Assembly: GCA_016699425.1 (NCBI GenBank) | Contig: CP064975.1 | Span: 859,957-923,956 of the forward strand | Origin: Candidatus Moraniibacteriota bacterium | GTDB lineage: Bacteria; Patescibacteriota; Minisyncoccia; Moranbacterales; UBA1568 | DNA: 64,000 nt | Direction: 5' to 3' | In this document: positions 1-64,000 of the stretch, in pieces | How the letters are laid out: the number at the start of each line of letters is the position of its first letter | How positions within the stretch are numbered: the stretch's first letter is position 1 | The notes under the pieces: generated by a model | The model's database searches: none | Told to the model about the DNA's origin: nothing | What the model saw: only the letters and a program-made list of their open reading frames with translations | Program-made: the position numbers and the translations under genes

Positions 1-812
<812 letters not shown>

Positions 813-1269
813 ATAGATGTATCGAGAACGGCTTAAAGCCGCCTCCATATGAGAACATCTCGCTCATATGATTTCACTCTGTTGTGATCATGCTTCCGTC
901 TTGCGACGTCGGTCATGATCGGAATAGAAGAGTTGTCAGTCTTTTTGAAGGACTGATGTCCGCTCTGCCTCCCCGCACGGAAAGACAGAACGGTTTAGGA
1001 CTAACCACAGAAAACTGTGATCTCTGTAGTTAGACTGACTCATAAAACCTAGTTTTTAAGGAAAACAAAAGAGGACGAAATTCCTCTTATTGCCTAACCA
1101 GTATACGCACGCATTTTCGGCTTGTCAAGGACCCGTTTTCCCCTGGATTTCTGGTGCGATACACCCTGCTTTCCAGCATTGACGGGAACGTTTTTATATG
1201 ATATACTCTCGACATCCTGAATTTCAGGTCAATTGTTTGTTTCGTCCCTTTCCACATCAGGAGATCGTC

Positions 1270-1638
1270 ATGAACGTTCAATCGTTTCCCTCCGCTGTCC
1301 GCAGTTTCGGCATCGGCGCCTTTGAAGTCATGTGTGCTGCGTGTCGTGGCTTGGCCCGTGCCCTCGCCTATGCCGCATACGCAACTTCACCCTACGAATT
1401 TCCCCGTAACGAGCGTGCTCTGGATTACCTCCGGCTCTGCTCCGCAGTTGAACACCTCAGTCGCGAGACCCCAGTTCTCGAGAATATCTTCGGCGAGTCG
1501 TACATCGACCGCGTGAACCGAGCCGATGCAGCCATGCTCACCGAAGTACTCGAGGAATTCGGTCTCACTATGACCGACGTCACGGCCTGGCGCGCGCTGT
1601 ACCCGAGCGAGCCGACGACAACCGCTGCCACCTCCTGA
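1270..1638 (+). CDS. hypothetical protein (123 aa from internal ATG with AGGAG RBS)
   Basis: ORF 1198..1638; ATG at 1270 preceded by caggagatcgtc; TTGACG-17-TATACT promoter-like motif ~1170-1205. Confidence 0.5.
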   Translation: MNVQSFPSAVRSFGIGAFEVMCAACRGLARALAYAAYATSPYEFPRNERALDYLRLCSAVEHLSRETPVLENIFGESYIDRVNRADAAMLTEVLEEFGLTMTDVTAWRALYPSEPTTTAATS

Positions 1639-1711
1639 ACTGGGTCACTGACCCGACTCACACGCGCATCATCCACTCCTGGACGGTGCGCGCTTTCTTT
1701 GTCGTCAACAT

Positions 1712-2209
1712 CTAGCGAAGCCGCGTATTGATGAGGAAGAGAGCGAGTATCGGCACCACCAGCCAGAAAAGGAGCGCCCACGGTGAGGCAATATAGAAAT
1801 ACAGGTCCGGTGTCACCCACGAGAGAGCGAGCGACTTCGGGAGGAACGAAAAGATACTCGAAAGCACCGATCCAGTCACGAGAAACGATGTCACGAAGAA
1901 ACGCCAGAAGATATCAGTGCCAGCGCTCGTGATATGAATATCGAAAAGCCGATCATCAAACATAGTGAGTGCAATCAGAAGTGCGATGAAAACTCCGGCC
2001 TTGGCATACACCGAAACGATGAACCAACTGTCCGGCATGACACCGACGAGCGCGACGGCGATGTAGACATTGATGAGGATATTCACCAATTTCCAGCGAC
2101 CAAAGATGAAGCCCACGAGAAGCGAGACGCCCACGAAAAGCAAGATCAAGGAAAGATCCCCGGCGATATTTTTCGGTAGTGCGAGCAGACTGGCCAGACG
2201 ATCAAGCAT
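1712..2209 (-). CDS. small polytopic membrane protein, possibly CvpA-like
   Basis: 165 aa, four hydrophobic segments; weak family guess. Confidence 0.45.
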   Translation of the reverse strand: MLDRLASLLALPKNIAGDLSLILLFVGVSLLVGFIFGRWKLVNILINVYIAVALVGVMPDSWFIVSVYAKAGVFIALLIALTMFDDRLFDIHITSAGTDIFWRFFVTSFLVTGSVLSSIFSFLPKSLALSWVTPDLYFYIASPWALLFWLVVPILALFLINTRLR

Positions 2210-2324
2210 ACGGAGTAGCAGAATAGTGGCTCCAGTTTAGCACCGGACATCACGCGAGGCAAAACGTGAGAAATGGAATTTTACCCTTTACCAAGCCTCT
2301 TTTCCGTGTTATGGTAGTTTCATC

Positions 2325-3782
2325 ATGGGCCTTTCACGCTTTCGCAGTTTCATCTTTTGGGTCTTCACACTGTCTTTCTTTGCGACGGCTGGATTCATCA
2401 TCTTCTATGCCTTCGGCTACCGCTACAGCCAAGAGCGCGGTATTTTCGTTTATTCCGGATCGATTACTGTCAGTGTACTCCCTCAGTCCGTTGACATCGC
2501 GATCGACAACGAACCACTCTCGCCAAAGCGCTATGGCATCTTGAACGAAACCATTCACATCACCGGTCTGATGCCGGGTGAACACCTCCTCACCGTTTCT
2601 GCTCCTGGATACCGTCCCTGGTCGAAAAAGGTGACTATCCAAAGTGGTGTCTCCAGCGAATTCTGGAATATCATCCTGACTCGCACAGATTATCCCGGCG
2701 TACCGCTCCCCAATACGGCGGGTACTACCCGCATCTACCCCCATCCAGATTCTGATCTCTTGGCCCTCGCCAAGGAGCGAGCAGACGAAGCGAGTGTTGT
2801 CGTCTACGACCGCACCGCACAATCGGGACGGGAAGTCTTTGCCCGAAACGGGACGACCTTCGATTTTGATACTTCAGAGAACTTTGAATGGTCCCCGAAC
2901 GGGAAGAAAATCCTCTTGCCGCTCGTCGAAAACGGAGTTCGGACTTACTACATCGTCAACATCGCTGACGGAGCGGTCGAAAAACTCTCGGATATCGTGC
3001 CGGGACTGACGCCCTCGAGCGCCCGCTGGAACGCAACCGGCAACGAAGAGCTGATATTCCTGGCGGCTGGCGCGCTCTACCGTTTTGATACAGTCGACAC
3101 TCGCACACCGCTCCTCCTCACGACCGACGTCCAGGCATTCGAGATAACCGACAATTATATTTACACTGCCGCAAGCGGGAGTGGTACGGTCTCGCGCTTT
3201 CGAAACAGTGGGAGCGGTGAGAACCAGACCGAGATCACCCCGCCCGTCGGAGAAGATCTCGGAATCAATGCCTATGTCCTCGATGTCTACGATGAAGAAC
3301 GCATGGCCCTCCTCGAGCGAGCCGGACAGAAACGACTCTTCATCTACAACCAAACACCCGAGAAAAAATACGGCTTCCAGGAGATCGCGACCGGTGTCGA
3401 GCGTTTCCAATTCTCCAATGATGGGAAGAAACTTCTTTTTGCCAGTACGAATGAAATCGGTGTCTACTTCACCAGGATTTGGGACGTCCAGCCTCGCCGG
3501 ATGGAAAACGATACCGCCCAAATCGCCCGATTTTCTGACCCCATCACCAATGTCACCTGGAGCGAGGACTATGAGCACATCCTCTTCACTCGCGGTCAGA
3601 CATTGAAAATCATCGAGCTCGATGGCCGGAGCGGCCGGGCGATCAATGACATCAAGTCATTTGCCACGGCCCCCAGTCAAATCCTTCCCCTCTTCTCCGA
3701 AAACCAGCTCTTCATCGCTACTCCAGGTACAGATATCGACTCCATCGTTTTCCCCGAACCCCAAGGCCTCTTCGGACAATAG
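2325..3782 (+). CDS. membrane-anchored PEGA-domain / beta-propeller (TolB-like) repeat protein
   Basis: N-terminal TM, PEGA-like segment (SITVSVLPQSVDIAIDNEPL), then repeated propeller-like blades. Confidence 0.6.
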   Translation: MGLSRFRSFIFWVFTLSFFATAGFIIFYAFGYRYSQERGIFVYSGSITVSVLPQSVDIAIDNEPLSPKRYGILNETIHITGLMPGEHLLTVSAPGYRPWSKKVTIQSGVSSEFWNIILTRTDYPGVPLPNTAGTTRIYPHPDSDLLALAKERADEASVVVYDRTAQSGREVFARNGTTFDFDTSENFEWSPNGKKILLPLVENGVRTYYIVNIADGAVEKLSDIVPGLTPSSARWNATGNEELIFLAAGALYRFDTVDTRTPLLLTTDVQAFEITDNYIYTAASGSGTVSRFRNSGSGENQTEITPPVGEDLGINAYVLDVYDEERMALLERAGQKRLFIYNQTPEKKYGFQEIATGVERFQFSNDGKKLLFASTNEIGVYFTRIWDVQPRRMENDTAQIARFSDPITNVTWSEDYEHILFTRGQTLKIIELDGRSGRAINDIKSFATAPSQILPLFSENQLFIATPGTDIDSIVFPEPQGLFGQ

Positions 3783-3857
3783 CTACTCACCTTCGACCAT
3801 CGACGAGTTTGTCGACCGGCGCGTCGCCTGAATCCCGCGTCATCGACGCGCATTTCT

Positions 3858-3892
3858 GACGCATCCCCCCCCCCCGGATGCGTCTTTCTTTT
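3858..3892. terminator. Rho-independent terminator with 11-C homopolymer loop, between convergent genes
   Basis: gacgcatcc-C11-ggatgcgtc followed by tttctttt. Confidence 0.6.
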
Positions 3893-3961
3893 AGATAAAA
3901 TAAGTGGGCTCTGCTACTTGCGTAGACAGAGCCCCTACTTCATGCGGCATTGCCGAGAAGC

Positions 3962-5455
3962 TTACCGGATATACCGGAGGCGCGGATGATCCATGACGAA
4001 AGTGATGGCTTCGTCGTTCGCGCTGATCACATAGACGGTTGCTGGGATGCCCAGTTCGGTGCCCAGATCGACAGAACCGTAGTACGTATTGGCCTCGTAT
4101 CCATGAATCAATGTGTAAGAGCTTCGATTCTTTTCGACGTAGGCCTTCTCCAGGGTGGTTGCGAGAACAATGCGCGCACCCACTCCACCACCACGCTGGA
4201 GACCCAGATAGACCAGTGGTTGGCCACCGGGAAGCGAAATGAGCTCACTCTTCTTGATGGTGTGACGTGGTTCCCCGTTGAAGTTTTGAACAAAAGCCTG
4301 GTACTTGGCCAGATCTTCCGCCCGCTCCTCCTGGCTGAGATTCCAGAAGAAGCCGATGATGCCAACCAGCACAATGCTACCCGCGCTGATCGCCATGACA
4401 GTGCGCCACCAGTGCTTGCGCCGCATCTCCCTGTAGTTCTTCTGGAGACGTGACCACGACCCGCCATCGGCCCTGAGATCATCGTCACTCCAACCGACGA
4501 GCGCGTAGGTGCCAAGCGCAACTACGGGCGAGCCCTTCATCACGTTGAGCACCTTCACCTCGACTCCTTCCTTCGCACTGGCCGTCCGCCGAATGATCTT
4601 CTCGAGCGTAATGGTGCCAGAGACGATCTGCATATGCGGCCGTAGCCACGCCGGCAGAGAATCGATGAAGCTCCTGACCCGGATCGGAAGCGGCTGTTCG
4701 AAGTCGACGATGTCCTGACGCTTGGCCCGAACGATGTGGTGCTCATGAAGCTCCAAATCGTGCACTTCAGCGTAACGCCGACGCTCGAGCGTTGTGTAGG
4801 TCGTCCGTTGGCCGAACGGTACTTCAGGATCGTCGGTTACTTCGATGTCGACTTGCTGTTCCTTCAGTTGCGTACGGTGCGTGAGGCTGTGGCGATAGTA
4901 GTAGTACCGTCCCGTTGCCGGACCGGCTGTTTCCACTTGGCCGACAAACTCGAAACCGACGAGGGTATCGAACCAGAGGCACATACGACCAAGGAGCAGG
5001 TTGACGCCATTCCGATAGCCGCTCTGGAGAGTGGCTAAGACTTGCATCGGTTCTTCGGCCGCGACCTCAGCAGGCAGGTCGAGCATGTTCACCTGTCCGA
5101 AAGACGGGATGCTCGCCCGGAGCTTCTCCCACTCCTTTTCCGGATTCAGCTCGTTTTCGGCTTTCCGGATTGAGGAGAAGCGGACAGCGTTTTCGACGCA
5201 CTTCACGATGTCCGCAAGGCGACGCTGCAGGAAACGGAGATCTTGTTCGTAGGCAACGAAGACCGGCTCGTGTTCCGCGACTGACTGGAGGTCGAGGAGC
5301 TTGGAAGCTCTGAGCATTTCGTCGGCGATCGCATCGCAGAAACTCGGGAGTGGCTGTTCGGAACGTTCGTCCCAAGCCATGGGTTCGCCATAGCTCCGAT
5401 CGCCGAGGCGACGAACCAGAGCCATTTGGGAGGGAAGCTTCAGAGTGGTTTGCAT
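3962..5455 (-). CDS. hypothetical protein with one central TM helix
   Basis: 497 aa ORF, own promoter, no recognisable motifs. Confidence 0.55.
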   Translation of the reverse strand: MQTTLKLPSQMALVRRLGDRSYGEPMAWDERSEQPLPSFCDAIADEMLRASKLLDLQSVAEHEPVFVAYEQDLRFLQRRLADIVKCVENAVRFSSIRKAENELNPEKEWEKLRASIPSFGQVNMLDLPAEVAAEEPMQVLATLQSGYRNGVNLLLGRMCLWFDTLVGFEFVGQVETAGPATGRYYYYRHSLTHRTQLKEQQVDIEVTDDPEVPFGQRTTYTTLERRRYAEVHDLELHEHHIVRAKRQDIVDFEQPLPIRVRSFIDSLPAWLRPHMQIVSGTITLEKIIRRTASAKEGVEVKVLNVMKGSPVVALGTYALVGWSDDDLRADGGSWSRLQKNYREMRRKHWWRTVMAISAGSIVLVGIIGFFWNLSQEERAEDLAKYQAFVQNFNGEPRHTIKKSELISLPGGQPLVYLGLQRGGGVGARIVLATTLEKAYVEKNRSSYTLIHGYEANTYYGSVDLGTELGIPATVYVISANDEAITFVMDHPRLRYIR

Positions 5456-5547
5456 GACATGCCCTTTCGTGGGGATAGTGATAGAAAAGAACCTATGTTC
5501 CGCTTAGCCGAAGGAAGGACCCTTCTTTGCCTTTGCATGAACACCAA

Positions 5548-5577
5548 AATATACCAATATTGATCGACCTCTGTCAA
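5548..5577 (-). promoter_or_regulatory. sigma70-like promoter (TTGACA-18-TATATT) for the 497-aa gene
   Basis: minus-strand ttgacagaggtcgatcaatattggtatatt immediately downstream of the rpsI terminator. Confidence 0.4.
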
Positions 5578-5600
5578 TACAAAACCCCGGTTTCCCGGGG
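5578..5600 (-). terminator. Rho-independent terminator after rpsI
   Basis: ccccggtttcccgggg hairpin followed by T-run on minus strand. Confidence 0.55.
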
Positions 5601-5620
5601 CGGAGTATTCAAGGAGAGAA

Positions 5621-6094
5621 CTAGCGCTTCGCCCACTGTGGTGCACGACGGGCTTTCTTCAGCCCTGGCTTCTTGCGCTCGACAGCGCGGGGGTCACGTG
5701 TGAGAAGCTTTTCGGCTTTGAGGGCAGGACGAACGAGCGCATCGTGCTCCACCAAGGCGCGGGCGATACCGAGCTTCACAGCATCCGCCTGGCCCGAGAG
5801 TCCGCCGCCCGACACAAGGACCGAGATCTTCGCTGCCTCGGACTTGCCGACGACTTTCAACGGTGCGACGACCGCCTCACGTTGTTCAAATGTATTGAAA
5901 TACTCAATATATGGCCGATTGTTCACAATGATTTCAAGCGTCTCAGACTTTGCCCCGGCATAGTAGCGAACCTGAGCGACGGCGGTCTTGCGTCGACCGA
6001 CGGCGTACACATACCGCCCAGCCACAGGAGCAGCCTTCACAGAAGTCTCCTTCATTACTTCTTTCACAGTCGTTTTCTTGGTCGCAGTCGCCAT
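5621..6094 (-). CDS. rpsI: 30S ribosomal protein S9
   Basis: GGGLSGQADAVKLGIARAL ... RKKPGLKKARRAPQWAKR C-terminus. Confidence 0.95.
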   Translation of the reverse strand: MATATKKTTVKEVMKETSVKAAPVAGRYVYAVGRRKTAVAQVRYYAGAKSETLEIIVNNRPYIEYFNTFEQREAVVAPLKVVGKSEAAKISVLVSGGGLSGQADAVKLGIARALVEHDALVRPALKAEKLLTRDPRAVERKKPGLKKARRAPQWAKR

Positions 6095-6102
6095 AGAGGT
6101 CT

Positions 6103-6537
6103 TTAAATTGAATGGTTCACGTCGATCTTCCGGTTGCCGTATTCGGCGTCTTTGAAGAGGCGCAACCGAGTGAGCATCTTGGCCCGGAGCGAATTTTTCG
6201 GCAGCATGCCATAGACTGCCTGCCAGATGAGTTTGGTGGAATCCTTTTCACGCTGATCCTTGAATGAAATCGACGTGATACCGCCCGGATAGCCCGAGAA
6301 GCGGTGGTACATCTTGTCATGGCGCTTGTTGCCCGTCACCTCGATACCATCCGTATTGGTGACGATGACAATATCCCCCGCATCGATATGCGGCGCATAA
6401 TCCGTCCGTCCCTTACCAGAAAGTACCTTGGCGATCGTCGTCGCCAAGCGGCCGAGGACCTGCCCCTGTGCATCGAAGAGGTGCGTCGCCCGGACGATGC
6501 CCTTCCCTTCTTTCGTTGTCGTTACGATCTTTTTCAT
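6103..6537 (-). CDS. rplM: 50S ribosomal protein L13 (start at internal MKKIV)
   Basis: L13 family similarity (GRLATTIAKVLSGK ... VTGNKRHDKMYHRFSGYPGG); upstream part of ORF overlaps rplQ. Confidence 0.9.
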   Translation of the reverse strand: MKKIVTTTKEGKGIVRATHLFDAQGQVLGRLATTIAKVLSGKGRTDYAPHIDAGDIVIVTNTDGIEVTGNKRHDKMYHRFSGYPGGITSISFKDQREKDSTKLIWQAVYGMLPKNSLRAKMLTRLRLFKDAEYGNRKIDVNHSI

Positions 6538-6544
6538 ACGGCTC

Positions 6545-6910
6545 TTAGACGAATTCAATAACAGCCATCTCTGCTCCGTCACCCTGGCGACGTTCGAGTT
6601 TGGTAATCCGAGTATAGCCACTCTTCCGGCTCTCGAAACGCTTCACGAAATCACTCGAGATCTTCTTGGTGGCTTCGAGGGAAAGTTTCTGACGCAACAG
6701 TCGCAGTTCGGCTTGACGGCGATCTTTGTCCACCTCCGCCCGTTTGCCTTTGTTGACCAGCTGATCGATATGGTCCTTCATCTCGCGCGCTTTAGCCAAG
6801 GTCGTCGTGATCTTCTCACGCATAATGAGACTTCCCAGGAGCGTCTTCAGGAGCGCTCTCCGGGCGTTTACACCACGACTCAAAATTCGACCTTTTCTCC
6901 GATGCTGCAT
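6545..6910 (-). CDS. rplQ: 50S ribosomal protein L17
   Basis: MQHRRKGRILSRGVNARRALLKTL ... GYTRITKLERRQGDGAEMAVIEFV. Confidence 0.93.
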   Translation of the reverse strand: MQHRRKGRILSRGVNARRALLKTLLGSLIMREKITTTLAKAREMKDHIDQLVNKGKRAEVDKDRRQAELRLLRQKLSLEATKKISSDFVKRFESRKSGYTRITKLERRQGDGAEMAVIEFV

Positions 6911-6933
6911 ATCCTTGAGCTAACGTATCAAGA

Positions 6934-7722
6934 TTATTCCGTCTCTACTGCTTCCGCCTCTACTGCTGTCTTCTTAGCTTTCTTGGGAGCTTTCTTTTCT
7001 GCTTTTTCTTCTGTTTCAGGTGTGGATTCGGCCTGAGCTCCCGCAACCGAGAGGACCGAGAACTGCGCGACGAGGATAGCCACGGCCTGATTGAAGGCTT
7101 CGACCGGAGAAATCGTCCCGTCGGTCACAATTTCGAGAGTAATCTTGTCATAGTCCGTCCGCTTTCCCACCCGCATGTTCTCGACTTCATAGTTTACGCG
7201 CTTGATTGGCGTATAGATAGCGTCTATGGCGATTTCACCAATCTCGCGCTCTTCTTCCTCGCGCGCCTCGACTGGGATGTACCCGAGACCACGGTCGATC
7301 GTGATATCCATTTCGAATTCGGCTTTCTTGTCAGTCAGTGTCGCGATCACCTGATCCGGATTCACGACTTCGATCGAGCTCGGGCACTTGATGGCCGAGG
7401 CCGTGACGACGCCTTCACCCTTGGCCTTCACAGTGACGGTGACGGCTTCGTCCGCGTGCGAGCGGAAACGGACCTGCTTCATATTGAGGATGATCTGTAC
7501 GACGTCCTCCATCACACCGGGAATTGTCGAAAACTCATGAGAAACACCCTTGAGTTTCACCGAGCGAGCGGCCGCGCCAGGCAGAGAAGAGAGGAGGATG
7601 CGACGGAGTGCGTTCCCCAGAGTCGCACCGTAACCAGGGTAACAACCACCGATTTCGAGCTTGCCGTGGTTGGCCCCAAGTTCGGTGTAATTCGGTTGGT
7701 ACGGTGCAGTGATGTTTTGCAT
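6934..7722 (-). CDS. rpoA: DNA-directed RNA polymerase alpha subunit, N-terminal domain only; C-terminal domain replaced by a Lys/Glu-rich tail
   Basis: GNALRRILLSSLPG motif; 262 aa; ends with KAEKKAPKKAKKTAVEAEAVETE; no SANCLK-type alpha-CTD; 24 nt before rplQ. Confidence 0.9.
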   Translation of the reverse strand: MQNITAPYQPNYTELGANHGKLEIGGCYPGYGATLGNALRRILLSSLPGAAARSVKLKGVSHEFSTIPGVMEDVVQIILNMKQVRFRSHADEAVTVTVKAKGEGVVTASAIKCPSSIEVVNPDQVIATLTDKKAEFEMDITIDRGLGYIPVEAREEEEREIGEIAIDAIYTPIKRVNYEVENMRVGKRTDYDKITLEIVTDGTISPVEAFNQAVAILVAQFSVLSVAGAQAESTPETEEKAEKKAPKKAKKTAVEAEAVETE

Positions 7723-7768
7723 ATATTATGTTGCGTCCGCCAGAGCGGAACAAAATTACCAGTTGAAA

Positions 7769-8401
7769 TTATTTCGAATAGTACTCGACGACCATCTGAG
7801 CATCGACGGAGATGCCGACGTCTCCACGGGATGGAAGCGCAAGCACCTTCCCCGTAAGCTTTTCGGCATCAAGCGCGAGCCAGTGTGGCACATCGTTCTT
7901 GTTCTTCAATACTTCCACTCGATTTTTCGTGATAATCTTATTCTCTTTGCTGGCCTTCAGGACGATTTCATCTCCGATCTTCACTTCGTACGATGGGATA
8001 TTCATCCGCTTGCCATTGACCGTAAAGAATTTGTGGCCGACGAGCTGGCGAGCCGCGATGCGTGACGGGGCAAAGCCAAGCCGATACACCGCATTGTCGA
8101 GCCGGCACTCCAGACGCTGGAGCAAGAGGTCGCCGGTCGCCCCCTGACGCAGCTTGCTCTCTTCGAAGTGATGGCGGAATTGCCGCTCCATGACCCCATA
8201 GAGTCGTTTGATCTTCTGCTTCATCGAGAGCTGGCGTCCAAATTCGCTGCGGCCACGAGACGGATTTTGACCGTGAACGCCCGGCGCATACGGACGACGC
8301 ACCATCGCACATTTCGGCGACAAACAACGATCCCCCTTCAAGAAGAGCTTTTCGCCAGCGCGGCGACAGAGTTTGCATTTGGAGTCAATGTTGTTGGCCA
8401 T
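7769..8401 (-). CDS. rpsD: 30S ribosomal protein S4
   Basis: CKLCRRAGEKLFLKGDRC zinc-ribbon N-terminus, S4 domain. Confidence 0.94.
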   Translation of the reverse strand: MANNIDSKCKLCRRAGEKLFLKGDRCLSPKCAMVRRPYAPGVHGQNPSRGRSEFGRQLSMKQKIKRLYGVMERQFRHHFEESKLRQGATGDLLLQRLECRLDNAVYRLGFAPSRIAARQLVGHKFFTVNGKRMNIPSYEVKIGDEIVLKASKENKIITKNRVEVLKNKNDVPHWLALDAEKLTGKVLALPSRGDVGISVDAQMVVEYYSK

Positions 8402-8518
8402 AATTCTAGCTTGTAGTCCTTGTAGTAAGTGGCTTTTTAGCTTGTAGCGGTGAGCCTGGTGCCTTTCTCGAGATTTCTCTCTAAAAGCTACAGGCTACCA
8501 GCTAAAAGCTGTCTGAGG

Positions 8519-8968
8519 TTAGATGCGACGCGGACGACGCGGACGACAGCCATTATGTGGAACCGGGGTGATGTCCTTGATCGAAGTGAGGTTGAAGCCA
8601 TTGTTGGCCAGCGCGCGAATTGACGCCTCGCGCCCTTGACCGACTCCCTTCACGAAGACTTCGAGGTCCTGGAGTCCGTACTTCTTCACCTTTTCGGAAA
8701 TTTCTGCGACGACCTGGGTCGCGGCATACGGCGTCGACTTCTTGGCGCCTTTGAAACCGAGGTGACCAGAACTCGACCAGGCGAGAACGGCCCCATTCAT
8801 GTCCGCCAGCGTCACAATCGTGTTGTTGTAGGTGCATTGGATGCTGGCACGGCCCTGTTGAACCAGCCGCTTCACCTTTTTGACACGCTTCTTCGCATCC
8901 GTCTCTGTCTCTTCGACAGCCGGCGCCTCTACTTTCACTTCTTCAGTTGTGAGCTCATCTGCCATAGG
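8519..8968 (-). CDS. rpsK: 30S ribosomal protein S11 (start at internal MADEL; acidic N-terminal extension)
   Basis: GRASIQCTYNNTIVTLAD ... GVGQGREASIRAL ... PHNGCRPRRPRR. Confidence 0.9.
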   Translation of the reverse strand, partial: PMADELTTEEVKVEAPAVEETETDAKKRVKKVKRLVQQGRASIQCTYNNTIVTLADMNGAVLAWSSSGHLGFKGAKKSTPYAATQVVAEISEKVKKYGLQDLEVFVKGVGQGREASIRALANNGFNLTSIKDITPVPHNGCRPRRPRRI

Positions 8969-8972
8969 TTCC

Positions 8973-9362
8973 TTATGTCTTGCTATCCGACTTCTTGCGA
9001 CCGCTGCCCATGGTCTTTCGTACGTTGCCCCGGACGGTCCGGGTATTGGTCTTGGTACGCTGACCACGGACCGGGAGTCCCTTGGCGTGACGGACACCGC
9101 GGTAGCTGCCGATTTCTTTCAGGCGTTTGATATTCATCTTCACCAAGTGACGGAGTTCGCCCTCGACACGGTGTGTCTTTTCGATGGTCTCGCGGAGACG
9201 GTTGGCGTCCTTTTCGGAGAGATCTTTGGTCCGGATATCCGCATCGATGTTGAGCGACCCGAGGATCTTCCGGCTCGTCGAACGGCCGATACCATAGATA
9301 TAGGTCAGTGCGATCTCGACGCGCTTGTTATCAGGCAGGTTGATGCTGGCAATACGGAGCAT
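8973..9362 (-). CDS. rpsM: 30S ribosomal protein S13
   Basis: [26 protein letters not shown] ... C-terminal basic tail. Confidence 0.94.
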
Positions 9363-9368
9363 AGGCAG

Positions 9369-9482
9369 TTATCCTTGACGCTGTTTGTGCTTTGGAGTCT
9401 TGCAAATCACGTGCACGACGCGGTGACGACGCACGATTTTGCAATGGGCACAGATCTTTTTTACGGAGGCGCGGACTTTCAT
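9369..9482 (-). CDS. rpmJ: 50S ribosomal protein L36 (37 aa; below ORF-track cutoff)
   Basis: Manual translation [37 protein letters not shown]. Confidence 0.9.
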
Positions 9483-9504
9483 AGCATGGTTCAGACTTTC
9501 AAAC

Positions 9505-9729
9505 TCAAACCTTCAAACGTTGCACGATCCGCCCCTTGGTGAGATCGTAGGGGCTCATGTCGACGATAACCCGATCCCCTGGCAAGAGACGAATATAGTG
9601 GACCCGCATCTTGCCCGAGATGTGGGCGAGCACCTCATGCCCGTTATCGAGACGGACTTTGAAGGTAGTACTCGGGAGAGACTCGATGACTTCCCCCTCG
9701 AAACGGATGAGTTCTTTGTTATTTCCCAT
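9505..9729 (-). CDS. infA: translation initiation factor IF-1 (start at [10 protein letters not shown])
   Basis: S1-like fold signature [33 protein letters not shown]. Confidence 0.9.
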
Positions 9730-9963
9730 ATCTTGCACCAGGGTCCGCGAGCAGGTAGTTTGCCAACACAAAAAGAGAGTGGTGTGTATAATTTCGTGCG
9801 TTCCTCAGTCCTGCATCGCATCAATATACCCTCTCTCACGGATTCCGTATGCACTTTTCAAATGTGCTCACAGTGTAATGGAAAGCCGAAATGTTGTCAA
9901 CAAGACCTGCAAAGCAGTCCGATGGATCCGGTATTTTCGAGCCTATTTCTCTTGGGCACCGGG

Positions 9964-10707
9964 TTATTTCCCGAACCGCCGTTCGCGCTCGGCGTACTCA
10001 GCGAGCGAGGCTTGGAAGGCTTCGGCGCCGAAATCTGGGAAGTAGAGCTCAGGGAAAGAGAGTTGCGAATCTTTGGTCTCCCACATCATGAAACCTGACG
10101 AAAGATGGGGGTCATCGCCAGTCCGGACGAGCAGATCGACCGACGGCAATTCGGCTGTCATGAGGTGTCGTTTGATCACCGACTCCGTCACCATACCAGG
10201 AGCGAGGCCTTCACCAGCGATTCGCTTCACCGCCTGGAGCATATCATCGTCTCCACTGTAGGCGAGGAAGAAGTTCAAACAATACTGGTCATACCCTTTA
10301 GTCGCTTCGATACCGCGTTTCAGGATGTCCTTCAGCTGATCAGGGAACTGCTCTTCCCATCGACCGATGCAGCGGATCCGAACCTGATCGGTGTGAAGAC
10401 TTTCTTCCGCCATGAGTTTCTCGAAATAGGTCGCATAGATACGGAGGAGTTCCTGCCGCTCTCGCATCGGACGCTTGGTGAGATTCTCCAGCGACGATCC
10501 CCAGAAGGAGATCTCCCGGACACCGATATCACGAGCGGTTCGGACGATCTCTTCGATCCGCTTTGCTCCTTCTTCATGGCCTTCCCAGCTCTCAAGTCCA
10601 TGCTCTTTCGCCCAGCGGCGATTGCCGTCCGGGATGATCGCCACATGATGCGGGAGAAATTTCGGGTCAAGCTCGGTCATAGAGAAGATTCTGACATCAA
10701 TATTCAC
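9964..10707 (-). CDS. uppS: undecaprenyl (isoprenyl) diphosphate synthase
   Basis: HVAIIPDGNRRWA catalytic motif; UPPS-like throughout. Confidence 0.88.
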   Translation of the reverse strand: MNIDVRIFSMTELDPKFLPHHVAIIPDGNRRWAKEHGLESWEGHEEGAKRIEEIVRTARDIGVREISFWGSSLENLTKRPMRERQELLRIYATYFEKLMAEESLHTDQVRIRCIGRWEEQFPDQLKDILKRGIEATKGYDQYCLNFFLAYSGDDDMLQAVKRIAGEGLAPGMVTESVIKRHLMTAELPSVDLLVRTGDDPHLSSGFMMWETKDSQLSFPELYFPDFGAEAFQASLAEYAERERRFGK

Positions 10708-11782
10708 GTTTGGCCATATAGTCAGCCACGCCTACGAGGAATGCATGGGCCTCTGAAGCGATGGGTACCGGCATATTCACGAGTGCCTGCTTCCCTTCCT
10801 CGATATATCGCAGCGCCAAGGCTTTCGCATGCTCGAGCGCGCCCGTTTCCCGGATGATAATTCGAAACCGTTCGATATCGGCCAGTGTGAGTTCGGCCTT
10901 ACGCTTGAGCAATCCATCAAGCTCTTTCTTCGTCGCCCGGTCGGCATGCTCGAAGACATATGACACAAGGAGTGTGATCTTGCCTTCACGAATGTCAGAA
11001 CCGATCGGTTTTCCAATCCGCTTTTCATCACCATAGATGCCGAGGATATCGTCTTGGATCTGGAAGGCGATACCGACCGGCAACGCGTAGCGGGTCAGCT
11101 CAGCCGCCAGTTCCGGTGTGCCACCCGCGAGCAGCGCGCCGAGATGGAGCGGCCCTTCGACTGTATAGCGCGCGGTTTTCTTCTCATACATCTCGAGGAT
11201 TTCCGTCGATGTCGCCTCACCCCGATACTCGATATAGATATCACGGGCCTGGCCGACAACTGTCTGCGAGACGATTCGTTGCATCCGAGACAACGCCGCA
11301 TACAAGTGCTTTTCTGGAAAGCCCGAGGTAAAGATGATGTCATTCCCCAGTGCAAAGAGCATATCGCCAACAATCAGTGCAATGGAATCCCCGAAGTGTT
11401 CCGGATGCTCTAGGGACAGATACTGCTTCCCCCACGCCCGATAGCGCTCATGCAAGGTCGGCTGACCATGACGGAGCGCATCCCGATCGATGATATCGTC
11501 GTGGATGAGGAGAAAGGTGTGAATGAGCTCGACGGCGACGGCCGTGTTGAGGATGCGCTCCCGGTCCTCGCCCCCCGCCGCGAGATAGCCATAGTACATA
11601 AACGCCGGCCGGAGACGCTTCCCGCCCGCCAAGGTCATCGTCTTCACATGCTGGAGCGCCTGATAGACCAGGGCATCCTCCTGCTTCGTCTCAGCGAGCG
11701 TCGTGTCGAAATACGCCGCGATCTTGGGGTCGAGCCGCGCTTTGAAGTCTCGCAGTGTCTCTTGGATATCCATGTGATTCAC
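10697..11782 (-). CDS. trans-polyprenyl diphosphate synthase (FPP/GGPP synthase family)
   Basis: First and second Asp-rich motifs LIHDDIIDRD and FQIQDDILG. Confidence 0.85.
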   Translation of the reverse strand: MNHMDIQETLRDFKARLDPKIAAYFDTTLAETKQEDALVYQALQHVKTMTLAGGKRLRPAFMYYGYLAAGGEDRERILNTAVAVELIHTFLLIHDDIIDRDALRHGQPTLHERYRAWGKQYLSLEHPEHFGDSIALIVGDMLFALGNDIIFTSGFPEKHLYAALSRMQRIVSQTVVGQARDIYIEYRGEATSTEILEMYEKKTARYTVEGPLHLGALLAGGTPELAAELTRYALPVGIAFQIQDDILGIYGDEKRIGKPIGSDIREGKITLLVSYVFEHADRATKKELDGLLKRKAELTLADIERFRIIIRETGALEHAKALALRYIEEGKQALVNMPVPIASEAHAFLVGVADYMAKREY

Positions 11783-12005
11783 TCTAAAATACGCCCGTCA
11801 TTTGTAACACTATTCCCCGCAGAGTTCAAGAGTCGATCGTATCAGCCACCGTGATCGGTAACGAGCACTGCTAGCGCTATCCCTGACCCTCGATACTCAA
11901 CGGATGACAAAAACAAAAAAGGCTGGCTCTACTCCTACAGTATAACTGAAGCCACCCTGAATTTCAGCCCCGTGTTGATACATCAGAAGCGATTCGTAGT
12001 CACTC

Positions 12006-12740
12006 TCATTTCTCCGGGAAGACAAAATACCCCCGATAACGTTCATAGAGCGCCAAGGTCGCGACGAGATCGCGTGCGTTGTACCGGGCGATTGTCTGGT
12101 ACTTTCCCTCTTTGTAGAGGCCTTGTACATCGTCCCCGGTCACTCCCTGCGCCTTGGGACTTTCGATGCCGAACGCCCTGGTCCACAAATGCAGGCTGCC
12201 CTTCCGCCGCATCACCCCATAGAACGAGAGTTGGTCGAGGAGATCAACATGCTTCGCATTGTACGGCTGATACTGCAGATACCGATTGGCAAGGAGGTTC
12301 TTGGTTGGCTTCACGCCATGCACCGCTGAGCGCACCATGAGAAACGGCACATCGAATTGCCGGCCATTGAAGGTCACAAACGTGTCGTACTTGGTCGCGA
12401 TCTCCCAAAACTTCTCCAGCATCGCTTTTTCCGACAGCGCCTCGAATTTGGCCGAGCCCTCCTCGAAGTCCGTATCATTCGCATCAGCCGGCTGATAGTA
12501 GACCGCCGACTTCTGCCGCTCGGCATCGAGCACACCGATCGCCACGATTTGTCCGGTCAGGGGCGAAAATCCCAGTCCGTCCTCCAAGTCCTTCAAGGCA
12601 GCCTGGTATTCATCTTCGCCACCGCTCTCGCGCTTGATCCAGCGGGTCAGTGATTCCTTCGTCGTCTCATCGAGCGCCGCAAAATCCTCCCCAACGGTTT
12701 CAATATCAAAAATGAGGGTAGCCATACTGATGTAGCTCAA
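12006..12740 (-). CDS. predicted 3'-5' exonuclease, PolB-exonuclease-like (RNase H fold)
   Basis: FDIETVG ... FNGRQFDVPFL ... YNARD acidic motifs typical of COG3298-like exonucleases. Confidence 0.6.
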   Translation of the reverse strand: MSYISMATLIFDIETVGEDFAALDETTKESLTRWIKRESGGEDEYQAALKDLEDGLGFSPLTGQIVAIGVLDAERQKSAVYYQPADANDTDFEEGSAKFEALSEKAMLEKFWEIATKYDTFVTFNGRQFDVPFLMVRSAVHGVKPTKNLLANRYLQYQPYNAKHVDLLDQLSFYGVMRRKGSLHLWTRAFGIESPKAQGVTGDDVQGLYKEGKYQTIARYNARDLVATLALYERYRGYFVFPEK

Positions 12741-12746
12741 ATGAGA

Positions 12747-13535
12747 TTACTTTCCTCCAGTTTCCTTCTTTTCCTTTCTTTGAGGTTTCAACAATAGAAT
12801 TTTCTGTAAAACTGATGCCTTTTCCTGCGGCCGAACGTAAACTTCAGTTAGCACCTCTTTCACAGTCTCCACCAAGAAACGAAATTCATCCTGCGTCCAT
12901 GGCCTCCAGTCGCCTTCGTGTAACTGCTCACTTGTCATCCCTTGGATGTTCGCTACTGCATCGAAATATTCTGGCGGTACGGTCGGATACTCGTTTTTGA
13001 GAATTTTGACGCGATCCCCATAATCAAGTTCAGTGCCTTTATCATTTGTCTTGGAGACCTGCTCAAGTTCGAGAAGCTCATAAATGGCTTTGCGTAGGCA
13101 ACCGGAGGCCCCAACGAGATAGTTCATCTTGGCACAACCCTCCGCCTCGGATATCAATTTCCGAACCTTTTCGTTGATCCTGCTATCAAGAGTGAAAAAG
13201 GTTGTCGGCTGATGGTAAAAAAATAAGCTATCTAAATCAGGGGCATTCGCATTGGAGAGATAAGTATTATTCCCTTCCTCATCCTCGTACTTATAGAATC
13301 TGCTGTTTGAAAGTTCAATAAGATGGTCAGATAAATGCAGAGATGTTTGTTTACAAGAATCACCACCGCAAGTGATTCTATAACCGTAAACTACTCTATC
13401 ATTTGACCAGTCAAAACCAAATGAGCCAACAACTTGGTAAGTTATTGATTTCCTATTACAAAATGGACAATTATACTTCTCTCTATCGATGAAGTACTTT
13501 CGGTCCAAATGCGATTGATCGTACGATTCGCTCAT
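12747..13535 (-). CDS. zinc-ribbon protein with possible DUF4145-like C-terminal domain; AT-rich, likely acquired
   Basis: CPFCNRKS...CGGDSC Cys cluster; GCLRKAIYELLELE helix resembling DUF4145; GC clearly lower than flanking genes; 6-nt gap to exonuclease gene. Confidence 0.5.
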   Translation of the reverse strand: MSESYDQSHLDRKYFIDREKYNCPFCNRKSITYQVVGSFGFDWSNDRVVYGYRITCGGDSCKQTSLHLSDHLIELSNSRFYKYEDEEGNNTYLSNANAPDLDSLFFYHQPTTFFTLDSRINEKVRKLISEAEGCAKMNYLVGASGCLRKAIYELLELEQVSKTNDKGTELDYGDRVKILKNEYPTVPPEYFDAVANIQGMTSEQLHEGDWRPWTQDEFRFLVETVKEVLTEVYVRPQEKASVLQKILLLKPQRKEKKETGGK

Positions 13536-13558
13536 TACCTACTTGTACAAAAAATTGT

Positions 13559-13628
13559 AGCCCCAAGGGGAATCGAACCCCTGTTTCTTGGATGAGAACC
13601 AAGTGTCCTAGCCGCTAGACGATGGGGC
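13559..13628 (-). tRNA. tRNA-Glu (CTC)
   Basis: Manual fold: anticodon loop ctTTCTCAt on reverse complement, GGTTCGATTCC T-arm. Confidence 0.8.
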
Positions 13629-13702
13629 CCAAAAACAGTGATTAGCTGTTAGCTATTAGCTTTTAGATTAACTACAAGCTACGAGCTACAAGCTAGTTTC
13701 TG

Positions 13703-13773
13703 CAGGGGCGGGGGGAATCGAACCCTCACTAACGGTTTTGGAGACCGTTGTACTACCACTATACGACGCCCCT
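13703..13773 (-). tRNA. tRNA-Trp (CCA)
   Basis: AGGGGCG acceptor, anticodon loop CTCCAAA, close match to canonical tRNA-Trp. Confidence 0.85.
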
Positions 13774-13832
13774 ATGACACCACAAACACTCCCCCAAGTA
13801 TACAACGCCCTATCTATCTCCCGAAGAGGACA

Positions 13833-13994
13833 TTACTTTGATTCGTTGTGGACGGTGTTCTTGCGGCAAAAGCGGCAGTACTTGGAAAGTGAGAGTTTCT
13901 CCTTCACTTTCTTCTTGTTGCGCGACGTCTCGCGCGAGATGCGCTGGCACTCGCTACACTTCAGCTTGGCCATGTTGTCCTTGATCTTGCCCAT
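13833..13994 (-). CDS. rpmG: 50S ribosomal protein L33 (53 aa, or 46 aa from MAKLKC; below ORF-track cutoff)
   Basis: Manual translation MGKIKDNMAKLKCSECQRISRETSRNKKKVKEKLSLSKYCRFCRKNTVHNESK; TTGACG-17-TAGAGT promoter upstream. Confidence 0.85.
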   Translation of the reverse strand: MGKIKDNMAKLKCSECQRISRETSRNKKKVKEKLSLSKYCRFCRKNTVHNESK

Positions 13995-14285
13995 ACTGGT
14001 TCGCTCGTTTACTTCAAAATAATGGTTGCACTCTACGCGAAAAACCTCGCGCCGTCAATCTTTCCTGATTTCTTGACCCGCCTCGACTCGCTTCGCTTGT
14101 CGATGCGAGGCGGGCCGGGATTTCACCTCGCTTCACTCGTTGAGAACCCCTCGGTTCTCAACGGACCGAAGTCCTGTTCTCTGCTCACGGGAAAACTCCC
14201 GTTTTCCCAACCCCTTTCCCGTTCAAACTATCCAGTTTAATGTCTCTGCACTTTATACCTAATCTGCTCATCACCATATTCTGTG

Positions 14286-14348
<63 letters not shown>

Positions 14349-14358
<10 letters not shown>

Positions 14359-14789
14359 AAATGTTCTCGAATCTTCGCCACTATTTTCTCCTGCATTTCA
14401 TCACTCACTTCTCGGTCCAAGTCCTCAAGCAAAACATAATGATGGCCGAAGTTTGGATCTTTAAATACTTCACCCCCGAACTCAACCTTGTGATTATACC
14501 GGGGTTTGACGTGCCAGTGAACATGCGGCTTCGGATCTGGCTGTTGATACGCATTATTCATGAGGCAGGACCAGTTGAACATCGTCGCATCAAAGGCACT
14601 CCTGAGGGCTGCCTCGAACCTCTTTACGAGCTTTAGAAAATCCAATAGCTCATCCTCAGTCACATCTGCCAAGTCTCCGCAGGGGCTTCTTTTCAAAACA
14701 ACAATGCAGTAACCAAGATACGTCTGCTCTTCGGCCAAGACCACGAGCCAATGTTTCGTCTCAAAAACTGGTTTCTTGTTCGGTTGCAT
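14349..14789 (-). CDS. HIT-family (histidine triad) hydrolase; stop overlaps 5' end of tRNA-Thr
   Basis: HVHWHVKPR histidine-triad motif. Confidence 0.75.
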
Positions 14790-15019
14790 TCGATTTCTTT
14801 CTTGAAACTGCGTAGGGAGGCCTGCCGGCAGGGGGAGATTCGGTCACGAATATTTTTCCTGACGGAAAAATTTCTCGACCCCGCCTCGCGGTACTCGCCT
14901 TGCCCTGTCGGGCAAACTCGTACAGCGCTCCGGCTTTCTCATCCCTCTCGGAAGCCAAGCAGTTGGCTTCCTCCTACCCAAACGAAATCAATTCCCCTAC
15001 GGGGATTCATTTCGTTTTG

Positions 15020-15102
15020 TGGGTAGGGAGGGATTCGAACCCCCGAAGCCCGAAGGCGACAGATTTACAGTCTGTTGTGATAGACCACTCCACCACCTAC
15101 CC
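15020..15102 (-). tRNA. tRNA-Tyr (GTA), long variable arm
   Basis: anticodon loop CTGTAAA, long extra arm, GGTTCGAATCC. Confidence 0.85.
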
Positions 15103-15199
15103 ATCTCACTAACGTACAACCAACAACGTATAACCTCTAACAAGCATGCCCGACACACAAGTGTTCGGTTGTAGATTGTTTGTTACCAGTTAATTCCTG

Positions 15200-15272
15200 A
15201 GCCGAAGGCCGGGCTCGAACCGGCGACCCACGGTTTACAAAACCGTTGCTCTACCAACTGAGCTACTTCGGC
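15200..15272 (-). tRNA. tRNA-Thr (TGT)
   Basis: GCCGAAGTAGCTCAGTTGGTAGAGC, anticodon loop TTTGTAA. Confidence 0.85.
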
Positions 15273-15339
15273 ATCCGAACGGCTCCGAAAGAGCACCTCT
15301 GACGCAACTTCCGTATCTTAGCCAAGAATGCACAACCAA

Positions 15340-16143
15340 TCAACTGTGGCTCTTCTCCTTCTGAACGAGCAGCCGCTCGAGACGGCGGACCTTCTCCTTC
15401 ACTTCCCGGTTCAGAGGCGACAGTTTGATCACTTGACGATAGCACGCCTTCGCATCAGAGAGATTGTCGCCACCCATATAAAAGTCGCCGAGCTCCTCAT
15501 ACGCCGGAGCGTCTTTCGGATTTTTGGCGATCCGATCGATGAGCTCCTCTTCTGACAGACGCTTCTCACCAGTGGCTGTCACACGCCGCCGCCGGAAGAC
15601 ACGAACGGTCTCTTCACTCTTTGAGACGAGTGAATCACCGAAGTTTTTCCCTGCTTCCCGAATCCGTCCGGCTTTCTCGCGGGCGACATCCGCCAACGAT
15701 TCCTCTTTTGACACCGACTTCACGGCCACCCGATCGGCCCCGTTCGGGATCGGCAACGTGGCTTCCGACGCTGGCATCACCCCCTCTTGGTCCCGGCCAT
15801 GACGGCGCTGCCAACGATCCCAAACGCGGCTCTTTTCCGCCGCCAGCGAAGCCGCTTCATGGGTCTGACGCATCTTTTCGCGGCGCTCCCGGAGCGCTCC
15901 AGCGATCTGATTGAAGCGATTGTGAAACTTCAGCGAGAGGAGATTGAGTCGCTTGGTCAGCTTTTCCAGGATACGTAGCCCGGTTTCCTCTCGGATGAAC
16001 AGGAAGCGTCGCGGCGGCGGTATCAACTCATCCTGCGCCATCCGCCCGAGCACCCCAGGGTCGCCCGATTTCTTCGACAGAAACCAAAAGAGGAGCGCGA
16101 GGCTCGAGATGAAGATGATGGGCGGAATGACGAGATACCACAT
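15340..16143 (-). CDS. membrane-anchored protein with C-terminal TPR-like repeat
   Basis: N-terminal TM; C-terminal AYEELGDFYMGGDNLSDAKACYRQVIKLSP TPR-like. Confidence 0.55.
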   Translation of the reverse strand: MWYLVIPPIIFISSLALLFWFLSKKSGDPGVLGRMAQDELIPPPRRFLFIREETGLRILEKLTKRLNLLSLKFHNRFNQIAGALRERREKMRQTHEAASLAAEKSRVWDRWQRRHGRDQEGVMPASEATLPIPNGADRVAVKSVSKEESLADVAREKAGRIREAGKNFGDSLVSKSEETVRVFRRRRVTATGEKRLSEEELIDRIAKNPKDAPAYEELGDFYMGGDNLSDAKACYRQVIKLSPLNREVKEKVRRLERLLVQKEKSHS

Positions 16144-16176
16144 GGCGAAGGGCTTGGCCCGCGGCCGGGCGGAAAT

Positions 16177-16761
16177 TTATATTTCGAACCGAGTGAAACG
16201 ACCAATCTGAATATTCTCTCCGATACGATGAATCTTCTCCGTGATGAGTGCCTGGACCGTCTTGGTCGAGTCCTTCACGAACGGCTGTGTGAGGAGCGCT
16301 TGTTCTTCGCGGAACTTTTTCTCCTTGCCGGCGAGGATCTTCAGAGCGATCGCGGCGGGCTTTCCCTCGGCGGCCACCTGCTCCTCCCAGAGGGTGCGTT
16401 CGCTAGCGACTGTTTCCGCCGGCACGTCTTCGGGGTGGATATAGCCAGGTGCCATCGCCGTCACATGCATCGCGAGATCGTGAGCGAGCTCTTGGAATTC
16501 CTCGTTCCGACCGACGAAATCCGTCTCACAGAGGAGTGTAAGGAGTGTACCGACGCGCTTGTTCGAGTGGATATACGAGACGACGATCCCCTCCGCTGCG
16601 GTCCGGCCTGTCTTCTTCAGAGCCTTAGCTTCCCCGCGCTTTTTGAGGATCTCGATTGCCTTTGCCTCGTCGCCATTGGCTTCATCCAGGGCTTTCTTCA
16701 CTTCGACGATACCTCCGCCTGTCTTTTCGCGCAGGGCTTTGACTTGTTCCATGGTACTCAT
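16177..16761 (-). CDS. tsf: elongation factor Ts (short form)
   Basis: N-terminal UBA-like VKALREKTGGGIVEVKKAL; TLLTLLCETDFVGRNEEF. Confidence 0.9.
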   Translation of the reverse strand: MSTMEQVKALREKTGGGIVEVKKALDEANGDEAKAIEILKKRGEAKALKKTGRTAAEGIVVSYIHSNKRVGTLLTLLCETDFVGRNEEFQELAHDLAMHVTAMAPGYIHPEDVPAETVASERTLWEEQVAAEGKPAAIALKILAGKEKKFREEQALLTQPFVKDSTKTVQALITEKIHRIGENIQIGRFTRFEI

Positions 16762-16806
16762 AGTGCTTCTTTTTTTATTCTAGAAGAAAACGGAGAAACT
16801 CGGAAA

Positions 16807-17673
16807 TTACGCCGGCTGTTTCACGGCTGTTTCTGGCTTCACTGGGGCAGATGCGGCTTTCTCAGAAGCTTTTTCAGCCGCCTTCTCGGCTGCCAGAGCA
16901 GCTTTCTGTCCGACCCCACGTTCCACTGCCCGACCGAGGAGGCCGAGGAGGAGCCGGAGTGACGAGAGCGCATCGTCGTTCCCTGGCACCGGATAGTCGA
17001 TGGAGCTCGGATCAGCATTGGTGTCGACGATCGCAACGAGCGGCACACCGAGACGTGTCGCTTCCTTGATGACCAGGCCCGCTTCCTTGGCGTCCGCGAT
17101 AACAATGGCGCCTGGGAGCTCCTGCATATTCCGAAGGCCGCCGACTTTGTGTTCCAGCTTCTCGAGCTCTTCGCTCTTCCGCTGTTGCTCAAATTTGGTG
17201 TACTTCTTGAATTCGCCGGCTGCGAAACTCGCTTCGTTTTCGACGAGGTACTTCGCCCGGCCGCGGATCTGCGCATAGTTCGTGAGCGTCCCACCGAGCC
17301 ATCGATCGATGACATAGGGCATCCCGATCCGCTTGGCGAGGGACTTCACCGCATCATGCGTCTGCTTCTTCACCCCGACAAAGAGGACCGGCTTGCCGCT
17401 CTTCGCGACACTCGTGAGGAACTCTGAGGCCCGGTCGAGACACTCCTTCGTCTTTTCCAGATTCAAGATATTGATATTCTTCCGGGTGGTGAAGATATAC
17501 TCCTCCATGCGCGGATGACGGCGGCTCTTCAGGTGACCGAAGTGCACGCCAGCCTTGAGCAGACTCTCGAGTGAGTCATCCACCCGGCTGAAATCAAACT
17601 CGGCAAAATACTCCGCCGCTCCTTCGAGAACGAGAGGCGTTTCGGCCTTGGGGGCCGCTGTGACATCTGACAT
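16807..17673 (-). CDS. rpsB: 30S ribosomal protein S2
   Basis: LLKAGVHFGHLKSRRHPRM ... VLFVGVKKQ ... IVDTNADP. Confidence 0.94.
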   Translation of the reverse strand: MSDVTAAPKAETPLVLEGAAEYFAEFDFSRVDDSLESLLKAGVHFGHLKSRRHPRMEEYIFTTRKNINILNLEKTKECLDRASEFLTSVAKSGKPVLFVGVKKQTHDAVKSLAKRIGMPYVIDRWLGGTLTNYAQIRGRAKYLVENEASFAAGEFKKYTKFEQQRKSEELEKLEHKVGGLRNMQELPGAIVIADAKEAGLVIKEATRLGVPLVAIVDTNADPSSIDYPVPGNDDALSSLRLLLGLLGRAVERGVGQKAALAAEKAAEKASEKAASAPVKPETAVKQPA

Positions 17674-17827
17674 TGCTTTATCCTTAGATTATTTACCCGC
17701 ATCACCGACCTGCCAGCATTATCTCTTGAGACAATTCGAGACCGGTCATCGATACGTTAGCTCCGTCAAAGAAGAAGTACTGTCTGTGACGGGGCATGCC
17801 TCTATCTTCAGGAGTGATTCGCCCAGA

Positions 17828-17859
17828 CCCCTCACCTTTTTCCAGAAAAAGGTGAGGGG
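17828..17859. promoter_or_regulatory. perfect 14-bp-arm palindrome in rpsB/rpmE divergent leader region
   Basis: cccctcaccttttt-ccag-aaaaaggtgagggg. Confidence 0.5.
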
Positions 17860-18025
17860 CAGGAAAGGGCGCCCTGACAGATATGTGTGATTCGCATACT
17901 GGCCCCCAATCTGACCGAGAGGAGGCCGTAGCAAAGCGCTCCCAGGATACGTCAGCAAACGAGACTTGTCAATTTCGAAGCCGCATGATAGATTCAGTTG
18001 TACATATTTCTCTCTGGCCACATCT

Positions 18026-18379
18026 ATGAAAACAGGAATTCACCCCACCTATCACGAAAAAGTTCAAGTCACCTGCGTCTGTGGTGCCAAGTTCGAGACG
18101 GGTTCGACCAATACCGTGATCCATACGGAAATCTGCTCGCAGTGCCATCCGTTCTACACCGGCAAGAAGAAGTTCATCGATGCCGGTGGACGAGTCGATC
18201 GCTTCAAGAAGCTCGCCGAGCGCGTCGAAAAGACCAAGGCCACCCACACCGCCCTGGCCGAAAAGAAAGCCGCCAAAGCAGCAGCTGACAAGAAGGCTGC
18301 TGACAAGGCCGAAAAAGAGACTCGCGCCGCTGAAGCCGTGCGAGCTGCCAAGGCCGCCAAGGCTGCTGAGGCCGCTTAG
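18026..18379 (+). CDS. rpmE: 50S ribosomal protein L31 with Ala/Lys-rich C-terminal extension
   Basis: [28 protein letters not shown] ... [13 protein letters not shown]; extension [19 protein letters not shown]. Confidence 0.85.
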
Positions 18380-18584
18380 CTCAAAACAATCCGTGCACAT
18401 TCTCCTGTTGTGAAGTAAGGCCGCTTGCCCGAAACACTTCGCAGAGCGATGTGGACGGGTTTTTTGTTTGCAGAGGAGGGAGAAAGAGGATAGGCTAACC
18501 GAAGAAGTTATTTGTAAAAATAAAAGGAACCCCAAGCGCGTGTTGCATGCGTAGGGGTTCAGGCAAAGACATGGCCTCCCGCTG

Positions 18585-18857
18585 CTAGACGGTGTCATTG
18601 TCCAGCAGGATAACCACTTTCTCACCTCGCCGGAGGGAAATCTCTTGGCTCTTAACATTGATGACGGGAGTATCTTCCCCTTCCCTGCTTGTGAGGGTCA
18701 AAGTACTCCCGACCTCCCCTGCCATAAAGAGGCACTTCTTATAGACATTGGTGGGCAGGATATAGGCCGCTCTAGTCTTCGTGGACGGCACCACCACAAA
18801 ATAGAATGGTACATCCACCGGAATTTCATTGAGGGTCAATAGTTTAACGGTTGGCAT
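18585..18857 (-). CDS. small hypothetical protein (90 aa) with AGGAG RBS
   Basis: MPTVKLL start preceded by taggagaccgaga; upstream part of track ORF 18585..19163 rejected. Confidence 0.5.
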   Translation of the reverse strand: MPTVKLLTLNEIPVDVPFYFVVVPSTKTRAAYILPTNVYKKCLFMAGEVGSTLTLTSREGEDTPVINVKSQEISLRRGEKVVILLDNDTV

Positions 18858-18996
18858 TCTCGGTCTCCTAATACAATGATTGGATGGCGGGGTAGAAACT
18901 AATTGGGAAAGAAAAGTCGAAAAATCTTGACCGCTCATGGTAGCATAAGATGCGTGCGAAGTCAATCGTATGATACAGCTCTGATAAGCCACAAAT

Positions 18997-20097
18997 ATGA
19001 AAGATCTGATCGCGAAAATTGAATCAGAGGTACGGGAAATCGATGCTGCCCTGACGGCACCGGCGACTTTGAACTCGCCCGAGCGGCTCATGACCCTGGG
19101 CCGGCGCAAAGCCGAGCTGGATGTAATCATGGAACGAATCAATCGGCTCAAGGCAATCGACAAGAGTCTGAGGGAAAATGCCCAATTAACCCAGATAGAT
19201 ACTCAGACAGAGTCGGACGATGAATTGAAGGCCATGGCGCTCGAAGAAAACATCGCCCTTGCGAAGGAAAAAGACGCGCTGGAAACCGAACTGAAGTACC
19301 TCCTCCTCCCCAAAGACAAGAACGACGCCAAGGACATCATCGTCGAAATCCGGGCCGGCGCGGGTGGCGACGAGGCGAGCCTCTTTGCGGCCGAGCTCTT
19401 TCGCATGTATGCGCGCTATGCCGAACTGATGGGGTGGCAGACGACCCTCCTCGATAGCCATGCGAGTGAAGTCGGCGGCTACAAGGAAGTCACTTTTGAA
19501 GTGAATCGCGGCCGAAGTGCAACCTCCGTTTACCAGAAATTCAAATACGAATCCGGCGTGCACCGCGTCCAGCGCATCCCCGAGACGGAAAAAATGGGCC
19601 GGGTCCACACCTCGACCGTGACCGTCGCCGTCCTGCCCCAAGTCGATGACATCGAGATCGTCGTACGACCCGAGGATTTGCGTATCGATACTTTTTGTTC
19701 CTCTGGCCCCGGTGGTCAGTCGGTGAATACGACCTACAGTGCAGTCCGGATCACCCACCTCCCGACGAATCTGGTCGTCAGTTGCCAAGATGAGAAGTCC
19801 CAGATAAAGAACAAAGACAAGGCCATGAAGGTCCTCCGCGCTCGACTCTGGGAGGCCGAGGAGGAGCGCCAGCGCAAGGAACAGGGTGACGCGCGCAACA
19901 GCCAGATCGGCAATGGCGACCGCAGCGAGAAAATCCGCACCTACAATTTCCCCCAGGACCGCATCACCGATCACCGGGTCAAGGAGAATTGGAGCAATAT
20001 CCCCGGCATCCTCGCTGGCAGCCTGGGCCCCATCCTCGACCTGCTCGAGACCGAAGACATGCGACTGAAGCTCGAAGCCGAAGGGAAGAAAGGGTAA
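18997..20097 (+). CDS. prfA: peptide chain release factor 1
   Basis: GGQ motif ([11 protein letters not shown]), PET tripeptide in the PxT position, RF1-type overall. Confidence 0.92.
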
Positions 20098-20208
20098 AAA
20101 TACTGAAAACGGTACCCTTCGACTTTGCTCAGGGTGGCCGCAAAGAGCGGCCAAAATGATTCAAGGCAGCCTGCGTAACACGCAAACTGCCTTGGGAAAC
20201 AGTGTCGA

Positions 20209-20499
20209 TCAAGGGGTTCGGGGGGTTCGAATGGCATTCAGTATGCCCCACACCACCCGGCCAGCAGCAAGGGCCGCGAGGAGCAAGAACATAAGCGCTG
20301 CAAGCAGCTCCCGCACGCTTGCCCCAGAAGAAGTATGTATGGACAATGTGACTGCCCACTGGGAAACACCTAGAAATAAGACTGTGAGGAATGCCGCCAC
20401 CAGCGTGAATGCGTCTGACATCGTGAAATTGATGAGGGGCGGCGGATTACCTGTTTTGTTTTCTACTTCTGACATTTGAAGTCCTCCAAGTAGGGGCAC
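20209..20499 (-). CDS. small membrane protein, hypothetical
   Basis: Two hydrophobic helices; ORF only. Confidence 0.3.
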   Translation of the reverse strand: MPLLGGLQMSEVENKTGNPPPLINFTMSDAFTLVAAFLTVLFLGVSQWAVTLSIHTSSGASVRELLAALMFLLLAALAAGRVVWGILNAIRTPRTP

Positions 20500-20554
20500 T
20501 GCTGGTTAAATGGGAACGAACGACAACACAAGAAACTAGCACAATACTCGATAA

Positions 20555-21547
20555 ATGTCAATTGAACTCATGCAAATGTCCCGCGGAAACAACTCATATA
20601 AACCACCCGGTTTGACCATCCATGAAGCCCTCCGGCTCTCTACTGATCTCCCCAGGCTCGACCGGGAAGTGTTGCTTTCCCATACCCTCGGCCAGGACCG
20701 CGTGTTCCTCATGGCACATGCCGAGATGAAACTGACACCGCATCAACTGAAACGCTATCGGGACTTCCTTGCCCGCGCTACGAAACACGAACCGATCGCG
20801 TATATCGTGGGGAGGCGTGAATTCTATGGTCGTGATTTTTCTGTCGGTCCCGGCGTCCTTATCCCACGCCACGAGACGGAGCTGATTGTTGAAGTGACAA
20901 TCAGCAGAATGAAGAATATGGAATTAAGAATCAAGGATCAGAAACGAAAAAACAATTTCCAACAACGTTCTCCAGCCAACATTCAACACTCTCCACGCGT
21001 CGCAGTGATTGATGTCGGCACCGGCAGTGGCGCGATCATCATCAGTCTTGCAAAAGAATTTTCTTCCCGCAGCGGACTGCAAACATCCCGCTTCTCTTTC
21101 TTTGCTACTGACATTTCTCCGAAAGCACTCACTTATGCCCGGAAGAACGCCCGGCGGCATCAAGTAAACAAACAAATCCGTTTTAGTGCTTGTGATCTCC
21201 TTCGTACGATCGAAAAGAAGCTCTCTGCCTTCGATGAGGTCTTTATCATCGCCAATCTCCCCTATCTCTCCCCCGCACTCTACCGAAGCGTCGCCCCGAA
21301 TGTGAGGCGCTATGAACCGAAAGAGGCGCTCGTAAGTGGCCGCGACGGACTAGCGCATTACCGACGCCTCCTGAACACACTCAACATACTGCACACTCAC
21401 GGTCTGAAAGTGCATTTCTTCCTTGAAATAAGCCCTGAACAGACTGATCTATTTCCTGCGTTCTTCGCGGATATCGCACCTGGCTCGCCCTTCTCTATCT
21501 ATCCCGATCTGGCTGGAAAACCGCGTGTCATCGACGGCTCCCTCTAG
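20555..21547 (+). CDS. prmC: release factor glutamine N5-methyltransferase PrmC/HemK
   Basis: VIDVGTGSGAI SAM motif, NLPY (NPPY-type) catalytic motif; adjacent to prfA. Confidence 0.85.
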   Translation: MSIELMQMSRGNNSYKPPGLTIHEALRLSTDLPRLDREVLLSHTLGQDRVFLMAHAEMKLTPHQLKRYRDFLARATKHEPIAYIVGRREFYGRDFSVGPGVLIPRHETELIVEVTISRMKNMELRIKDQKRKNNFQQRSPANIQHSPRVAVIDVGTGSGAIIISLAKEFSSRSGLQTSRFSFFATDISPKALTYARKNARRHQVNKQIRFSACDLLRTIEKKLSAFDEVFIIANLPYLSPALYRSVAPNVRRYEPKEALVSGRDGLAHYRRLLNTLNILHTHGLKVHFFLEISPEQTDLFPAFFADIAPGSPFSIYPDLAGKPRVIDGSL

Positions 21548-21607
21548 CATCTCGCCAAAACAAAAGCCCCGCTGATGCGGGACTCTTGTAAGAACGCGGC
21601 GTGCCAA

Positions 21608-21703
21608 TTAGGCGCGGCGCTTGGCGGTCTTCTTGGCGGTCTTCTTCTTGGTCACCTTCTTGACGGCCTTCTTCTTGGTCACTTTCTTTTTCTTTGTTGC
21701 CAT
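21608..21703 (-). CDS. 31-aa lysine-rich basic peptide (MATKKKKVTKKKAVKKVTKKKTAKKTAKRRA)
   Basis: Strong SD GGAGGTGA 8 nt upstream of ATG; below ORF-track cutoff; found manually. Confidence 0.6.
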   Translation of the reverse strand: MATKKKKVTKKKAVKKVTKKKTAKKTAKRRA

Positions 21704-22519
21704 GGTAGGTCACCTCCTTCCAAAATTTTGTTTTCGCTCCCGTACGTTCACGGTCACGATGTTATTTTTCTTAATTGTTTGTGAAACATTTTTGTCTCAC
21801 GCACGTGTGAAGTTTCTCACACACCATCAGTATACTCTCATAAAATAATTTGCATAGAGCAACTGTCAAGTGCTGCTTAATTTTTTTGTCATGCGCAGCG
21901 AAAAATAATTTCTTTTGAAAATAATTTGCATTCAGATGTGCGTAATTTTTCTCATATACATCTCACTGGCGATACTGAAATATATTTTATTCTTTATCAC
22001 GCCGACATGTACTCGATGTCTTGATAATTGCTGTGCTGTGTTGATACCTCCGCTTCTCGATGATACATAGATTCCCACGAGTAAACCCGCGGGACCTACT
22101 CTACTGTCGCTCGCTTGGCTCGACGTACTCGAGCACGACTCCTCATCCACCCCTGGGGTTACCCGGGGCGCTCTGCCTGCGAGTGAGGACAAAGATTCTA
22201 TCACCTCGAGAATCACTCTCCGGGGGCAGATTTCAGGCTTCATTAAGCAGAAAAGTAGATTCTTTGTCCAGATTGACACCCTACTTTTTCAACCGTACTA
22301 TGAGAGCAGAAATGGGCAAGTGAGGCTCTTTTCAGATTGAAGAGGGCTCCCATTGGAGCTTCAACGCAAGCGGTACATTCACAAGATAATCTGTAAACCA
22401 CCACACTCGAGGAAAGCACGTGAGTTTGATTCTGTCGCGAGCGGCATCTGCTGTCATCGAAGATCAGCCAGTACCTTTGTCGAGTGTCGGTAGTAAAGCT
22501 AGGAAGAGAGGTGACTCTT

Positions 22520-23104
22520 ATGGAAGAAAACATGAACATGAACGAGGAAGAGCATGTCACTGATCAGGCCAAGGCCTGGCTCCAGGAAAATTTGCGCGTA
22601 ATCGTCAGTTTCCTCATCGTCGCAGCGATCGCGCTCGGCATCTACTCCTACTCACAGCGATCGAACGAGACGGTCAGTACTTCAGATGATACGACAACCG
22701 CGAGCGACACTGGGACATTGAGTGGAGACAAAGCGACCGATGTGAAATCAGCCAATGGCCAGTCAAAGGTCACGACCACTCCGACCGAGCTGAGTCGAGA
22801 AACCGAGACTTCGTTTGTTGAGACCGCCACCAAAGGCGATGGGACGACCCATCTGGCCCGCCGTGCTCTCATGAATTATCTCGAGAAGACGCCCGATTCA
22901 TCGCTCTCTGGTGAACACAAAGTCTACATCGAAGACTATCTCAGGAAGCAGCTTACGCAGCGCGGACCCCTCGCTATCGGCCAGTCAGCAGAATTCTCCA
23001 AAGACATGATCCGTCAGGCAATTGACCAGTCGAAGCAACTCAATGGCAAACAGCTCCAGAACTTGAAGAAGTATTCGAGCCGTGTCGCCGCCTACCGATC
23101 GTAA
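22520..23104 (+). CDS. membrane-anchored hypothetical protein (Thr/Ser-rich linker)
   Basis: ATG at 22520 with aggaagagaggtga RBS; one TM (VIVSFLIVAAIALGIYSY). Confidence 0.6.
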   Translation: MEENMNMNEEEHVTDQAKAWLQENLRVIVSFLIVAAIALGIYSYSQRSNETVSTSDDTTTASDTGTLSGDKATDVKSANGQSKVTTTPTELSRETETSFVETATKGDGTTHLARRALMNYLEKTPDSSLSGEHKVYIEDYLRKQLTQRGPLAIGQSAEFSKDMIRQAIDQSKQLNGKQLQNLKKYSSRVAAYRS

Positions 23105-23149
23105 CTCAGTCAGTCGAAGCAGCCATACGTACCTTTTCTGCAAATGCAC

Positions 23150-23183
23150 CAAAAACCCCGGAACTCCGGGGTTTTTGGCTTTT
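23150..23183. terminator. bidirectional Rho-independent terminator
   Basis: aaaaaccccggaactccggggtttttggcttttt between convergent genes. Confidence 0.7.
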
Positions 23184-23189
23184 TACAAG

Positions 23190-23672
23190 CTAGAACGAGC
23201 GCCAGTACCAGATCTGATCACCAGTCTCTAGGTCAGCGGCTTCCCCAGCGTTCAGTTCGAGCACCTGATCGACGGGGGTCGGTGGCATGACAATCTTCGG
23301 ATCGCCCGGCTGAATCCCCCGTTCGATGAAAATAATCTCGCCTTGCGAAAGAAACACCATATCGAGCGGGAATCGCATCCCGTGCATCCAAAATCCATAC
23401 CGTCCTGGCTGGCCGTAGAGGAACAGCATTCCCTTCTCCCTCGGCAAGCTATCGCGCTCACCGAGCCCAAGAGAGCGGAGCGCATCAGTATTGGCGATCT
23501 CGAGCTGCCACATCTGGCCCGAGGCAACGATCGCATGCGTCGGGAAGACGGGACCGGCCGGATCGAACGTGTCTGAGAGCCGCAGTTGGATTGCGACTGA
23601 TACCAGCAGAGCAGCGAGTACAGCGATGAAAAATACTTTTCGCATTGAGGTAATCATGTGAAGTGTCTTCAA
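23190..23672 (-). CDS. DUF192 family protein (secreted/anchored)
   Basis: N-terminal signal/TM; LGLGER...GMLFLYGQPGRYGFWMHGMRFPLDMVFL resembles DUF192 core. Confidence 0.6.
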   Translation of the reverse strand: MKTLHMITSMRKVFFIAVLAALLVSVAIQLRLSDTFDPAGPVFPTHAIVASGQMWQLEIANTDALRSLGLGERDSLPREKGMLFLYGQPGRYGFWMHGMRFPLDMVFLSQGEIIFIERGIQPGDPKIVMPPTPVDQVLELNAGEAADLETGDQIWYWRSF

Positions 23673-24706
23673 AGCGGGTGATGAGCCTCGGGCCGGGGGT
23701 ACAACGAAACACGGAGTGATAATGAGAGGAGTAGGACGAATGCACCCGCAATGAGGAACACCAGAGCCTTACGGTTGCCTTCGATCGACAGGGCGAGGGT
23801 CGCCATCAACCCCGTCACCACCAGATAGACCGACGCAATTGTCACCGGCCGCCAACCACGTTCGAGAAAAAGGTGATGAAGGTGTCCCCGATCGGGGAGA
23901 AAAGGCGATCGACCGAGCATGAGTCGACGAAAGACAACGAATAGTGCATCAAAGACTGGTACCGCGAGCACTATTAGCAGCGTGGCGACCTTCATACCAG
24001 CATACAATCCAAGAACCGCAAGCACGAAGCCAAAGAAGTAGGCGCCACCAGTCCCCGAGAGTATACGCGCCGGGTACCAATTGAACAAGAGGAGTCCAAG
24101 AGCGAGACCTGCAAGGATTGCAGCGAGGATCGCGACAGTAGGCTGATTCACCTCTGGTCGGAGCGCCAAGAGGAAGAGTGTTCCGAAAGAGAGGAGCGCG
24201 ATACCGGGCATCAATCCATCAGTTCCATCTGCCCAATTGATTGCGTTCACAATGAGGAGTACCCACGCCGCGACGCCGAACGCCGCCAGGGCTGGTGCAG
24301 GGTTACTCAGCCACTGGCCCAGATACACACCGACATCCAGCCGCATCCCAGCCGAGTACACCAAGAGACTGAGGAGGATCTGGAACGCGAGATGCCACGG
24401 CCAGACAATATGACCGAGGTCATCGGCTATCGAGAACATGAGGATAGCAAGCGATCCAACCCAGAGCGTCGCAAAAGGAGCATTCCACTCCAATCGGTTA
24501 TCGCCAAGAAGCAGCAAGAGAAAGATACTCATCAGGACCGCTCCTCCCAGCCGGTAGAATCGTGGGATAGTAACTTCTCGTCCTGATTCCCGCCGCTCAT
24601 AGCGCTCGCGAAAGTACGGGATTCGCATGCTAGACCAGAGAAATACGATCGAGAGTCCAAGCGCCCAGACCCACGAGACGAGGTAGAAGAGCGCTCCATG
24701 TTCCAT
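23669..24706 (-). CDS. glycosyltransferase family 4 polyprenyl-phosphate sugar-1-phosphate transferase (MraY/WecA family)
   Basis: NAINWADGTDGL motif, ADDLGH, HHLF; 10-11 TM. Confidence 0.8.
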   Translation of the reverse strand: MEHGALFYLVSWVWALGLSIVFLWSSMRIPYFRERYERRESGREVTIPRFYRLGGAVLMSIFLLLLLGDNRLEWNAPFATLWVGSLAILMFSIADDLGHIVWPWHLAFQILLSLLVYSAGMRLDVGVYLGQWLSNPAPALAAFGVAAWVLLIVNAINWADGTDGLMPGIALLSFGTLFLLALRPEVNQPTVAILAAILAGLALGLLLFNWYPARILSGTGGAYFFGFVLAVLGLYAGMKVATLLIVLAVPVFDALFVVFRRLMLGRSPFLPDRGHLHHLFLERGWRPVTIASVYLVVTGLMATLALSIEGNRKALVFLIAGAFVLLLSLSLRVSLYPRPEAHHPL

Positions 24707-24718
24707 ACCCGTCCAACG

Positions 24719-25087
24719 TTAGGAGTTGATGGAGATAAGTGCTGCTATTGCCGTAACTTCTGACAGGACGACAAGAAACGCTCCGTACTCGAGGACAAGA
24801 GCCACCAGAAATGCTTGTCGCCGGGCGAGTACCTCCGCGAGAGCAAGGTTTCCACCAAAGAAGCCAAGACACATCCCCGGAACGAGATAGACTTGCCACC
24901 AAGCCCCAAGGATATCCACCCCAAAAAACGCATTGTAGCGAAGAATAAGTGTATCAGTCGAGGGACGGATGAAATAGGCCACCGCCACAAAAATCACGCA
25001 TTGAATCACAAGTCCGCTCCACAAAATCGGCCTCCGGCTCTGACGAAAGAGTTCACTCGCCTGTGATGAAGCCGTCTCGGTCGTCAT
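24719..25087 (-). CDS. small polytopic membrane protein
   Basis: 122 aa, 3-4 TM helices, translationally coupled to neighbours. Confidence 0.45.
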   Translation of the reverse strand: MTTETASSQASELFRQSRRPILWSGLVIQCVIFVAVAYFIRPSTDTLILRYNAFFGVDILGAWWQVYLVPGMCLGFFGGNLALAEVLARRQAFLVALVLEYGAFLVVLSEVTAIAALISINS

Positions 25088-26181
25088 ACGTCTCTCGGTA
25101 ATTCCGCCGGGGCGGCCGCTACGCGTTCCTCGTCAGGTGCCGCGAGACGCGTCCGTTCCATCTGGTCACCCAGCCGCATCAGACGCTTTTCCGCATCCTC
25201 ATACTTCTTATTGGCATTACCTATATGCTTGCCAACGAGCTCGAATTCCTCACTGAATTTCCCAAAATCTTGGCCGAGCCGCTCCAATTGGACGAACATT
25301 TCCTTTGCCCGCTTCTCGATCTGCATCCCCTGGAGCCCGAACATGATGGTCTTCAGATAGGCATAGAACGAATTGGGTGAAACAGGGATCACTCGCCGCT
25401 TGTTGAAATACTCATACAGCCCCTGATGGTCATCGTCTTTGATGATGATCTCGTAATACACATTCTCGGCCGGGATATACATGAGCGCCCAATCCAGTGT
25501 CCCCTCGCTCGGAAGAATGTATTTGGCGGCGATGGCGTCAACATGCTTCTTCACATCGGCGATGAATTGCCTGCGCGCGGCCGCCCGATCATTTTCGCCC
25601 TCGATGGAGATCACTCGTTTGAAGTTCTCGAGTGGGAACTTCGAATCCACGCTGATACTCCCGCCCCGGAGGGTGATGAGGGCATCGACGGTCTCGCCGG
25701 TCTTGAACATGTGCTGGAGCGTGTAGCAGTCGGCTGGAAGCATCTGAGAGAGGATATCGCCGAGCATCGCTTCACCGAAACCACCGCGAATCTTGGGCGC
25801 TTTCAGGATATCCTGCAGCGAGGCCACATCTTTGGTCACCTCAAGGATCTGCTCATTCGTCTTGCCCATTTCTGCGAGCCGCTCACGGACATCGAGAAAC
25901 TGCCGGCCCGCATCATTGAGCCGCTTGTCGAGGCGCTCGGTGTTGTCGTTCAGACGCTTGTCCAAGGTCGTCTGCATATTGTGAAACTGCTGAGAGAGCG
26001 TGGCGGAAAATTGGTGCATGTCCTGACGCATCCCCTGGCCGAGATCAGTCACCTGATGCTCGAGTGCTGAGCGCTTCTCATCCAAGGCACGAAAGCGGTT
26101 CTGAAAAGCAATCACAGCCCACACCACCGCCCCTCCAGCGAGGAGTGCGATGCCAATAGCGATAATCGAGGATACCTCCAT
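25084..26181 (-). CDS. rmuC: DNA recombination protein RmuC family
   Basis: N-terminal TM plus coiled coil, C-terminal RmuC nuclease-like domain. Confidence 0.75.
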   Translation of the reverse strand: MEVSSIIAIGIALLAGGAVVWAVIAFQNRFRALDEKRSALEHQVTDLGQGMRQDMHQFSATLSQQFHNMQTTLDKRLNDNTERLDKRLNDAGRQFLDVRERLAEMGKTNEQILEVTKDVASLQDILKAPKIRGGFGEAMLGDILSQMLPADCYTLQHMFKTGETVDALITLRGGSISVDSKFPLENFKRVISIEGENDRAAARRQFIADVKKHVDAIAAKYILPSEGTLDWALMYIPAENVYYEIIIKDDDHQGLYEYFNKRRVIPVSPNSFYAYLKTIMFGLQGMQIEKRAKEMFVQLERLGQDFGKFSEEFELVGKHIGNANKKYEDAEKRLMRLGDQMERTRLAAPDEERVAAAPAELPRDV

Positions 26182-26183
26182 GG

Positions 26184-26789
26184 CTATTTGCGGATACCCG
26201 CGACGAAACGCTTGAGCTCCGCCACTTTGTTTACAACCTCCTCATAAGGCCCCTCGAGGAACTCGATGAAGAACCGATCGAGCATATTCAGCCGGTAGTG
26301 CAGCTCTTCACTGTTCATGAGAACGAAGCGAATTTCTTTGCCGGCTTCTGCCTCGAGGAATGCAATGGCCTGACGGAGTTTGGTCCGGTTGATATTGTTT
26401 ACGACGAGGATCATGTCCACCTTGGATTTCGGATAGTTCAAAAAGAGGCCGCTGATGAGAATGAGCTTCACCTCGCCCACCGTCTTTAGTTTTCGAAAGA
26501 CCTGCGACTGCGCATTCACGTTCAGCTTCGAGACGAGTGTCTTCATCTCCAGATAGAACGGAAAGTCGGTATTGCTCACGTACGATTTCTTCCCCTGACG
26601 CGATTTTTCCGTGACGAACTTCATCTTGGCGAGCCGCTTCACTTCACGCAGCACATCATTTCTTGAAAGCAAGGTCTTTTCGGTGATGTCAGCAATCGAA
26701 AACTCGACTTCAGGATTCATGGTGAAGAAACGGATGAGACGAGCTCTCGGGCGAGATCCAAAGAGCGCTTCAAAGAGCGCGACAGACAT
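26184..26789 (-). CDS. hypothetical protein with N-terminal winged-helix-like segment
   Basis: ORF adjacent/coupled to rmuC; weak wHTH resemblance. Confidence 0.45.
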   Translation of the reverse strand: MSVALFEALFGSRPRARLIRFFTMNPEVEFSIADITEKTLLSRNDVLREVKRLAKMKFVTEKSRQGKKSYVSNTDFPFYLEMKTLVSKLNVNAQSQVFRKLKTVGEVKLILISGLFLNYPKSKVDMILVVNNINRTKLRQAIAFLEAEAGKEIRFVLMNSEELHYRLNMLDRFFIEFLEGPYEEVVNKVAELKRFVAGIRK

Positions 26790-26939
26790 AAGAGAATACG
26801 GCCTTTACACGAGTTATCTGCGATAGCCCCAGTATACGAACGCAGCGCGAAAAAGTCAAAGCTAGTTTTTCTTCCTTTGAGGCTTGGTTGAGGGACAAAA
26901 AGCCGCTTTCTATTCTCATGTTGTGCTATACTCTAGAGT

Positions 26940-29420
26940 ATGCGCTCACGCACCGACAGCCGGAGCAGCAAAGCCACTCCGGTCACGCTCGAGAAACACT
27001 TTAAAGAAATCGTCGTAGGAAGCGGCCGTTCCCAAGAACCGTATATCATCGCCTTCCACTACGCGAGCGACAATGTCTCGGGGTCTCCACTCGGGACGCT
27101 TTTTGGTTTCTTCGAAGTCGATATCCATGACCAAGACGCAGCCTATATCGTGAATTTCCTTGCTTCGGTCGCCAAGAAAGAATACTTTGCGAATTCACAT
27201 CGGAGCCCGGTCGAGAGTTTCGAAGTCGCGCTCCACAAGATCAATGTCGCGCTCGCTGAGATCGTCAAACATGGCAATGTCTCGTGGCTCGGTCACCTGC
27301 ACGGTGCCATCGGAACAATCAGCCAGAATACGCTCCATTTTTCCGTCACGGGTGACGGGCAACTGTATCTCGCCCGAGAAGAAGCACTCCGATTGATGAG
27401 CGATGGATTGGCTGATACCGACACTGAACCACATCCCCTGAAGACTTTCACCGAGGTCTCGAGCGGAGAACTATTCGATGCCGATATTGTCTTCGCATTC
27501 TCCCCCTCCGTCTGGTCGCTCTTCTCTCCCGACGATCTCCGCCGCAGCCTCAACCGACTCGGGCCAGCTGGTTTCGAGCAATTCCTCCGGACCGCACTCA
27601 TAAACGAGCTTCCCATCGCGGCTGTCACCCTGGTCACCTGTTCAGCACCCACCATACTGCAGTCCGAAGAGGCACCGAAAGAATCTCAAAAGCCGGCCGT
27701 CAGCCTCAGCAATGTCTGGAGTGGGAAACCGTTTGACGAAGCGCTCCAGAAAAGGAAGTCTCCGGATACTCCCAAGCAGAAACCCGATATCATCGAGACG
27801 CCGCGAGAAGAATACACCGACCAGAAAACTGGTCACATCTATCTCCAAGCTTCAGCCGAAGAAACTTTTGAGGAAAATGAGAGTCCTTGGAAAGAGCGCT
27901 GGGAGCTCTTTTCACACACGTTTGGAGCCAAGACACGCAACTGGGGTATCGCCCTCCGGAAAATCACGCGCCGCATCAGTAAAGTTGGCTCCCTCACCTT
28001 GGCCTCACTGGGCCAGCAAACAGGCCGCCTGAGCCGCTCACTCAATCGCCGCACTCGGAGCCTGAAGCGGGCCCTGGAAGAAAATCGACAAAGAAAGCGC
28101 CAAGAAAAAGAACAGATCGCGCGCCTCAAGGCGGTCGAGGAAGCTACTCGACCGAACATCGAACCGGAACCAGTGCCCGAAGAGGAAGTCGTCGTCCGAC
28201 CGGTCGCCTCCCTCATTGTGCCTTCACCTTCGAGCGAACCCGTGCCCCCTAAGGAAACTACTCCTCAATCATCTGAGCGCGTGCGCCGCTTTTTCACCCG
28301 TGAGCCGCGCCAGGAAATGACTTTCGGCAATGAAGCGAGGCAGCGGCTCACCCGATGGAGCGCGCGAATCGTGGCCTCCAAGTCTGTCTTGCTCCCGGCA
28401 CTCGGGAATATCAGGGCTGTCTCGAAAAACCTGGCGCTCCGAATCAACCAAGCCCTCCAGTCCTTGATCCATTACGGCCGGACACAGTGGGACAATGGCT
28501 CTGTGAAATACCGATGGATCTTCTCTGTCGGTGGAGTGATCGTCCTCGGCATCCTGGCGTACTTGATATGGCCAAGCACGGAAACACCGCCTGTGGAAAC
28601 CGTGACACCTACCCCTTCGCAGGAAGCCCCAGCTGCACCGGTTTTCCCACCCGCCGAGGAGCCACTCGCTACTCTGCTCGCTGGCAGTCGTCTCATCTTC
28701 CCGACCAACAACTCGCGTTCCATCGCTCTCGTCAACATCAACGACACCCCATTCCTCATCACCGAGAGAAGCATCGTCAATCTCCAGACGCAAGAATCGA
28801 CGACAGCCCCGGAAACGATCCGTCACGCGACAGCGATGGATGATCTCGATGCAATCTTCACCGTCGGGGAATCCGGGTCGCTCTCTCTCTGGAGTACGGT
28901 TACGAAGAAATTTGAAAAAAATACCCTCCCTCTGCCGGCCGGAGCGCAGGTATCGGCCATCGGTTCTTATCTGACCTATCTCTATGTCCTCGACCGAGAA
29001 GCCGGCATCATCCACCGTTTTCCGCGCGCCGAGGGCGGCTTCGGTCCCGCGACGACCTGGTCCAAAGAATCCGTCGCAACAGGTGAAGAGACATCTTTCG
29101 CGGTGCATGAAAACATCCTGCTCGGCGATGTGTCTGGCCAACCAGCACTCTACAGTCGCGGCAAAAACACCCACGTCGGCTTCACTGGACCGATCGCACC
29201 ACTCGCTCTCGATCAACTCGCCTTCGATACCCGCTCTGGTGATGTCCTCGCACTCGATCGAATAAACAAGCGCATCATCCGCTGGTCGGTCACCGGTACA
29301 CTCCTCGCTCAGTACTTCCATACTTCTTTCAACGAAGTCGAGGCCTTTGCTGTCTCGCCAGATGGAACAGAACTTCTCGTTTCACACCAAGGCGCTACTA
29401 CCGCTTGGCGGACACAATAG
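26940..29420 (+). CDS. large hypothetical bitopic membrane protein (826 aa)
   Basis: Single TM (VIVLGILAYLIW) near residue 520, Pro-rich linker, no known motifs; att-like repeat starts at its stop codon. Confidence 0.6.
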   Translation: MRSRTDSRSSKATPVTLEKHFKEIVVGSGRSQEPYIIAFHYASDNVSGSPLGTLFGFFEVDIHDQDAAYIVNFLASVAKKEYFANSHRSPVESFEVALHKINVALAEIVKHGNVSWLGHLHGAIGTISQNTLHFSVTGDGQLYLAREEALRLMSDGLADTDTEPHPLKTFTEVSSGELFDADIVFAFSPSVWSLFSPDDLRRSLNRLGPAGFEQFLRTALINELPIAAVTLVTCSAPTILQSEEAPKESQKPAVSLSNVWSGKPFDEALQKRKSPDTPKQKPDIIETPREEYTDQKTGHIYLQASAEETFEENESPWKERWELFSHTFGAKTRNWGIALRKITRRISKVGSLTLASLGQQTGRLSRSLNRRTRSLKRALEENRQRKRQEKEQIARLKAVEEATRPNIEPEPVPEEEVVVRPVASLIVPSPSSEPVPPKETTPQSSERVRRFFTREPRQEMTFGNEARQRLTRWSARIVASKSVLLPALGNIRAVSKNLALRINQALQSLIHYGRTQWDNGSVKYRWIFSVGGVIVLGILAYLIWPSTETPPVETVTPTPSQEAPAAPVFPPAEEPLATLLAGSRLIFPTNNSRSIALVNINDTPFLITERSIVNLQTQESTTAPETIRHATAMDDLDAIFTVGESGSLSLWSTVTKKFEKNTLPLPAGAQVSAIGSYLTYLYVLDREAGIIHRFPRAEGGFGPATTWSKESVATGEETSFAVHENILLGDVSGQPALYSRGKNTHVGFTGPIAPLALDQLAFDTRSGDVLALDRINKRIIRWSVTGTLLAQYFHTSFNEVEAFAVSPDGTELLVSHQGATTAWRTQ

Positions 29421-29523
29421 CAGCATGTGGTGTTCTGAAACACTGCAAAGTGTAAATGAATCTAATAGCCTATTCAAGCCATTTTTTAGGATGGCTTTGG
29501 GGTCAAGATAGGTTAGCTGGGGG
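29421..29523. repeat. att-like direct repeat copy A (core + right arm)
   Basis: cagcatgtggtgttctgaaacactgcaaagtgtaaatgaatctaatagcctattcaagccattttttaggatggct shared with copy B. Confidence 0.8.
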
Positions 29524-29533
29524 AAATATGCCC

Positions 29534-30040
29534 TCATACAGCTTTTTCTACTAATAAATAAGTCTCCTCAAGAGAAATGAGGGAGGTATCTATAATAACC
29601 GCGTTCGGTCTTTTACCTTTCATGTCTTCAATCTGATGCCAGAAAGCCTCACATTTTTCGGGAGTGAGTAAGCCTCCTTCTTTCCATCCGCGGGCATGAG
29701 CTCGCTCCATCACAACAGCTTTGGATGCCCATAGGATAATCTCCTTCACTTCTGCTCCTTTTTCCCCTGCTATTTCATAATACGCATCCAGCACCTCAAT
29801 ATCAAACTGCATCTTATCAATAATCACATCGTACCCCATATCCAAACAGGTGCTCACCATACTTTCGGCAAGTTCAAGACTTGCCATCCTGCTTTCATCT
29901 CGTTTCTCTTGATACTCACTAAAAAGTCTCCTCAAACTATCTATGTCCAATAAAAATGAGTGGTGCCGACTCTTATGAAGCCTCTCAGCTATGGAACTTT
30001 TTCCCACACCACACGGCCCATTGATAATAATGATTTTCAT
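29534..30040 (-). CDS. P-loop kinase (AAA_33 / zeta-toxin / phosphotransferase-like)
   Basis: GPCGVGKSS Walker A; 168 aa; AT-rich. Confidence 0.65.
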   Translation of the reverse strand: MKIIIINGPCGVGKSSIAERLHKSRHHSFLLDIDSLRRLFSEYQEKRDESRMASLELAESMVSTCLDMGYDVIIDKMQFDIEVLDAYYEIAGEKGAEVKEIILWASKAVVMERAHARGWKEGGLLTPEKCEAFWHQIEDMKGKRPNAVIIDTSLISLEETYLLVEKAV

Positions 30041-30041
30041 A

Positions 30042-30584
30042 TTAGCTTTTGATCAATTCGACTAAGAGCGGGAATTCCTTGTACGGTTGATTATAGGTCG
30101 TTGATCCCATATGACCGTCGTGACGAACGATGAGTTTGCCTCCAAGGTTGTCAGCCATTATCTTTCCTTGTGTATCATCACAGCCCCACGGATCATTATC
30201 TGAATTGATAAAAATAAATTCCTTGGCATGAGGTCGGATAACATCCCAATGTGGCTCTTCTTCATTCTCGCCTTCTGCACTCTCTCTCAGTAATTTCGCA
30301 TACCCTGAGACAAGGATAGCTTTCTTGATTTTAACATCGATTTTTTCAAGGACACTGAGAATCACCTGAGCTCCAGCCGAATGACCAATCAAAACCGTTT
30401 CTTCGGTAAAGGTACCATTGGAAAGAATAAAGGGTAACCAGTCCATCCGGTTCGGATGCTCGTCGTTTGGTAGTTGTGGGAGCCAGACATCATATCCCAA
30501 TTTTTCCAATTCGTTTTTCAGATAGGGAAACCAAAATTCATCTTTTTTTGTTCCCGTCCCATGAAGAATGATAGCGTTTTTCAT
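30042..30584 (-). CDS. alpha/beta serine hydrolase, RBBP9/YdeN-like
   Basis: ILHGTG ... GHSAGAQ nucleophile elbow ... NSDNDPW. Confidence 0.65.
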   Translation of the reverse strand: MKNAIILHGTGTKKDEFWFPYLKNELEKLGYDVWLPQLPNDEHPNRMDWLPFILSNGTFTEETVLIGHSAGAQVILSVLEKIDVKIKKAILVSGYAKLLRESAEGENEEEPHWDVIRPHAKEFIFINSDNDPWGCDDTQGKIMADNLGGKLIVRHDGHMGSTTYNQPYKEFPLLVELIKS

Positions 30585-30663
30585 AAACTATTGACTGAGG
30601 ATTTGGAACGATGTTGAGCCTATTAATATTGCTATTTCAAACCTACAAATGCGACTCCGGGTC

Positions 30664-31743
30664 TTATAAGCTTTTAGAAATAAGTGCCAAGAGTTCTCCT
30701 CTCCTATCTCGAAGAAAGACGACTTTGTTGAACTCTGAATCAAGTGAAGGGTCAGTTTTGAAATGCTCGAGATAATAATGATCAGAAAGAGGCCAGGTCA
30801 ATGTAAGAAGTTTTTGATACCAGGCTTCTATTGCATACTCTAGTTCCCCTAACTCAAAAGTAAAACCACAGGTGCTCGTATACCCTCTCAAAAAAGCATT
30901 CGCCACATCTCTCTTGTCCTCTAAATGATCAAAGCCCCTTCTGACCACACACATATTAAATGATCGGATAAACTCATTATAGGGGTTTTCCATTCCGCTT
31001 ATATCCCAATCACACACTCCAATAATCACTCCAGCCTCATTAAAAAGAAGGTTAGCGGTATGGTAGTCTCCGTGACAAATCGTCAACTCTTTCTCTTGTT
31101 CAACGAAAGTACGTTTTTGTAGAAGATTGGTTTTCAGTTCAATAAAAGCTAGGGCCTTGTTGTCGTATTCGTCTTTTACTTCCTTCTCGTTGATTTCCTT
31201 CTGCATCTTTTCAAATTTGGACAGACTTTCCTCCTTACTATCTGAAACCCAAGCCGAAATACGTTTGATAGATTCAGGAACTGCAGTAGTACGAGACACG
31301 GCGTGGATTTTACCCAACATCTCTCCTAAGTGATACGTGAATGCTATCCGTTCAGCTTCAGAAGAGTGATACTCTGCATGAGCAATATAGGGAAAGATGG
31401 AGTAAAACTCGCCGTCAACATCCGTATGTAGTTCTCCTTTTTTATTCTTTATTGGAAGAACGACGGGGACATCTGAGTGATCTTTGACAAAGCTTGCCGA
31501 CCTTTCAGAATTTTCGATCTTGAGTAAATCTGCTCTTTTATGCTTCTTAATAAAATATGTATTTCCACTTTTGTCTTCAACAATAAGATTTTTAGTACTG
31601 ATTCCTTTTTCAGGCTCACGCACAAAACTAAGTTGGGTGAAACCATACTCTTTCGCAAGATTATCTAGAATAGGCTGAAACTCGGACATCTTTGAGATAT
31701 TATGATTGAGCTTATTATACCAGACTTCGCCCCGCCATTTCAT
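30664..31743 (-). CDS. APH/ChoK-family phosphotransferase (aminoglycoside/macrolide kinase-like)
   Basis: Brenner motif ICHGDYHTANLLF and GVCDWD. Confidence 0.7.
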   Translation of the reverse strand: MKWRGEVWYNKLNHNISKMSEFQPILDNLAKEYGFTQLSFVREPEKGISTKNLIVEDKSGNTYFIKKHKRADLLKIENSERSASFVKDHSDVPVVLPIKNKKGELHTDVDGEFYSIFPYIAHAEYHSSEAERIAFTYHLGEMLGKIHAVSRTTAVPESIKRISAWVSDSKEESLSKFEKMQKEINEKEVKDEYDNKALAFIELKTNLLQKRTFVEQEKELTICHGDYHTANLLFNEAGVIIGVCDWDISGMENPYNEFIRSFNMCVVRRGFDHLEDKRDVANAFLRGYTSTCGFTFELGELEYAIEAWYQKLLTLTWPLSDHYYLEHFKTDPSLDSEFNKVVFLRDRRGELLALISKSL

Positions 31744-31745
31744 CC

Positions 31746-31893
31746 ATCAAAAAAGAGGCTCTCTCAAGCCTCCAAAAGCGACCACTCTCACAGCATGTGG
31801 TGTTCTGAAACACTACAAAGTGTAAATGAATCTAATAGCCTATTCAAGCCATTTTTTAGGATGGCTATAGGATCAAGTAGGGATAATTCAGGA
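31746..31893. repeat. att-like direct repeat copy B (left arm + core + right arm), contains minus-strand terminator hairpin
   Basis: aaaaaagaggctctctcaagcctcc...cagcatgtggtgttctgaaacactacaaagtgtaaatg... Confidence 0.8.
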
Positions 31894-32051
31894 GAGTAAG
31901 CGTTCATATACCCCTATTATCTCAATTTCTCCCATTGTGAGCAATCCTCGCTTGGCGGGACAGCTTTCAAACATTGCAGTGGGAACAGGCTTTCCCTGAT
32001 CTAGCAATTGCTACTCAACAAATTAATAGACTTTTAGGCCTGGTATAAAAA

Positions 32052-33833
32052 TCAAGAGAAGGTAAACGCATACACCGCTGTCCCTGGCGTTTCGAATTCT
32101 AAGCGAAGCATATGCTCTCCAGACACCCCTTTCCCGTCAAAGAGCTCGTAGAGCCTCTCTGTATCGACTAATACCTTTCCATCAATAACATCTTTACCCG
32201 ACAGTTCCTTCGTAATCGGATTCTGATCCAGAAAAACTTTTACGCTCGCCGACGAAGCATTATCTGGTGGAGCCAGAACCAGAAAAACCTTCTTCCCTTT
32301 GAAACGAAGAGTGAGCATCGTATCACTTCCAGCGATCGCTCTTTCCGATTCGACTTTCCAGATTCCAGTGTAAGCAAAATAATCTTGTTTCAGTGTAGCT
32401 GGCGCAGTAAATATCTGCGCTTCTCCGGTCACTCGTTCGGGTGATAGAAACCGCTCCATACGTGAACTCCCAAGGTATGTTTCCGGGGTCTGGCCTCTCC
32501 CAGGAGTATCCGCCACAATTCCCAGAGTATCGGTACTCGCTTTTCTTCCTGCTTCTTCAAGAAGACTCTGAATAGCCTGTTCCGTTTCTTTATAATTCCC
32601 TTCCCCGAAATGATATTCGCGTATCCTCCCTTCTGTATCAATCAAATAATGCGCCGGCCAATAGCGATTGTTGTAGGCTTGCCATGTGCCATAATTGTTG
32701 TCCTGAGCCACAGGATAATTGATCCCGTACCGTGCCAGGGCATCAACAACGTTCGTTGTCTTTTTCTCAAATGCAAATTCTGGCGTGTGCACCCCAATCA
32801 CCACAAACCCCTGGTCTTTGTACTTCTCATACCAGCCAGTCACATAGGGAAGTGTCCGGATACAATTGATACAGCTATAGGTCCAGAAATCTATAAGTAC
32901 AACTTTGCCACGCAATCCCTCCATGGTCAGTGCTGAGTCAGTATTGAGCCATTTCTCTATGCCCACGAATTCTGGTGCTTGCCCATATTGAGGGAGATTG
33001 CTTTTCATATTTGATTTAGTCTCCTCTTTCTTAAGAAGTGAACTTTCTCTATCAACGCTCTTCAATTCATCAAGTTTCTGTTTCACCGTATCATTTTTCT
33101 CGAGCCCGTTTAAAAAACTCTCATAACTCGGAAATGTATCCAACAGCTTCGTTTGAAGTATCTTGTCATACCCGGTGTAAATTGCTCCAGCCGCCAAAAT
33201 CATAATCAGACCAAATGACTGCTGGATGCGTTTGGTATAGGGTGCCAGTGCCCTGGTCTTGGTCAGTACCTTTTTCCCTAAAACAGCCAGGACAAAGAGT
33301 GGGAGCGATACGCCGAGCACAAACGCCAATGTTACGAGCACCACCTGGAAGCTGACGGCCTGAGTCGCGGCCAGAGTGGCGATCGTCGCCAGAATTGGCC
33401 CAGCACAAGGCGACCACACGAGACCCAAGGCAAAGCCCGTAATGAAACCGCTCCAAAAACCTGTGCCGGAATTTTTCGTAAACCGTCCGCCGATAGAAGC
33501 AAACCGACTCACCACTCCCTCCAGTCGCGCTCCCAAAGCTGGAACGATAAGAGTCAATCCCAAAAGAGCTATCACCAAGACAGCAAACAGGCGCAAAACC
33601 TCAGGATCGAACGGGATGACTTGAACGACAAAAGCAAGGGCGAGCGTTGCCAGCATAAAGCTCACCGCCAAACCTGTTACGATACCAAGGGGCTTCCGCT
33701 CACCACCAGTCGCCCCCGCTGACAACACAATAGGGAGAATCGGCCAAATACACGGCGCAAAAATCGTCACTACCCCAGAAAGAAATGCAAATATGATGAG
33801 AATGGTCATACTGTTTTGAAAAAATATTACCAA
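32052..33833 (-). CDS. DsbD/CcdA-type transmembrane thiol-disulfide transporter fused to TlpA-like thioredoxin domain (ScsB-like)
   Basis: N-terminal polytopic domain with paired Cys (FAPCIWPIL, WSPCAGPIL), thioredoxin CINC motif (WTYSCINCIRTLP), C-terminal extra domain. Confidence 0.7.
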   Translation of the reverse strand: MVIFFQNSMTILIIFAFLSGVVTIFAPCIWPILPIVLSAGATGGERKPLGIVTGLAVSFMLATLALAFVVQVIPFDPEVLRLFAVLVIALLGLTLIVPALGARLEGVVSRFASIGGRFTKNSGTGFWSGFITGFALGLVWSPCAGPILATIATLAATQAVSFQVVLVTLAFVLGVSLPLFVLAVLGKKVLTKTRALAPYTKRIQQSFGLIMILAAGAIYTGYDKILQTKLLDTFPSYESFLNGLEKNDTVKQKLDELKSVDRESSLLKKEETKSNMKSNLPQYGQAPEFVGIEKWLNTDSALTMEGLRGKVVLIDFWTYSCINCIRTLPYVTGWYEKYKDQGFVVIGVHTPEFAFEKKTTNVVDALARYGINYPVAQDNNYGTWQAYNNRYWPAHYLIDTEGRIREYHFGEGNYKETEQAIQSLLEEAGRKASTDTLGIVADTPGRGQTPETYLGSSRMERFLSPERVTGEAQIFTAPATLKQDYFAYTGIWKVESERAIAGSDTMLTLRFKGKKVFLVLAPPDNASSASVKVFLDQNPITKELSGKDVIDGKVLVDTERLYELFDGKGVSGEHMLRLEFETPGTAVYAFTFS

Positions 33834-33893
33834 GGGGAACAGCTCTGCAGAAACTGTCCCGACTTCGTACTACTTTTTACTTTGATAGAATCG

Positions 33894-34460
33894 CTATTTC
33901 ACCTGAGTAAGCAGTTCGCTCAACCCTTCACTCCCAGACCATTTAGCAATCATTTTTCCCATCGCATCCACCTGCACCAATGTATGCTGGTAGGTGACGC
34001 CATACTGCTTCTTGAGGTCAGTGTACTTGTCATAATCCACATCAAGAACCAGTGTGTTCTGTGGGATCTGACTAAGATTGGCTTTGATATTAGCATCTAG
34101 AGCACGGCACGTCGGACACCAGGAAGCGCGGAAAAAAAGCACTACCTTGCCATCTTTGGCAAAAGCAATCTTTGATGCGTCGTATGAGACATACTGCCCC
34201 CCTTTGACCATCATCGCGTTGTCCTGTTTCATCATGGCATCTTCTTTGACCATTGTTTCTGCTTTCTTTTCCATCATGGCCTCAGGTTGCTTCATGACCT
34301 CTTCTTTTTTCTCCATCGCCACTTTTTCAGCCATGGCTTTTTCTTCCATCATGGCTTTGTCTTTCATGGCCTGCTGGTTAGATGTGTACCACCAACCACC
34401 AAGAACAACAACCACTCCAAGCGCAAGGGCTCCCACTATCATTTTATTCATATTTTTCAC
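33894..34460 (-). CDS. membrane-anchored thioredoxin-fold protein with methionine-rich (MxxM-type) segment
   Basis: SWCPTC thioredoxin motif; Met-rich region AMKDKAMMEEKAMAEKVAMEKKEEVMKQPEAMMEKK. Confidence 0.65.
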   Translation of the reverse strand: MKNMNKMIVGALALGVVVVLGGWWYTSNQQAMKDKAMMEEKAMAEKVAMEKKEEVMKQPEAMMEKKAETMVKEDAMMKQDNAMMVKGGQYVSYDASKIAFAKDGKVVLFFRASWCPTCRALDANIKANLSQIPQNTLVLDVDYDKYTDLKKQYGVTYQHTLVQVDAMGKMIAKWSGSEGLSELLTQVK

Positions 34461-34499
34461 CTCCTTTCATATTTATGATTTATCACTCTGTACGATATT

Positions 34500-34871
34500 T
34501 TAATATCGCTTTTCTGCATACAATCGACCTACAATTTTTGCCAAAACCATCCCGGTCAATACAAACGGTAACCATGGATCAATCTTATGTGATAATGCTT
34601 GAACAATAATGCCCATAAGGAGAAGAGCTCCTCCAGCCGTATAAGCAAAACGAGTACCTATGAAACGATGGAGTTGTTCACGTTCATCCACGACGAGCTC
34701 CTTCCAAAGAAACATAGCAAAAAGAGCAAATAGCGTCACAATTAGACCGAGCAGTGTCATATGAAAAGCATCCGTCATCCAAAAGCCAAACGGATTAGCA
34801 AACCAAACGAGGAAAATTACAAGTAATACCGCTACGGCCGTTTCCGAAAAAATTTTCGACATCATACTCAT
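34500..34871 (-). CDS. small polytopic membrane protein
   Basis: 123 aa, 4 TM. Confidence 0.45.
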
Positions 34872-35077
34872 GACTTTTTAATGGTGAATATTTTCTCCAC
34901 TGGAACACAAAAAAACTGAGCGATTTTCATCGCCAGTAAAACAGAGGGGGTATAATTTCCTTTCTCAAGCGCAATAATAGTCTGCCGTGTAACGTTTACG
35001 GCCAGAGCCAACTCTTCTTGCGTCAGCCCCCGTAGTTTCCGCAAGTTTTCTATACTATTTTCAATTATTTCCTGCAT
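34868..35077 (-). CDS. XRE-family HTH transcriptional regulator
   Basis: [27 protein letters not shown]. Confidence 0.75.
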
Positions 35078-35177
35078 ACGATATGTAAAACTGACTTTAC
35101 ATTTCTATTTTAGACTAACAATACAATATGTCAAGCTTACTTTACATTTTAATTCCATAGTTCGAATCCCGTTTTAG

Positions 35178-35248
35178 ACATCAAAAAAGAGGCTCTCTCA
35201 AGCCTCCAAAAGCGACCACTCTCACAGCATGTGGTGTTCTGAAACACG
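35178..35248. repeat. att-like direct repeat copy C (left arm + core)
   Basis: identical to left 70 bp of copy B. Confidence 0.8.
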
Positions 35249-35500
35249 ATCTTCAAGATGAAGACGATGAGCCAGGAACGTGGTTGAAGTCAGTTAAAGA
35301 ACGAGGGCGACCGTATGACCTATCCTCATTGATCCCTCTTTCAATCACTGTGAACAACGCTCGTTGAGCGAAGCCTCCGAGCGTTCGTGTGGGAGCAAAC
35401 TTTCTCGGTCTGACCGTTTTACACCGAAAAATACAATGAGATCCTCGCGCTCATTGAAAAAAATGGGGCATTCCCATCGATGGGAGTGTCGGTCGACCAC

Positions 35501-36004
35501 CTACAGTATCTGCCCAACGATCACGACATAATTGTGACCATATTTCTTGGCACATTTAGGACAGGTAGTATACCACAGGTACCTTTTTTTGATCGAATAG
35601 CCTTTGCTTAGCGTAGTGTTCTCAAAATCTTTCATCCACGTGCCGGTCTCTTTGAAGTTCCCCTCATAGACCTTGCTGAAATATTTCCCACTCATAATTA
35701 CGTTTTCCGCGTCGGATATCTCTTTATCCACCGCCAGATACAAATCCATATTCCATTTTGATGTATGGTCAGATAAACATATATATTCAGGGGTTTGTGC
35801 ACCAGCGTTCTCTACTTTCCCGGTGATTCTCTTCATCACTTGGCCGAAATTAATCGGCATATAAAACACAGTACAAACTTTGTCTTTGATGAATCGCTTA
35901 TTCTCCCAACTAAATTCTTTGTTGTCCCAAGGTGTGGGATCAAATCTGAGGCAACATTCTTCCTTCTGGTTATTCACATATTTGTCGATTAAGATATTAT
36001 TCAT
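35501..36004 (-). CDS. hypothetical protein, AT-rich
   Basis: 167 aa ORF with C-terminal Cys pair (CPKC); no family recognised. Confidence 0.45.
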   Translation of the reverse strand: MNNILIDKYVNNQKEECCLRFDPTPWDNKEFSWENKRFIKDKVCTVFYMPINFGQVMKRITGKVENAGAQTPEYICLSDHTSKWNMDLYLAVDKEISDAENVIMSGKYFSKVYEGNFKETGTWMKDFENTTLSKGYSIKKRYLWYTTCPKCAKKYGHNYVVIVGQIL

Positions 36005-36221
36005 AGCATTCGCTAAATGTGATTAGATTCCTCCCTCCCAACCGAAAAATGAAAGGGATACATTTCACCGCTATTATACACCCAGATTCCGATCGACTCC
36101 TCGGAGTACAAAAATGAGGTTTCCATTAAGCCTCAGGTACCAACCTCTCTCAGGACTTGCAGAGTCCCGGACCGCTTCACTCGGGGAATAACGCCGAGAC
36201 TGCTATACCCGCGCGCCCTGA

Positions 36222-36272
36222 GCCATCTGCATGCGGGACATGATTTCCTAGTTCACGCTCCGGGCATCGCGA
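36222..36272. repeat. degenerate duplicate of the 3' end of the T4CP gene (in-frame TAG)
   Basis: gccatctgcatgcgggacatgatttcctAgttcac...ccgggcatcgcga vs 36833-36883. Confidence 0.8.
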
Positions 36273-36326
36273 TCGTTAACGTTGCTCACGTCATTCCGCC
36301 AACCCACAGTCTCTGAGGCTCTTCGC

Positions 36327-36764
36327 CTACAACTGGTCGATTGCGTTGCGCAATTCTGCCACCAGGGACTGAAGCTCGCCATCGGACATGATCGCTCGGA
36401 CACCATGCGCGTGGTCCAAGTCACCGAGACGGATATCAGGGATGAAGTGATAGTGAAGGTGTTCGACGCTCTTACCACTCCCCATCCCCTCCCGAACCAT
36501 GAGCGTAAAGCTATCATACCCGAGATAACGGAGAAGACGAGCACTCTGGTGAGCGAGGTCCTGGATATCGGCAAGCTCCTCCGGACTGAGTTGGAGGAAC
36601 GATTTTTTGTGCTCATTCGGGACGATCAGTAAGTGATGCTTGTGATACGGGGCCAGCGCGTACGTGACATAGGCGGTTTTGTTTTCGAAGAACCTACGGT
36701 CATCCGATGCACAAAACGGGCAGGTTCCTGGAGGCAATGCGTCGATATAATCAGAATATCTCAT
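36327..36764 (-). CDS. HIT-family hydrolase (second copy in window)
   Basis: HLHYHFIPD histidine triad; CPFC zinc motif at N-terminus. Confidence 0.75.
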   Translation of the reverse strand: MRYSDYIDALPPGTCPFCASDDRRFFENKTAYVTYALAPYHKHHLLIVPNEHKKSFLQLSPEELADIQDLAHQSARLLRYLGYDSFTLMVREGMGSGKSVEHLHYHFIPDIRLGDLDHAHGVRAIMSDGELQSLVAELRNAIDQL

Positions 36765-36813
36765 AGAAACACAGGTTACTCTTTACCTTGATTCATCTCC
36801 GATAGACTCGCTC

Positions 36814-39306
36814 CTATACCTTGGCACCTTCGGCCATCTGCATGCGGGACATGATTTCCTGGTTCACAATCCGGGCATCGCGACCATAGCGCAGGCGCGA
36901 GAGTTCCTTCAAGGCGTTAGCGACTTCTTGGTCACCCGATGTCGGCGGGTAGGTCTTCAAATTGAACGGCTTGGTCAGCTCATTGTTCATGAGAAGCCGA
37001 GCGAAGGCCTGATAGTTATCGACGTTTACCATGTCGTGAGCCGTGAAGACCGGCGCAAACTGTTTCTCGAGAAACTCCGAGTCCTCGGGGCCAACCCGGA
37101 ACGCGACAAGCGAACCGACATTGCCGAAAACTGCCTTGGAGATCTCTTCCTTCAGCTGTCCGATGAATTGATGAGCAAGGATAAGGACGAGCCGATACTT
37201 GCGCGCCTCGGAAAGGATCTGTGCGATGGACGTCGTAGTCACATTCTGGAACTCATCGAGGTAGAGGTAGAAATCGCGTCGCTCGGCCTCGGGCTGATCG
37301 ACCCGCGACAGAGCCGCCATGAGGATCTTGCCGACGACGACCATACCGAGGAGCCGGGCATTGATCTCCCCGATCTTACCTTTGGAGAGGTTGATGAGGA
37401 CGATTTTCCCCTGATCCATAAGCTCGCGGAAGTTCAACGCACTTTCCTGCTGCGCGATGATCGGCCGCATCATGTCGTTACTGATGAAGGTGGTCAGTTT
37501 TGACGTGATGTACGGAACCATATTGGCGAGCGCCGCCTCGCCACCCGCCTTCTCGGCCTCCTTCAGCCAGAAGTCACGGACGATCGGGTTCGTGCAGTGG
37601 GCCAGTTTATAGCGTCGGAATTCCTCATCCGCCAAGACTTTCGGGATCTCCATGAGAGTCGATCCACTCTCGGGGTGCTCCATGATGAGGAGCATGGCGT
37701 TGCGCATATACTGCTCAAACATCGGGCCGCCCGTCGCCTTCATATCGTACAACTGGTCGAAGATGCCGATCATCTCATTGATGACGAAGGTCTTCTGCTC
37801 GGGGTGATTGGGATCGTACTCGAGCATATTTATACCGATCGGCCGGGCGATATCGGCTGGATCAAACACGATGACATCCTCGGCACGCTCCTTCGGGATG
37901 GCCGTCAGGATGTCTTCGATCGCATCCCCGTGCGGATCGATGAAACAGAAACCTTTGCCGGACCGAGCATCCTTCTTCGCCATCTCCTGTAGGTAATTCG
38001 ACTTCCCGACACCGGTCTGACCGATCACATACATGTGGCGGCGGCGATCATTGTCGGTGATGCGGATCTCTGTCTTGGCATTTCGGTAGTCGTTGAAGCC
38101 GAGGAGGAGCCCATCCTTCGGGACATTGATCGGTGGTGGTGCAGCACCCGCTTTCAACCATTTGATCTTCGGCGTCTCGGTGGTCGAGATCGGGAAGTGG
38201 AAGAAGCTGGCGACTTCATCCGAAGTGAGGACCATAGCCGAATCCGGATCGAAATTGCGGAAGATGTAATGATAGGCAGCTTTCTTCGATGAGATCCGCT
38301 TTTTGACGCGGAAGCTGTTCACTTCCGGATTCTCAAACTGAGAGAACGCGTTCTCCAGATGGCTCAGGATAGCTTCGGCACGAACCTTTGTCGCAGCAGA
38401 GGCGAGGAGACGGATATTCACTGAGAATGCCGCCTGGCTTGCTTTCGCGTCGATCGTCTTCACGAGTTCTTGTTCTTCAGGCGTCAATACCACCGGTTTT
38501 TTCTCTTCCTGACTTTGAGTCTTCGCGTCCTGTTGGAGTACCACACGGCCCACGCCCTGCAAGGCCGACTTGCCAACCATCGCTGCAAATGACTCCGGGT
38601 GAGCATCCTCAAGCCGCTTACCTTCCTGCATCTTTTGCGCGATATGCCGACTCCCCTTGCGCCAACCGATGGGGGCCGGAGCGAGCACGATTTGGATGGC
38701 AGCACCTTCCGACACCGTCTCCAGTTTCGACAGCGCATTGGAAATCTCATTCAAGGGGTCAACCAGGAGCGTCTTGTAGGTTTTCAGCGGAAGCGCGAAG
38801 CCAGCTGAGAGTTCAAGGAGCGAGACGGCTGTCTCCCCCGCCGGAGAAAAAATCGTGTAGTCCGGCACCTTCTCAATGGCCGACTGCGGGAAAAAACTGT
38901 GAATCTGCTTCTCGACACTTTCCCGATAGTGCTTCGGAACGGACAGATAAAAGAAGATTTCCTCGCTCGAGGACGGATTGGCGATCTCGAAGACGATATG
39001 TGGTGGCTCGAAGAAAATATGCTTCCACCACGGAAAATGCCGCTTGAGCGACGCGAGCGAGGTGAGGAGCTGATCCATCGCCCGGATTTCCTCCCGCCAC
39101 TCCTCGGCCGTGTGCGCGGTACCCTCGGCGACTTGCTTCTTGCTCACCTGGACAGTCTCGAGATCGAGATTGAGCGATTGCGAAACTTCAAACCGTATCA
39201 GGAGAAAACTCTTCACGACGAGGAAAATCCCCGAAACAAAAGCGAGTAGGCCCGAAAGGTATGCCAACGGAAGGAGCACGACATTCAAATCGAATTCGGA
39301 GAGCAT
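36814..39306 (-). CDS. type IV coupling protein-like ATPase (VirD4/TraG/TraD family)
   Basis: Two N-terminal TM; Walker A VIGQTGVGKSN; Walker B FYLYLDEFQN; LILAHQFIGQL motif typical of T4CP. Confidence 0.7.
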   Translation of the reverse strand: MLSEFDLNVVLLPLAYLSGLLAFVSGIFLVVKSFLLIRFEVSQSLNLDLETVQVSKKQVAEGTAHTAEEWREEIRAMDQLLTSLASLKRHFPWWKHIFFEPPHIVFEIANPSSSEEIFFYLSVPKHYRESVEKQIHSFFPQSAIEKVPDYTIFSPAGETAVSLLELSAGFALPLKTYKTLLVDPLNEISNALSKLETVSEGAAIQIVLAPAPIGWRKGSRHIAQKMQEGKRLEDAHPESFAAMVGKSALQGVGRVVLQQDAKTQSQEEKKPVVLTPEEQELVKTIDAKASQAAFSVNIRLLASAATKVRAEAILSHLENAFSQFENPEVNSFRVKKRISSKKAAYHYIFRNFDPDSAMVLTSDEVASFFHFPISTTETPKIKWLKAGAAPPPINVPKDGLLLGFNDYRNAKTEIRITDNDRRRHMYVIGQTGVGKSNYLQEMAKKDARSGKGFCFIDPHGDAIEDILTAIPKERAEDVIVFDPADIARPIGINMLEYDPNHPEQKTFVINEMIGIFDQLYDMKATGGPMFEQYMRNAMLLIMEHPESGSTLMEIPKVLADEEFRRYKLAHCTNPIVRDFWLKEAEKAGGEAALANMVPYITSKLTTFISNDMMRPIIAQQESALNFRELMDQGKIVLINLSKGKIGEINARLLGMVVVGKILMAALSRVDQPEAERRDFYLYLDEFQNVTTTSIAQILSEARKYRLVLILAHQFIGQLKEEISKAVFGNVGSLVAFRVGPEDSEFLEKQFAPVFTAHDMVNVDNYQAFARLLMNNELTKPFNLKTYPPTSGDQEVANALKELSRLRYGRDARIVNQEIMSRMQMAEGAKV

Positions 39307-39327
39307 GCTGTTTGTTTTTGTTGAATC

Positions 39328-39732
39328 CTATTCTCCTTGGATCAGCCCCTTCGCCTTCAGTGCTTCATAGAACCGGTCGGCGAGTTCGTCATGCATCGTG
39401 TCGAGGACATAGAAATCATTCAGCTTGCGAGCGACTGCTACAGCGTGGGCGACACCCTTCACTTGTGCGAGCTCGACGAGTTGCGTCACGCGACTCGCTG
39501 CATCCATCGCCTGACCCATTTGTGCTGCGTCCGTATCGATATCATCCGTCGCCGCCGCTGACTGAGGGCTCGACTGAGAGAGAATCGCGGCGTACTTTTC
39601 GTTCACCTGCTCCGCGACCCGTTCACCCGTCCGCTCGACAGCAGGCGCACCCTCGGCTCCTGGATGCGCCGGGACGATCGGTTCGGCAGCAACAATCGGC
39701 GTTTCTTTTTTTCGAGAGAGAAATTCCCACAT
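39328..39732 (-). CDS. hypothetical protein
   Basis: ORF in operon. Confidence 0.45.
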   Translation of the reverse strand: MWEFLSRKKETPIVAAEPIVPAHPGAEGAPAVERTGERVAEQVNEKYAAILSQSSPQSAAATDDIDTDAAQMGQAMDAASRVTQLVELAQVKGVAHAVAVARKLNDFYVLDTMHDELADRFYEALKAKGLIQGE

Positions 39733-39736
39733 AGCC

Positions 39737-40039
39737 TTAGGCAGTAGCCTTGATGTCTTTCTTGAACTGATCGACGATGTTTTGGACGAAGGCGCTGTAC
39801 TCCGGTATGCGCTCGTCGAGGAATTTCCCGACTGCCGCCTCGGATGGTGCCGTCTCGATGAGTGCTTCGTAGTCCGTCATCCCCTGTTCGCCGAGCCGCT
39901 CCATTGTTTCCATAAAGATGCGTTTCAGAAGTGCTTCGAGCATCTTGGCGAGGAGCTCTTCTTGCTTCGGCTTCGGCAAACCCGCGAGCGCGAGCGATTC
40001 GATGAGTTCCGCTTCGATTTTCGAGTAGTCGATATCCAT
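39737..40039 (-). CDS. hypothetical protein
   Basis: ORF in operon. Confidence 0.45.
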   Translation of the reverse strand: MDIDYSKIEAELIESLALAGLPKPKQEELLAKMLEALLKRIFMETMERLGEQGMTDYEALIETAPSEAAVGKFLDERIPEYSAFVQNIVDQFKKDIKATA

Positions 40040-40055
40040 AAGTATCTATTTTCTA

Positions 40056-43000
40056 TTAGTTTAGCATACGAAACCCGGGAATTTTCTTGCCTTCATGCCC
40101 CGCCAACGCCACGACACGGAGCACATACTCCTGGATCGACTCCCCGGTTCGGGCACGTGCGAGTTCAGTTCCGAATGTTTTCCCGGCTGCTTTCGAAAGT
40201 TTCGCGACCGTTTCCATCTGCGACCAGTGCAGTGGATTCTTCACCCGGTCATAAGATGAAAGCGGGTTCTTCACGAGTGCGTCGTGGTTCGACAACACAA
40301 CGGCTAGTTTCGCCTTCGCGAGTTCGGTCTGCGAAATCGGGTTGAAGTTCCGATCATACCCTTCAGTATTCATTACTTCATCCGTCAGAAAGATCTGCTC
40401 TGAGACATGTTTGAAGTTTCGGAAGATATCTTTCTGAGCGTCGGCTGGCAAGCTCTCGACATAGGTCATTACGTTGCCGGTCGGACTTAACAGTTCTGTT
40501 TCCGGACGAAGCTCCACAACGCCATCGACGGCATCATCCGAGACTATGACGGACTCGAGTCGACCAGCCGCACTGGCAGCTTGGCTTTCTTCAAAAGCCT
40601 TGACCAGACGTGGGTAAATGTCTCTGCCTCCCGCGGGTTTGCTCACAGTATCAGGTGTAATCCCGCCATCCTTCCCTGAAGATACATCGGCTGATGGTCC
40701 AGTTGGTGCCGCAACTTCGATCGGTGCACTACCCTTGGCTTCTTCGATAAGTTTGCTCATCTCATCTGCCGAGATGAGCTTGCCGATCTCGAGCTTGGCT
40801 CCCGCCTGGATATAGCTAGGAGAGAATTTCCCATCGGGACCCGCGACGAAACCGGCAGCGCGCGCCATATCCGGACTGGCATCGAGTTTCGCTTGCAGTT
40901 TCAACTCGACGAGTTTGGCAAACCGATCCGACGCACGCCGATCCATGTCCGGCACATCCTGGACCACACTCTTTGCCAGCTTCCAGATATTGTCACCGCG
41001 TTTCACCTCATGGGTCGAGAGGAAATCCTTCGCCTTCGGACTAACCTCTACACTTTGTCCGGCCGGGACTGCTGTTGCGACGGCTCCTGGCACCTCTGTC
41101 GCTGGTGACACGGAAGGGTTTGAAGTCACTTCACCGCCAGTCGGACCGCCGGCGACCGCACCCGCTCGAGTCTGTTCCACAACCGGCGCAGCTCCGGATG
41201 GAGGCGCCGCTGCATCAGATCCAGACTCTGAGACTGCTGCTGCCGGCACAGAAACAGCATCAGCTTTATCGACAAAAAACCCATGGGCGAAATGTGACGC
41301 CGCACCAGACCCTAGGACAACTCCTGCAAAGATCGCTCCTGATTTCCGGAGGAGTGCATTTCGTCGCCGTGCCCCTTCACCCCGCCGTGCCTTGGCTGCT
41401 TCGTCTTTCAAAAAAGCCTCGAGCAAGGAGAGATCCAATTTCCCGTCTCCTTCTTTCCCAGTAGCTATCGCCTCGACCGCTTTGGTCTCCACAGCATCTT
41501 CCATCTTCTGGAAAAACCCCGCCTGATCGGTTTCGACATTCACGCGCTTCTTCTCCCGACGACTGGCAGCATACTTGTCCATTCCAGCCTCAGCGACTAC
41601 AGCCAATCCTGCTCCGGCTGCAAGCCGTTTCAAAGCGAGGGCACCAATCGCGACCGATGCCACTCCTCCTGTGGCTGCCCCGAGCGCTACCGCCCCACCG
41701 ACAGTGACGGTCGCTGTCAAGAGATACTTGCCGTACTTCTTTGAGAACTCATTATTGGCCGTGCCAAGCTTTTCGATTCCTTGAACGGCCGCACCTCCCA
41801 TGATAGCCGACGCTCCAAGGAAATATTTGGCATAAGCCTTCCATTTCGCGGTCTTCTCACCTTCGACCTCTGCCTCCAGACTCCCGATAGTTTCCTTCCA
41901 GCGTGCATCTAACTTTTCCCCCAGCGGCTTCTTTTTCTGAACGTCACGCATCTCTTGCCGCGTTTTATAGATCTGGTCGCTCTCGTCGAACTGAACCTCG
42001 CAGATGAGTGACGCCATCTCGGGAGGAAGCTCCTGCACTGTCTTACCGGAATGCTTCAGCTTTTCGAGTTCCGCCGTCTGGAGCGCCAGGACCGCCTGGT
42101 CGTACGTGGAATGGAAGGCTCGGATATCATGATCATCGGACTCACGATGTCTCAGCGTACGAAATGTCTGCATCAGTTTCTTCCAGGTACTCCCTTGCGA
42201 TTCCTCGGCGACGATGAATGCCGTCCGCGCGGCCGTCACCGCTTCCCGGAGCTTGGCAATTTTAGCATCTTGCTCGGTCATGTCCGGCTTAGCTTCACCC
42301 TGTGCACCCAAGGGGGTGAGCGCCTCGACCGCCTGCCAACCCTCAGTCTGTGCCATTCTTTCCAGACCAGCTGCTCCCAAAGTACTAAAGCTCGAGTCAT
42401 CCTTTTCGTAGACCCAGTATTGATCCGATTTCTTTTCCACTCGTACCTCGCTCCCATTTGCCCTTCGGTAAGCGAGTTTGCTTCCAGCATCGAGAAGAAC
42501 GAGTGCCGCTGCGATATCCACCCCCTTCGGTATCGGTAGTGGTTCAGGCGTCGGCATTGGTTCAACTTTCGGGGCCACTGGCGGCTGTGGGAATGGCTCT
42601 GCTTGCGGGACCGTGGTCGCAGCATCTGGTTCGATCGGATCAGCTTTGGGTGTTGCCGCAGCCGCATCTGGACTCGGTGCCTGAGCCACCGGCACCGGGG
42701 TGGGTTCAATGTGTGGAGTCGCCACTGGTTCTACCGGCGCGACCATCTGGTGCAGACTATATCCATTGCCTATCAGCCCCTCAAGCCTTTTCAGCGTTAC
42801 TGTCTTTTCCTTGATATTTTCTCCCTTCGAACCATGGGTAGTTTCGATGATTTTTACCTTGTGAGCCTTTCCTGCATTGACCAATTCGATAATCCTGATT
42901 GTATGTTCTGACCGTCCACCTGAAGCCTTTTCCCAGACCTGACCCACGACAAAGCCCGAGGCTTCAACCACTCCTTCTATGGATGCCTTCGGTTCCACGA

Positions 43001-43823
43001 CGGCAGCCGGCGGAGTCGCTGCATGAAGTGCAGGCGCGGTAACGACATCGCTTTTTGTATCAGAAAGCTCTGCTAATTTTTCCAAATAGACCGTTTGGAT
43101 CTCAGCTTGCATTTCGTATGCCCCTTTCTCGACGGCCTTGGCAAAATGGGAACCCGTAGAAACAGCATATTTCCGCAAGAGAGCCTTTAAAGGTTTACCC
43201 ACAACAAAACATGGTACCGTGGTCCATCTGCCATTCCCACTAGCTTCATTTTTCAGGGAATACAGCTCAGACAAGGTATCCGCGGCCTTCATTCTCGCTA
43301 TCCAGTCATCCTTTTGTCGTGAGAGCTCGTCGAGTATTTCAGCGACTACCCTTTCCCGTGAGGCTTTCGCATCGATGTCTCCATCTAGTACCGAAGAAAC
43401 GACAGAGCTACCGTCACCTCTTCCTGGAGAATCTTTCTCTTCGTCTGGCTCTGCGACGCCGGGGGAAAGGCTCGGATCCGCGGCGTCTACTTCCCCTTCT
43501 TCGGGAAAAACGTCGAGTGCGTCTTCTGTGGAACGTCCGGCAACACGTGCATTCGCTGCCATTTCTCGCTCTGTTTTCTCTACTTGAGCCTGATCATACC
43601 CAAATGGACTCACATCCCTTTTATCCTCATCCAATTTTTCCAGGTATTCATCTATTTCCTTTTGAGTAGGCTCCTGCTGTACCGGTGGCACAGGATCCGC
43701 CACCGCAGGAGTAACGGTTTTTGATTCGATCGCAGCTAATTCCTCCGCCAGAAATTTATCGATTACCGCCTGAGCATTCGGCAGCGCCTCGACACTTCCA
43801 TTGATTGTGGGGTTTGGTTCCAT
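40056..43823 (-). CDS. giant (1255 aa) polytopic membrane protein with Pro-rich linkers and a LysM-like domain
   Basis: Gly/Ala-rich TM cluster mid-protein; HEVKRGDNIWKLAKSV LysM-like. Confidence 0.6.
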   Translation of the reverse strand: MEPNPTINGSVEALPNAQAVIDKFLAEELAAIESKTVTPAVADPVPPVQQEPTQKEIDEYLEKLDEDKRDVSPFGYDQAQVEKTEREMAANARVAGRSTEDALDVFPEEGEVDAADPSLSPGVAEPDEEKDSPGRGDGSSVVSSVLDGDIDAKASRERVVAEILDELSRQKDDWIARMKAADTLSELYSLKNEASGNGRWTTVPCFVVGKPLKALLRKYAVSTGSHFAKAVEKGAYEMQAEIQTVYLEKLAELSDTKSDVVTAPALHAATPPAAVVEPKASIEGVVEASGFVVGQVWEKASGGRSEHTIRIIELVNAGKAHKVKIIETTHGSKGENIKEKTVTLKRLEGLIGNGYSLHQMVAPVEPVATPHIEPTPVPVAQAPSPDAAAATPKADPIEPDAATTVPQAEPFPQPPVAPKVEPMPTPEPLPIPKGVDIAAALVLLDAGSKLAYRRANGSEVRVEKKSDQYWVYEKDDSSFSTLGAAGLERMAQTEGWQAVEALTPLGAQGEAKPDMTEQDAKIAKLREAVTAARTAFIVAEESQGSTWKKLMQTFRTLRHRESDDHDIRAFHSTYDQAVLALQTAELEKLKHSGKTVQELPPEMASLICEVQFDESDQIYKTRQEMRDVQKKKPLGEKLDARWKETIGSLEAEVEGEKTAKWKAYAKYFLGASAIMGGAAVQGIEKLGTANNEFSKKYGKYLLTATVTVGGAVALGAATGGVASVAIGALALKRLAAGAGLAVVAEAGMDKYAASRREKKRVNVETDQAGFFQKMEDAVETKAVEAIATGKEGDGKLDLSLLEAFLKDEAAKARRGEGARRRNALLRKSGAIFAGVVLGSGAASHFAHGFFVDKADAVSVPAAAVSESGSDAAAPPSGAAPVVEQTRAGAVAGGPTGGEVTSNPSVSPATEVPGAVATAVPAGQSVEVSPKAKDFLSTHEVKRGDNIWKLAKSVVQDVPDMDRRASDRFAKLVELKLQAKLDASPDMARAAGFVAGPDGKFSPSYIQAGAKLEIGKLISADEMSKLIEEAKGSAPIEVAAPTGPSADVSSGKDGGITPDTVSKPAGGRDIYPRLVKAFEESQAASAAGRLESVIVSDDAVDGVVELRPETELLSPTGNVMTYVESLPADAQKDIFRNFKHVSEQIFLTDEVMNTEGYDRNFNPISQTELAKAKLAVVLSNHDALVKNPLSSYDRVKNPLHWSQMETVAKLSKAAGKTFGTELARARTGESIQEYVLRVVALAGHEGKKIPGFRMLN

Positions 43824-43827
43824 AGTA

Positions 43828-45519
43828 CTAGGATTTGTTCACAGGTTCTGCTGCCATCAATTCTCCCATAAGTGTCTCCGTATCGGAAGAAGTAAGTTCA
43901 ATCTTGTCTATCACCCGCGGTATCTTTGCCAAGAGGAATGTTCTAAGTGCCTGTGAAATCTCTGGTGCACACTCCGCAGGATCTTTTTTGTTCGCCCGCA
44001 ATAGCCCTTCGAGACGAGAGACGAAGCCGGCCTTCAATAAGAATAGTTCTCGCCGCAATCGGCTCTGATCCGCCGAACGTTCCCACTCCGTCAAATCCTT
44101 GAGATCGGTGATCGGACGACCGGTTCGGAACTCTCTCACATTCGTCGTCGGCTCTGGCTCAACATGATCCGTGTCTGGCTGATCCTCCACCAGAGGAGGT
44201 GCTGTCACTGGATCAGACTGATCCGGCGCATCTGGCTCTCTTTGGGCATCAGCCTTAGCGGCAGCAGGCTCGGTGGCCACTGCAGCAGCAGCTGACTGGT
44301 CCTCGACAACCACTGGTTCTCCAACCGAGACGGCAGGTGCGGCTTCTGCCGATGCTCCAACTACAACTGGTTGAGGCGTCTCCTTTTCCAAAGCAACGAG
44401 CGTATCAGGTGATGTTTTTTTCCTTTCCTGCGCATCTCTCGACTTTTGCCACGTCTCACGCAATTTTGGCGCAGCTTTCTCCGCTTTCATGACCCACTTC
44501 TCCATTGGAACGAGTACATTTGTTTCAAAATGTACTCGTTTGTCGGCATTCCATTTCTTCGGATCAGTGCCCGATTTCAACCACTCTCCCGCTTTCATCA
44601 TCGGGAGATCACCCTTCCACCCCTTCCTGATTGCATGTAAGAGATAGTCTTTAGGAAATCCTGAATGAAGCGTCTTCCATCGTGCAGTGAGCTCCCCCAG
44701 CTTCGCGACTTTTTCCTCGATACTCTCACCAGGCTCAACTTCAACCGACTGCACTAATGGTCCGTCCTTACTCTTTTCCCCTTCCACATTTCTGCTCAAA
44801 GACACCGCGCTTCCCTCACGCCCTCGCCGTGACCCAGGTTTACGATCTTCTTCTCTTCCAACGGACGGGCGAGTAGGCTTCAAACTTGCAGCCTGACGAC
44901 TGTCTTTCGATTTTTCCTCTTGACGAGCCGATTCGATCGCTGCTTGGATCGCCTTGATATAGTCTTCAAAATTCACCTGGACCGTCCGGAGGGTATCAAT
45001 AGCATCCAAGTAAGCTGCCGAACGATTCACTTCCGATAAGTCTCCAGGTTCGAGATACGGTGCAATTGATTGCTTTGCCTTTTCAAGGTCGGCCCTGACG
45101 GAATCCTGGAAATTCTGACCATTGATATCCAGCTCTGCTTCAGGGTGTTCCAATGCCAAGGCCATTAAGAGGGTATGTGCCTTTTCAATATTGTCCATCA
45201 GTTCCTGAGGATTGTGTCCTTTCTCGTTTCGACCCTCCACCTGTGTCTCAACCGAAACTAAGGTCGACGTCTCAGCCCACGTTCCCAAACCGCCCCGATG
45301 ATGGATTGCCCGTCCTGAAACTGGTCCACCTTTCCCTTCACGCTTTTCCCTCTCCGGTTTCCCTTCTGGTGCTCTCCGTCCTGATTTACTGTCAGCCGAA
45401 AGAACCGAATCAACAACTTTCGGTTCCTCTACGCTTGGAGCCTTGAGGATCACTCGTCCCGCAATCGCTCCCTTCAATTTTTCTGCAAATGGACTAGCCA
45501 CCAGCTCTGCCATAATCAC
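43828..45519 (-). CDS. hypothetical protein (563 aa, soluble, charged)
   Basis: ORF, first gene of operon. Confidence 0.5.
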   Translation of the reverse strand: MIMAELVASPFAEKLKGAIAGRVILKAPSVEEPKVVDSVLSADSKSGRRAPEGKPEREKREGKGGPVSGRAIHHRGGLGTWAETSTLVSVETQVEGRNEKGHNPQELMDNIEKAHTLLMALALEHPEAELDINGQNFQDSVRADLEKAKQSIAPYLEPGDLSEVNRSAAYLDAIDTLRTVQVNFEDYIKAIQAAIESARQEEKSKDSRQAASLKPTRPSVGREEDRKPGSRRGREGSAVSLSRNVEGEKSKDGPLVQSVEVEPGESIEEKVAKLGELTARWKTLHSGFPKDYLLHAIRKGWKGDLPMMKAGEWLKSGTDPKKWNADKRVHFETNVLVPMEKWVMKAEKAAPKLRETWQKSRDAQERKKTSPDTLVALEKETPQPVVVGASAEAAPAVSVGEPVVVEDQSAAAAVATEPAAAKADAQREPDAPDQSDPVTAPPLVEDQPDTDHVEPEPTTNVREFRTGRPITDLKDLTEWERSADQSRLRRELFLLKAGFVSRLEGLLRANKKDPAECAPEISQALRTFLLAKIPRVIDKIELTSSDTETLMGELMAAEPVNKS

Positions 45520-45756
45520 ACCATCGTTACATTTTTTCTTTTTCCAAGCCTATTTGCTATAATTTTAACAGAGCTCGAAGAAAAAGTCTCTTCCGTCAGG
45601 AGATATCGGAAGTTTCGAGCGAGCAGCACGAAGATCGAGGAGGGCTACCTATCCGGTAACGTGACGAGATCTGAGGTGGTGCACAGCCGAAAATGCCGTT
45701 ATTGAGTAGGAAAAGGACTTTTTCTTCGAGCTCAAAGGTAAGAACACAAAAACGAA

Positions 45757-47376
45757 ATGTTGTCTGATACTCCACTCCCAGAAAAGCGCTGGACCGAGCG
45801 CGTGACGCCGTATGTTTTATTCGCAATCCTCGCTCTCGCTCTCTTCGTCCGGGTCTATCACCTCGATTCGCTGCCCGCTGGCCTCTATCCGGATGAGGCG
45901 ACCAATGGCACCGACGCCCTCCTCGCCAATGAAACTGGCGACTACCAACTCCTCTACACAAACAACTACGGCCGCGAGGGACTCTTCATCAATCTCCAGG
46001 CGCTGGCCATCAAATACTTCGGCAATACCGTGCCCGTCCTGAAGTTTTGGTCCGTCGTTTTCGGGACGCTCGCCGTTTTCGGGATCTACCTCCTCGCCCG
46101 AGAGCTTTTCGCGCGCCGATTGTATGCCCTGATCGCCGCTTTTCTCCTCGCCACCAGTTACTGGGCCATCAACTTCTCCCGGATCGGCTTCCGGGCGATC
46201 ATGGTGACCTTTCTCCTCACCTTTTCGTTCTACTTTTTCTTCCGCGGACTTCGGACGAACCGGCTCCGTGATTTCCTTTTCGCCGGACTCTTCCTCGGCA
46301 TCGGCCTCCATACCTATGTCGCGTTCCGACTCGCGCCACTCATCCTGATTGCACTCCTTCCCGCACTCCTCCTCACCTATGAGCGCTTCCTCGCCCGCTA
46401 CTGGAAGCACATCCTCGCCTTCACACTCGGGGCTTTCATCACCGCTGCACCGATGTTCTATGATTTCTATATCCACCCAGACCATTTCTCTTCGCGGACC
46501 GGAGCCGTCTCCATTTTCTCACCCGACATCAATCACGGAGACTTCTGGGGCACCTTCGGCAAGACTTTTGGTCTCTCGATGGTGAAATACAATTTCTGGG
46601 GCGATCAAAATTGGCGCCACAACTATCCCCCCTATCCGATCCTTGATCCCGTGACGGGTGCGCTCTTCCTCGCAGGGTTCCTCTACCTCGTCTGGGAGAC
46701 AGTCAAACTCATCGGACTACGACTGCGCGAGAAGCTCCGAGACGAGCAGCTGGTCCGGAACTGGTTCCTCCTCTCCGCTTTCTTTGTCATGCTCATGCCA
46801 GAATTCCTGACCGAAGAAGGCCTCCCCCATGCGCTTCGAGCGATTGGTACCCAGATGCCCGTCTACCTCATCGCCCTCATTCCTATCGCCTGGGTCGTGA
46901 ACCGAGCTCGACACTCCCTCGCGGGCGGACGCATCGCGCTCTATTCACTCCTTGCCCTCAGTCTCCTCTTCGGGGCCGCTTTCAACCTGACCAAGTATTT
47001 CGTTTTCTTCAATCACAACCCCAATCAGCATGGGGCCTTCAATCAGAACTTCCGCAACATGGCCGTCTACGCGATGAGTCTGCCCGCTGACACCATGAAA
47101 TACGTCGTGACCAACGGGGGCGGCCGCATGATGGAAGACGGTCTGCCCGTTTCCGCGCAACCGATCAAATTCCTGACGTATGGCAAGATCGAAAACCTCG
47201 TCTATCTGACACCAGAAACCAAAATCCGAACTCGTAATAGTGTCATCATCCTGATGAATCGAGACGAGCGGATTATCGAGCGCTTGAAGAAACTACAACC
47301 GAACATCCAAACAGAACGGATTGACCTCTATCCTGGGACGACGAGCGAGTTCACCGTCCTGCGCTTCCCTCAATAA
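45757..47376 (+). CDS. glycosyltransferase family 39/83 (PMT/ArnT-like, lipid-carrier dependent)
   Basis: YPDEATNG first-loop DE motif, ~11 TM. Confidence 0.7.
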   Translation: MLSDTPLPEKRWTERVTPYVLFAILALALFVRVYHLDSLPAGLYPDEATNGTDALLANETGDYQLLYTNNYGREGLFINLQALAIKYFGNTVPVLKFWSVVFGTLAVFGIYLLARELFARRLYALIAAFLLATSYWAINFSRIGFRAIMVTFLLTFSFYFFFRGLRTNRLRDFLFAGLFLGIGLHTYVAFRLAPLILIALLPALLLTYERFLARYWKHILAFTLGAFITAAPMFYDFYIHPDHFSSRTGAVSIFSPDINHGDFWGTFGKTFGLSMVKYNFWGDQNWRHNYPPYPILDPVTGALFLAGFLYLVWETVKLIGLRLREKLRDEQLVRNWFLLSAFFVMLMPEFLTEEGLPHALRAIGTQMPVYLIALIPIAWVVNRARHSLAGGRIALYSLLALSLLFGAAFNLTKYFVFFNHNPNQHGAFNQNFRNMAVYAMSLPADTMKYVVTNGGGRMMEDGLPVSAQPIKFLTYGKIENLVYLTPETKIRTRNSVIILMNRDERIIERLKKLQPNIQTERIDLYPGTTSEFTVLRFPQ

Positions 47377-47409
47377 TCACCCTCATAAATCACTCACGCT
47401 CGACGCTCT

Positions 47410-49362
47410 ATGGAAAACCTGAAACGCCTCGCCCCGCAGTGCCTCGCCCTCATGATGGTGGCTTTTTTCGCCACTTCCATCCTCGTTTCCTATCAGGAAT
47501 CGACGACCATGGATGAGAAGGCCCATATCCCGGCTGGCTACAGCTATGTCCGCTACCAGGACATGCGCATCAATCCCGAGCATCCACCACTCCTGAAAGA
47601 CCTCGCCGGACTCGCCCTCCTTCCGCTCAACCCCGCCATGCCCAAAAGCGATCCCCTCTGGGAAAGTGGCGACTGGCTCGACCTCTCCAAGTTCCCCGAG
47701 GGATCAGCTCGGACCTGGGGTCTCGCTCAATGGGCATTCGGTGACAAACTCCTCCACCAAAACGGCAACGATGCCAATCTCGTGACCTTTTGGGCGCGTT
47801 TCCCCTTCATCCTCGTCTCGCTCCTCCTCGGTTTCTTCATCTTCCGCTGGACGAAGGAACTTGCTGGGACAGTTGCTGGCCTCTTCGCAGCCCTCCTCTA
47901 CTTCTTCGATCCGAACATCATCGGTCACAGTCACTATGTCACGACCGACATCGGCATTGCCGCCTTCATTTTCTTCGCCTTCTACTTCTTTGTCCGTTTT
48001 CTGAAGGATCCAAGTAACAAAAACATCCTCTGGTCCGGTGTCTTCCTCGGCCTCGCTCAATTGGCCAAATTCTCCGCCGTCCTCCTCTTTCCAATTTTTG
48101 GAATGTTTGCCGTGCTGTATGGATTCGCGCTCACCGTCGATGCTGTCCCGGGCGCCTGGAAAATTAGATTGAAGAACGCCTTCTTCTACGGACTCAAATA
48201 TCTGGGTAGCGTTGCGGTCTGTTTTGTCGCGATCTGGATCCTGTACTTCTTCAATACGGTCCAGATGCCGGGAGAGGTGATCGCTGAAATCGCCCGCGCC
48301 CAGTTTCCCAACACCAAACTGATTGGCCAGGTCGCCGAGACCAGCGTCATTACCATGAGCAATTCGGCTATCCTGAAGCCATTCGCCGAATACTTCCTCG
48401 GCGTCTTCATGGTGTTCGCCCGAGTCGCAGGCGGCAATACCTTCTACTTCTTGGGACAGGTCTCGAATCACGCTTCACAACTCTACTTCCCCGTCGTCTT
48501 CGTCCTGAAAGAGACTCTCCCAATGCTGTTCCTCCTCCTCACGACATCATTGTATGCTCTCTATCGGATCGGTCAGGCGCTCCTCCGACGGAACGGTGCC
48601 AGCCTCCTTTCGGTCATCACGACCTCATTCCGCGAACGGATCGCCCAATATCTGATGGTCTTCTTCGTCCTCTTCTATAGCTATGTCAGCATCACCGGCA
48701 ACCTGAACATCGGCTTCCGCCACCTCTTCCCGATTCTTCCCTTCCTCTATGTTCTCGTCGCCAAAGCCGTCTTCGATATCCTGAAACGCGAGAGCGAACA
48801 CCCCGCCACTCACCGGACGCTGCGTATTTTCCTCGCCTGTGCGACCTTCGCGATTATCGCTATTCCCGTGTGGTCTTACCCGAGCTACCTCTCCTACTTC
48901 AATATCATCGGTGGCGGGCACGAGAAAGGCTATCAGTATGTGACCGACTCGAACTACGACTGGGGCCAGGATCTTCGACGGCTCCGCGGCTTTGTCGACA
49001 ACTACAACCAATGCGTCGAAAAGCGCTTCACGACTCCCCTCTGCGAACCGTTCCGCGCCCTGGCCACCCCCAAGGACCAGCCAATCGATGTGATCCGGGT
49101 CGATTATTTCGGCGGCTCCAATCCTGCTTGGCAGCTCGGCGACCGGCTCAAAGGCTGGCATTCACACCTCGCACCAGAAGCCGGCTGGTATGGTCTCTCA
49201 ATCGGTTTCCTGCAAGAGAATTGGTACAAGCCCCTCGAGCCCGGCGAGCTTTCGTATGACTGGCTCCGTGGGCGCAACCCTGACTTCCGAGTTGGTGATT
49301 CCATCTTCGTGTACTACATCAGCCCCGAAGAAGTGATCGCAAAGACCGCGCCGGTTCAGTAG
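47410..49362 (+). CDS. glycosyltransferase family 39/83 (PMT/ArnT-like), paralog
   Basis: TMDEKAH DE motif in first loop, polytopic. Confidence 0.7.
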   Translation: MENLKRLAPQCLALMMVAFFATSILVSYQESTTMDEKAHIPAGYSYVRYQDMRINPEHPPLLKDLAGLALLPLNPAMPKSDPLWESGDWLDLSKFPEGSARTWGLAQWAFGDKLLHQNGNDANLVTFWARFPFILVSLLLGFFIFRWTKELAGTVAGLFAALLYFFDPNIIGHSHYVTTDIGIAAFIFFAFYFFVRFLKDPSNKNILWSGVFLGLAQLAKFSAVLLFPIFGMFAVLYGFALTVDAVPGAWKIRLKNAFFYGLKYLGSVAVCFVAIWILYFFNTVQMPGEVIAEIARAQFPNTKLIGQVAETSVITMSNSAILKPFAEYFLGVFMVFARVAGGNTFYFLGQVSNHASQLYFPVVFVLKETLPMLFLLLTTSLYALYRIGQALLRRNGASLLSVITTSFRERIAQYLMVFFVLFYSYVSITGNLNIGFRHLFPILPFLYVLVAKAVFDILKRESEHPATHRTLRIFLACATFAIIAIPVWSYPSYLSYFNIIGGGHEKGYQYVTDSNYDWGQDLRRLRGFVDNYNQCVEKRFTTPLCEPFRALATPKDQPIDVIRVDYFGGSNPAWQLGDRLKGWHSHLAPEAGWYGLSIGFLQENWYKPLEPGELSYDWLRGRNPDFRVGDSIFVYYISPEEVIAKTAPVQ

Positions 49363-49390
49363 CAATAAACGTCAGGTGAAAAAAGAGCGG

Positions 49391-50344
49391 TTACTCACCG
49401 TTCTTTTTCTTATTCTTCAGGGCTGGCTTTTCCTCCGAACCAGTCGTCGTCGGGAGGACTGCCTCTGTGGGTGGTCCATCACGTTCAACATAAAAAACCT
49501 TGCCTTCGACCCGGAGATCGACTGATGCGAGCCGGGACCGATCTTTCCCTTCCTTGGTGTACTCCGCGAGGAACACCTGAAGCATCCCGAGACTCTCTTC
49601 GGGTGGCCGCTCGACCGAGACGGTGAGTCGCCAGCCTTCTCCGGTCAACAGTGTCAGTTCGCCGGAATAGCGCGAGGGAGTCGTCGCTTCGCCCGGTATC
49701 GTCCCGGGTACGAACTTTGGTAACTGTTCGTGGAACGTGCGGAATGTCTCGAGATATGTATCAATTGAAAGTGCCTCTCCGACGGCCACCGGCAGCGCGC
49801 TCCCATCGATGACCGAGAGTCTGAGCGCATCATACCGGCTCTCATCAGCCGCTGGGACGAGTACTGCCATACCATGACGCACTCCATAGCAGGGACCACC
49901 GGCACACCAGCGAAGGAACACGGGGGACTCGGTCAGGTGAAGAACGACGCGATCAGGAAACTGCCGCGTAACGGACACTCCTGTGACGAGCGGGAAACGT
50001 TCCAGGATAGTTTGTTCGATAGAGCGTGACGGGATGAGGAAAAAATTACGTTTCGCCAGCCATCCGAGGTATGCCCCATCCATTGCCACCTCGACGACTG
50101 CCCGGTATTCCGTGGGCGAGACGATCTCCCCACCTTCAACCGACACTTCTCTGATCGAGAGTGACGGAGAGAAGAACAACACGTACCCGCCGACGAGGGA
50201 GAAGGCTGCCCAGAGCGCAAACGGCGCCCAAGGGAACGACCCGTGAACTGGCGTGGTTGTCCGCCGCCGCGAAGCCTTCCCCTTGTGAGTGAGCATCGCC
50301 GCTTCAAAAATTTTCGATTGGCTAGATTTTTTTTGTTTGAACAT
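49391..50344 (-). CDS. ftsQ: cell division protein FtsQ/DivIB-like (POTRA)
   Basis: single TM then POTRA-like IREVSVEGGEIVSPTE. Confidence 0.6.
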   Translation of the reverse strand: MFKQKKSSQSKIFEAAMLTHKGKASRRRTTTPVHGSFPWAPFALWAAFSLVGGYVLFFSPSLSIREVSVEGGEIVSPTEYRAVVEVAMDGAYLGWLAKRNFFLIPSRSIEQTILERFPLVTGVSVTRQFPDRVVLHLTESPVFLRWCAGGPCYGVRHGMAVLVPAADESRYDALRLSVIDGSALPVAVGEALSIDTYLETFRTFHEQLPKFVPGTIPGEATTPSRYSGELTLLTGEGWRLTVSVERPPEESLGMLQVFLAEYTKEGKDRSRLASVDLRVEGKVFYVERDGPPTEAVLPTTTGSEEKPALKNKKKNGE

Positions 50345-50507
50345 ATTAGGGCCTATTTCACAATTCGTTTACGTCGCGAAAAACCAGAATTTCAAGCGGA
50401 TATGACGAATAACGAGGAGGGATATCGAGATATTTCGACGAGTTTTGAGACATGAGCAGCTGAGATTATGGTATTGCAACGGGATCAGGAATGTTGAGAT
50501 AAGCACT

Positions 50508-51386
50508 CTAGGCCTGAGTGAAAAGCTTTTCCAGGAGGAGGCGCGGATTTCCTTCCTTCCGCGAAACCTGATCCAGTGTCTCGAGCACCGCATCGAGGAA
50601 GGTGACAAATGCGACTGATTGCATCGACTGCTCACCCCGCTGTCGCTCCAGTCCGATGAGCCACATTTCCAAGAGATCCGGGAGATCGTCGGGTTCGACT
50701 GCTAGTTTTTCGGCCAGACTGAGACGCTCAGCCCAGGTGAGGCGTGTAAGCTGGAACAGACCCCTCAACCGATCCTTCTTGGCGGCAAAGACAATCGGAT
50801 CCTGAGCCGCCTCGGCGATCAATCCAGGGAGTCCGAGCGAAAAGAAAAAATCTGGTACGTCGACCTTGGGGAAGTGCGTACGCAGTTCACTACTCGTCAG
50901 TGGAGTGAAGGTGACCGTGAACAGCCGTGAGCGTACCGTCGGCAGGAGCTGGCCCGGCAGATGCGTCACGAGGATGATGATCGAAGTCGAATTGGGCTCT
51001 TCCAAAATTTTCAGCAGGGCATTTTCGGCCGAAAGCGTCAGCCGATCCGCTTCATCGATGATGACCACTCGGTACTTCCCGGATCCAGGGAAACGCGAGA
51101 GGAAAGCCTCTGCACGACGGATATCCGCAACCGACAGGGCCGCTGATTTCGCCATATCAGTCTCCGGTGTTGCGCCGTCCCGGCCGATGACGAGCACATC
51201 GCCGAGAGCTGTCTCGGTCGTGGCTCCACCACCCGACAGTTTCTCTGCGAACTCAGACGCGACGAGGAATTTCCCCAACTGGCGCGGACCAGTAAAGAGA
51301 AAACTTTGCGGTGTGACGGCCGAGGCCGCGATCCGATCGAGTTGCTCTCTCACTCCTGCATGGCCGTAGATATCCATATCAGTCAT
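50508..51386 (-). CDS. holB: DNA polymerase III delta-prime subunit
   Basis: FLFTGPRQLGK P-loop-like, VVIIDEADRLT, ARC-type LVTHLPGQLLPTVRSR. Confidence 0.8.
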   Translation of the reverse strand: MTDMDIYGHAGVREQLDRIAASAVTPQSFLFTGPRQLGKFLVASEFAEKLSGGGATTETALGDVLVIGRDGATPETDMAKSAALSVADIRRAEAFLSRFPGSGKYRVVIIDEADRLTLSAENALLKILEEPNSTSIIILVTHLPGQLLPTVRSRLFTVTFTPLTSSELRTHFPKVDVPDFFFSLGLPGLIAEAAQDPIVFAAKKDRLRGLFQLTRLTWAERLSLAEKLAVEPDDLPDLLEMWLIGLERQRGEQSMQSVAFVTFLDAVLETLDQVSRKEGNPRLLLEKLFTQA

Positions 51387-52525
51387 CGCTTCACGGCTGC
51401 AGACTGATCGACCGCTGCCCGGATGCCAGCGAGAAAGCCCGCGCTCCCGTATCGCACCAATCGCTGGCGCATGATCTCCGGCTGATACCCCTTTTCCCGC
51501 TCGAGGAAACGTCGGACGCCATCCGCGATCATCTCTGGTGTACTCCCCATGAAAAGTTCTCCGGTGACACCCGGCTCGATCAGTTCTGTCGCCGCACCAC
51601 TCGAGAGCGCGATCGTCGGAATGCCGAACGACAGCGCCTCGGCCACCACGAGACCGAAGTCTTCCTCGCTCGGTTGGATGATCGCCCGCGCTTTGGCGTA
51701 CGCATGAGCCAGCGCCGTATCACTGAGTGCTCCGGCAAACTGAATAGTCGGACCGGCGAGCTCGCGGAGCGACTGCTCCTCCGGGCCCGTACCGACCACG
51801 AGCAGCGGGAGTTCCAAACGATTGAATGCTTCAATCGCCGTATCGACGCGCTTGGACCGAGTGAGTCGCGCGACGATGAGGAAATATTCTTTCGCGGTTT
51901 CGGCTCCCACTTCGGCTGATTGCTGTTCCTGGAGGATGCCGGCTGGCGGATACACGACCGTCGAATCGCGCCGATAGTATTTCTCGACTCGCCGCCGCGT
52001 AAATTCGGAATTGACGAGCAATGTGTCTGGCCGCTCCGCTGACTGACGGTCCCAGACGCGCAGATAGGAGAGAAATATCCGGAGCAAGAGATTGCGCTCG
52101 CGGCCAAGCTCACGCAGATACTGCTCTTGGCTATCCCAGACATAGCGCATCGGCGAGTGGAGGTAGGCGATATGCCGCGTGTGAAGCCGCGTCACGAGCC
52201 CCTTCATCCATGCCCCTGAGGAAGAGATGACGAGCGGGAAGTCTCGCAAATCAATCGCCTCGACCGCGATCGCGTACAAGGGCAAGAGCCAGCGGTGCCG
52301 CCGTCTGAGCCAAGCGGGAAATTTCTGAAGGAATGAAGTCCGGATTTCGCGCCCCGGAAAGTACTTGCCGACAAAGGCTGGGTCAGCCAGCAAAGTATAA
52401 ATAGGCGCATCCGGATACGCCTCCGCGAGCACCTTGAACATCCGCTCCGCTCCGCCCCAAGCGAGGAGAAAATCATGCGCCAGAGCAATCTTTTTTCGTC
52501 CGTTTTTGGGCTTATTTTCTGGCAT
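51383..52525 (-). CDS. GT4-family glycosyltransferase
   Basis: EDFGLVVAEALSFGIPTIA EX7E motif. Confidence 0.8.
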   Translation of the reverse strand: MPENKPKNGRKKIALAHDFLLAWGGAERMFKVLAEAYPDAPIYTLLADPAFVGKYFPGREIRTSFLQKFPAWLRRRHRWLLPLYAIAVEAIDLRDFPLVISSSGAWMKGLVTRLHTRHIAYLHSPMRYVWDSQEQYLRELGRERNLLLRIFLSYLRVWDRQSAERPDTLLVNSEFTRRRVEKYYRRDSTVVYPPAGILQEQQSAEVGAETAKEYFLIVARLTRSKRVDTAIEAFNRLELPLLVVGTGPEEQSLRELAGPTIQFAGALSDTALAHAYAKARAIIQPSEEDFGLVVAEALSFGIPTIALSSGAATELIEPGVTGELFMGSTPEMIADGVRRFLEREKGYQPEIMRQRLVRYGSAGFLAGIRAAVDQSAAVKR

Positions 52526-52619
52526 ATACTACTGTTGACTTAAGTTCTACTTTGTGCTATCATGTTCTGTTCGTAGCTACGAACACCTTACCAACCCGAT
52601 TCTTACGCAAGGAGAGTTC

Positions 52620-52839
52620 CATGCAAACCCAAACTACTGCCGAAAAGCAGAACGAGAAAGATCGTCGCGACAATCGGCTGGCCAGGGGCGCACTCGTCCA
52701 CGGGTTCATCACGGGAGTATCTCTCGCAATAGGCGGAGTAAACCCTTGGGTGGCAGGCGCCGCGGTTGGGTTTACGTTCATCATCGTCTACTCCCTCTTC
52801 TCTATCCGCGCTCTACTCACCGAGCTCGCCGAGAAGTAA
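52620..52839 (+). CDS. small membrane protein (73 aa)
   Basis: ATG with GGAG RBS; two TM helices. Confidence 0.4.
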
Positions 52840-52885
52840 TACGACAACCTTGTTTTTCGACCAGGCCGAACCATTGGTTCGGCCT

Positions 52886-54025
52886 TTACCTTTGCCGCAA
52901 AAGGGCCTCTACGGACTGGGCACAGACACCCCAGGAAAATCGCCGAACATTCAAGGTACCTTTCTCTATTATATCAGCTCGCTTTTCTGGGTTCCAAACG
53001 AGCGTCGCGATCGCTTCGGCTAATTGCTCGGGTTTCAAAGGATCGACAAAGAGCGCTCCTTCCCCGGCAATTTCGGGAAGTGAAGATGTATTGGAGGTAA
53101 TTACCGGCACACCGACATTCTGCGCCTCGATCACCGGCAGCCCAAATCCCTCATAGAGGGACGGAAAGAGGGATGCTTCGGCTCCGCGGAGCCAGTGCCA
53201 TTTCTCGGCAGCGCTCACATAACCGATCTCCTGGATCGCCTTTCGGTATTTGCTCCTGGCTATCTGTTTTTCAATTTCCGAATAGCCATGACCCGGCTTT
53301 CCCGCGAGCACCAGCACATGCGGCAAGCCGGTCTTTTCTTTGAACTGCTCAAAGGCCTCGATCATCCGTCCGATATTCTTGCGCGTCTCGATCCGTCCGA
53401 TGAAAAAGAAATACGGAGTACCTGGCTCTGTTTTTTCACCCGACCCTGCTGGCCCGGCCGCCGATTGATCAGCGCCCTCATAGATAACCGCAATCTTCGA
53501 CTCCGGTACGCCGTAGAGCTGGACCAGGTCGCGCTTCGTATTTTCGGACACCGCGATTATCTGGCTCGCTACCCGCACCGAAAACCGGATGGCGGCCCGC
53601 ATATATACCCGCTGCCAGACAGAATACGCTTCAGGAAAAAATTCATACTCGAGGCCATGCACTACCACGATTGTTCGCATCTTTTTCTTACCCGACAGAA
53701 AACGAAGCGCTGTAGAGACCGGATGCAGTATCAATAGTGTGTGCAGCGGTACGAAAAGCACCTCCACGCCATCGCATAAGAGCTCCCACCCCATCCGTAT
53801 CTGCGTACAAAAGCGCGGTGCTCGCACCGTCCGTATCTCCCAGTTCTCCGGGATGTCGAAATCCGCCGCAGCATCTTCGGAACCGAGCTCTTGGCGCACG
53901 TACAAAATGACGCGATGTTCTTTCGGAACGACGCCTCGCAGATGCCGGATCACCTGATAGCTATATTCCTCTATCCCCGTCCGCCGCCGGAGGAAAGCCC
54001 GAGAGGCATCGATGCCAACTTTCAT
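52886..54025 (-). CDS. GT4-family glycosyltransferase
   Basis: EGFGLPVIEAQNVGVPVI EX7E motif. Confidence 0.8.
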   Translation of the reverse strand: MKVGIDASRAFLRRRTGIEEYSYQVIRHLRGVVPKEHRVILYVRQELGSEDAAADFDIPENWEIRTVRAPRFCTQIRMGWELLCDGVEVLFVPLHTLLILHPVSTALRFLSGKKKMRTIVVVHGLEYEFFPEAYSVWQRVYMRAAIRFSVRVASQIIAVSENTKRDLVQLYGVPESKIAVIYEGADQSAAGPAGSGEKTEPGTPYFFFIGRIETRKNIGRMIEAFEQFKEKTGLPHVLVLAGKPGHGYSEIEKQIARSKYRKAIQEIGYVSAAEKWHWLRGAEASLFPSLYEGFGLPVIEAQNVGVPVITSNTSSLPEIAGEGALFVDPLKPEQLAEAIATLVWNPEKRADIIEKGTLNVRRFSWGVCAQSVEALLRQR

Positions 54026-54117
54026 GACCTACGACTTACAACTTACAACCAACAACCAGGTGTGCTTCGGTTTTTTCATACTCTTTTCATAGTCGGTTGT
54101 CGGTCGTATGTTGTCGG

Positions 54118-55131
54118 TTATTTTCCGAGCATCAGGCTACGTTTGTAGGTATCCAGATTCTCGAGCACGATACCCGTTCCCTTCACGACACAGAACGCCG
54201 GATCATCCGCCACATAGCACGGGACATTGATCGTCTTGGCGATGAGCTGATCGAGATAACGGAGCTGTGCCGTCCCGCCCGAAAGCACCATACCCTTGTC
54301 CATGATATCCGACGCGAGTTCCGGTGGGGTTTCCTGGAGGACCTGCTTGATGACATGGATGATCTCACGCAGTTCATCCTGGATCGCTTCCGTCACTTCA
54401 TTCGAGGATAGCGTGATCGTCTTCGGCAACCCACCCATCAGGTCGCGGCCGCGCACTTCCATGTGGTCTTCTTTCACCTGAGCGATCGCCGAACCGATGC
54501 CGATCTTCACTTCCTCGGCTGTCCTATCCCCGATGGCCAGACTGTACTTGCGCTTGATATAGTCGCTGATGGCTTGGTCGATCTTGTTCCCGCCTACCCG
54601 AGCGCTGTGCGAGGCGACGATACCCCCGAGCGAGATGATGGCGATCTCGGACGTCCCGCCGCCGATATTGATGATCATGTTTCCCTGGGCGGTGTGAATC
54701 GGGATGCCAGCGCCGATGGCCGCGAGGACCGGCTCCTTCACGACATACGCCGCTTTGGCACCCGCCTTCATCGCCGCATCGACGACGGCCCGCCGCTCGG
54801 TCGAGGTGATCCCCGCCGGCACCGAGAGCACGACTTCCGGCCGGATGAAACGGATCCGCCCCATGACGCGATTGATAAAGTACTTGAGCATCGCCTCGGT
54901 CACTCGGTAGTCAGCAATCGCTCCATCGCGAAGCGGCTGGCTCGCCACGATGGTGTCCGGTGTCCGCCCCAGCATTTCTTTAGCCTCATTGCCGACAGCG
55001 AGGACTTTGTTTTCAAAAAGGGAAATAGCAACGACCGATGGTTCATTGATAACCACCCCTTCACCCGGAACAAAAACGAGTGTATTCGCCGTCCCCAAAT
55101 CGATACCGATTTTCCGTATCAGCCACTGCAT
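54118..55131 (-). CDS. mreB: rod shape-determining protein MreB
   Basis: IGIDLGTANTLVFV phosphate-1 motif, actin-fold. Confidence 0.92.
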   Translation of the reverse strand: MQWLIRKIGIDLGTANTLVFVPGEGVVINEPSVVAISLFENKVLAVGNEAKEMLGRTPDTIVASQPLRDGAIADYRVTEAMLKYFINRVMGRIRFIRPEVVLSVPAGITSTERRAVVDAAMKAGAKAAYVVKEPVLAAIGAGIPIHTAQGNMIINIGGGTSEIAIISLGGIVASHSARVGGNKIDQAISDYIKRKYSLAIGDRTAEEVKIGIGSAIAQVKEDHMEVRGRDLMGGLPKTITLSSNEVTEAIQDELREIIHVIKQVLQETPPELASDIMDKGMVLSGGTAQLRYLDQLIAKTINVPCYVADDPAFCVVKGTGIVLENLDTYKRSLMLGK

Positions 55132-55143
55132 AGGGTATCGCGT

Positions 55144-56405
55144 TTATCTCGTCTCTCGAGTGATACTCGCCCCGATCGCCGAGAGTCGTTTCTCAATTCG
55201 CTCATAGCCGCGATCAACCTGATAGATATCCTCGATAATGGTCTCACCAGATGCTGTCAGAGCGGCAATGATAAGCGATGCCCCGGCCCGCAGATCATAG
55301 CTCTTGATGACAGTCCCCCGGAGCGGTGTCCGGCCATGGACGAGCACCTGATGCGGATTGAGGACGGTCAGCTTCGCCCCATTTTTTCCGACTCAACCAC
55401 ATAATTGAACCGCCCCTCAAACATCGTATCGAAAATAAGCGTCTCACCCTCTGCCTGGGTCGCGAGCACGGCGAGCGGTGCCTGGATATCGGTCGGGATG
55501 CCAGGATACGGTCGAGTGTCGATCTTCGGCACCGCCCGAAGCGTCTCGGCCGGATGCACCGTGATCGCATCTGGGGCGATGGTGAAGTGCGCACCGAATT
55601 CCTTCAACTTTTCTAGGACGATATCGAGATCATCTTCGCGGGCATGCTCAACCGTGATTTCACTCCCCGTCGCGACTCCGAGGGCGAGAAAGGTCGCGGC
55701 TTCATTGTGGTCCGGCATGATAGCATGCGTCGCACCCGCAAGTTCGGAGCGACCCGTGATGACGATCGTGTGCGTCCCGAGTCCAGAAACTTGGGCGCCC
55801 ATCTTTTGGAGAAAGCGTCCGAGGTCGACAACATGTGGCTCGCAGGCCGCGATCTTGATGACAGTCTCGTCCGGCAAGATGGCCGCGAGCATCATCGCAT
55901 TTTCGGTCGCGGTGACCGAGAGTTCCCGCAAGACGACTTTCCCAGCATGCCGTCCGCTCGCTTCAATCACGTAACCTTTCTCTGTCAGCGTGATCGCGAT
56001 GCCAAGCTTAGCGAGCGCATCGACATGTGTATCCACCGGCCGCGCCCCGATGACACAGCCACCCGGTTGACGCAGCTCGAAATGATCGAAGCGCGCCGAC
56101 AGCGACCCGAGGAGCAAGATCGACGAACGGAGCCGCTTCACCTTGTCCTGGTCAGCGCGCGCCGGGTCAATCGTCCCTGGAGTGATGACAACCGTCCGCT
56201 CTCCCTGCCACTCGACCGTCGCTCCCAGGCTCTCGACGATTTCGAGCATGCGGAACACATCCTCGATCCGCGGCATATTCTCGAGTACCGAACGCTCACG
56301 AGACAAGAGCGTCGCCGCGATGATCGGCGTCGCCGCATTCTTCAGGCCATAGACGGGAATAGTCCCGGCGAGCCGTTTTCCACCTTGGATACGAAAGACT
56401 TCCAT
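55144..56405 (-). pseudogene. murA: UDP-N-acetylglucosamine 1-carboxyvinyltransferase interrupted by -1 frameshift in an A7/T7 run (or homopolymer sequencing error)
   Basis: Two adjacent MurA-homologous ORFs (55368..56405 and 55144..55347) in different frames; frame restored if the tract ccccattttttt at ~55398-55404 has one more T. Confidence 0.7.
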
Positions 56406-56649
56406 AACCCCGAGTATAGCTCGAACGAGGGCTTATTTCAAGGCGGGAAAAGGCCTATTTTCTGGGCCAGAAATGATAATCCGCCCATCAGCCGGAGCCG
56501 AGAGCGGAATCATTGATGTGGGCGGCAGGCCTCTATTAGTGCTGCCGCGTGGGACAGGGACACCTGTTCCAAAATTGGTTGAAAGCGTTTTCGCGCTTTT
56601 CTTTTGTTTTTGTATTTTGTTTTTCGCACAGAACAGTGTAAAAAAATAA

Positions 56650-56676
56650 GAAAACGGGCTTTCACCCGTTTTTCGC
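56650..56676. terminator. bidirectional Rho-independent terminator downstream of RT
   Basis: aaaacgggctttcacccgttttt. Confidence 0.6.
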
Positions 56677-56716
56677 TTCTTTTACTTTACCAGTATAGCA
56701 GCTTTCAACCCGGTTG

Positions 56717-57589
56717 TCAAAGCTGATTCGCTATCTTCTGTTGTAGTTTCCTCCCATTCCCCCACCCAAGCATTCCGAGGTACGAAGCTACTGTTTCTTC
56801 TTTTCCTCCAGTGGCCTCCACTCGTCGCAGCATCCGCCGCTTCGTCACCGTCCGGAGTACTCGGTGATCCGAGAAATGCACCCAGCCGAGGAAATCCACT
56901 CCGCTTGCGACAGTTCTGATGAACACCTTGTCGGGGTGGAGCTCGAGTCGAAGATTGAGTCTGAGAAACGCATCCATCAGAATGAGTATATTTTTCAACT
57001 CATTTTCATTCTTGGAAAATACGACGAAATCATCTGCATACCGGATGTAATATTTCGCTTTCAGTTGCTGTTTCACAAACTGGTCGAGCTCGTTGAGATA
57101 GATATTGATGAGGAGTTGCGAAGTCAAATTGCCAAGCGGAAGCCCTCGGCCAGGTGTCCCCGAATCAAAGCTGGTGATGACTCTTTCCAGCAGCCAGAGC
57201 GTATCGGGATCAGCGATGTGTTTTTTGAGGATACCTATGAGCACACCCTGGTCGACCGAGGCGAAGCATTTCCTGATATCGCCCTTCAGCACCCAGACCG
57301 TCCGAGTGTGATTGTTCGAGACCTTCCGACCAAATGTCCGAAAACGATTGAGGGCTCGGTGTACTCCCTTCCCAATCCGACACGAATACGAATCAGCGAT
57401 GAAGGTCCGGTCAAAGCATGGATAGAGGGTACGATAGATCGCATGATGAAGGAGTCGGTCTCGCACTGACGCCTTGTGGATATCTCGCGGTTTCGGATCA
57501 TTCACCCTGAAGGCCTGGTATGGGCCGTGCGTATAGGTTCTCGTCTTGAGTGATTCATGGAGAGCGATCAGATGATCCATGAGATGCAA
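56717..57589 (-). CDS. DGR reverse transcriptase (track ORF from TTG; conserved N-terminal motifs continue in frame upstream to ~57725 through a G9 tract)
   Basis: YADD box (YIRYADDFVVF); DGR-specific LPLGNLTSQLLINIY; TYTHGPY; upstream in-frame IISIDNLLLAWTEFKRGKTKKR matches DGR RT N-terminus. Confidence 0.88.
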   Translation of the reverse strand: MHLMDHLIALHESLKTRTYTHGPYQAFRVNDPKPRDIHKASVRDRLLHHAIYRTLYPCFDRTFIADSYSCRIGKGVHRALNRFRTFGRKVSNNHTRTVWVLKGDIRKCFASVDQGVLIGILKKHIADPDTLWLLERVITSFDSGTPGRGLPLGNLTSQLLINIYLNELDQFVKQQLKAKYYIRYADDFVVFSKNENELKNILILMDAFLRLNLRLELHPDKVFIRTVASGVDFLGWVHFSDHRVLRTVTKRRMLRRVEATGGKEETVASYLGMLGWGNGRKLQQKIANQL

Positions 57590-57742
57590 TTCAAACTCCT
57601 GGACGTCTCTCTTCTTGGTTTTTCCCCGTTTGAACTCGGTCCAGGCGAGGAGAAGGTTATCGATGGAAATGATATCATCATAGGTGATATCTAATTTCCT
57701 TTTCTTCGCATATGCCTCAAATGACGCCCCCCCCCGAAGCTC

Positions 57743-58087
57743 TTGCCGATTCTTGAGAAACTAAAGATTGCATACGCTTTGTGGTATAGCTTTTTGCTTA
57801 TCCTACCAAAAACCCATCGGCATTCGCTCGGATCGAGAATTGATGATTTGTTTGTTGAGACAATCGAGGGAATAGCCACCGCAGCTTTTCTCTCGCCAGT
57901 GGAGAAACTTCCCTATGTGAAGTATGGGGTGAGAAAGCTCGACACCCTCAAGATACTCCTCATGATCCTCTGGGAGACCAAGTCACTGGATGACAAGAAA
58001 TATATCGCTCTTTCGGAGAGACTGAATGAGATAGGCAGAATGCTCGGCGGCTGGCAAGGACAGCTCCAAAAGAAAACTCTCCCGTAG
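57743..58087 (+). CDS. avd: DGR accessory variability determinant (Avd); TTG start right after C9 tract
   Basis: PKTHRHSLGSRIDD and C-terminal NEIGRMLGGWQGQLQKK match Avd four-helix-bundle family hallmarks. Confidence 0.8.
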   Translation: MPILEKLKIAYALWYSFLLILPKTHRHSLGSRIDDLFVETIEGIATAAFLSPVEKLPYVKYGVRKLDTLKILLMILWETKSLDDKKYIALSERLNEIGRMLGGWQGQLQKKTLP

Positions 58088-58106
58088 AAGGAGAGAATGA
58101 AGAGAC

Positions 58107-58260
58107 TGGCGAGACGGGGAACGCGAAGGCTCCATCATCGTTCCAGTTGTTGCCCGGGTTATCGTAGTAGGCATTCACCTGCTGCCCATCGTCGTTACGG
58201 TTCGATTCGAGGATGTTCGGGTTACCGTCGGAAATGTATATTCTGCCACCTATACCACCA
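58107..58260 (-). repeat. DGR template repeat (TR), Asn-codon rich
   Basis: ~150-bp copy of target 3' end; 19 of ~23 mismatches are TR-adenines (coding sense); reads NAYYDNPGNNWNDDGAFAFPVS. Confidence 0.85.
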
Positions 58261-58627
58261 CCCGTTGACTACTCGCCGGGTTGAATCGTATCCGGTATCT
58301 CCAATACCTTAGCAGAATAGACCAAGTATCTTCATTTTTTAACCCTTCAACTTGCTCAGGGTCATCCTGAGTCTTTTATCGAAGGATGAAGTGTCTGCAC
58401 AAGCCACTCTCTTTGAAGCCGTAATCGCAAAGACTCTCGGCTTGTGGATACTGGATTCGGCCGCGGAAAACCGTAGTCGCCCGCAGATTCGCTTACTACC
58501 AATTTCAGTATATCAAAATAATAAATTTGAAGAAAATGTAAACCCCGCACTACCGTTCGGTAAAATGCGGGGCCCAAGGACTAAGTATCAAGGGTCTAAG
58601 AGACCAAAGGTACAGAGTCCGAAGTGC

Positions 58628-59335
58628 TTATTGCGAGACGGGGAACGCGAAGGCTCCATCATCGTGCCAGTAGTGGCCCGGGTAAGCGCAGTAGGCAAGC
58701 AGCTGCTGCCCAACGACGTACCGGTACGAAGCGAGGAAGTCCGGGCTACCGTCGGAATCGATGATGGGTTCGTGGGGCACGGCGACGTAGTAGATGCCCC
58801 AGCGCTCCAGTTGCTCATCAGAAATCGCTTCCCGGATGAGGAGTGCCAGTTCACCGCGGAGGTCATTAGACTTCCCGTAGTCGCGCTCACCCCTTGCCCG
58901 TAGGTTGGCAGTAGTGCGCTCGGTATCGGTATCGAACTCCTTCTTGCCGAACAAGAGCGCAACGGTGTATTGCTTACCCGGCTCCAAGCGATGCTTCTCG
59001 TTGTAGTCGGGCTTGCCGAGGATATCTCTCGCCCATTTGGTGAAGTTCATCCCGCCAGTTTCGCCGTGTTTGGACCACTCCTCATTCGTCCAGCCACGGC
59101 CGGTCAGAGTGACGAGGATACGGCCGTGCTTGTCGGTCTTGTAAAGCGGGCCGAGGCCGAGGAGCTTGCGGAACTCGTCACGCGGCGGAATAGTTCCCGC
59201 CACGCAAGCTTCCGCGATATCCGCGATCCTGCCTTCGCCCAGGAGCTTATCTTGCCAGAGCTCCGGGGTGACGCCTTTTTGCAGGAGAGTGTCGTGAAGC
59301 TTCGTAACTTGCGGGAATGAAATAGAGGTGCACAT
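58628..59335 (-). CDS. DGR target (variable) protein, VR at C-terminus
   Basis: 235-aa ORF; C-terminal ...LLAYCAYPGHYWHDDGAFAFPVSQ corresponds to TR; small hairpin gggtctaagagacc and terminator downstream. Confidence 0.8.
   Translation of the reverse strand: MCTSISFPQVTKLHDTLLQKGVTPELWQDKLLGEGRIADIAEACVAGTIPPRDEFRKLLGLGPLYKTDKHGRILVTLTGRGWTNEEWSKHGETGGMNFTKWARDILGKPDYNEKHRLEPGKQYTVALLFGKKEFDTDTERTTANLRARGERDYGKSNDLRGELALLIREAISDEQLERWGIYYVAVPHEPIIDSDGSPDFLASYRYVVGQQLLAYCAYPGHYWHDDGAFAFPVSQ
58630..58785 (-). repeat. DGR variable repeat (VR)
   Basis: Aligned to TR with adenine-specific substitutions. Confidence 0.85.
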
Positions 59336-59595
59336 TGCAGTCTCCTAACTATGCTAGTCCTTGCGGGTAGCCGCTATAAGCTCTCGAAAGATTCGAGTTT
59401 GCCAGAGCAGAGAAAGGCCTAGGAAAGCCACTTTCTGCTCTGGCAAAAATCATGATTTTTAACGAACAATCCATTATACACCTTTTTCCTGTTTCTGTCC
59501 AGGGTAATATATTCGAGCGCGAAAAAGAGGCTTTCTAGAGCCTCTTACCACGAGCTACACATCTACTCGCTATCCGGCTAGTGCGTGCCACCTCG

Positions 59596-59670
59596 CCGGA
59601 TGAAATCGTACGCCGCGAGGGCAGCGGTGACGCCGAGGCCAGCCGAGATGTTGTTCTGCTTCTCGTAATA
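59596..59670. repeat. degenerate duplicate of trxB 3' end (encodes ...NNISAGLGVTAALAAYDFIRRGGTH*)
   Basis: ~87% identity to 60660-60728. Confidence 0.75.
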
Positions 59671-59697
59671 CGTCAAAGCCGCCACCGCGCTTACTCC

Positions 59698-60318
59698 CTA
59701 TGCTTCGCTCAGACTGAAGTTCATCAACATCTTCTTTATATCTTCATCGTTTTTTTCAAAACCCGGGCGATACATCACCGCTTCGGAATAATCGACATCA
59801 TCAAAGTAAGCAAGCTGCGAACGGAAATTCTTTTCATTGAACTCTTCGCCGAAAATACTCTCCGCTCTGTCGGCGATTTCCCGTAACGAATGCCTCGTCT
59901 CCAAAATGAAACAAATGTCGACATAATCCTTCCATTTCGCTCTCCTGCCAAGCGCGTAGGCCTTCATCGATGCGAGTGTGAGAAGCTCCGGCAATCGGGC
60001 GGTGTCATCCCAGAGGACGGGGTATTCGAGAGCGAACGGGTATCGGAGAAACGTGAGCTTCACGCCGTCCGTGAGTACCGTATATTCTTCCGGGGTATCG
60101 ACGAGCGTCCGGATATTCTTTCCGAAAGCGATGATGTCTCGCCGGAGCGCATCGGTACGAAGAGGTTCCGCGGTGAAGAGATCGAAGTCGATGGATGCGC
60201 GGTGTCCGATATGGAGAGCTATCGCCGTCCCGCCCACCAGACCGAAATCAGTGCGAAACTTCTGCAGAAGCGGAAGTAAGGTCTTCTGTTGTTCCGAAAG
60301 AATGTCAGCGTGCAGCAT
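59698..60318 (-). CDS. nucleotidyltransferase, AbiEii/AbiGii toxin family (type IV TA)
   Basis: LVGGTAIALHIGHRASIDFDLFT motif; start chosen at MLHADIL; track ORF extends to 60462. Confidence 0.7.
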   Translation of the reverse strand: MLHADILSEQQKTLLPLLQKFRTDFGLVGGTAIALHIGHRASIDFDLFTAEPLRTDALRRDIIAFGKNIRTLVDTPEEYTVLTDGVKLTFLRYPFALEYPVLWDDTARLPELLTLASMKAYALGRRAKWKDYVDICFILETRHSLREIADRAESIFGEEFNEKNFRSQLAYFDDVDYSEAVMYRPGFEKNDEDIKKMLMNFSLSEA

Positions 60319-60575
60319 GGCGGGCAAAGTAGAGATCGAAATAGTGAGCAATAGCGGGGCGGTAGTTATTTCTCTTGCCTTTCCTTTGGGAAAAATACAC
60401 TTCGGCCACCCTCTGTATCCCGAGCAGTGCAATAAGCGCCCGGACATCACGCCAATCCCCATAATTTAGGGTATGCTCGACAATCGAAGCTTCGGATAGG
60501 CGTGAGGCATCGTTGACATACCACACGAGGTGCGGTCGGGACTGGATAAAGGCACTCAACGCAGTACTCTGCCTC
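60305..60575 (-). CDS. putative cognate antitoxin/partner (90 aa) of AbiEii-like gene
   Basis: C-terminal 90 codons of ORF 60305..60886 from MRQSTAL; 10-nt spacing to toxin start; family not recognised. Confidence 0.4.
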
Positions 60576-60641
60576 ATATGTTTCTCATTTTCTTCCTTTA
60601 GTATAGCAGAAAATGAGAGATTTTTCCTTGGGAGCACCGCT

Positions 60642-61568
60642 CTATTTCTTCTTCCCCTTCCGAATGAAGTCATAGGCCGCGAGGGCAGCAGTGACACCGA
60701 GGCCAGCCGAGATGTTGTTCTGCTTGTAGGGTGCATCAGTCGCATCGCCAGTCGCAAAGATACCGGGTTTCGAAGTCGTTGCCCGGCGTGTATCGAGGAT
60801 GATTTCCCCGCGCTCATTGAGCTCGAGCAGACCCTGTGCAAACTCAGTATTTGGCACCATGCCGATCTCGACGAAGACACCATCAAGCGCGATGTCCTTC
60901 ACCTCAGCTGTCGTTTTATCCTGGTACCGGAGCGCTTCCACCTTGGTCTCACCGATGATTTCCTGGGTCACGGCATTATAGATGACACTCACTTTGGGGG
61001 AGGCAAGGATCTTCTCCTGCGTGATCTTATCCCCCTTCAGCTCGCCGCCCCGAACGAACAGGACGATCTCATTGGCATATGGCAACAGGTCCTCGACTGC
61101 TTCCAAGGCTGAGTTGCCACTCCCGACGACTGCGACTTTCCTCTGCTTGAAAAACGGCGCATCACAAGTCGAGCAGTAAACGACGCCGTGACCGTTGAAT
61201 TTTTCTTCTCCCGGAACAGCCAAGTGGCGGTGCCGACCCCCGGTCGCGACGATGAGGGTTTTCGTGTCATAGCTGCCCTGATCAGTCGTGATGCGGTAGC
61301 CACCGGTCGGGAGCTCGGTCAGACCCGTCGCGCGCTCACCGGTTTTTATCTCGAGCCCTTCCTGAGCCCGCAAATGCTTTTCCAGTGCCTGACCGAATTC
61401 CCAACCAGCGATTGAGACAGTCCCAATCCAGTTTTCGATCGAGGCCGACACGACGGACTGACTCAGGAAGTTTTCCGTGATGAAAAGCGTTTTGATTTGT
61501 TTCCGCGCGGCATACACGCCGGCAGCAATACCCCCTGGTCCCCCGCCCACGATAATACAGTCATACAT
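60642..61568 (-). CDS. trxB: thioredoxin-disulfide reductase
   Basis: GGGPGG FAD motif, CSTC redox centre, GSGNSA NADPH motif. Confidence 0.9.
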   Translation of the reverse strand: MYDCIIVGGGPGGIAAGVYAARKQIKTLFITENFLSQSVVSASIENWIGTVSIAGWEFGQALEKHLRAQEGLEIKTGERATGLTELPTGGYRITTDQGSYDTKTLIVATGGRHRHLAVPGEEKFNGHGVVYCSTCDAPFFKQRKVAVVGSGNSALEAVEDLLPYANEIVLFVRGGELKGDKITQEKILASPKVSVIYNAVTQEIIGETKVEALRYQDKTTAEVKDIALDGVFVEIGMVPNTEFAQGLLELNERGEIILDTRRATTSKPGIFATGDATDAPYKQNNISAGLGVTAALAAYDFIRKGKKK

Positions 61569-61668
61569 AAAAGAAATTCAAAATATAAAAGTTAAAGTGA
61601 AAAACCAAGGAGTCGCTTCGCGACACAATAATTTTTCATTTTGATATTTGCATTTTCCATTGAGTTTA

Positions 61669-62031
61669 TTACTGCATCTTGAACAGACTCTTCAAGTAGG
61701 CTTCATCAATTTTTTTCTTCCCATCCCACTTACAGACGAGGTCATCCTTCAGGAGCTCGACCCCGAGCATCGCCACGGCTTCTCGAATCGCTGAAATCTG
61801 AGCGATGATGTCGAGACATTCGTCATTCTCTTCGACCATACGACGGACACCGCGGAGTTGACCCTCGACACGCGCGACACGTGCCAGGACGGCTTCCCGG
61901 CCCGAGCGCGGCTTCACGGCTTCACGCTTCTGTTTTCCTGAATGTGGTTTCATTGCGGACATAACAATATACCCTCTGGGGGTATAGTACCCCTCGTCAG
62001 CCCGACTGTCAACGTACTCGACCGCCGTCAC
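61669..62031 (-). CDS. CsoR/RcnR-family metal-sensing repressor (start probably internal)
   Basis: LARVARVEGQLRGVRRMVEENDECLDIIAQISAIREAV. Confidence 0.7.
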   Translation of the reverse strand: MTAVEYVDSRADEGYYTPRGYIVMSAMKPHSGKQKREAVKPRSGREAVLARVARVEGQLRGVRRMVEENDECLDIIAQISAIREAVAMLGVELLKDDLVCKWDGKKKIDEAYLKSLFKMQ

Positions 62032-63443
62032 GCTGCCAGGAGTCGCTGCACGCCCGAGCGGAATTGATCCCCCCGATCGAACTCGTTCTGGAACAGACCG
62101 AAGCTCGCGACACCGGGCGAGAGGAGCACCACATCCCCTGGCTCTGCTTCATCCGTCGCGACGCGCAGTGCATCCTCCATACTCGCGACAACAGGAAAGA
62201 GCACGTCCGATTTCCCGGCCGCTGAAGCAGCCTGCTCCATGAGCGGTAAAAGCTTCTCAGTCGCTGTCCCTTGGAAGAGCACCACGGCTTTCGGCTCAGT
62301 CGCAAATACCCGGGCCAGCTCGGCGTAATCAAAGGCCTTGTCCGCTCCGCCAGCAATGAGCACTACCGGTGCCGTGAAGGCTCGGATACCCGCCATGGCC
62401 GCTTCCGGCATCGTCGCCGCTGTATCATTGAAGTACCGCACCCCTTCTCGCTCCCCGACGAGCTCGAGGCGATGCGGCACACCCCGAAACGTCGCCAGAG
62501 CAGCACGGATCACGTTCGGGGAAACGCCTTGTGTCCGAGCAGCAGCGATCGCCGCGAGGATATTGCTTCGATTATGTTCGCCACGCAGAGCGACCTCGGG
62601 CCAAGGAAAGAGCAGCTGTTCCCCGGCAGCCGTTCGCTCATACACCGTACCCGATCGGAAGAAGACCCCTTCCCCTTCCGTCAGCTCATGCTCGGAGAAC
62701 CAGACGATGCGACTCTTCGCCTGAAGGGCCATCGCTCGCGTGCCTTCATTGTCACAATTCAGGATCAGCCAATCATCTTGCTTCTGGAAACGGAAGATGA
62801 CCTCTTTATCGGCCACATAGGCCGCCATCTTCTTGTAATAATTCAGGTGGTCAGGATAGATATTGGTCACCACGGCCACCGATGGCGAATAGGCGTGCGA
62901 AACAAAGGAGGAGAGTCGCCACGAAGAAAGCTCTGCGACCACGGCTGAGTCTCGGGTCAACTGCGCCAGTGCATCGAGGAAACCGATTTGACTGATACCA
63001 GCCCGGACAATTTCCTTGCCTGACTGCTCCAGGATATGGGCGATGAGTGAAGCTGTCGTTGTCTTGCCCTTGGTCCCCGTGATACCGATCATCGGGCGTT
63101 TCGTGAGCTGGATGAAAAGACTCGCGTCCATCTCAACGGGGACATGCTGAGTCAGGGCAAGCTTGATATATTCATTCGTCCAGGCGATGACCGGATTCTT
63201 CACCACCATATCCGCCTGAGTGAAGTCTTCGGAGCGGTGCTGCCCCAAAACGTAGGTGATGTTCTTATACTTCGCGAGTTCTCGGATAGTCGGCGCTAGG
63301 TCTTCCTTCGTCTTGATATCGGTCGCGATCACCTCGCGCACCCCCGCCTCGATGAGGAATTTGATCGTCGCTAAAGCGCCTCGATTGAGACCGATGCCGA
63401 AAACCGTAATGCGCTTGCCTTTGAACCAATCAGATTTCAGCAT
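62028..63443 (-). CDS. murD: UDP-N-acetylmuramoyl-L-alanine--D-glutamate ligase
   Basis: GITGTKGKTTTASL P-loop, Mur ligase domains. Confidence 0.9.
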   Translation of the reverse strand: MLKSDWFKGKRITVFGIGLNRGALATIKFLIEAGVREVIATDIKTKEDLAPTIRELAKYKNITYVLGQHRSEDFTQADMVVKNPVIAWTNEYIKLALTQHVPVEMDASLFIQLTKRPMIGITGTKGKTTTASLIAHILEQSGKEIVRAGISQIGFLDALAQLTRDSAVVAELSSWRLSSFVSHAYSPSVAVVTNIYPDHLNYYKKMAAYVADKEVIFRFQKQDDWLILNCDNEGTRAMALQAKSRIVWFSEHELTEGEGVFFRSGTVYERTAAGEQLLFPWPEVALRGEHNRSNILAAIAAARTQGVSPNVIRAALATFRGVPHRLELVGEREGVRYFNDTAATMPEAAMAGIRAFTAPVVLIAGGADKAFDYAELARVFATEPKAVVLFQGTATEKLLPLMEQAASAAGKSDVLFPVVASMEDALRVATDEAEPGDVVLLSPGVASFGLFQNEFDRGDQFRSGVQRLLAA

Positions 63444-63536
63444 AGGGAGAGAGGGCTGTACCGGTTCCGTACATCCAGAAATTATAAAAATATACCCGGG
63501 ACGTGAAGCCTCAATAGCCTGGTCGCTGGCACGAGA

Positions 63537-64000
63537 CTACCAGGGAAGCCACGAATGGGGTTTGCGATAGATCCGACCCGGCCGCTTGCCATTATACACC
63601 CCGTTCTCAATCGTCAAAATCCCGTTCACCAAGAGCGCCTCCACACCAACGGCATACTGATAAGGGTCTTCCATCGTCGCCTTATCAGCGATAGTCTCTG
63701 GATCGAAGACGACAATATCCGCCGCGGACCCAACCGTGAGGAATCCCCGGCCTTCCAGCCGGAATTTCTTCGCTGGTTTCCCCGTCATCTTGTGCACTGC
63801 CTCTTCCCAGGAGAGCGAACGTTGACGCCGGACATATTCAGCAAAGACTCGTGGAAAGGTACCGAAGTTCCGCGGGTGAACATGATCACCCGTTTCAGCG
63901 TGTTTGAGATTGTAGCCCGAGCCATTTGAGCTGACGATCGAAAATGGATGCCGGATGGCCTTCTGGACGTTTTTCTCCGAGAGTGTTTCAAGCGATACGA
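63537..64000 (-). CDS. amidohydrolase (D-aminoacylase-like), partial, continues beyond window end
   Basis: C-terminal region HPRNFGTFPRVFAEYVRRQRSLSWEEAVHKMTGKPAKKFRLEGRGFL... reads in frame up to window edge. Confidence 0.7.
   Translation of the reverse strand, partial: VSLETLSEKNVQKAIRHPFSIVSSNGSGYNLKHAETGDHVHPRNFGTFPRVFAEYVRRQRSLSWEEAVHKMTGKPAKKFRLEGRGFLTVGSAADIVVFDPETIADKATMEDPYQYAVGVEALLVNGILTIENGVYNGKRPGRIYRKPHSWLPW

Follow-up and report, generated by a model that had tools for sequence, protein, structure and literature searches.

The window analysed here is a stretch of 64,000 nucleotides from the contig CP064975.1 of a Candidatus Moraniibacteriota bacterium. Directly behind a gene for a conserved 826-aa protein, an identical copy of which is on record, it carries two tandem cassettes of 2.37 and 3.43 kb (core to core), which are delimited by three copies (A, B and C) of a 23-bp core, CAGCATGTGGTGTTCTGAAACAC (Table 1). 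The original prediction had placed the repeats at 29421-29523, 31746-31893 and 35178-35248, and each of these contains the exact core, at 29421, 31791 and 35225, always on the plus strand, versus none expected by chance. No fourth core was found in the window even when three mismatches were permitted, and 100 shuffles of the sequence gave no match. The site had also been described as overlapping the stop codon of the 826-aa gene, which needs correction, as the core starts directly after its TAG (29418-29420).

Table 1. Features of the cassette locus (positions in the window)
Feature	Position	Strand	Remarks
826-aa gene	26940..29420	+	conserved in Moraniibacteriota; 311 homologues, named ones from Moraniibacteriota/Moranbacteria
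Core copy A	29421..29443	.	exact match; right arm + core/chromosome junction, attR-like
Right arm, cassette 1	29444..29539	-	with the core, 39 intact codons (MRAYFPQLTYLDPKAILKNGLNRLLDSFTLCSVSEHHML)
Cassette 1 cargo, whole	29534..31743	-	Pfam; NCBIfam sub-threshold matches only
AAA_33/zeta-toxin-like P-loop kinase, cassette 1	29534-30040	-	Pfam
Serine hydrolase, cassette 1	30042-30584	-	Pfam
APH-family phosphotransferase, cassette 1	30664-31743	-	Pfam
Left arm, copy B	31746..31790	-	TGA stop straight after the core, then intrinsic terminator GGAGGCTTGAGAGAGCCTC + T6
Core copy B	31791..31813	.	exact match; centre of complete attP-like module
Right arm, cassette 2	31814..31935	-	conserved block GAAATTGAGATAATAGGGGTATATG, promoter/RBS-like, and 39-codon ORF with the core
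Cassette 2 cargo, whole	32052..35154	-	
DsbD_TM-redoxin-Thioredoxin_10 fusion, cassette 2	32052-33833	-	
Met-rich thioredoxin, cassette 2	33894-34460	-	
Membrane protein, cassette 2	34500-34871	-	
HTH_3 regulator, cassette 2	34868-35077	-	
Two operator-like repeats, cassette 2	35076-35154		
Own promoter, near-consensus, cassette 2	35134-35107	-	
Left arm, copy C	35179..35224	-	stop + terminator; same as left arm of B
Core copy C	35225..35247	.	exact match; chromosome side/core + left arm junction, attL-like
Older low-GC segment	35248..36004	-	flank X' (35248-35500) and Bact_hydrolase gene (35501-36004)
Degenerate left-arm-like terminator, tentative	36109..36153	-	CTGAGAGAGGTTGG...GAGGCTTAATGGAAACCTCATTTTTG

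The arms of the three copies differ in the way that had been described: A consists of the core and a right arm, B of a left arm, the core and a right arm, and C of a left arm and the core. The stretch common to A and B (core and right arm, about 131 nt) is 82% identical, and that common to B and C (left arm and core, 79 nt) is 95% identical, with 100% identity over the 69 nt that adjoin and include the core. The A-B homology ends precisely at the left edge of the core, and the C-B homology at its right edge. The terminator proposed for the minus strand of the left arm was scored as intrinsic in both copies (31773-31754 and 35207-35188). The small hairpins proposed for the right arm, on the other hand, are not conserved between copies, and the right arm proved to be a coding sequence.

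The right arm and the core make up, on the minus strand, the opening 39 codons of a shortened comM/yifB gene, which encodes an Mg-chelatase-like AAA+ protein; the last eight of these codons are the core. In cassette 2 this ORF occupies 31788-31907 and encodes MNAYSPELSLLDPIAILKNGLNRLLDSFTLCSVSEHHML, followed by the stop. It is preceded by the promoter/RBS-like block, which is absent from copy A, where the ATG and the stop codon of the kinase gene before it share bases (GTATGA). As there is no stop after the core in copy A, the ORF extends there to 29382. The right-arm ORF is intact in 9 of 9 copies, with 10, 13 and 23 variable columns at codon positions 1, 2 and 3, and with 260 synonymous versus 272 non-synonymous codon differences. 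A search for homologues of the right-arm peptide among 5.8 billion proteins returned one 39-aa ORF, and a search of 1.84 billion representatives gave spurious matches to repeat proteins only. A structured RNA was considered and rejected: the module has no Rfam match at the gathering threshold and one chance match at E <= 1, folding gives a z-score of only -2.2, and the copies do not keep the hairpins.

All cargo genes of both cassettes are encoded on the minus strand. The segments between the repeats are AT-rich, as had been noted: cassette 1 has a GC content of 40.8% and cassette 2 one of 44.8%, compared with 53.5% and 53.9% for the flanking DNA. The APH and kinase proteins of cassette 1 gave no match in exact look-ups. 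The genes of cassette 2 are also present on Logan contigs from two other runs with neighbouring SRR accession numbers (L011, L012). Neither the seven cassette genes nor the approximately 40 other ORFs of the window encode an integrase or recombinase domain, in line with what had been stated from the sequence. The cassettes are therefore called non-autonomous and would have to be moved in trans.

On the other side of copy C, the low-GC tract extends to about 36.05 kb (42.7% GC), also in a strain in which the cassettes are missing. The part of it that we refer to as the older segment (35248-36004) is shared by the filled and the empty strain and missing from a 63%-identical relative (L010), and it brings the core that is used as the landing site. 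An exact look-up of its Bact_hydrolase protein gave no match. The left-arm-like terminator sequence at 36109-36153 has a local score of 37 (20.3 ± 3.8 in 500 shuffles) and could be the far boundary of this segment; this status is not established, because an unrelated terminator at 59.5 kb scores equally. A reading of flank X' as a diverged right arm is not supported, as its local score of 19 compares with 17 ± 2.5 in shuffles. On the side of copy A, the last approximately 24 nt of the 826-aa gene, read on the minus strand (flank Y), match the comM half-site in register at 12 of 24 positions. A comM remnant behind copy A was rejected: the tblastn alignment past residue 39 is weak, and the DNA there is accounted for by the conserved 3' end of the 826-aa gene, which is found in core-less relatives too. 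In the more distant relatives L009 and L010 no core follows this gene.

An empty site, as the attachment-site reading predicts, does exist. A Logan contig of a sister strain (L008, SRR11673999) aligns with window positions 22038-29443 at 99.4% identity and with 35225-37419 at 98.8%, and these two alignments overlap by precisely the 23-bp core. Thus, the 5,804 bp between the outer copies, with both cassettes, were precisely inserted or deleted, with the core as the boundary, and the empty allele, which had been proposed as a check, has a single core in the context …ACAATAG + core + GATCTTCAAG…. If Logan contigs are built with k = 31, a 23-bp repeat alone cannot collapse the assembly. Neither a single-cassette form nor a circular form was found. 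Together, the hybrid arms at all junctions and the single-core empty site support the attL/attP-like/attR reading of the three copies, and the anatomy of the locus suggests that site-specific recombination at the core would be responsible.

Outside the window, the exact core occurs at five loci among 185,579 species genomes and on one metagenome contig, so that it marks a rare family, with a taxonomic spread as given by bin labels. In other uncultured genomes the same module, approximately 190 nt long, flanks small cassettes, and the modules are 85-95% identical; at two loci (L004, L006) the exact core has diverged arms. Multi-copy loci are clustered arrays that bound differing cargo, mostly without known function. 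One of them, L005, holds at least three module-bounded cassettes of 0.74-3.3 kb (core to core); its most upstream boundary core is degenerate, and the array ends in comM, the body of which is intact. The copies are thus tied to arrays with cargo and not scattered as in a dispersed REP or MITE repeat, and all three copies in the 64 kb of the window lie at this one locus, contrary to what a ubiquitous REP-like element would give. Searches of viral, phage and plasmid collections with the core, the right arm, the left arm and the whole unit found none of them. No recombinase was found in any array locus, and searches of the window and the array loci for a 5' fragment of comM or a serine-recombinase homologue were negative. 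In the literature we found no description of a comM-module cassette system.

The module is connected with comM. In L005, positions 1246-2229 encode a 327-aa Mg_chelatase protein that begins with the right-arm peptide. The native ComM of Moranbacteria has 506 aa and reads ...AAAGGHNVL/FVGPPGSGKT, whereas six short ComM forms with right-arm-type N-termini read ...CSVSEHHML/FVGPPGSGKT. In these, comM is cut just before the Walker A motif (residue ~218 of 506) and supplied with a new start, leaving a ComM of 319-328 aa. L005 and a contig with intact comM (L017) are 99.4% identical beginning with the final 3 nt of the core; identity starts at CTTTTTGTC, and attP and native attB share only CT and almost nothing upstream. 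A two-base crossover at CT would fit this junction. The usual target of the low-GC element family to which the module belongs is comM in Moraniibacteriota. As the module is elsewhere the docking module of comM elements, the cassettes of the window are therefore regarded as miniature, non-autonomous members of the family, and the site after the 826-aa gene as a secondary site for comM-targeting elements.

Larger relatives point to a possible source of the recombinase. In L013 and L015, both with a diverged, still recognisable module, at least 10 kb of low-GC (36-38%) DNA precedes the right arm and comM, and a small terminase gene (PHROG 51) lies near this end. The arm of L013 is a distant variant that goes undetected in DNA comparisons (E about 1). 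The DNA inserted in comM in L013 has at its opposite end a 595-aa gene with Resolvase, Recombinase and Zn_ribbon_recom domains. This large serine recombinase is a candidate linked to the site only by its position, the left junction lying outside the sequence seen. The larger relatives were compared with PICI-like phage satellites, which combine an integrase and a small terminase in an island too small for a phage: in the parts of the L013 and L015 islands that are seen, no phage genes beyond the small terminase were recognised, and searches of viral contigs with the L013 recombinase and the L015 terminase gave nothing useful. An enzyme of the serine type acting in trans is our leading guess, at somewhat less than even odds. 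Phage-type serine integrases carry out attP x attB recombination only. The landing site has 23 bp in common with the attP half-site and therefore resembles an old attR, which would require a promiscuous Ccr-like enzyme or a tyrosine recombinase and counts against a phage-type serine integrase.

Taken together, we consider it probable (about 70%) that the locus consists of two small non-autonomous integrative cassettes in tandem, which belong to a comM-targeting element family and were inserted by recombination within the 23-bp core. Each cassette would pass through a circular intermediate carrying an attP-like module of comM start codons, TGA stop and intrinsic terminator, led by the promoter/RBS block in cassette 2 and by the overlap of the start codon with the kinase stop in cassette 1, and a recombinase would presumably act on it in trans. 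Recombination with a chromosomal core would then give the order chromosome-core-terminator, cassette, gene start-core-terminator, cassette, gene start-core-chromosome. The junction of a double-cassette circle is predicted to read left arm …GACCACTCTCA + core + TGCAAAGTG…GGATGGCTTTGGGGTCAAGATAGG, and the far comM junction of a larger element should show the comM 5' fragment, then CT + GTGAGAGTGG… and the terminator.

The same arrays could have arisen without a dedicated recombinase, through natural transformation and homologous recombination between the approximately 190-nt modules, the empty site being a deletion between 23-bp repeats by slippage or short homology. Natural competence is generally assumed for candidate phyla radiation bacteria, 85-95% identity over about 190 nt suffices for RecA, and no recombinase was found in cis. 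Moreover, partial copies end at varying points: copies reduced to the terminator lie behind a pilB-like gene (L002:1809) and at L003:1323, and copies reduced to the promoter at L005:7252-7159 and L003:2734-2671. However, the filled and empty junctions share 23 bp only, the lower limit for RecA, and on this route deletions of single cassettes (over the ~115 nt common to A and B, or the 69 nt common to B and C) should be far commoner than one from A to C. In addition, the core is invariant where both arms diverge, as in L004 and L006, and the comM junction has only CT in common with the native gene. We regard this route as unlikely.

Somewhat less probable still is that the cassettes are immobile remnants of one composite element, integrated once and then deprived of its recombinase and most of its genes, with the repeats as fossil internal sites. 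Such a history would agree with the low-GC tract beyond copy C, with the possible degenerate left arm at 36109-36153, with the existence of larger relatives, and with the difference of about 18% between the right arms of A and B, which suggests no recent joint arrival. It is difficult to reconcile with a precise presence/absence polymorphism between strains approximately 1% apart, with the intactness of three cores, both terminators and nine right-arm ORFs, and with the different cargo in the arrays of other genomes. Small-cassette arrays without an integrase of their own also recall an integron, or an element exploiting Xer/dif and a host recombinase (IMEX), and the right arm and core do contain an 11-6-11 imperfect palindrome, CTTTGTAGTGT-TTCAGA-ACACCACATGC (7/11 symmetric). 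Both readings were rejected as very improbable: there is no IntI and no attC-type R''/R' box (GTTRRRY) in the unit, and the cassettes hold several genes with their own promoter and terminator. The cumulative GC skew falls steadily across the window without a turn at 29-36 kb, which places the site away from the terminus; the surroundings of the sites vary from genome to genome, and the comM junction at CT falls outside the palindrome spacer.

Candidate phyla radiation bacteria have tiny genomes, and their gain of accessory genes is little understood. The locus offers a concrete, testable route, with cassettes 0.7-3.4 kb in size, an attachment sequence defined to the base, and both a filled and an empty allele in runs whose accession numbers are neighbours. 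A doubtful extension of the cassette reading is a general system of cassette capture, integron-like in its working and built differently, in which tiny recombinase-less packages with their own promoter and terminator would be stockpiled in arrays at any copy of the 23-bp site and moved between lineages by the serine recombinase of comM-targeting phage satellites. Mobile DNA that targets comM, a competence helicase gene, is a recurring theme, here extended to a new phylum, and the element rewrites the start of comM and leaves a truncated ComM instead of merely disrupting it. Should the recombinase be found, the short and well-defined sites that it uses could serve as an integration tool.

By analogy, the locus appears to resemble accretion of the ψSCC, CIME or ssrA-island kind. 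The SCC and ψSCC elements at rlmH (orfX) of staphylococci depend on the large serine recombinases CcrAB or CcrC, and some members are moved by the enzyme of a neighbour. As here, they are tandem elements at one site with short direct repeats, recombinase-less members and accessory cargo; unlike them, the cassettes have a target other than rlmH, are 5-20 times smaller and reside in an uncultured candidate phyla radiation bacterium, their att module includes a gene start as well as a terminator, and no ccr-like gene was seen in the window. CIMEs, with accretion at ICESt1/ICESt3 of Streptococcus, are likewise att-flanked non-autonomous segments in an attL-attI-attR tandem, which a related element mobilises in cis or trans, but they involve a tyrosine integrase and sit at the 3' end of fda, and no link to conjugation is evident here. 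SXT/R391 elements at the 5' end of prfC bring a replacement promoter and N-terminal coding sequence, so that the interrupted gene is still expressed, and form tandem arrays. The supply of a new start is shared; SXT, in contrast, is a 100-kb conjugative element with a tyrosine integrase, whereas comM is cut mid-way with removal of a whole domain. Integron arrays and CALINs also consist of small same-orientation cassettes without an integrase of their own, but there is no attC structure or IntI here, and each cassette has several genes and its own promoter and terminator. The ssrA islands of Dehalococcoides are tandem and low in GC, with a 20-bp direct repeat of the target and a CcrB-like serine recombinase, and those without an integration module have been read as cis-mobilizable elements spread by accretion (PMC3146451). 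They insert at the 3' end of tmRNA, and their repeat comes from the target itself, whereas here the core is element sequence that replaces target codons, and the islands are much smaller. AbaR/Tn7-like islands and other mobile elements prefer the same host gene, comM, whose interruption may protect mobile DNA from removal by transformation (PMC11472951); AbaR differs in Tn7-type transposition, 5-bp target duplications, the lack of a replacement N-terminus and its occurrence in Proteobacteria. Beyond the original prediction, the analysis adds the minus-strand orientation of the cargo, the derivation of the arms from the gene start and terminator of comM-targeting elements, and the reading of the site as a secondary one.

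The 23-mer CAGCATGTGGTGTTCTGAAACAC is present exactly, and always on the + strand, at three positions of the window (copies A, B, and C), as claimed in the original prediction; no further copy was found in the window with up to three mismatches allowed, and 100 dinucleotide-preserving shuffles yielded 0 matches. The predicted arm pattern also holds: copies A and B have about 131 nt in common (core and right arm, 82% identity), and copies B and C have 79 nt in common (left arm and core, 95%), of which the 69 nt adjoining and including the core are identical. The segments between the copies, cassette 1 (A to B) and cassette 2 (B to C), are indeed AT-richer than the flanks (40.8% and 44.8% GC vs. 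53.5% and 53.9%). The repeat observation was thus confirmed as described, with three corrections: the low-GC tract runs on past copy C to about 36.05 kb; the core does not overlap the stop codon of the 826-aa gene, as had been proposed, but starts directly after its TAG; and the right arm, described as having several small hairpins, turned out to be coding rather than built of functional hairpins.

Both cassettes are absent from the strain represented by Logan contig SRR11673999_336855 (L008), which encodes a protein 100% identical to the 826-aa protein. Positions 1-7401 of this contig correspond to window positions 22038-29443 (99.4% identity), and positions 7379-9573 to 35225-37419 (98.8%). 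These alignments share exactly the 23-bp core; therefore, this strain, which reads …ACAATAG-core-GATCTTCAAG…, lacks precisely the 5,804 bp carrying both cassettes. If Logan contigs were built with k=31, which we take to be the case, a 23-bp repeat could not have collapsed the assembly, so the empty junction must exist in the reads. With this empty site, containing a single core, found in a related genome, the interpretation of the copies as attL, attP-like, and attR products of tandem integration is supported at the sequence level. Genes of cassette 2 were found on short contigs of two runs whose SRR accessions are neighbouring, so related samples may contain both the filled and the empty allele.

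The window is chromosomal, with a 16S rRNA fragment at 1-813 and five tRNA genes, and the 826-aa protein has 311 homologues, the named ones being from Candidatus Moraniibacteriota/Moranbacteria. As stated originally, no integrase or recombinase is present: no recombinase or transposase domain was found in the cassette genes or in about 40 other ORFs of the window. The two 34-nt repeats overlapping the promoter of the HTH_3 gene resemble operators through which cassette 2 would be autoregulated. The cassette 2 thioredoxin carries N-terminal Met/Lys/Glu-rich repeats (…AMMEEKAMAEKVAMEKK…AMMEKK…AMMKQDNAMMVKG), and its position beside a DsbD-type reductase suggests a metal- or oxidant-related function. 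Elsewhere in the window, a reverse transcriptase gene and an AbiEii-like toxin gene lie 2 kb apart, marking a possible retron, DGR, or abortive-infection region.

Positions and extents of features in the window and of cassettes in contig L005
Feature	Position or extent	Strand	Description
Core, copies A, B, C	29421, 31791, 35225	+	exact 23-mer
Cassette 1 cargo		-	P-loop kinase (AAA_33/zeta-like), serine hydrolase, APH-family phosphotransferase
Cassette 2 cargo		-	DsbD-redoxin-thioredoxin fusion, Met-rich thioredoxin, small membrane protein, HTH_3 regulator
Cassette 2 thioredoxin	33894-34460	-	Met/Lys/Glu-rich repeats at 34227-34364
Cassette 2 own promoter	35134-35107		near-consensus, TTGACA-16-TAAAAT
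34-nt direct repeats (two)	35076-35154		82% identity
Putative degenerate left arm	36109-36153
73-bp direct repeat	36200-36272, 36811-36883		85% identity
HIT gene	36327-36764
Reverse transcriptase	56717-57589	-	290 aa, RVT_1
AbiEii-like toxin	59698-60462	-	nucleotidyltransferase
L005 cassette	about 1.6 kb core to core		zinc-ribbon protein and an unknown
L005 cassette	0.74 kb core to core		NUDIX
L005 cassette	3.3 kb core to core		ABC ATPase and an unknown

On the minus strand, the right arm and core constitute an intact ORF, MNAYSPELSLLDPIAILKNGLNRLLDSFTLCSVSEHHML, whose final eight codons make up the core; copies B and C continue directly with a TGA stop and then the left-arm terminator. Searches for the exact core yielded five genome-collection contigs and one metagenome contig, and a seventh locus was reached via the sole protein match to the ORF peptide. 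At least one complete module of about 190 nt (right arm, core, and left arm), at about 85-90% identity, is present in 5 of these 7 loci, while L004 and L006 have no more than the exact core and a left arm that has diverged. The ORF is intact in all nine copies compared, in which 10/13/23 variable columns fall on codon positions 1/2/3, and synonymous and non-synonymous codon differences are nearly equal (260 and 272); this pattern reads as selection on the protein. Parts of the module also occur separately: the right-arm promoter/RBS block GAGATAATAGGGGTATATG stands alone ahead of unrelated cassette genes (L005:7252-7159, L003:2734-2671), and the terminator occurs by itself behind ordinary genes (L002:1821-1885, after a pilB-like ATPase), as if expression signals were spreading as separate modules.

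A 327-aa Mg_chelatase/ComM protein in contig L005 begins with the ORF peptide, the junction being …SVSEHHML/FVGPPGSGKT. A protein search with this form found the native Moranbacteria ComM, of 506 aa with an N-terminal ChlI domain (…AAAGGHNVL/FVGPPGSGKT), and six short forms (319-328 aa) with right-arm-type N-termini in place of the native one. No other real homologue of the right-arm peptide was found among 1.84 billion representative proteins; the peptide belongs to the element, not to comM. Three contigs (L017-L019) carry an intact comM, 96% identical at the protein level to that of L005, and the DNA of L005 and L017 is 99.4% identical from the last three core bases onward and unrelated upstream. 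The closest named relatives of the L005 comM are all Moranbacteria, and L005 shares 99.4% identity, over comM and the DNA downstream, with a contig whose own ComM falls among Moranbacteria proteins. L005 (CAZCNN010000007.1) and L001 (CAYNNJ010000045.1) come from bins labelled 'uncultured Bdellovibrionales'; these labels are probably wrong, and caution is called for over any spread across phyla that is read from bin labels (Saccharibacteria, Bdellovibrionales).

The native comM site, GGCCACAATGTC-CT-TTTTGTCGGACCGCC, and the attP-like module site, AACACCACATG-CT-GTGAGAGTGGTCGC, have little in common beyond CT, and a crossover of two bases flanked by almost no identity is characteristic of serine recombinases. 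Most of the core would then be a recombinase half-site on the right-arm side, and the invariant TGAGAGTGG(T/C)CG at the start of the left arm the other, which would account for the conservation of both despite drift in the outer arms.

L005 contains at least three cassettes bounded by the module, in an array ending in the comM body; its most upstream boundary core is degenerate, with 2 mismatches. Four contigs (L001, L002, L003, L007) contain further cassettes with other cargo and no recombinase. One of them (L003:1606-2409, minus strand) encodes a small (267 aa) FtsK/SpoIIIE-family ATPase; DNA translocases of this type are used by some integrative elements for transfer. The 767-kb Moraniibacteriota contig L013 has, immediately upstream of a diverged right arm and the comM body, a stretch of about 10 kb at 36% GC; this opens with a 595-aa gene (Resolvase, Recombinase, and Zn_ribbon_recom domains) and closes with a small terminase. 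In L015, the DNA upstream of a closer module variant encodes a small terminase and a restriction-modification system. Among ten proteins scanned from these two elements, there were no phage-family matches besides terminase, and both look like phage satellites rather than phages.

The window locus itself has no comM. Its landing site is the core at the end of an older low-GC segment (the flank beyond copy C, 35248-35500, and a Bact_hydrolase gene), which is present in both alleles and absent from a 63%-identical relative. The chromosomal flank on the other side, the last ~24 nt of the 826-aa gene read on the minus strand, agrees in register with the comM half-site at 12/24 positions, CCGCC among them (p about 0.007-0.018), which hints at entry of the older segment at a pseudo-site. 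A putative degenerate left arm might mark the far end of this segment, though its score is equalled by that of an ordinary terminator in another part of the window. The 826-aa gene ends in TAG (29418-29420), its homologues in two relatives without the core (L009, L010) end in TAA, and similarity stops at the stop codon, placing the boundary of acquired DNA within a base or two of it. The right arm of cassette 1 has no promoter block, and its start codon overlaps the kinase-gene stop; as the two right arms of the window differ, the cassettes come from different lineages of the element family. Further on, a 73-bp repeat places a second copy of the 3' end of an 830-aa VirD4/HerA-like gene beyond the HIT gene; in L010, HIT directly adjoins the VirD4/HerA-like gene with no duplicate. 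The repeat may be a scar of another insertion or transfer event.

The best reading of these data is that circular cassettes, each with a right arm, core, and terminator, would recombine with any chromosomal core, catalysed in trans. We favour a large serine recombinase as the enzyme, based on the CT junction and on L013, where the candidate recombinase gene is linked to the site by its position. Phage-type serine integrases do not perform attP x attR-like recombination, and the landing site in the window resembles an attR-like site, which counts against an enzyme of that type. Ccr-type enzymes produce tandem islands that have 15-20-bp repeats as boundaries and in some cases lack recombinase genes. 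As rivals to trans-acting integration of circles, the cassettes could have arisen by recombination between modules after DNA uptake, or be fossil remnants of a larger element; an integron- or dif-type system is contradicted by the sequence and GC skew.

The locus is not an integron, an IMEX, or a REP element, and no description of it or of such a system was found in the searchable literature. Dehalococcoides ssrA islands are a documented parallel for Ccr-type tandem islands (PMC3146451). Like these islands, ψSCC elements, and CIMEs, the cassettes are non-autonomous segments accreted at one att site; like SXT at prfC, the element supplies a replacement gene start; and like AbaR and other comM-disrupting elements, it targets comM (PMC11472951). 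The novelty lies in the very small cassettes, an att module made up of a gene start and a terminator, the mid-gene cut leaving a truncated ComM, and the host group.

Follow-up and report, generated by a model that had tools for sequence, protein, structure and literature searches.

A T4CP-like ATPase with a DUF8128 domain is linked to the small protein p134 across Patescibacteria and may be a domesticated coupling protein

Does the operon of a T4CP-like ATPase in a Candidatus Moraniibacteriota bacterium, a member of the CPR, encode a translocation apparatus of its own? The initial annotation of this chromosomal locus had proposed a minimal five-gene apparatus of a kind not described for CPR-like bacteria. 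The window, i.e., the whole stretch of DNA analyzed, comprises 64,000 nucleotides. As had been described, its minus strand carries five co-directional ORFs of 563, 1255, 100, 134, and 830 aa spaced by 4–21 nt; a sixth co-directional gene follows 49 nt downstream of the ATPase gene:

43828..45519, minus strand: 563-aa soluble acidic protein, operon gene 1, with a GTG start (ORF and translation)
40056..43823, minus strand: 1255-aa membrane protein of a Moranbacteria-specific family (hydrophobicity, sequence, homologue profile)
39737..40039, minus strand: 100-aa acidic helical protein, DUF5663 (Pfam PF18908)
39328..39732, minus strand: 134-aa acidic helical protein, p134 (iterated profile; adjacency to or fusion with the ATPase)
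36814..39306, minus strand: 830-aa ATPase, DUF8128 plus T4CP-like P-loop domain (Pfam, structure model, homologue profile)
36327..36764, minus strand: HIT-family hydrolase, sixth co-directional gene (PF01230, E 5.6e-12)

The GC content of the operon (0.541) is close to that of the window (0.529), in agreement with the host-like composition reported before, and a scan of approximately 55 window ORFs turned up neither VirB4 nor a relaxase or pilin family, as had also been noted.

The 830-aa ATPase consists of one N-terminal membrane helix, a DUF8128 domain of about 350 aa that makes up over one third of the protein, and a T4CP-like P-loop motor:

39172..39288, minus strand: N-terminal membrane helix, residues ~7–45 (hydrophobicity 5–42; AF2 helix 7–45)
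38113..39171, minus strand: DUF8128 domain, residues 46–398 (PF26449, precomputed for the family), with a predicted VirB4-NTD-like fold
36817..38112, minus strand: P-loop motor domain, residues 399–830 (Pfam, homologue alignment, AF2)
37999–38022, minus strand: Walker A motif GQTGVGKS, residues 429–436
37243–37272, minus strand: Walker B motif with LDEFQN, residues 679–688
37168–37185, minus strand: LILAHQ (AHQ motif), residues 708–713

All unfused homologues with a complete N-terminus possess the membrane helix, and the key residues of the Walker A, LDEFQN, and AHQ motifs are invariant in 29 diverse homologues. The motor domain contains an all-alpha insert (residues ~503–617). The T4CP likeness claimed in the initial annotation was borne out by these motifs and by the Pfam profiles TrwB_AAD_bind (33.0 bits, cut-off 20.5) and TraG-D_C (25.6 bits, cut-off 22); DUF87 also passed (27.8 bits, cut-off 23.2), whereas T4SS-DNA_transf, likewise named there, remained below its cut-off (17.4 vs. 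20.1 bits). The NCBIfam TraD/TraG/VirD4 models scored far under their cut-offs (e.g., 32 bits vs. 366), and CagE_TrbE_VirB gave no match. In the AF2 model of the full-length protein (pLDDT 86), TrwB gives the best superposition for the motor half (TMt 0.62–0.69, rmsd 4.1–5.5 Å, 16–18% identity). Moreover, a profile of the family searched against PDB sequences retrieved TrwB (3.7e-8), DotL (4.1e-5), and HerA (0.009), with VirB4 not among the matches. Within the FtsK/HerA/VirB4/VirD4 superfamily, placement of the ATPase in the T4CP branch is thus supported. FtsK, SpoIIIE, and HerA, the identities that the initial annotation had considered damaging to its proposal, were rejected; the protein does not resolve as any of them.

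The N-terminal half gave a different structural signal. The AF2 model of DUF8128 alone (pLDDT 85.6) was searched with Foldseek against the PDB, and all 14 hits at E ≤ 1e-3 were TrwK/VirB4 chains (best E 2.6e-7, TMq 0.39–0.47; next hit E 0.015), which suggests a fold like that of the VirB4 N-terminal domain, the only one it matches among solved structures. This VirB4-like domain had been overlooked in the initial annotation. The best Foldseek E-values of the full-length protein also fell on TrwK/VirB4 (5e-15). VirB3-VirB4 fusions are laid out as an N-terminal TM helix, a VirB4 NTD, and an ATPase, and the layout of the window protein recalls them. Hence the protein might be a divergent VirB4-type assembly ATPase, a second motor of this type anchored by its helix like such a fusion, that drives channel assembly or else pilus or pilin extraction instead of acting as a coupling protein. 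We regard this as improbable: by sequence profile the motor groups with TrwB and DotL, CagE_TrbE_VirB is not matched, and on plasmids the homologue takes the position of the T4CP, with VirB4 encoded separately next to it. On Bacillus plasmids, the family profile matches DUF87 proteins encoded next to relaxases (E 1.6e-85 and 3.7e-76; N-domain profile alone 5.1e-34 and 2.7e-27) and skips the VirB4-like ATPases encoded by the same plasmids. On an Embleya plasmid, the gene order is PrgI, XF1762, VirB4-like ATPase, the homologue (E 1e-63), a replication-relaxation protein, and NlpC/P60. The nearest non-CPR relatives, accordingly, adjoin relaxases and VirB4. Full-length members also occur in the Bacillus phages G (gp156), CP-51, and TP-84 (phrog_5156, E 8.9e-90), so the fold is not tied to conjugation.

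With 21,933 cluster representatives when the threshold is E ≤ 1e-3, and still 5,795 at E ≤ 1e-30, this is a very large family. The 80 genome loci that were retrieved all came from Patescibacteria and always lay among housekeeping genes (SecY/Adk/Map/Ndk, DnaX, HolB/FtsQ, GyrB); neither these loci nor the window contained a relaxase or other T4SS gene. In Paceibacteria, the order is L15-SecY-Adk-Map-[fused ATPase]-Ndk, and in another group of loci DnaX lies downstream of the ATPase. In Moranbacteria, an FtsQ-like gene and two PMT_2 genes precede the operon, which is followed by a convergent gene of ~800 aa, a 201-aa gene, RmuC, and a GT4 gene. The ATPase is 72–93% identical in these relatives, compared with 31–87% for its neighbors, and is among the most conserved genes of this syntenic block of ~25 kb (72–76% where RmuC shows 52–53%), i.e., it is under strong purifying selection. 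The convergent gene corresponds in the window to:

26940..29420, plus strand: 826-aa single-TM protein (TM segment 524–547; homologues in Moranbacteria)

This protein has no Pfam match even at E ≤ 10, and homologues were found in 11 Moranbacteria-like loci (57% identity in close relatives), usually next to the ATPase and in a few cases one to three genes off. In the window, the two genes are parted by a low-GC block (0.433; 29534..~36200) just downstream of the operon, so the flank does contain acquired DNA. Together with weak PADLOC matches on the P-loop half (mad8, 3.4e-14; HerA, 3e-4) and the relatives on plasmids and phages, this block could point to a piece of an integrated conjugative or mobilizable element, or of a HerA- or MADS-like defense island. 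Such an origin is largely refuted and very unlikely. The GC content of the operon is that of the host, the other operon proteins have no PADLOC match, no tRNA gene was found at the locus borders, and the locus is kept with its flanks across Moranbacteria. The block itself is missing in close relatives, carries no integrase, relaxase or T4SS gene, and is an insertion unrelated to the operon. The earlier view that this is not an obvious recent ICE therefore holds, since the operon is flanked by housekeeping genes whose order is conserved. The HIT gene is probably a passenger because it is kept after the ATPase only in close relatives (L089 and L090, 79–83% identity) and is missing there in L001 and L004.

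p134, which has no Pfam match, is the only operon partner linked to the ATPase across Patescibacteria, being a separate gene in some lineages and fused in others. A domain-restricted iterated profile located it immediately upstream of the ATPase in about 24 loci and as its N-terminal domain in about 28, the fusions measuring ~910–970 aa (one 1164 aa). The fused proteins lack the TM helix, p134 standing in its place; among 150 cluster representatives, 16 show this replacement, and one further fusion retains a hydrophobic segment. The small ORFs upstream of a Saccharibacteria-like homologue matched neither the p134 nor the DUF5663 profile. The DUF5663 protein (pI 4.5; PF18908 E 1.4e-6, 29.2 bits, cut-off 23.7) has counterparts in 13 of 84 loci; in the Moranbacteria-like ones its gene immediately precedes that of p134, and in a few Paceibacteria (e.g., L026, L065, L073) it lies elsewhere within the locus. 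Its membership in the ATPase operon is confined to Moranbacteria-like loci and is a trait of that lineage.

The two large upstream proteins behave differently from the ATPase. The 563-aa protein has no predicted TM segment and no match in Pfam, NCBIfam, PADLOC or PHROG; in relatives with a 90–93% identical ATPase, its matches span just 14–35% of the protein at 34–37% identity, and it is absent from more distant Moranbacteria. The 1255-aa protein comprises an acidic Pro-rich N-terminal part of ~660 aa, a hydrophobic cluster, and a C-terminal part of ~400 aa:

41274..41834, minus strand: Gly/Ala-rich hydrophobic (TM) cluster, residues ~664–850 (Kyte-Doolittle and sequence)
40779..41012, minus strand: LysM-like motif HEVKRGDNIWKLAKS ... 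IQAGAKLEIG, residues ~938–1015 (sub-threshold Pfam)

Kyte-Doolittle segments cover residues 708–744 and hydrophobic stretches were read from the sequence at 664–683 and 828–850, so that helix number and topology are predictions. The Pro-rich spacers and the Gly/Ala-rich cluster described previously are present, whereas the LysM assignment is sub-threshold and partial (E 0.005, 17.2 bits vs. a cut-off of 20.9, profile positions 1–16 of 43). Only four homologues, conserved across residues 378–1255, were found in a database of 5.8 billion proteins; with an iterated profile, a member of the family was detected in 11 Moranbacteria-like loci, in each case immediately ahead of DUF5663/p134/ATPase. 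Identity is 45–49% where that of the ATPase is 90–93%. Both large proteins are specific to this lineage and evolve very fast.

The operon is consequently not a self-contained new apparatus. The proposed five-gene unit dissolves, as synteny conserves the ATPase and p134 across Patescibacteria and the remaining genes occur in Moranbacteria-like loci only. Nor is the ATPase new to the CPR: orphan T4CP homologues in Patescibacteria have already been reported, 5,713 VirD4-like homologues in 2,918 genomes, just 148 of them near virB4 (Quinonero-Coronel et al., 2025; PMC12102498). The same study describes the T4SS of Patescibacteria as MPF-FATA-derived, VirB4-centered, and relaxase-less. We favor, at about even chances, a domesticated T4CP-derived ATPase that with p134 serves a relaxase-less T4SS encoded elsewhere in the genome. 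The core is a module of two parts, fixed in the chromosome, inherited vertically, and widespread in Patescibacteria, in which a membrane-associated ATPase joins DUF8128 to a TrwB/VirD4-like motor with an all-alpha insert. The plasmid-borne relatives speak for a conjugative ancestry: most likely, the module derives from a T4CP that belonged to a monoderm (MPF-FATA-like) conjugative element; such a source has already been proposed for the Patescibacteria T4SS. As to oligomeric state and substrate, we infer that the ATPase would still form an ATP-driven ring that acts as receptor or motor on the cytoplasmic side of the membrane and feeds or energizes the T4SS, while p134 would be an adaptor or regulator. 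With no relaxase, however, the substrate of classical T4CPs is absent. Coupling to a T4SS is deduced from ancestry alone, given that neither the window nor the 80 loci contain a T4SS gene. Also against this reading are the phage-borne family members and the small ORFs near the Saccharibacteria-like homologue that the p134 and DUF5663 profiles did not match. DUF5663 and the fast-evolving giant upstream proteins would be lineage-specific accessories or cargo and not parts of a universal machine.

Alternatively, the ATPase and p134 may have been exapted as a T4SS-independent housekeeping translocase with an essential envelope or nucleic-acid task. The translocase might export or insert large surface proteins, or handle DNA in connection with replication or uptake, assisted by lineage-specific membrane partners, e.g., the 1255-aa protein. 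We consider this possible but rather unlikely. Exaptation is raised in PMC12102498 itself, where T4CP homologues occur in more genomes than VirB4 (2,918 vs. 2,417 of 3,035), so a T4SS seems to be lacking in some genomes that have the ATPase. The constant housekeeping surroundings and the high conservation of the ATPase are consistent with it, and the strong conservation of the all-alpha insert suggests that its partner or substrate does not vary. Both this reading and the favored one can draw on Southlakia epibionticum, in which the 1019-aa T4CP-like SEML1_0142 was scored essential at all three Tn-seq time points, like primase, RpoD, and GyrB, as was the 139-aa gene upstream, whereas the paralogue SEML1_0293 was dispensable (Wang et al., 2023; PMC10633639, Table S1). 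With about two T4CP-like paralogues per genome, both are candidate counterparts of the window gene. The P-loop domain of SEML1_0142 begins at residue ~381, and a locus of the same gene order (L093) encodes a 997-aa family member that carries DUF8128 and is 37% identical to the window ATPase. The essentiality calls differ between sources, as PMC12102498 cites a non-essential homologue and Table S1 of PMC10633639 lists SEML1_0142 as essential. Against a T4SS-independent role, the search for a membrane channel partner linked to the ATPase in all lineages found none, p134 being the sole linked partner; it is common for T4CP genes to lie apart from virB4; and the Patescibacteria T4SS is itself chromosomal, core, and essential, so core-gene status does not separate the two readings. 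Southlakia also has a canonical, essential FtsK, so the ATPase is not an FtsK substitute there.

Compared with TrwB (R388), VirD4, and DotL, the window ATPase shares an N-terminal membrane anchor and a P-loop domain with an all-alpha insert that superposes on TrwB. Classical T4CPs usually have two TM helices and a relaxosome as working partner; to our knowledge, they lack a VirB4-like N-domain of ~350 aa. With VirB4/TrwK it shares the order of N-terminal domain and C-terminal ATPase, the predicted DUF8128 fold matching only VirB4 chains in the PDB, but it shows no sequence-level VirB4 signal, its motor has the T4CP-type insert and motifs, and the place of a VirB3 partner is taken by its TM helix or by a p134 domain. 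The plasmid DUF87/T4SS conjugative DNA transfer ATPases of monoderms (Bacillus subtilis NZ_OX419581.1 and NZ_CP032854.1, Embleya NZ_CP108778.1) likewise combine a DUF8128-like N-domain with a T4CP-like P-loop and align to residues ~37–825 at 22–29% identity. However, they lack the TM helix and the p134 domain, carry a C-terminal extension of ~120–150 aa, and adjoin a replication-relaxation protein and VirB4/TcpD/TcpE/PrgI genes, whereas the window ATPase is a chromosomal core gene with no T4SS or relaxase neighbor. Finally, the VirB4-like N-domain, p134 with its fusion, and the Moranbacteria-specific upstream genes are not described in PMC12102498 or PMC10633639; with the orphan Patescibacteria T4CP homologues of these studies, SEML1_0142 and SEML1_0293 included, the window ATPase shares an occurrence of about two per genome and a location away from the virB4 cluster.

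The five ORFs of the operon lie on the minus strand and follow each other closely:

45519 to 36814, minus strand: five-ORF operon with gaps of 4-21 nt, encoding products of 563, 1255, 100, 134 and 830 aa.

A Candidatus Moraniibacteriota protein matches the 830-aa product with 100% identity, which confirmed the CPR-like host named in the initial annotation. The GC content of the operon (0.541) matches that of the window (0.529), a HIT-family gene is located 49 nt downstream of the ATPase gene, and the scan for promoters and terminators revealed nothing above chance. The window contains housekeeping genes encoding RpoA, S4, S2, UppS, RF1/PrmC, RmuC, a MraY-like GT4, an FtsQ-like protein, HolB, MreB, MurA and MurD. 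Moranbacteria with a 72-93% identical ATPase share the gene order of the window: an FtsQ-like gene, two divergent PMT_2 genes, one or more genes of large proteins, the DUF5663 gene, a gene of about 140 aa and the ATPase gene, followed by a convergent gene of about 800 aa, a 201-aa gene, RmuC and GT4. Integrase, relaxase, VirB4 and pilin families were not found among the window ORFs scanned. Host-like GC, conserved chromosomal synteny and the lack of integrase, relaxase and T4SS marker genes led to the rejection of an integrative conjugative element, in agreement with the initial annotation. That annotation was largely accurate, except that its LysM call was not confirmed and that the flank does contain acquired DNA. 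An acquired low-GC block (29534..~36200, GC 0.433) adjoins the operon as an insertion between the HIT gene and the convergent plus-strand gene of a single-TM 826-aa protein. The block encodes a PF20603 hydrolase, an HTH_3 regulator, thioredoxin(s), a DsbD-thioredoxin fusion, an APH-type kinase, a serine hydrolase and an AAA_33/zeta-like kinase. It is absent from relatives with 80-93% identical flanks, which carry one or two unrelated small genes at this position. An origin of the operon locus from a mobile element or a defence system is considered very improbable.

Further features of the window were recorded outside the operon:

13557-15272, minus strand: five tRNA genes (Glu, Trp, Thr, Tyr, Thr), unrelated to the operon.
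26184-26789, minus strand: gene of a 201-aa protein without a Pfam domain, directly upstream of RmuC.
56717-59335, minus strand: diversity-generating retroelement (DGR).
56717..57589, minus strand: RVT_1 reverse transcriptase, part of the DGR.
58109-58233: candidate template repeat, one copy of a 125-nt repeat pair with 85% identity.
58633-58757: variable repeat, at the 3' end of a 235-aa ORF (59335..58628).
59698-60462, minus strand: AbiEii-type nucleotidyltransferase toxin ORF, adjoining the DGR region.

About 17 of the 19 mismatches of the repeat pair fall on adenines of the template copy; DGRs are common in CPR. The 201-aa protein equals the ATPase in conservation (92-95% and 74% identity) and matches the PADLOC candidate-defence family PDC-M05A (E 3.7e-18).

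The 830-aa protein is a P-loop NTPase that carries Walker A and B motifs together with type IV coupling protein (T4CP) signatures:

Residues 429-436 of the 830-aa ATPase: Walker A, GQTGVGKS.
Residues 679-688 of the 830-aa ATPase: Walker B/LDEFQN.
Residues 708-713 of the 830-aa ATPase: AHQ motif.

Across 29 aligned homologues with 30-49% identity to the query, the key residues of these motifs do not vary. The Pfam models PF10412 (TrwB_AAD_bind; 33.0 bits, cut-off 20.5), PF12696 (TraG-D_C; 25.6 bits, cut-off 22) and DUF87 (27.8 bits, cut-off 23.2) passed, but PF02534 (T4SS-DNA_transf) remained just under its cut-off (17.4 versus 20.1 bits), and the score was far under the cut-offs of the NCBIfam models for TraD/TraG/VirD4 subfamilies. 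The T4CP-like identity proposed from the motifs stood. A search of the family profile against PDB sequences returned TrwB (3.7e-8), DotL (4.1e-5) and HerA (0.009), with VirB4 absent from the matches, and CagE_TrbE_VirB gave no Pfam match in the ATPase. One hydrophobic helix (5-45) constitutes the N-terminal membrane anchor. Neither a relaxase/Dtr module nor a T4SS (Mpf) cluster was found nearby, in the window or in 80 Patescibacteria loci; a relaxase/T4SS gene neighbourhood was seen only in plasmid relatives. The protein did not resolve as FtsK/SpoIIIE or as HerA, the two identities that would have spoken against the proposal. For FtsK/SpoIIIE, PF01580, PF09397 and PF13491 gave no match, and a single TM helix is present instead of a 4-TM N-terminus. 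In addition, Southlakia epibionticum encodes a separate canonical, essential FtsK, which argues against an FtsK-replacement role. HerA was rejected since the N-domain matches VirB4 rather than HerA and the profile match to HerA (0.009) is far weaker than that to TrwB (3.7e-8); a NurA-like neighbour is not present.

The AlphaFold model of the full-length ATPase (29-sequence alignment, pLDDT 86) consists of one long N-terminal helix (7-45), which is the only strongly hydrophobic segment, an alpha/beta domain (46-398) and a P-loop domain with an all-alpha insert (~503-617), the latter being characteristic of the T4CP nucleotide-binding domain and here present in the predicted model. The motor half superposed best on TrwB in the PDB (TMt 0.62-0.69, rmsd 4.1-5.5 Å, ~410-440 columns), and the best E-values of the model were obtained with full-length TrwK/VirB4. 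When the alpha/beta domain was modelled alone (pLDDT 85.6), all 14 significant PDB matches were TrwK/VirB4 (best E 2.6e-7, probability 1.00, TMq 0.39-0.47), and all other matches had E>0.01. This signal for a VirB4-type N-terminal domain comes from structure comparison alone, as the N-domain profile retrieved nothing from the PDB sequences. The domain corresponds to DUF8128 (PF26449), which is located N-terminal to the P-loop in the precomputed annotation of the identical protein P0001 and of all but one of the other 119 listed homologues, and which is likewise present in the gene tables of related loci; the local Pfam scan did not report this model. The VirB4-only structure matches of DUF8128 and the TrwB/DotL sequence matches of the motor together mark the protein as a hybrid ATPase, in which an N-domain of predicted VirB4-type fold is combined with a T4CP-type motor. 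No VirB4 sequence signature was found in the motor domain by Pfam, by the PDB profile search or by comparison with plasmid VirB4-like ATPases, and a true VirB4-type role is rated as improbable. A hybrid VirB4/T4CP architecture was not described in the searchable literature, and literature searches for DUF8128 and DUF5663 returned no paper mentioning either.

Conservation drops steeply across the locus from the ATPase to the 563-aa protein.

Identity to the window proteins in four Moranbacteria loci (in the order L090, L089, L001, L004)
ATPase: 93%, 90%, 72%, 76%
RmuC: 84%, 87%, 53%, 52%
DUF5663: 88%, 76%, 38%, 43%
p134 (134-aa protein): 66%, 58%, 40%, 47%
826-aa protein: 57%, 57%, 31%, 37%
1255-aa protein, C-terminal part only: 49%, 45%, none, 22%
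563-aa protein, fragments only: 34%, 37%, none, none

The 563-aa and 1255-aa proteins gave no match in Pfam, NCBIfam, PADLOC or PHROGs. For the 563-aa protein, weak partial matches were obtained at most, even from the closest relatives; the 1255-aa protein has four detectable homologues among 5.8 billion proteins, and its family occurs in 11 loci, without exception Moranbacteria-like. The LysM motif reported earlier in the 1255-aa protein proved to be a partial match to PF01476 (profile positions 1-16 of 43) under the cut-off (17.2 versus 20.9 bits). The full beta-alpha-alpha-beta LysM profile was not matched in this protein, and a split LysM with an insert of ~50 aa is possible. A VirB6-like function of this polytopic protein is unsupported, and it has no VirB6/TrbL Pfam match. 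Judged by how its charges are distributed and by the missing signal peptide, the 1255-aa protein probably keeps a large N-region in the cytoplasm, crosses the membrane with two to four TM helices and exposes a region of ~400 aa on the outside. The 100-aa protein (pI 4.5) is a member of DUF5663, which was found in 13 of 84 loci. Besides p134, no universal neighbour was present across the loci examined: elsewhere the ATPase gene is located after L15-SecY-Adk-Map and before Ndk, before DnaX, or before GyrB. A 255-aa neighbour ("cluster 0") turned out to be methionine aminopeptidase-like and its link spurious. In this lineage the five-gene operon is real; what is conserved of it as a machine comes down to two parts. 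As p134 alone is consistently linked to the ATPase, the five genes do not constitute the novel minimal apparatus that had been proposed. Speculatively, the 1255-aa, 563-aa and DUF5663 proteins could be lineage-specific accessory proteins or cargo in Moranbacteria.

The acidic, helical p134 is encoded directly upstream of the ATPase. ORFs were called in the 84 loci, and the iterated profiles were restricted to single domains in view of the p134-ATPase fusions. In ~24 of the 84 loci p134 is a separate gene directly upstream of the ATPase gene, and in ~28 it is fused to the ATPase N-terminus, resulting in proteins of about 910-970 aa. In every one of these fused proteins the membrane helix is gone and p134 lies within about 10 residues of DUF8128, and all unfused ATPases with a complete N-terminus keep the helix. 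Among independent cluster representatives, 89 were of the TM type and 16 were fused, and one was fused with the hydrophobic segment kept. The fusion represents a classic Rosetta-stone case, from which p134 is taken to be a dedicated partner of the ATPase. No match for p134 was obtained in Pfam, NCBIfam, PADLOC or PHROGs. The ~165-aa upstream protein of Uhr/Falkow-type loci (cluster c11) was rejected as a p134 homologue (hhalign probability 0.3%), as was a paralogy of p134 and DUF5663 (0.5%). The plasmid loci L085-L088 contain no counterparts of p134 or DUF5663.

An exhaustive HMMER search revealed 21,933 cluster representatives of the ATPase family at E<=1e-3 and 5,795 at E<=1e-30. The 80 best loci (one genome per species) all belong to Patescibacteria, including Moran-, Uhr-, Falkow-, Komeili-, Nomura-, Taylor-, Zambryski-, Doudna-, Portnoy- and Azambacteria as well as Paceibacteria. 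In two loci (L094, 2273-7985; L095, 424-6136) two DUF8128 ATPase paralogues of 806 and 994 aa (33% mutual identity) are arranged in tandem with overlapping start and stop codons and a 102-aa ORF upstream; the two paralogues of one genome may work together. In a further locus (L092, 6001-15003) a 1000-aa family member is convergent to a 1710-aa TrbL_3 (VirB6-like) protein, which is unrelated to the 1255-aa and 826-aa proteins of the window; none of the other related loci showed a T4SS-type neighbour.

The tblastn search against plasmids yielded 332 records, with full-length matches (DUF8128 and motor, 22-29% identity) in Bacillus, Embleya/Streptomyces and haloarchaea. Two B. subtilis plasmids carry the gene of a replication-relaxation protein directly after that of the ATPase homologue; further downstream they encode a conjugal transfer protein and TcpE, joined by TcpD on one of them, as well as a second ATPase, which is VirB4-like. 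The order on the Embleya plasmid is PrgI, XF1762, VirB4-like ATPase, ATPase homologue, replication-relaxation protein and NlpC/P60. The CPR family profile matched the Bacillus plasmid homologues with E 1.6e-85 and 3.7e-76 and did not detect the VirB4-like ATPases of the plasmids L085 and L086 at E<=10. Outside CPR, the nearest relatives thus fill the coupling-protein slot of monoderm conjugation clusters. This context fits the published derivation of the Patescibacteria T4SS from MPF-FATA conjugation machinery (PMC12102498), and the orphan T4CP homologues most probably trace to relaxase-adjacent ATPases of monoderm conjugative plasmids. Full-length members were also found in the Bacillus/Geobacillus phages G, CP-51, JL, Shanette and TP-84, corresponding to phrog_5156 (E 8.9e-90), for example:

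JN638751.1, 90997-93159: phage G gp156, full-length DUF8128 and ATPase homologue.

Given these phage members, the ATPase family is not limited to conjugation.

Much of bacterial diversity belongs to Patescibacteria, which cannot grow as epibionts without their T4SS. The initial annotation had considered such an apparatus as not known in CPR. However, orphan T4CP homologues have already been reported: a survey described 5,713 VirD4-like T4CP homologues in 2,918 of 3,035 Patescibacteria genomes, 148 of them near virB4, and VirB4 in 2,417 of the surveyed genomes (PMC12102498). Its authors could not exclude exaptation, the Southlakia homologue being non-essential (PMC12102498). For Southlakia, a T4SS cluster without a recognisable coupling protein or relaxase was described by Wang et al. 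(2023), whose Table S1 names two T4CP-like proteins outside this cluster, SEML1_0293 and SEML1_0142 (PMC10633639). SEML1_0293 (921 aa) received a non-essential score at each of the three time points (NE/NE/NE). SEML1_0142 (1019 aa), whose P-loop domain starts near residue 381, is scored essential at each of them (ES/ES/ES) and is marked as a core family enriched in Patescibacteria; SEML1_0141 (139 aa), 13 nt upstream of SEML1_0142, shows a growth defect and then essentiality (GD/ES/ES) (PMC10633639). The 2025 survey calls the Southlakia t4cp homologue non-essential (PMC12102498), whereas the 2023 table scores SEML1_0142 as essential (PMC10633639). The gene order of SEML1_0138-0145 recurs in the metagenomic locus L093, with YifB encoded on the other strand and followed by a pair of small ORFs, the ATPase and GyrB. 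The 997-aa ATPase of L093 contains DUF8128 and is 37% identical to the window protein. By this synteny SEML1_0142 probably belongs to the DUF8128 ATPase family. Together with the scores of Table S1, at least one family member is therefore very probably essential in Southlakia, for which alone among Patescibacteria genome-wide Tn-seq data exist. The small ORFs upstream of the Saccharibacteria-like L093 homologue and of the L094 tandem pair did not match the p134 or DUF5663 profiles.

The ATPase is a two-domain protein of T4CP ancestry, either membrane-anchored or fused to p134, and is under strong purifying selection. It might assemble into a ring on the cytoplasmic side of the membrane, like TrwB and VirB4, and might act as the receptor or motor of a domesticated, relaxase-less T4SS encoded elsewhere, with p134 as a putative adaptor or regulator. 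We regard this composite of a ring-shaped ATPase serving the T4SS with a p134 adaptor or regulator as the likeliest explanation, about as probable as not. Its main rival is a T4SS-independent, exapted housekeeping translocase, to which the excess of genomes with the ATPase and without VirB4 and the housekeeping neighbourhoods of the gene point; this explanation is possible and less probable. A further reading, in which the DUF8128 ATPase and p134 constitute an essential, Patescibacteria-wide secretion or translocation motor acting independently of the VirB4 T4SS, is improbable. Here, p134 and DUF5663 would be chaperone-like adaptors passing very large, fast-evolving envelope proteins to the motor, and such proteins, for example the 563-aa and 1255-aa products, would be exported or membrane-inserted at the host-contact surface; if true, a conjugation ATPase would have given rise to a new route of protein export.

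As the receptor or motor of a T4SS, the ATPase would concern the coupling step of the Patescibacteria T4SS, on which the orphan T4CP homologues bear. These homologues are among the most conserved genes of their own neighbourhoods and form a distinct architectural class with a VirB4-like N-domain and a T4CP-like motor, an architecture that bears on the divergence of the two T4SS ATPases VirB4 and VirD4. SEML1_0141, SEML1_0142 and SEML1_0293 provide concrete, testable targets for asking how a conjugation system functions once it has been domesticated and no longer transfers DNA. The protein described here is an orphan T4CP-family ATPase, like the Patescibacteria T4CPs already reported, whereas its undescribed VirB4-like N-domain and its fusion-defined partner are new here.

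Follow-up and report, generated by a model that had tools for sequence, protein, structure and literature searches.

A locus with the features of a complete CPR-type diversity-generating retroelement in a Candidatus Moraniibacteriota genome, and a simple-repeat tract at its avd/RT control region

The locus described here is very probably a genuine and complete chromosomal diversity-generating retroelement (DGR) of the CPR/Patescibacteria clade, carried in a Candidatus Moraniibacteriota genome. Within the window (the whole 64-kb stretch of DNA that was analysed), a target gene ending in a variable repeat (VR) is followed by a template repeat (TR), an inverted avd gene and a reverse transcriptase (RT) gene; avd lies on the plus strand and the other three parts on the minus strand (Table 1). 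The TR-(avd)-RT order with a reverse-strand avd in a CPR host is that of architecture B3, which accounts for 90% of the DGRs in CPR bacteria (Wu et al., 2018, PMC5758913); the DGRs of CPR/Patescibacteria correspond to DGR clade 2 of a later survey (Roux et al., 2021, PMC8144416). The element is a further example of this known type, which is common in small CPR bacteria. A matching architecture was found at the related loci L002 and L004 and at about 70 metagenome loci, and avd is inverted at all related loci whose sequence extends far enough beyond the RT gene on its upstream side. A complete DGR with an adenine-specific TR/VR pair had been proposed in a first-pass annotation, and this proposal holds, with corrected numbers.

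Table 1. Positions of the parts of the element and of associated sites in the window
Feature	Position	Strand	Remarks
Terminator-like hairpin after the RT gene	56651..56672	-	
DGR reverse transcriptase	56717..57712	-	bRT homology from near 57690
Homopolymer tract	57727..57735		C9 when read with avd, G9 when read with the RT gene; 7 nt separate its end from the avd TTG
avd (accessory variability determinant)	57743..58087	+	114 aa; TTG start
Post-TR module	58066..58108	-	pyrimidine motif (CAGTCTCTTCATT), hairpin CTCTCC/GGGAGAG at 58095-58077, U tract
Template repeat (TR)	58109..58233	-	32 adenines; rich in AAC/AAT/GAC/GAT codons
VR-to-TR spacer	58234..58514	-	would form the 5' portion of the RNA that carries the TR; conserved also in L015, a close relative
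Promoter-like site	58515..58542	-	TTTACA-16-TATTTT, with the extended -10-like motif TGATATACT just downstream; 9/12 consensus match only
Intrinsic-terminator-like hairpin, end of target transcript	58542..58573	-	CCCCGCA...TGCGGGG, T-rich tail
Nested hairpin after the target stop codon	58578..58620	-	within the ~90-nt post-VR element
Target gene	58628..59335	-	235 aa; NCBI IPJ68_04820, 'hypothetical protein'
Variable repeat (VR)	58633..58757	-	codes for target residues 194-234, in the model the C-terminal beta-hairpin plus the final strand
Promoter-like site upstream of the target	59473..59501	-	TGGACA-17-TATAAT; 11/12 consensus match only

TR and VR form a gapless pair of 125 nt at an offset of 524 nt, the VR occupying codons 194-234, the 3'-terminal part of the 235-codon target gene. 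The first-pass annotation had recognised this near copy but had set its length at about 150 nt (58107-58260 and 58630-58785). On recount, the repeats differ at 19 positions, 17 of them TR adenines (32 of the 125 TR bases are adenines; Fisher one-sided p=1.8e-10); the enrichment at adenines stands, and 17 of 19 replaces the earlier figure of 19 of about 23. TR adenines lie mostly within AAC, AAT, GAC and GAT codons, which yields Asn to Ser, Asp, Tyr, His or Leu and similar replacements, in keeping with the Asn to Tyr/His/Leu style of change first described. The two differences at other bases are T58197->G, which is silent, and G58178->C, which exchanges Val for Leu.

The RT contains an RVT_1 domain (PF00078, 1.8e-23), and its translation confirms the LGNLTSQ and YADD motifs for which the enzyme had been called DGR-type. 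Its closest solved structure is bRT of the Bordetella phage (8ub7_A, E=4.4e-41), with an alignment that begins at residue 9 of both proteins; the runner-up (8e-19) follows 70 bits below. Database names point elsewhere: NCBI lists a 'group II intron reverse transcriptase domain-containing protein', JGI calls relatives 'retron-type reverse transcriptase', and the TIGR04416 model scores 140 bits. On these grounds, the RT could be taken for a group II intron or retron-type enzyme, and TR and VR for an unrelated partial gene duplication. However, the TIGR04416 score is far under the cut-off of 300, retron and DRT models score lower still, a maturase/X or endonuclease domain is absent, and Rfam gives no intron RNA match. 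Group II intron RTs carry an intron-type motif where DGR RTs have GxxxSQ, and the latter is the motif found here. Furthermore, duplication followed by drift does not produce an adenine-specific mismatch pattern; this alternative has virtually no probability. The product of the neighboring gene matches the Avd profiles PF22296 (44.8 bits, cut-off 40) and PHROG 3206 'Avd protein of DGR' (3.5e-16), with NF033474 at 62.4 bits remaining under its cut-off of 80. An Avd homolog near the RT gene had been noticed before, but its plus-strand orientation, opposite to RT, TR and target, had been overlooked.

Comparison with related contigs, which the first-pass annotation had recommended as a search for VR variability restricted to TR adenines, revealed the same bias among genomes. 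When the VRs of relatives are aligned with the TR of the studied element, mismatches fall at adenines in 13/13 cases for L001, 23/23 for L015 and 19/20 for L009, and the relatives' own TR/VR pairs behave alike (9/9 in L002, 10/11 in L106). Between genomes, A sites of the VR are 25-50% identical, non-A sites 97-100% and the upstream coding sequence 78-89%. The hypervariable columns in the alignment of the target family are exactly the TR adenine codons. Positive selection is plausible at the variable positions, which are surface residues in a predicted binding domain; instead of RT mutagenesis, the bias could in principle reflect selection acting on the protein, such as a relaxed constraint on Asn codons. 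Yet the changes follow the nucleotide and not the codon, as the three comparisons with the studied TR demonstrate, and a non-coding copy of the repeat sits beside RT and Avd. Conservation at the non-A sites of the VR, moreover, exceeds that of the remaining gene, which is what repeated copying of the TR over the VR would produce. An origin in protein selection is thus exceedingly improbable. With RT mutagenesis as the preferred source of the adenine bias, the element appears to be at work in the lineage, to judge from the differences in VR between genomes; the remote-target protein P0005, identical on 13 contigs from related samples, counts against ongoing change.

The start of the RT gene requires separate consideration. 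Between the upstream stop and RT codon 41, as defined by homology, there is no ATG, GTG or TTG in frame; the only canonical in-frame starts are TTG 57589 and ATG 57580, about 40 codons too late, and the NCBI product is N-terminally truncated to 287 aa. The ATG found at 57711-57709 lies in a frame shifted by one and begins the short frame MRRKGN*, which contains an A4 run (57703-57700) and ends at 57693-57691. Without a canonical in-frame start at the homology-defined N-terminus, expression of the RT in this genome is not assured. The DGR might therefore have been inactivated recently, leaving an untranslatable RT with its start out of frame and a frozen VR; the missing start and the truncated product would fit such a remnant, and drift after homing could account for the two VR substitutions that are not at adenines. 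On the other side, the remaining ~330 RT codons are intact with all motifs conserved, the TR retains its 32 adenines, and the layout of out-of-frame ATG, A-run and TAG recurs in L002 (RT 74% identical) and in L106-L110 (73%), all from other assemblies; these lineages have diverged at VR adenines. A dead gene common to several lineages would not remain intact. Recent inactivation is for these reasons unlikely, and an intact DGR remains the preferred reading. Of 57 related RT genes, among which start classes are mixed, 23 likewise have no canonical start codon in the stretch from the tract to the N-terminus; the missing start therefore looks like a property of the clade. A long-read homopolymer error was also considered for the RT frameshift and was rejected as sole cause, as L002 and L106-L110 share the layout.

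A homopolymer tract lies in the 50-nt control region that separates avd from the divergently oriented RT gene. The 64-kb window has no other G/C run of at least 7 nt, save in the loop of a terminator at 3865. The related loci span 417 kb and contain 52 G/C runs of at least 8 nt, every one of which adjoins the avd start. The place is constant and the repeat is not: at 79 loci, the avd start is accompanied by poly-G (65), (GA)n (8), (TGGC)n (3) or other repeats (3), and a heptamer repeat takes the position of the tract at one or more related loci. Length polymorphism between close relatives is represented by three cases only. L023 and L029 carry G9 and G10 between flanks identical at 500/500 nt, L106 and L107 differ over 3.1 kb solely by G10 versus G13, and L049 and L053 have (TGGC)11 and (TGGC)9. 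A location of the tract inside the avd coding sequence was considered: upstream of the tract, an ATG with a frame that reaches it is present at 67/68 loci, in frame with avd at only 16/68; in reverse complement, this ATG reads as a His codon that is conserved in the RT. Two further roles were considered for the tract. As a spacer within an RT promoter, it would apply to a subset of loci at best, with TAnnnT directly after the tract at 12/59 only. A pyrG-like antitermination, in which poly-G would pair with the pyrimidine arm of the hairpin after the TR, was dropped for want of a supporting pattern at loci with non-G repeats. The tract may be hypermutable and may gate the DGR: slippage would switch or tune Avd, RT or both, confining mutagenesis to a subpopulation. 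The off-frame ATG, A-run and stop of the RT gene suggest -1 recoding or non-canonical initiation as a possible second layer, which would keep RT levels low. This proposal is tentative and has less than an even chance of being right; if true, a stochastic switch would control a hypermutation machine.

Conserved hairpins flank both repeats. The first-pass annotation had placed a short hairpin and a terminator 3' of the VR, and both are confirmed, with a DNA fold z of -3.3 and none of 200 shuffles as good. A ~90-nt post-VR element that includes the nested hairpin is identical at 89-90 of 90 nt among the studied locus, L015 and the remote targets of L009 and L010, although the coding sequence upstream of it is merely 86-89% identical in the same loci. 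By analogy with the hairpin that follows the IMH in phage BPP-1, it is likely a target-recognition element. TR and VR share an identical, GC-rich and IMH-like final 33 nt, with divergence beginning only after ...CTCGC; an IMH/IMH* difference is not visible within these 33 nt, and the flanking hairpins may instead distinguish donor from recipient. One relative's TR carries adenine mutagenesis of its own, and both points weigh against the DGR reading. The promoter-like site just after the target terminator could start the TR transcript. In the spacer between VR and TR, the Rfam family 'RT-7' matches at 58384-58440 with 21.4 bits against a gathering score of 116.8, probably by chance, and the Rfam search gave sub-threshold matches only. 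The post-TR module, found at 53 related loci, resembles an intrinsic terminator for the TR RNA, and its hairpin loop contains the avd stop codon on the opposite strand. Its helix is supported by covariation (96.5% paired; 62 double-change cells versus 13 in shuffles, with 0 of 500 shuffles as high), with the caveat that the 5' arm was chosen for its complementarity.

The target protein matches no Pfam, NCBIfam or PHROG profile, FGE-sulfatase and DUF1566 of Pfam included. A signal peptide had not been apparent at first reading, and neither a signal peptide nor a recognisable domain or membrane segment was found. Its family comprises about 1400 sequence clusters and is still without a domain model. 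The VR belongs to the class ...NxWNDDGAFAFPVS, and the protein thus ends in GAFAFPVS rather than in the GFR-type ending usual for DGR variable proteins. The first-pass remark that the C-terminus is unlike a textbook C-type-lectin VR is correct for the sequence; in the structural model, a helical N-terminal part of lower confidence precedes a putative C-type-lectin-like core that spans about residues 65-232. Neither sequence similarity nor a Foldseek match was found to the solved C-type-lectin folds of Mtd (1yu0) and TvpA (2y3c): the model has no significant structural match in the PDB by Foldseek (best E=0.71), and a profile search of PDB sequences returned only chance-level PrgH matches. In the model, the diversified residues map to the C-terminal beta-hairpin of a putative, divergent C-type-lectin-like domain, which makes a variable ligand-binding protein the most likely product. 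Between uvrC and uvrA lies a further, remote target gene, characterised in relatives only, L009 and L010 among them. The source genome contains a target paralog, P0003.

From these features, the following course of events can be proposed. Transcription of the TR would run on the minus strand and probably begin at a promoter immediately behind the target terminator; the transcript would end at, or be structured by, the conserved hairpin and U tract that lie 14 nt beyond the TR. As in the homologous Bordetella bRT-Avd system, RT and Avd would copy the TR RNA into cDNA, misincorporating opposite template adenines. The pattern of differences shows that this cDNA takes the place of the VR at the 3' terminus of the target. 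Homing may be guided by the GC-rich 33-nt end common to TR and VR together with the post-VR hairpin element, both conserved, and the latter would also flag the remote target.

CPR bacteria are the largest natural reservoir of DGRs. The present DGR is one more among thousands catalogued in these bacteria, well delimited and with an adjacent and a remote target. More weight attaches to the side observations than to the DGR itself: the slippage-prone tract between avd and RT, the terminator-like 3' end of the TR RNA and RT genes without ordinary starts offer handles on DGR regulation. The searchable text of PMC5758913 and PMC8144416 makes no mention of a homopolymer or SSR tract, a terminator hairpin after the TR or a start-codon problem of the RT. 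Likewise, literature searches on homopolymers, phase variation and SSRs in DGRs turned up no such tract in titles and abstracts.

The element agrees with CPR DGRs of architecture B3 in gene order, inverted avd, host group and chromosomal location. According to the two surveys, CPR targets are small proteins without recognisable domains, signal peptide or membrane segment (PMC5758913, PMC8144416), and the target described here is likewise small and lacks all three. The DGR of Bordetella phage BPP-1 is shared in its essentials, namely an RT homologous to bRT (E=4e-41), an Avd homolog, adenine-specific transfer from TR to VR at the 3' end of a gene, a GC-rich repeat end and a hairpin after the VR; the BPP-1 target is a lectin-fold gene. 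In contrast to the BPP-1 order mtd-avd-TR-brt, avd is inverted here and lies between TR and RT. The element is cellular rather than phage-borne, has a second, remote target, and shows no IMH/IMH* difference within the final 33 nt of its repeats. Any RNA 'spacer' downstream of the TR is therefore antisense to avd and apparently shortened by the terminator-like hairpin; in place of the Bordetella 'spacer', the template RNA would have a conserved 3' end that resembles a terminator. The tract has its closest counterparts outside DGRs. SSR contingency loci in divergent or promoter regions include (TA)n at hif of H. influenzae, poly-C at fim of B. pertussis and poly-G at porA and opc of N. meningitidis. 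Like these, the DGR tract is slippage-prone, keeps a constant position in a short control region between divergent genes, varies in length between otherwise identical sequences and differs in repeat unit among lineages. Unlike them, it belongs to uncultured CPR hosts, and a -35/-10 spacer fits in only part of the loci; the genes under its control would encode a mutagenesis machine rather than a surface antigen.

The proposal of a complete diversity-generating retroelement (DGR) in this window is correct and well supported: the element is a CPR-type DGR of class B3, the TR-(avd)-RT layout, and its scientific interest lies mostly in regulatory features that emerged while the DGR was being checked. 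The host is a Candidatus Moraniibacteriota (CPR/Patescibacteria), and the window is part of a 1.2-Mb contig in its metagenome-assembled genome. Its reverse transcriptase (RT) contains an RVT_1 domain, and the LGNLTSQ and YADD motifs named in the first-pass annotation were found in the translation. The closest solved structure is the Bordetella phage BPP-1 DGR enzyme bRT (8ub7_A, E = 4.4e-41), with retron and group II intron enzymes well behind; with the NCBIfam RT models, every score was far under its cut-off. The suspected accessory variability determinant (Avd) was likewise borne out, as the small plus-strand gene matches PF22296 over its cut-off and the PHROG entry 'Avd protein of DGR', in addition to NF033474 under that model's cut-off.

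Features of the DGR cassette, in window positions
Feature	Position	Strand
Promoter-like site before target gene	59501-59473	minus
Target gene, 235 codons	59335-58628	minus
Nested hairpin and terminator hairpin after target	58620-58542	minus
Spacer between the target's terminator and TR	300 nt	minus
Template repeat (TR), 125 nt	58233-58109	minus
Hairpin and U tract after TR	58095-58066	minus
avd, 114 codons	57743-58087	plus (opposite to RT, TR and target)
G9 tract	57735-57727	minus-strand reading (C9 on plus)
RT gene	end at 56717	minus

The target-TR-(avd)-RT order with inverted avd also occurs in the related loci L002 and L004, and, among 80 metagenome loci (RTs 58-68% identical), the inverted layout was found in each one with room upstream of the RT. 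Wu et al. (2018, PMC5758913) put B3 at 90% of CPR DGRs and report it as almost absent outside CPR. This makes the cassette a typical one for its clade.

A repeat finder and an ungapped register pair the TR with a variable repeat (VR) at 58757-58633 (125 nt, offset 524). Seventeen of the 19 mismatches fall at TR adenines (32 A among 125 bases; Fisher p = 1.8e-10), and the non-adenine differences are one silent T to G and one G to C. Thus, the adenine specificity first described stands, with its figures slightly off (~150 nt and 19 of ~23 differences, now 125 nt and 17 of 19). The final 33 nt of both repeats are GC-rich and show no difference; read in codons, the TR is SDGNPNILESNRNDDGQQVNAYYDNPGNNWNDDGAFAFPVS and the VR SDGSPDFLASYRYVVGQQLLAYCAYPGHYWHDDGAFAFPVS.

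Hypervariability at TR-adenine positions, which the annotation had looked to related contigs for, is present among relatives. In a 20-member target alignment, the variable columns are the TR adenine-containing codons, and the flanking ...GAFAFPVSQ is invariant. When the window TR was compared with the VRs of three relatives, 13/13, 23/23, and 19/20 mismatches were at A, as were 9/9 in the TR/VR pair of L002 itself. Pairwise DNA comparison of the window, L015 (a close relative with an adjacent DGR), L001, and L009 gave 25-50% identity at VR adenine sites, 97-100% at VR non-adenine sites, and 78-89% over the 300 nt of coding sequence 5' of the VR. Judged from sequence, such a pattern is what repeated overwriting of the VR by a conserved template leaves. 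One remote-target allele (P0005) was the same on 13 contigs from related samples. The TR of L015 (9117-9241) differs from the window TR at 8 sites, all in the 3' half and all adenine in both the window TR and the outgroup L002; this template appears to have itself been adenine-mutagenised, through self-homing or template erosion. Separately, L106 is a syntenic ortholog of the window DGR (RT 73% identical, both adjoining murA) with another target class, the classical ...NDNWWFAGLR type (repeats 99-193 and 571-665; 10/11 mismatches at A); this RT lineage has therefore undergone target swapping.

The target itself (IPJ68_04820) had no match in Pfam, NCBIfam, PHROGs, or PDB sequences. Its family includes 37 close homologs, and a profile search reached 1402 clusters at 50% identity. 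Roux et al. (2021, PMC8144416) assign CPR DGRs to clade 2 and describe the targets as lacking recognisable domains and as probably carrying novel C-type-lectin variants. An AlphaFold2 model built from a 20-sequence alignment (pLDDT 84.7, pTM 0.78) has a well-defined core from residue 65 on and places the VR on the C-terminal beta-hairpin and last strand.

Several other features surround the target gene. Between trxB and the target lie an AbiEii-type toxin gene (59698-60462) and, upstream of it, a small DUF6922-like gene. Within 59596-60725, copies of the trxB 3' end form a 66-nt direct repeat (91% identical) on either side of the pair; the pair is absent from L015 and therefore looks like a recent insertion. 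A 21-nt inverted repeat (59398-59447; 86% complementary, 8-nt loop) separates the promoter-like site from the target's start codon. The VR-TR spacer, which contains nested stems and is conserved in L015, gave a weak Rfam 'RT-7' match (58384-58440, minus; E = 0.035, 21.4 bits where the gathering score is 116.8) that is probably due to chance.

The divergent starts of avd and RT are ~50 nt apart, with the C9/G9 tract between them, 7 nt ahead of the TTG that opens avd. Such a tract adjoins the avd start in nearly all related DGRs (also L002, L004, and L016-L110), and all 52 G/C runs of at least 8 nt in 417 kb of related loci do so; in L071, where the RT is 234 nt distant, the run remains with avd. 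The window holds a single other G/C run of at least 7 nt, a C11 at 3865 in the loop of a terminator-like hairpin between two convergent genes (GACGCATCC-C11...GGATGCGTC, then TTTCTTTT; 3855-3895). Among the 79 loci having a tract, 65 carry poly-G (length peak 9-10, range 5-16); others carry (GA)n (8), (TGGC)n (3), and then a CTGATTG repeat, (GT)n, or (AT)n, so that the units of 1, 2, 4, and 7 nt include no multiple of three. Length differs between near-identical loci: L023 and L029 have G9 and G10 within 500 identical flanking nt, the sole difference between L106 and L107 across 3.1 kb is G10 versus G13, and L049 and L053 have 11 and 9 TGGC units. The element looks like a slippage-prone contingency tract; a search by title and abstract found no published DGR with a homopolymer, simple-sequence repeat, or phase-variable tract. 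The first avd codon is TTG in 29/68 loci and in most others a non-start codon, often a different Leu codon, and 19/68 have no canonical in-frame start. An upstream ATG reaches the tract in 67/68 loci, in frame with avd in only 16/68. On the RT strand, a -10-like TAnnnT follows the tract in 12/59 loci.

Homology of the RT to bRT and relatives begins near 57690 (KLDITYDDIISIDNLL...), and no in-frame ATG, GTG, or TTG occurs on the minus strand from this N-terminus until 57589; the NCBI annotation is of 287 aa only. An ATG (57711-57709) occupies the position of ortholog starts (MKKLHNAYQNIIS...) but is one frame off, opening MRRKGN*, with an A-run and then TAG two codons on. If the ribosome slipped by -1 on A_AAA_G (57703-57700), the product would read MRRKRKLDITYDD... 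A homopolymer error in the window assembly may lie behind the offset; the same design is found in separate assemblies, namely L002 (1500-1600; ATG AGA CAT ACA AAG AAA AAA AGA AAT TAG) and L106-L110 (...GGG GAA AAA AGA AAT TAG), whose RTs are 74% and 73% identical to that of the window. Across 57 poly-G loci, the stretch from the tract to the RT N-terminus holds a stop in 14 (13 of which then have an ordinary in-frame start) and is open, with a start farther downstream, in 20; in 15, starts occur solely at the tract or upstream of it, and 8, the window among them, have none in frame. An ordinary start is lacking from this stretch in 23/57. The window RT could be a dead gene, yet its remainder is intact and lineages with the same start design continue to diversify. 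Production of the RT by -1 recoding or non-canonical initiation is therefore the favoured reading.

A second target in the same genome, P0003 (IPJ68_01590, 84% identical), lies outside the window. Its counterpart in relatives (L009-L014, L001) has uvrC on one side and uvrA on the other and is remote from any RT, and the window's TR also accounts for its VR. The 90 nt 3' of the stop codon, a nested hairpin plus terminator, are 89-90/90 identical between DGR-adjacent (window, L015) and remote (L009, L010) targets, a conservation above that of the coding sequence, and the loci diverge directly past the terminator. By analogy with the hairpin that follows the IMH, the GC-rich end of the VR, in BPP-1, we infer that this element is probably a counterpart serving as a recognition element for cDNA integration.

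The TR is likewise followed by a hairpin, CTCTCC/GGGAGAG, 14 nt past its end and then TTTTCTTTT (58066-58108, minus), whose loop includes the avd stop codon on the opposite strand. In 53 related loci, this module consists of a pyrimidine motif, a GC-rich stem of at least 7 bp whose sequence varies, and a U tract. In a loop-trimmed alignment of 45 of these loci, the helix is 96.5% paired, a percentage, though not the covariation, inflated by picking the 5' arm for complementarity; both sides change in 6/7 pairs, with 62 double-change cells versus 13 in shuffles, and pairing falls to 37-66% in slid registers. The module resembles an intrinsic terminator and as such would set the template RNA's 3' end. 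The Bordetella equivalent of the region after the TR is a spacer of 140 nt from which cDNA synthesis is primed, whereas here that region is occupied by the terminator-like hairpin.

Follow-up and report, generated by a model that had tools for sequence, protein, structure and literature searches.

Our results point to a C9/G9 tract, located inside the antisense-overlapping 5' ends of avd and the reverse transcriptase (RT) gene of a DGR from a Candidatus Moraniibacteriota bacterium, as a likely contingency switch, in the form of a hypermutable simple-sequence repeat, for a Patescibacteria DGR. With slightly less confidence, sequence comparison leads us to propose that Patescibacteria DGRs carry a built-in repeat switch, and that in about one-third of them a single repeat in the antisense-overlapping starts gates avd and RT together. 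An earlier note on this DNA, a stretch of 64,000 nucleotides (the window), had raised the idea of a slipped-strand phase switch on the DGR. This idea is now supported, because a repeat is conserved at the avd/RT junction of related elements and its length varies between otherwise identical sequences.

Results

The DGR of the window and its homopolymer

The window contains a complete DGR with a target gene carrying a variable repeat (VR), a template repeat (TR), a divergent avd and an RT gene. Its features are as follows.

56717..57773, minus strand: DGR reverse transcriptase; full ORF from ATG 57773 only at a tract length of 8 or 11
57712..58087, plus strand: avd (DGR accessory variability determinant); full ORF only at a tract length of 8 or 11
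57712..57773, no strand assigned: antisense overlap of the ATG-initiated 5' coding ends of avd and RT, 62 bp, with the repeat inside
57727..57735, no strand assigned: simple-sequence repeat C9/G9, the proposed slipped-strand switch; the same position bears a repeat in relatives
58077..58095, minus strand: terminator-like hairpin and T-run from a consensus scan, directly 3' of the TR and overlapping the avd stop
58109..58233, minus strand: TR, a 125-nt repeat 85% identical to the VR
58633..58757, minus strand: VR, at the 3' end of the target gene
58628..59335, minus strand: DGR target gene, 235 aa, with the VR in its C-terminus

The RT matches Pfam RVT_1 (E = 1.8e-23), and the LPLGNLTSQ and YADD motifs are read in its ORF; among the matches listed, its closest homologues sit beside avd in the fetched CPR loci. 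Its frame is open from the tract region to 56717, encoding ...LRGGASFEAYAKKRKLDITYDDIISIDNLLLAWTEFKRGKTKKR, and upstream it continues across both the conserved IISIDNLLLAWTEFKRGK segment and the G-run; the first ATG, GTG or TTG in the RT frame is TTG 57589. The NCBI call begins at ATG 57580 and gives a truncated 287-aa product (QQR78369.1, identical to our P0001). As assembled, avd is in frame only from TTG 57743 to 58087 and encodes a 114-aa four-helix protein, which matches Pfam bAvd (PF22296, E = 2.5e-11, 44.5 bits against a cut-off of 40) and reaches 62 bits, under the cut-off of 80, with NCBIfam DivGenRetAVD (NF033474).

Seventeen of the 19 mismatches between TR and VR fall at TR adenines and two at other bases; 17 of the 32 TR adenines are changed, and the 3' 35 nt of the two repeats are identical. 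The VR lies inside the target gene and ends 5 nt before the stop codon. No match to the 235-aa target protein was found in Pfam or NCBIfam. The two non-adenine mismatches, T to G and G to C, suggest either some drift after the most recent retrohoming event or errors made by RT at positions other than A.

Several further elements were observed around these genes. The hairpin at 58077-58095 could terminate transcription of the TR ahead of an antisense run through avd. A weak Rfam match to RT-7 RNA, a family associated with reverse transcriptases, falls in the 390-nt VR-TR spacer (58384-58440, minus strand; 21 bits, gathering score 117, E = 0.04) and is probably due to chance. An inverted repeat with 21-nt arms, 86% complementary and separated by an 8-nt loop, lies at 59398-59447, just upstream of the target gene start. 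Downstream of RT, murA follows both in the window and in the lineage of P0058 (loci L086-L090), so that the DGR occupies a conserved chromosomal context and does not lie on an obvious mobile element.

The tract reads C9 at 57727-57735 on the plus (avd) strand, in the context ...CATATGCCTCAAATGACG-C9-GAAGCTCTTGCCGATTCTTGAG..., and G9 on the RT strand. Its coordinates and frames, described in the earlier note as a C9/G9 in the overlapping 5' ends of divergent RT and avd genes, were confirmed. The 64-kb window has just one other G/C run of at least 7, and by a hand estimate assuming independent bases about 0.6 C9 runs are expected in 64 kb at 53% GC, so a lone C9 is not significant by itself. That other run, a C11 at 3865-3875 after an ORF at 2325..3782, makes up the loop in a terminator-like hairpin (GACGCATCC ... 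GGATGCGTC, then a T-run).

We rebuilt the window sequence with tract lengths from 6 to 13 and translated both genes. Only lengths of 8 and 11 gave a 124- or 125-aa Avd from ATG 57712, with the N-terminus MPQMTPPPKLLPILEKLK..., and a 351- or 352-aa RT from ATG 57773 on the minus strand, reading MQSLVSQESARASGGASFEAY...IISIDNLL... (also written MQSLVSQESARASGGASFEAYAKKRKLDITYDDIISIDNLL...). The simulation thus bears out the claim that contraction to 8 or expansion to 11 restores an ATG start to both genes. For metaproteome matching, we name the peptides MPQMTPPPK / TPPPK-LLPILEK and MQSLVSQESAR / ASGGASFEAYAK. At the assembled length of 9, the ORFs from the avd and RT start codons stop after 14 and 18 codons, respectively, ATG 57773 being in a different frame from RT. 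The ATG at 57721 named in the earlier note is indeed out of the avd frame, but it is the second methionine of that short ORF, the first being ATG 57712; likewise the divergent overlap is real but measures 62 bp (57712-57773) rather than about 50 bp. Like established contingency loci, the tract is uninterrupted and of a hypermutable length, has a repeat unit that is not a multiple of three, and lies inside both ATG-initiated frames.

Consensus scanning of the window, together with reading of the sequence, gave no Shine-Dalgarno match upstream of either ATG, and the same scan gave no promoter match upstream of either ATG and no sigma-70 promoter at the tract. A known RNA family at the locus was rejected, the Rfam matches being below threshold and none over the tract being significant.

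A simple repeat marks the avd/RT junction of related DGRs

Two scans with RT as the query yielded 160 Patescibacteria loci among the matches listed, of more than 1,100, with RT identities of 58-77%. Further loci from exact-protein look-ups brought the survey to 171 related Patescibacteria DGR loci. Among the matches listed, avd is divergent from RT and directly adjoins it in 156 of the 171. The position of avd on the strand opposite to RT, TR and target, which had been called unusual, is instead the norm of the clade.

A comparison of orthologous DGRs had been proposed beforehand, with orthologues lacking any tract as the outcome that would speak against a switch. Among the matches listed, ~158 of ~163 informative loci (~97%) bear a simple repeat at the junction, and that objection fails. 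The loci were distributed as follows.

Poly-G of at least 6 at the junction (range 6-16, mode 9-10): 144 loci
(GA)n at the junction: 5 loci
(GT)n at the junction: 7 loci
(CTGG)n at the junction: 2 loci
Contig start in a C49 or C52 run exactly at the junction: 2 loci
Upstream DNA too short to judge: about 6 loci
No repeat at the junction: 5 loci

Across the 144 poly-G loci, lengths of 6, 7, 8, 9, 10 and 11 occur in 5, 8, 17, 44, 44 and 20 loci, respectively, and lengths of 12-16 in 6. The other repeats range from (GA)8 to (GA)18, (GT)7 to (GT)12 and (CTGG)9 to (CTGG)10. G/C runs of at least 8 number 131 in the junctions and five in the 926 kb of flanking sequence of the same loci. This enrichment, together with the conservation at the junction, led us to reject a chance homopolymer. 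A junction repeat whose type changes while its position does not argues for selection on mutability and not on a particular sequence.

Contigs L040 and L058 begin with C52 (1-52) and C49 (1-49) exactly at the junction, and a scaffold N gap abuts the tract in L070; assemblies tend to break or to gain poly-G artefacts here. Three viral relatives were also matched, and the sole one with junction DNA and a reversed avd has no repeat, its avd being in frame.

Two RT layouts and a shared phase

The layout of RT relative to the repeat was analyzed in 139 loci. RT has its own ATG downstream of the tract, 10-13 codons before the IIS motif, in 70 of them, and here only avd lies in the repeat's frame. 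Another 48 of the 139, the window included, have no ATG, GTG or TTG between tract and IIS and thus show the overlapping layout. The RT frame of this start-less class is nevertheless open in 47 of 48 loci, which means that translation must enter through the tract.

An ATG upstream of the tract reads into it in 44 of the 48 start-less loci, and in all 44 the tract phase required by RT is the phase required by avd. The loci with their own downstream RT ATG served as the control class: an upstream ATG is present in 34 of 70, and the two phases agree in 14 of 34 (Fisher p = 7e-10), or in 7 of 34 when the nearest ATG is used. The observation that one length change would fix both genes, made for the window alone, therefore extends across the clade. 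Because the control class stands at chance level, a generic antisense open-frame bias was rejected as the source of the agreement. A single inherited event was rejected too, since the start-less loci are dispersed across the RT tree (24 parsimony changes on 128 tips) and their ATG positions differ.

Locus L082, with 73% RT identity and the same layout, is jointly ON at G9, with the N-termini MSHQIIPPPKLLPILQKLK and MFPLVSVKSATASGGGLFDETYRGKKKL...IIS, and L081 and the syntenic P0058 lineage are jointly OFF, as is the window. About 35 loci have a conserved His codon CAT (xHxY) near the N-terminus of RT, ~7 codons before IIS, that is the antisense of an avd ATG lying 34-37 nt from the tract; this triplet may serve both RT and avd.

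The repeat might instead act on transcription, either as a spacer within overlapping divergent promoters or as a 5'-UTR element of them, its length tuning RNA polymerase binding. This reading draws on the control class, where TAnnnT directly follows the tract in 34 of the 70 loci with their own RT ATG, at least 17 of them with exactly 7 nt to the ATG, an arrangement resembling a -10 box from which a leaderless RT mRNA would be made. L174 (696-703) has its avd and RT starts back to back, with 2 nt between the codons (CATATATG), so that promoters must lie inside the neighbouring gene. As a general account it is unlikely: TAnnnT occurs in only 3 of the 48 loci of the window's class, the window tract itself has no promoter match, and (GA)18 and (CTGG)10, at 36-44 nt, are too long for a -35/-10 spacer. 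Furthermore, every repeat unit is a non-multiple of three, and the 44 of 44 frame concordance finds no transcriptional explanation. A transcriptional role is plausible in the class with its own RT ATG, where it may coexist with the frame mode.

Comparison places the avd start upstream of the repeat

Comparison of the sequences argues that the Avd start really is upstream of the repeat. Directly after the tract, the avd frame encodes a conserved (K/R)LLP(V/L)L(E/Q)KLK..Y..W helix, which places the repeat inside the N-terminal coding region of Avd, with the start ATG on one side and the conserved LLPxL helix on the other. Among the 139 loci, the Leu codon of LP is TTG in 50, and at least 47 have TTA, CTA, CTC or CTT there, none of which is a start codon; the first canonical start 3' of the tract lies at least 10 codons into Avd, or is absent, in 38. 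A start at the LP Leu codon was therefore rejected as a general rule, although it is possible for the window, where this codon is TTG. The window's TTG 57743 corresponds to position 1 of the NCBIfam Avd model, and Avd might thus be made independently of the tract.

The repeat-less loci L141, L156/157 and L166 and the viral-labelled L171 all have avd in frame with an ATG that precedes LP by 4-12 codons, giving the N-termini MEIKLLP.., MNQTTPIPNRATLP.., MENSSLP.. and MSTTLP... In-frame repeat-bearing loci read M-x(2-14)-(T/S)PPP-(R/K)LLP..., with HTHT, SLSL or ASQP(ASQP) in place of PPP when the repeat on this strand is (AC)n, (TC)n or (CCAG)n. Since the linker peptide varies with the type of repeat, the peptide seems irrelevant, and the repeat is the thing that is kept.

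These linkers also bear on the proposal that the tract is functionally fixed, being kept for its product (a Pro3/Gly3 linker) or its fold (a nucleic-acid structure). Although in-frame Avd N-termini do read the tract as PPP, we find this highly implausible. Only CCC codons are used, with no synonymous variation and with lengths from 6 to 16, and the (AC)n, (TC)n and (CCAG)n substitutes encode quite different peptides. Two thirds of the loci are out of frame, five loci have no repeat at all, and no significant Rfam match covers the tract.

Repeat length varies between otherwise identical sequences

Lineage groups were defined as at least two contigs with 100% identical flanks of at least 400 nt, which gave 11 groups, all of them from relatives. 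Despite the identical flanks, repeat length differs in 4 of the 11.

L086, L088, L089 and L090 versus L087 (P0058 lineage): G10 versus G13
L041 versus L128: (GT)9 versus (GT)8
L161 versus L165: G10 versus G8
L174 and L175 versus L176: G10 versus G9

Same-strain ON and OFF alleles of avd are found in two of these groups. With identical flanks, avd is ON in L128, reading MSEPHTHTHGTLPII..., and OFF in L041, which has no in-frame start. A 139-aa avd is called through the tract in L174 and L175, and none is called in L176. Sister taxa of the RT tree show the same behaviour: L008 (n = 8, ON) and L061 (n = 9) have the same ATG positions and differ in phase by tract length alone, and L019 and L032 likewise. 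Length differences between assemblies could partly be homopolymer consensus noise, which is less likely for the (GT)n case.

Among the loci with a repeat, 43 have an upstream ATG in frame with avd (ON) and 93 have avd out of frame (OFF). The ON phase is found in 11 of 47 loci of the window's RT class and, for avd, in 25 of 68 elsewhere. A proportion of about one-third fits free drift between phases, and random frames would give likewise. Tracts with one base too many are the commonest in the window's class (23 of 47), and the G10 and G13 alleles of the P0058 lineage share the same OFF phase. Either of these observations could reflect decoding that differs from our frame model.

Programmed recoding would be such a case, with RNA polymerase slippage or ribosomal frameshifting giving low, constant expression from any tract length. 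The prevalence of out-of-frame loci, the one-base-too-long excess and the shared phase of G10 and G13 within one lineage are what it would account for. We nonetheless judge it improbable, more so than the transcriptional reading, since the di- and tetranucleotide replacements are unlike slippage or recoding sites and the length polymorphism is seen at the DNA level. Moreover, the established cases of slippage by bacterial RNA polymerase are mainly at A/T runs. Slippage during replication, with a change of reading frame, remains our preferred reading of the length variation.

The tract count in the window

A separate question is whether the assembled count of 9 is correct. The true tract could be 11 (or 8), with ordinary ATG-initiated genes; such an assembly error would concern the state of the window and not the conserved repeat. 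We regard it as a genuine but lesser possibility. The closest warning is murA (55144..56405, minus strand), 2.3 kb away, which is split by the loss of one G in a G-run and is intact at 422 aa in syntenic relatives. Its break at ~55377-55380 leaves pieces of 345 and 67 aa; the assembly reads ATGGGGCG, and ATGGGGGCG would be in frame. This break is probably an assembly indel, or else murA is a pseudogene. With such an indel in a homopolymer nearby, the count of 9 is untrustworthy, and the tract may in truth measure 10 or 11. The single 1.217-Mb contig suggests a long-read assembly, and a run of 9 is far more prone to error than one of 5.

Against this stand the intact S2, S4 and MurD genes of the same assembly, which also carries the C11 elsewhere. 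An assembly riddled with frameshifts was rejected: Pfam searches on 10 suspect ORFs found the S2, S4, RpoA, MurD and repressor domains complete and only murA clearly broken, and a scan of open-frame junctions for frameshifts was too noisy for use. In addition, two thirds of the relatives are out of phase too, many of them on contigs named in the style of short-read assemblers (k127_, k141_, NODE_), so that the OFF state is typical and not an anomaly. If the count is right, the window element as assembled (n = 9) is in the joint OFF phase. The earlier description of the 9-mer as a joint OFF state thus holds as far as both ORFs abort at this length, while the length itself is put in doubt by the murA indel.

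Discussion

We then propose a model for the switch. Replication slippage would frequently add or remove one or more bases of the tract. In one phase of three (8 or 11 in the window), Avd from ATG 57712 and RT from ATG 57773 on the minus strand would both be made, and mutagenic retrohoming would run. In the other two phases, both ORFs would abort within 14-28 codons and the DGR would fall silent, with a possible trickle of Avd from TTG 57743. In the sister class, where RT has its own ATG, the in-frame phase would switch Avd only. In the Bordetella phage DGR, cDNA synthesis needs Avd as well as RT, and silencing Avd alone should therefore stop the element, so that the DGR would be gated in either RT layout. 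At the level of the population, a small and shifting fraction of cells would diversify the target protein while most keep the current variant.

Translational contingency loci with poly-G/C tracts are well described, including hmbR/hpuA (PMC3786947) and the G/C tracts of C. jejuni (PMC8355987, PMC4965091). The loci of Campylobacter jejuni, Neisseria and Haemophilus resemble the present case in that a pure G/C run of ~8-13 sits close to an ORF's 5' end, where indels shift the frame, and in occurring as ON and OFF alleles in near-identical genomes, with about one third of sequenced alleles ON. They differ in three respects. The gated target here is a retroelement machinery that diversifies a protein, not a surface or modification gene; the hosts are environmental ultra-small Patescibacteria, not host-adapted pathogens; and in the window's class one tract sits in two antisense-overlapping ORFs and switches both.

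Control of two divergent genes at once by one repeat between them is also seen in hifA/hifB of H. influenzae, where (TA)n in the promoter spacer of the divergent fimbrial genes acts on transcription. The repeat described here lies instead inside the coding 5' ends and would act through the reading frame, a promoter role being possible in the sister class. Phasevarions and switchable mutators, such as phase-variable mod methyltransferases and repeat tracts in mismatch-repair genes, likewise place a stochastic repeat switch atop a second-order generator of variation. Whereas their effects, on the epigenome or the mutation rate, extend over the whole genome, the mutator gated here is aimed at one 125-nt gene segment. 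To our knowledge, there is no precedent for a translational contingency switch of two genes on two strands, or for a stochastic gate on a DGR.

Compared with known DGRs, the window element has the same parts as that of Bordetella phage BPP-1 and the same adenine-specific signature of TR-to-VR mutagenesis. The order in BPP-1 is mtd-avd-TR-brt, with avd co-directional with and upstream of TR and brt, and we know of no repeat tract or phase switch in that element. The window has the order target/VR, TR, reversed avd and RT, and the reversed avd is also the norm in the surveyed loci (156/171).

In the parts consulted of Wu et al. 2018 (PMC5758913), the B subtypes of DGRs differ in how avd and TR are ordered and oriented, and the B3 subtype makes up 90% of CPR DGRs; from these parts we infer that B3 is the reversed-avd layout. 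The same parts contain no passage on a repeat at the avd/RT junction or on overlapping starts, and the parts consulted of a 2024 DGR survey contain no description of a junction repeat or of a phase-variable DGR. Searches of the full-text literature on DGRs together with repeats or phase variation returned no such description, although an account elsewhere is possible. Repeat-based contingency loci and CPR DGRs with a reversed avd are thus already known. As far as checked, what is new is the combination of a repeat switch with a CPR DGR, and a single repeat inside two antisense-overlapping starts.

The model has practical consequences for the reading of CPR genomes. It would explain why RT and avd are frequently mis-called, truncated or apparently frameshifted there, as in the 287-aa call in the window and in numerous RT calls beginning M...GGG, and it predicts contig breaks at the junction. 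Tract length would also provide a read-level marker for DGR activity in a metagenome.

DGR activity overwrites a working target protein with a random variant, and how this cost is limited is poorly understood outside the Bordetella phage. If our model is true, a repeat switch would limit the cost of DGRs in CPR bacteria, the largest DGR reservoir. A small and changing subpopulation would mutate while the rest keep their allele, which would amount to bet-hedging stacked on targeted hypermutation.
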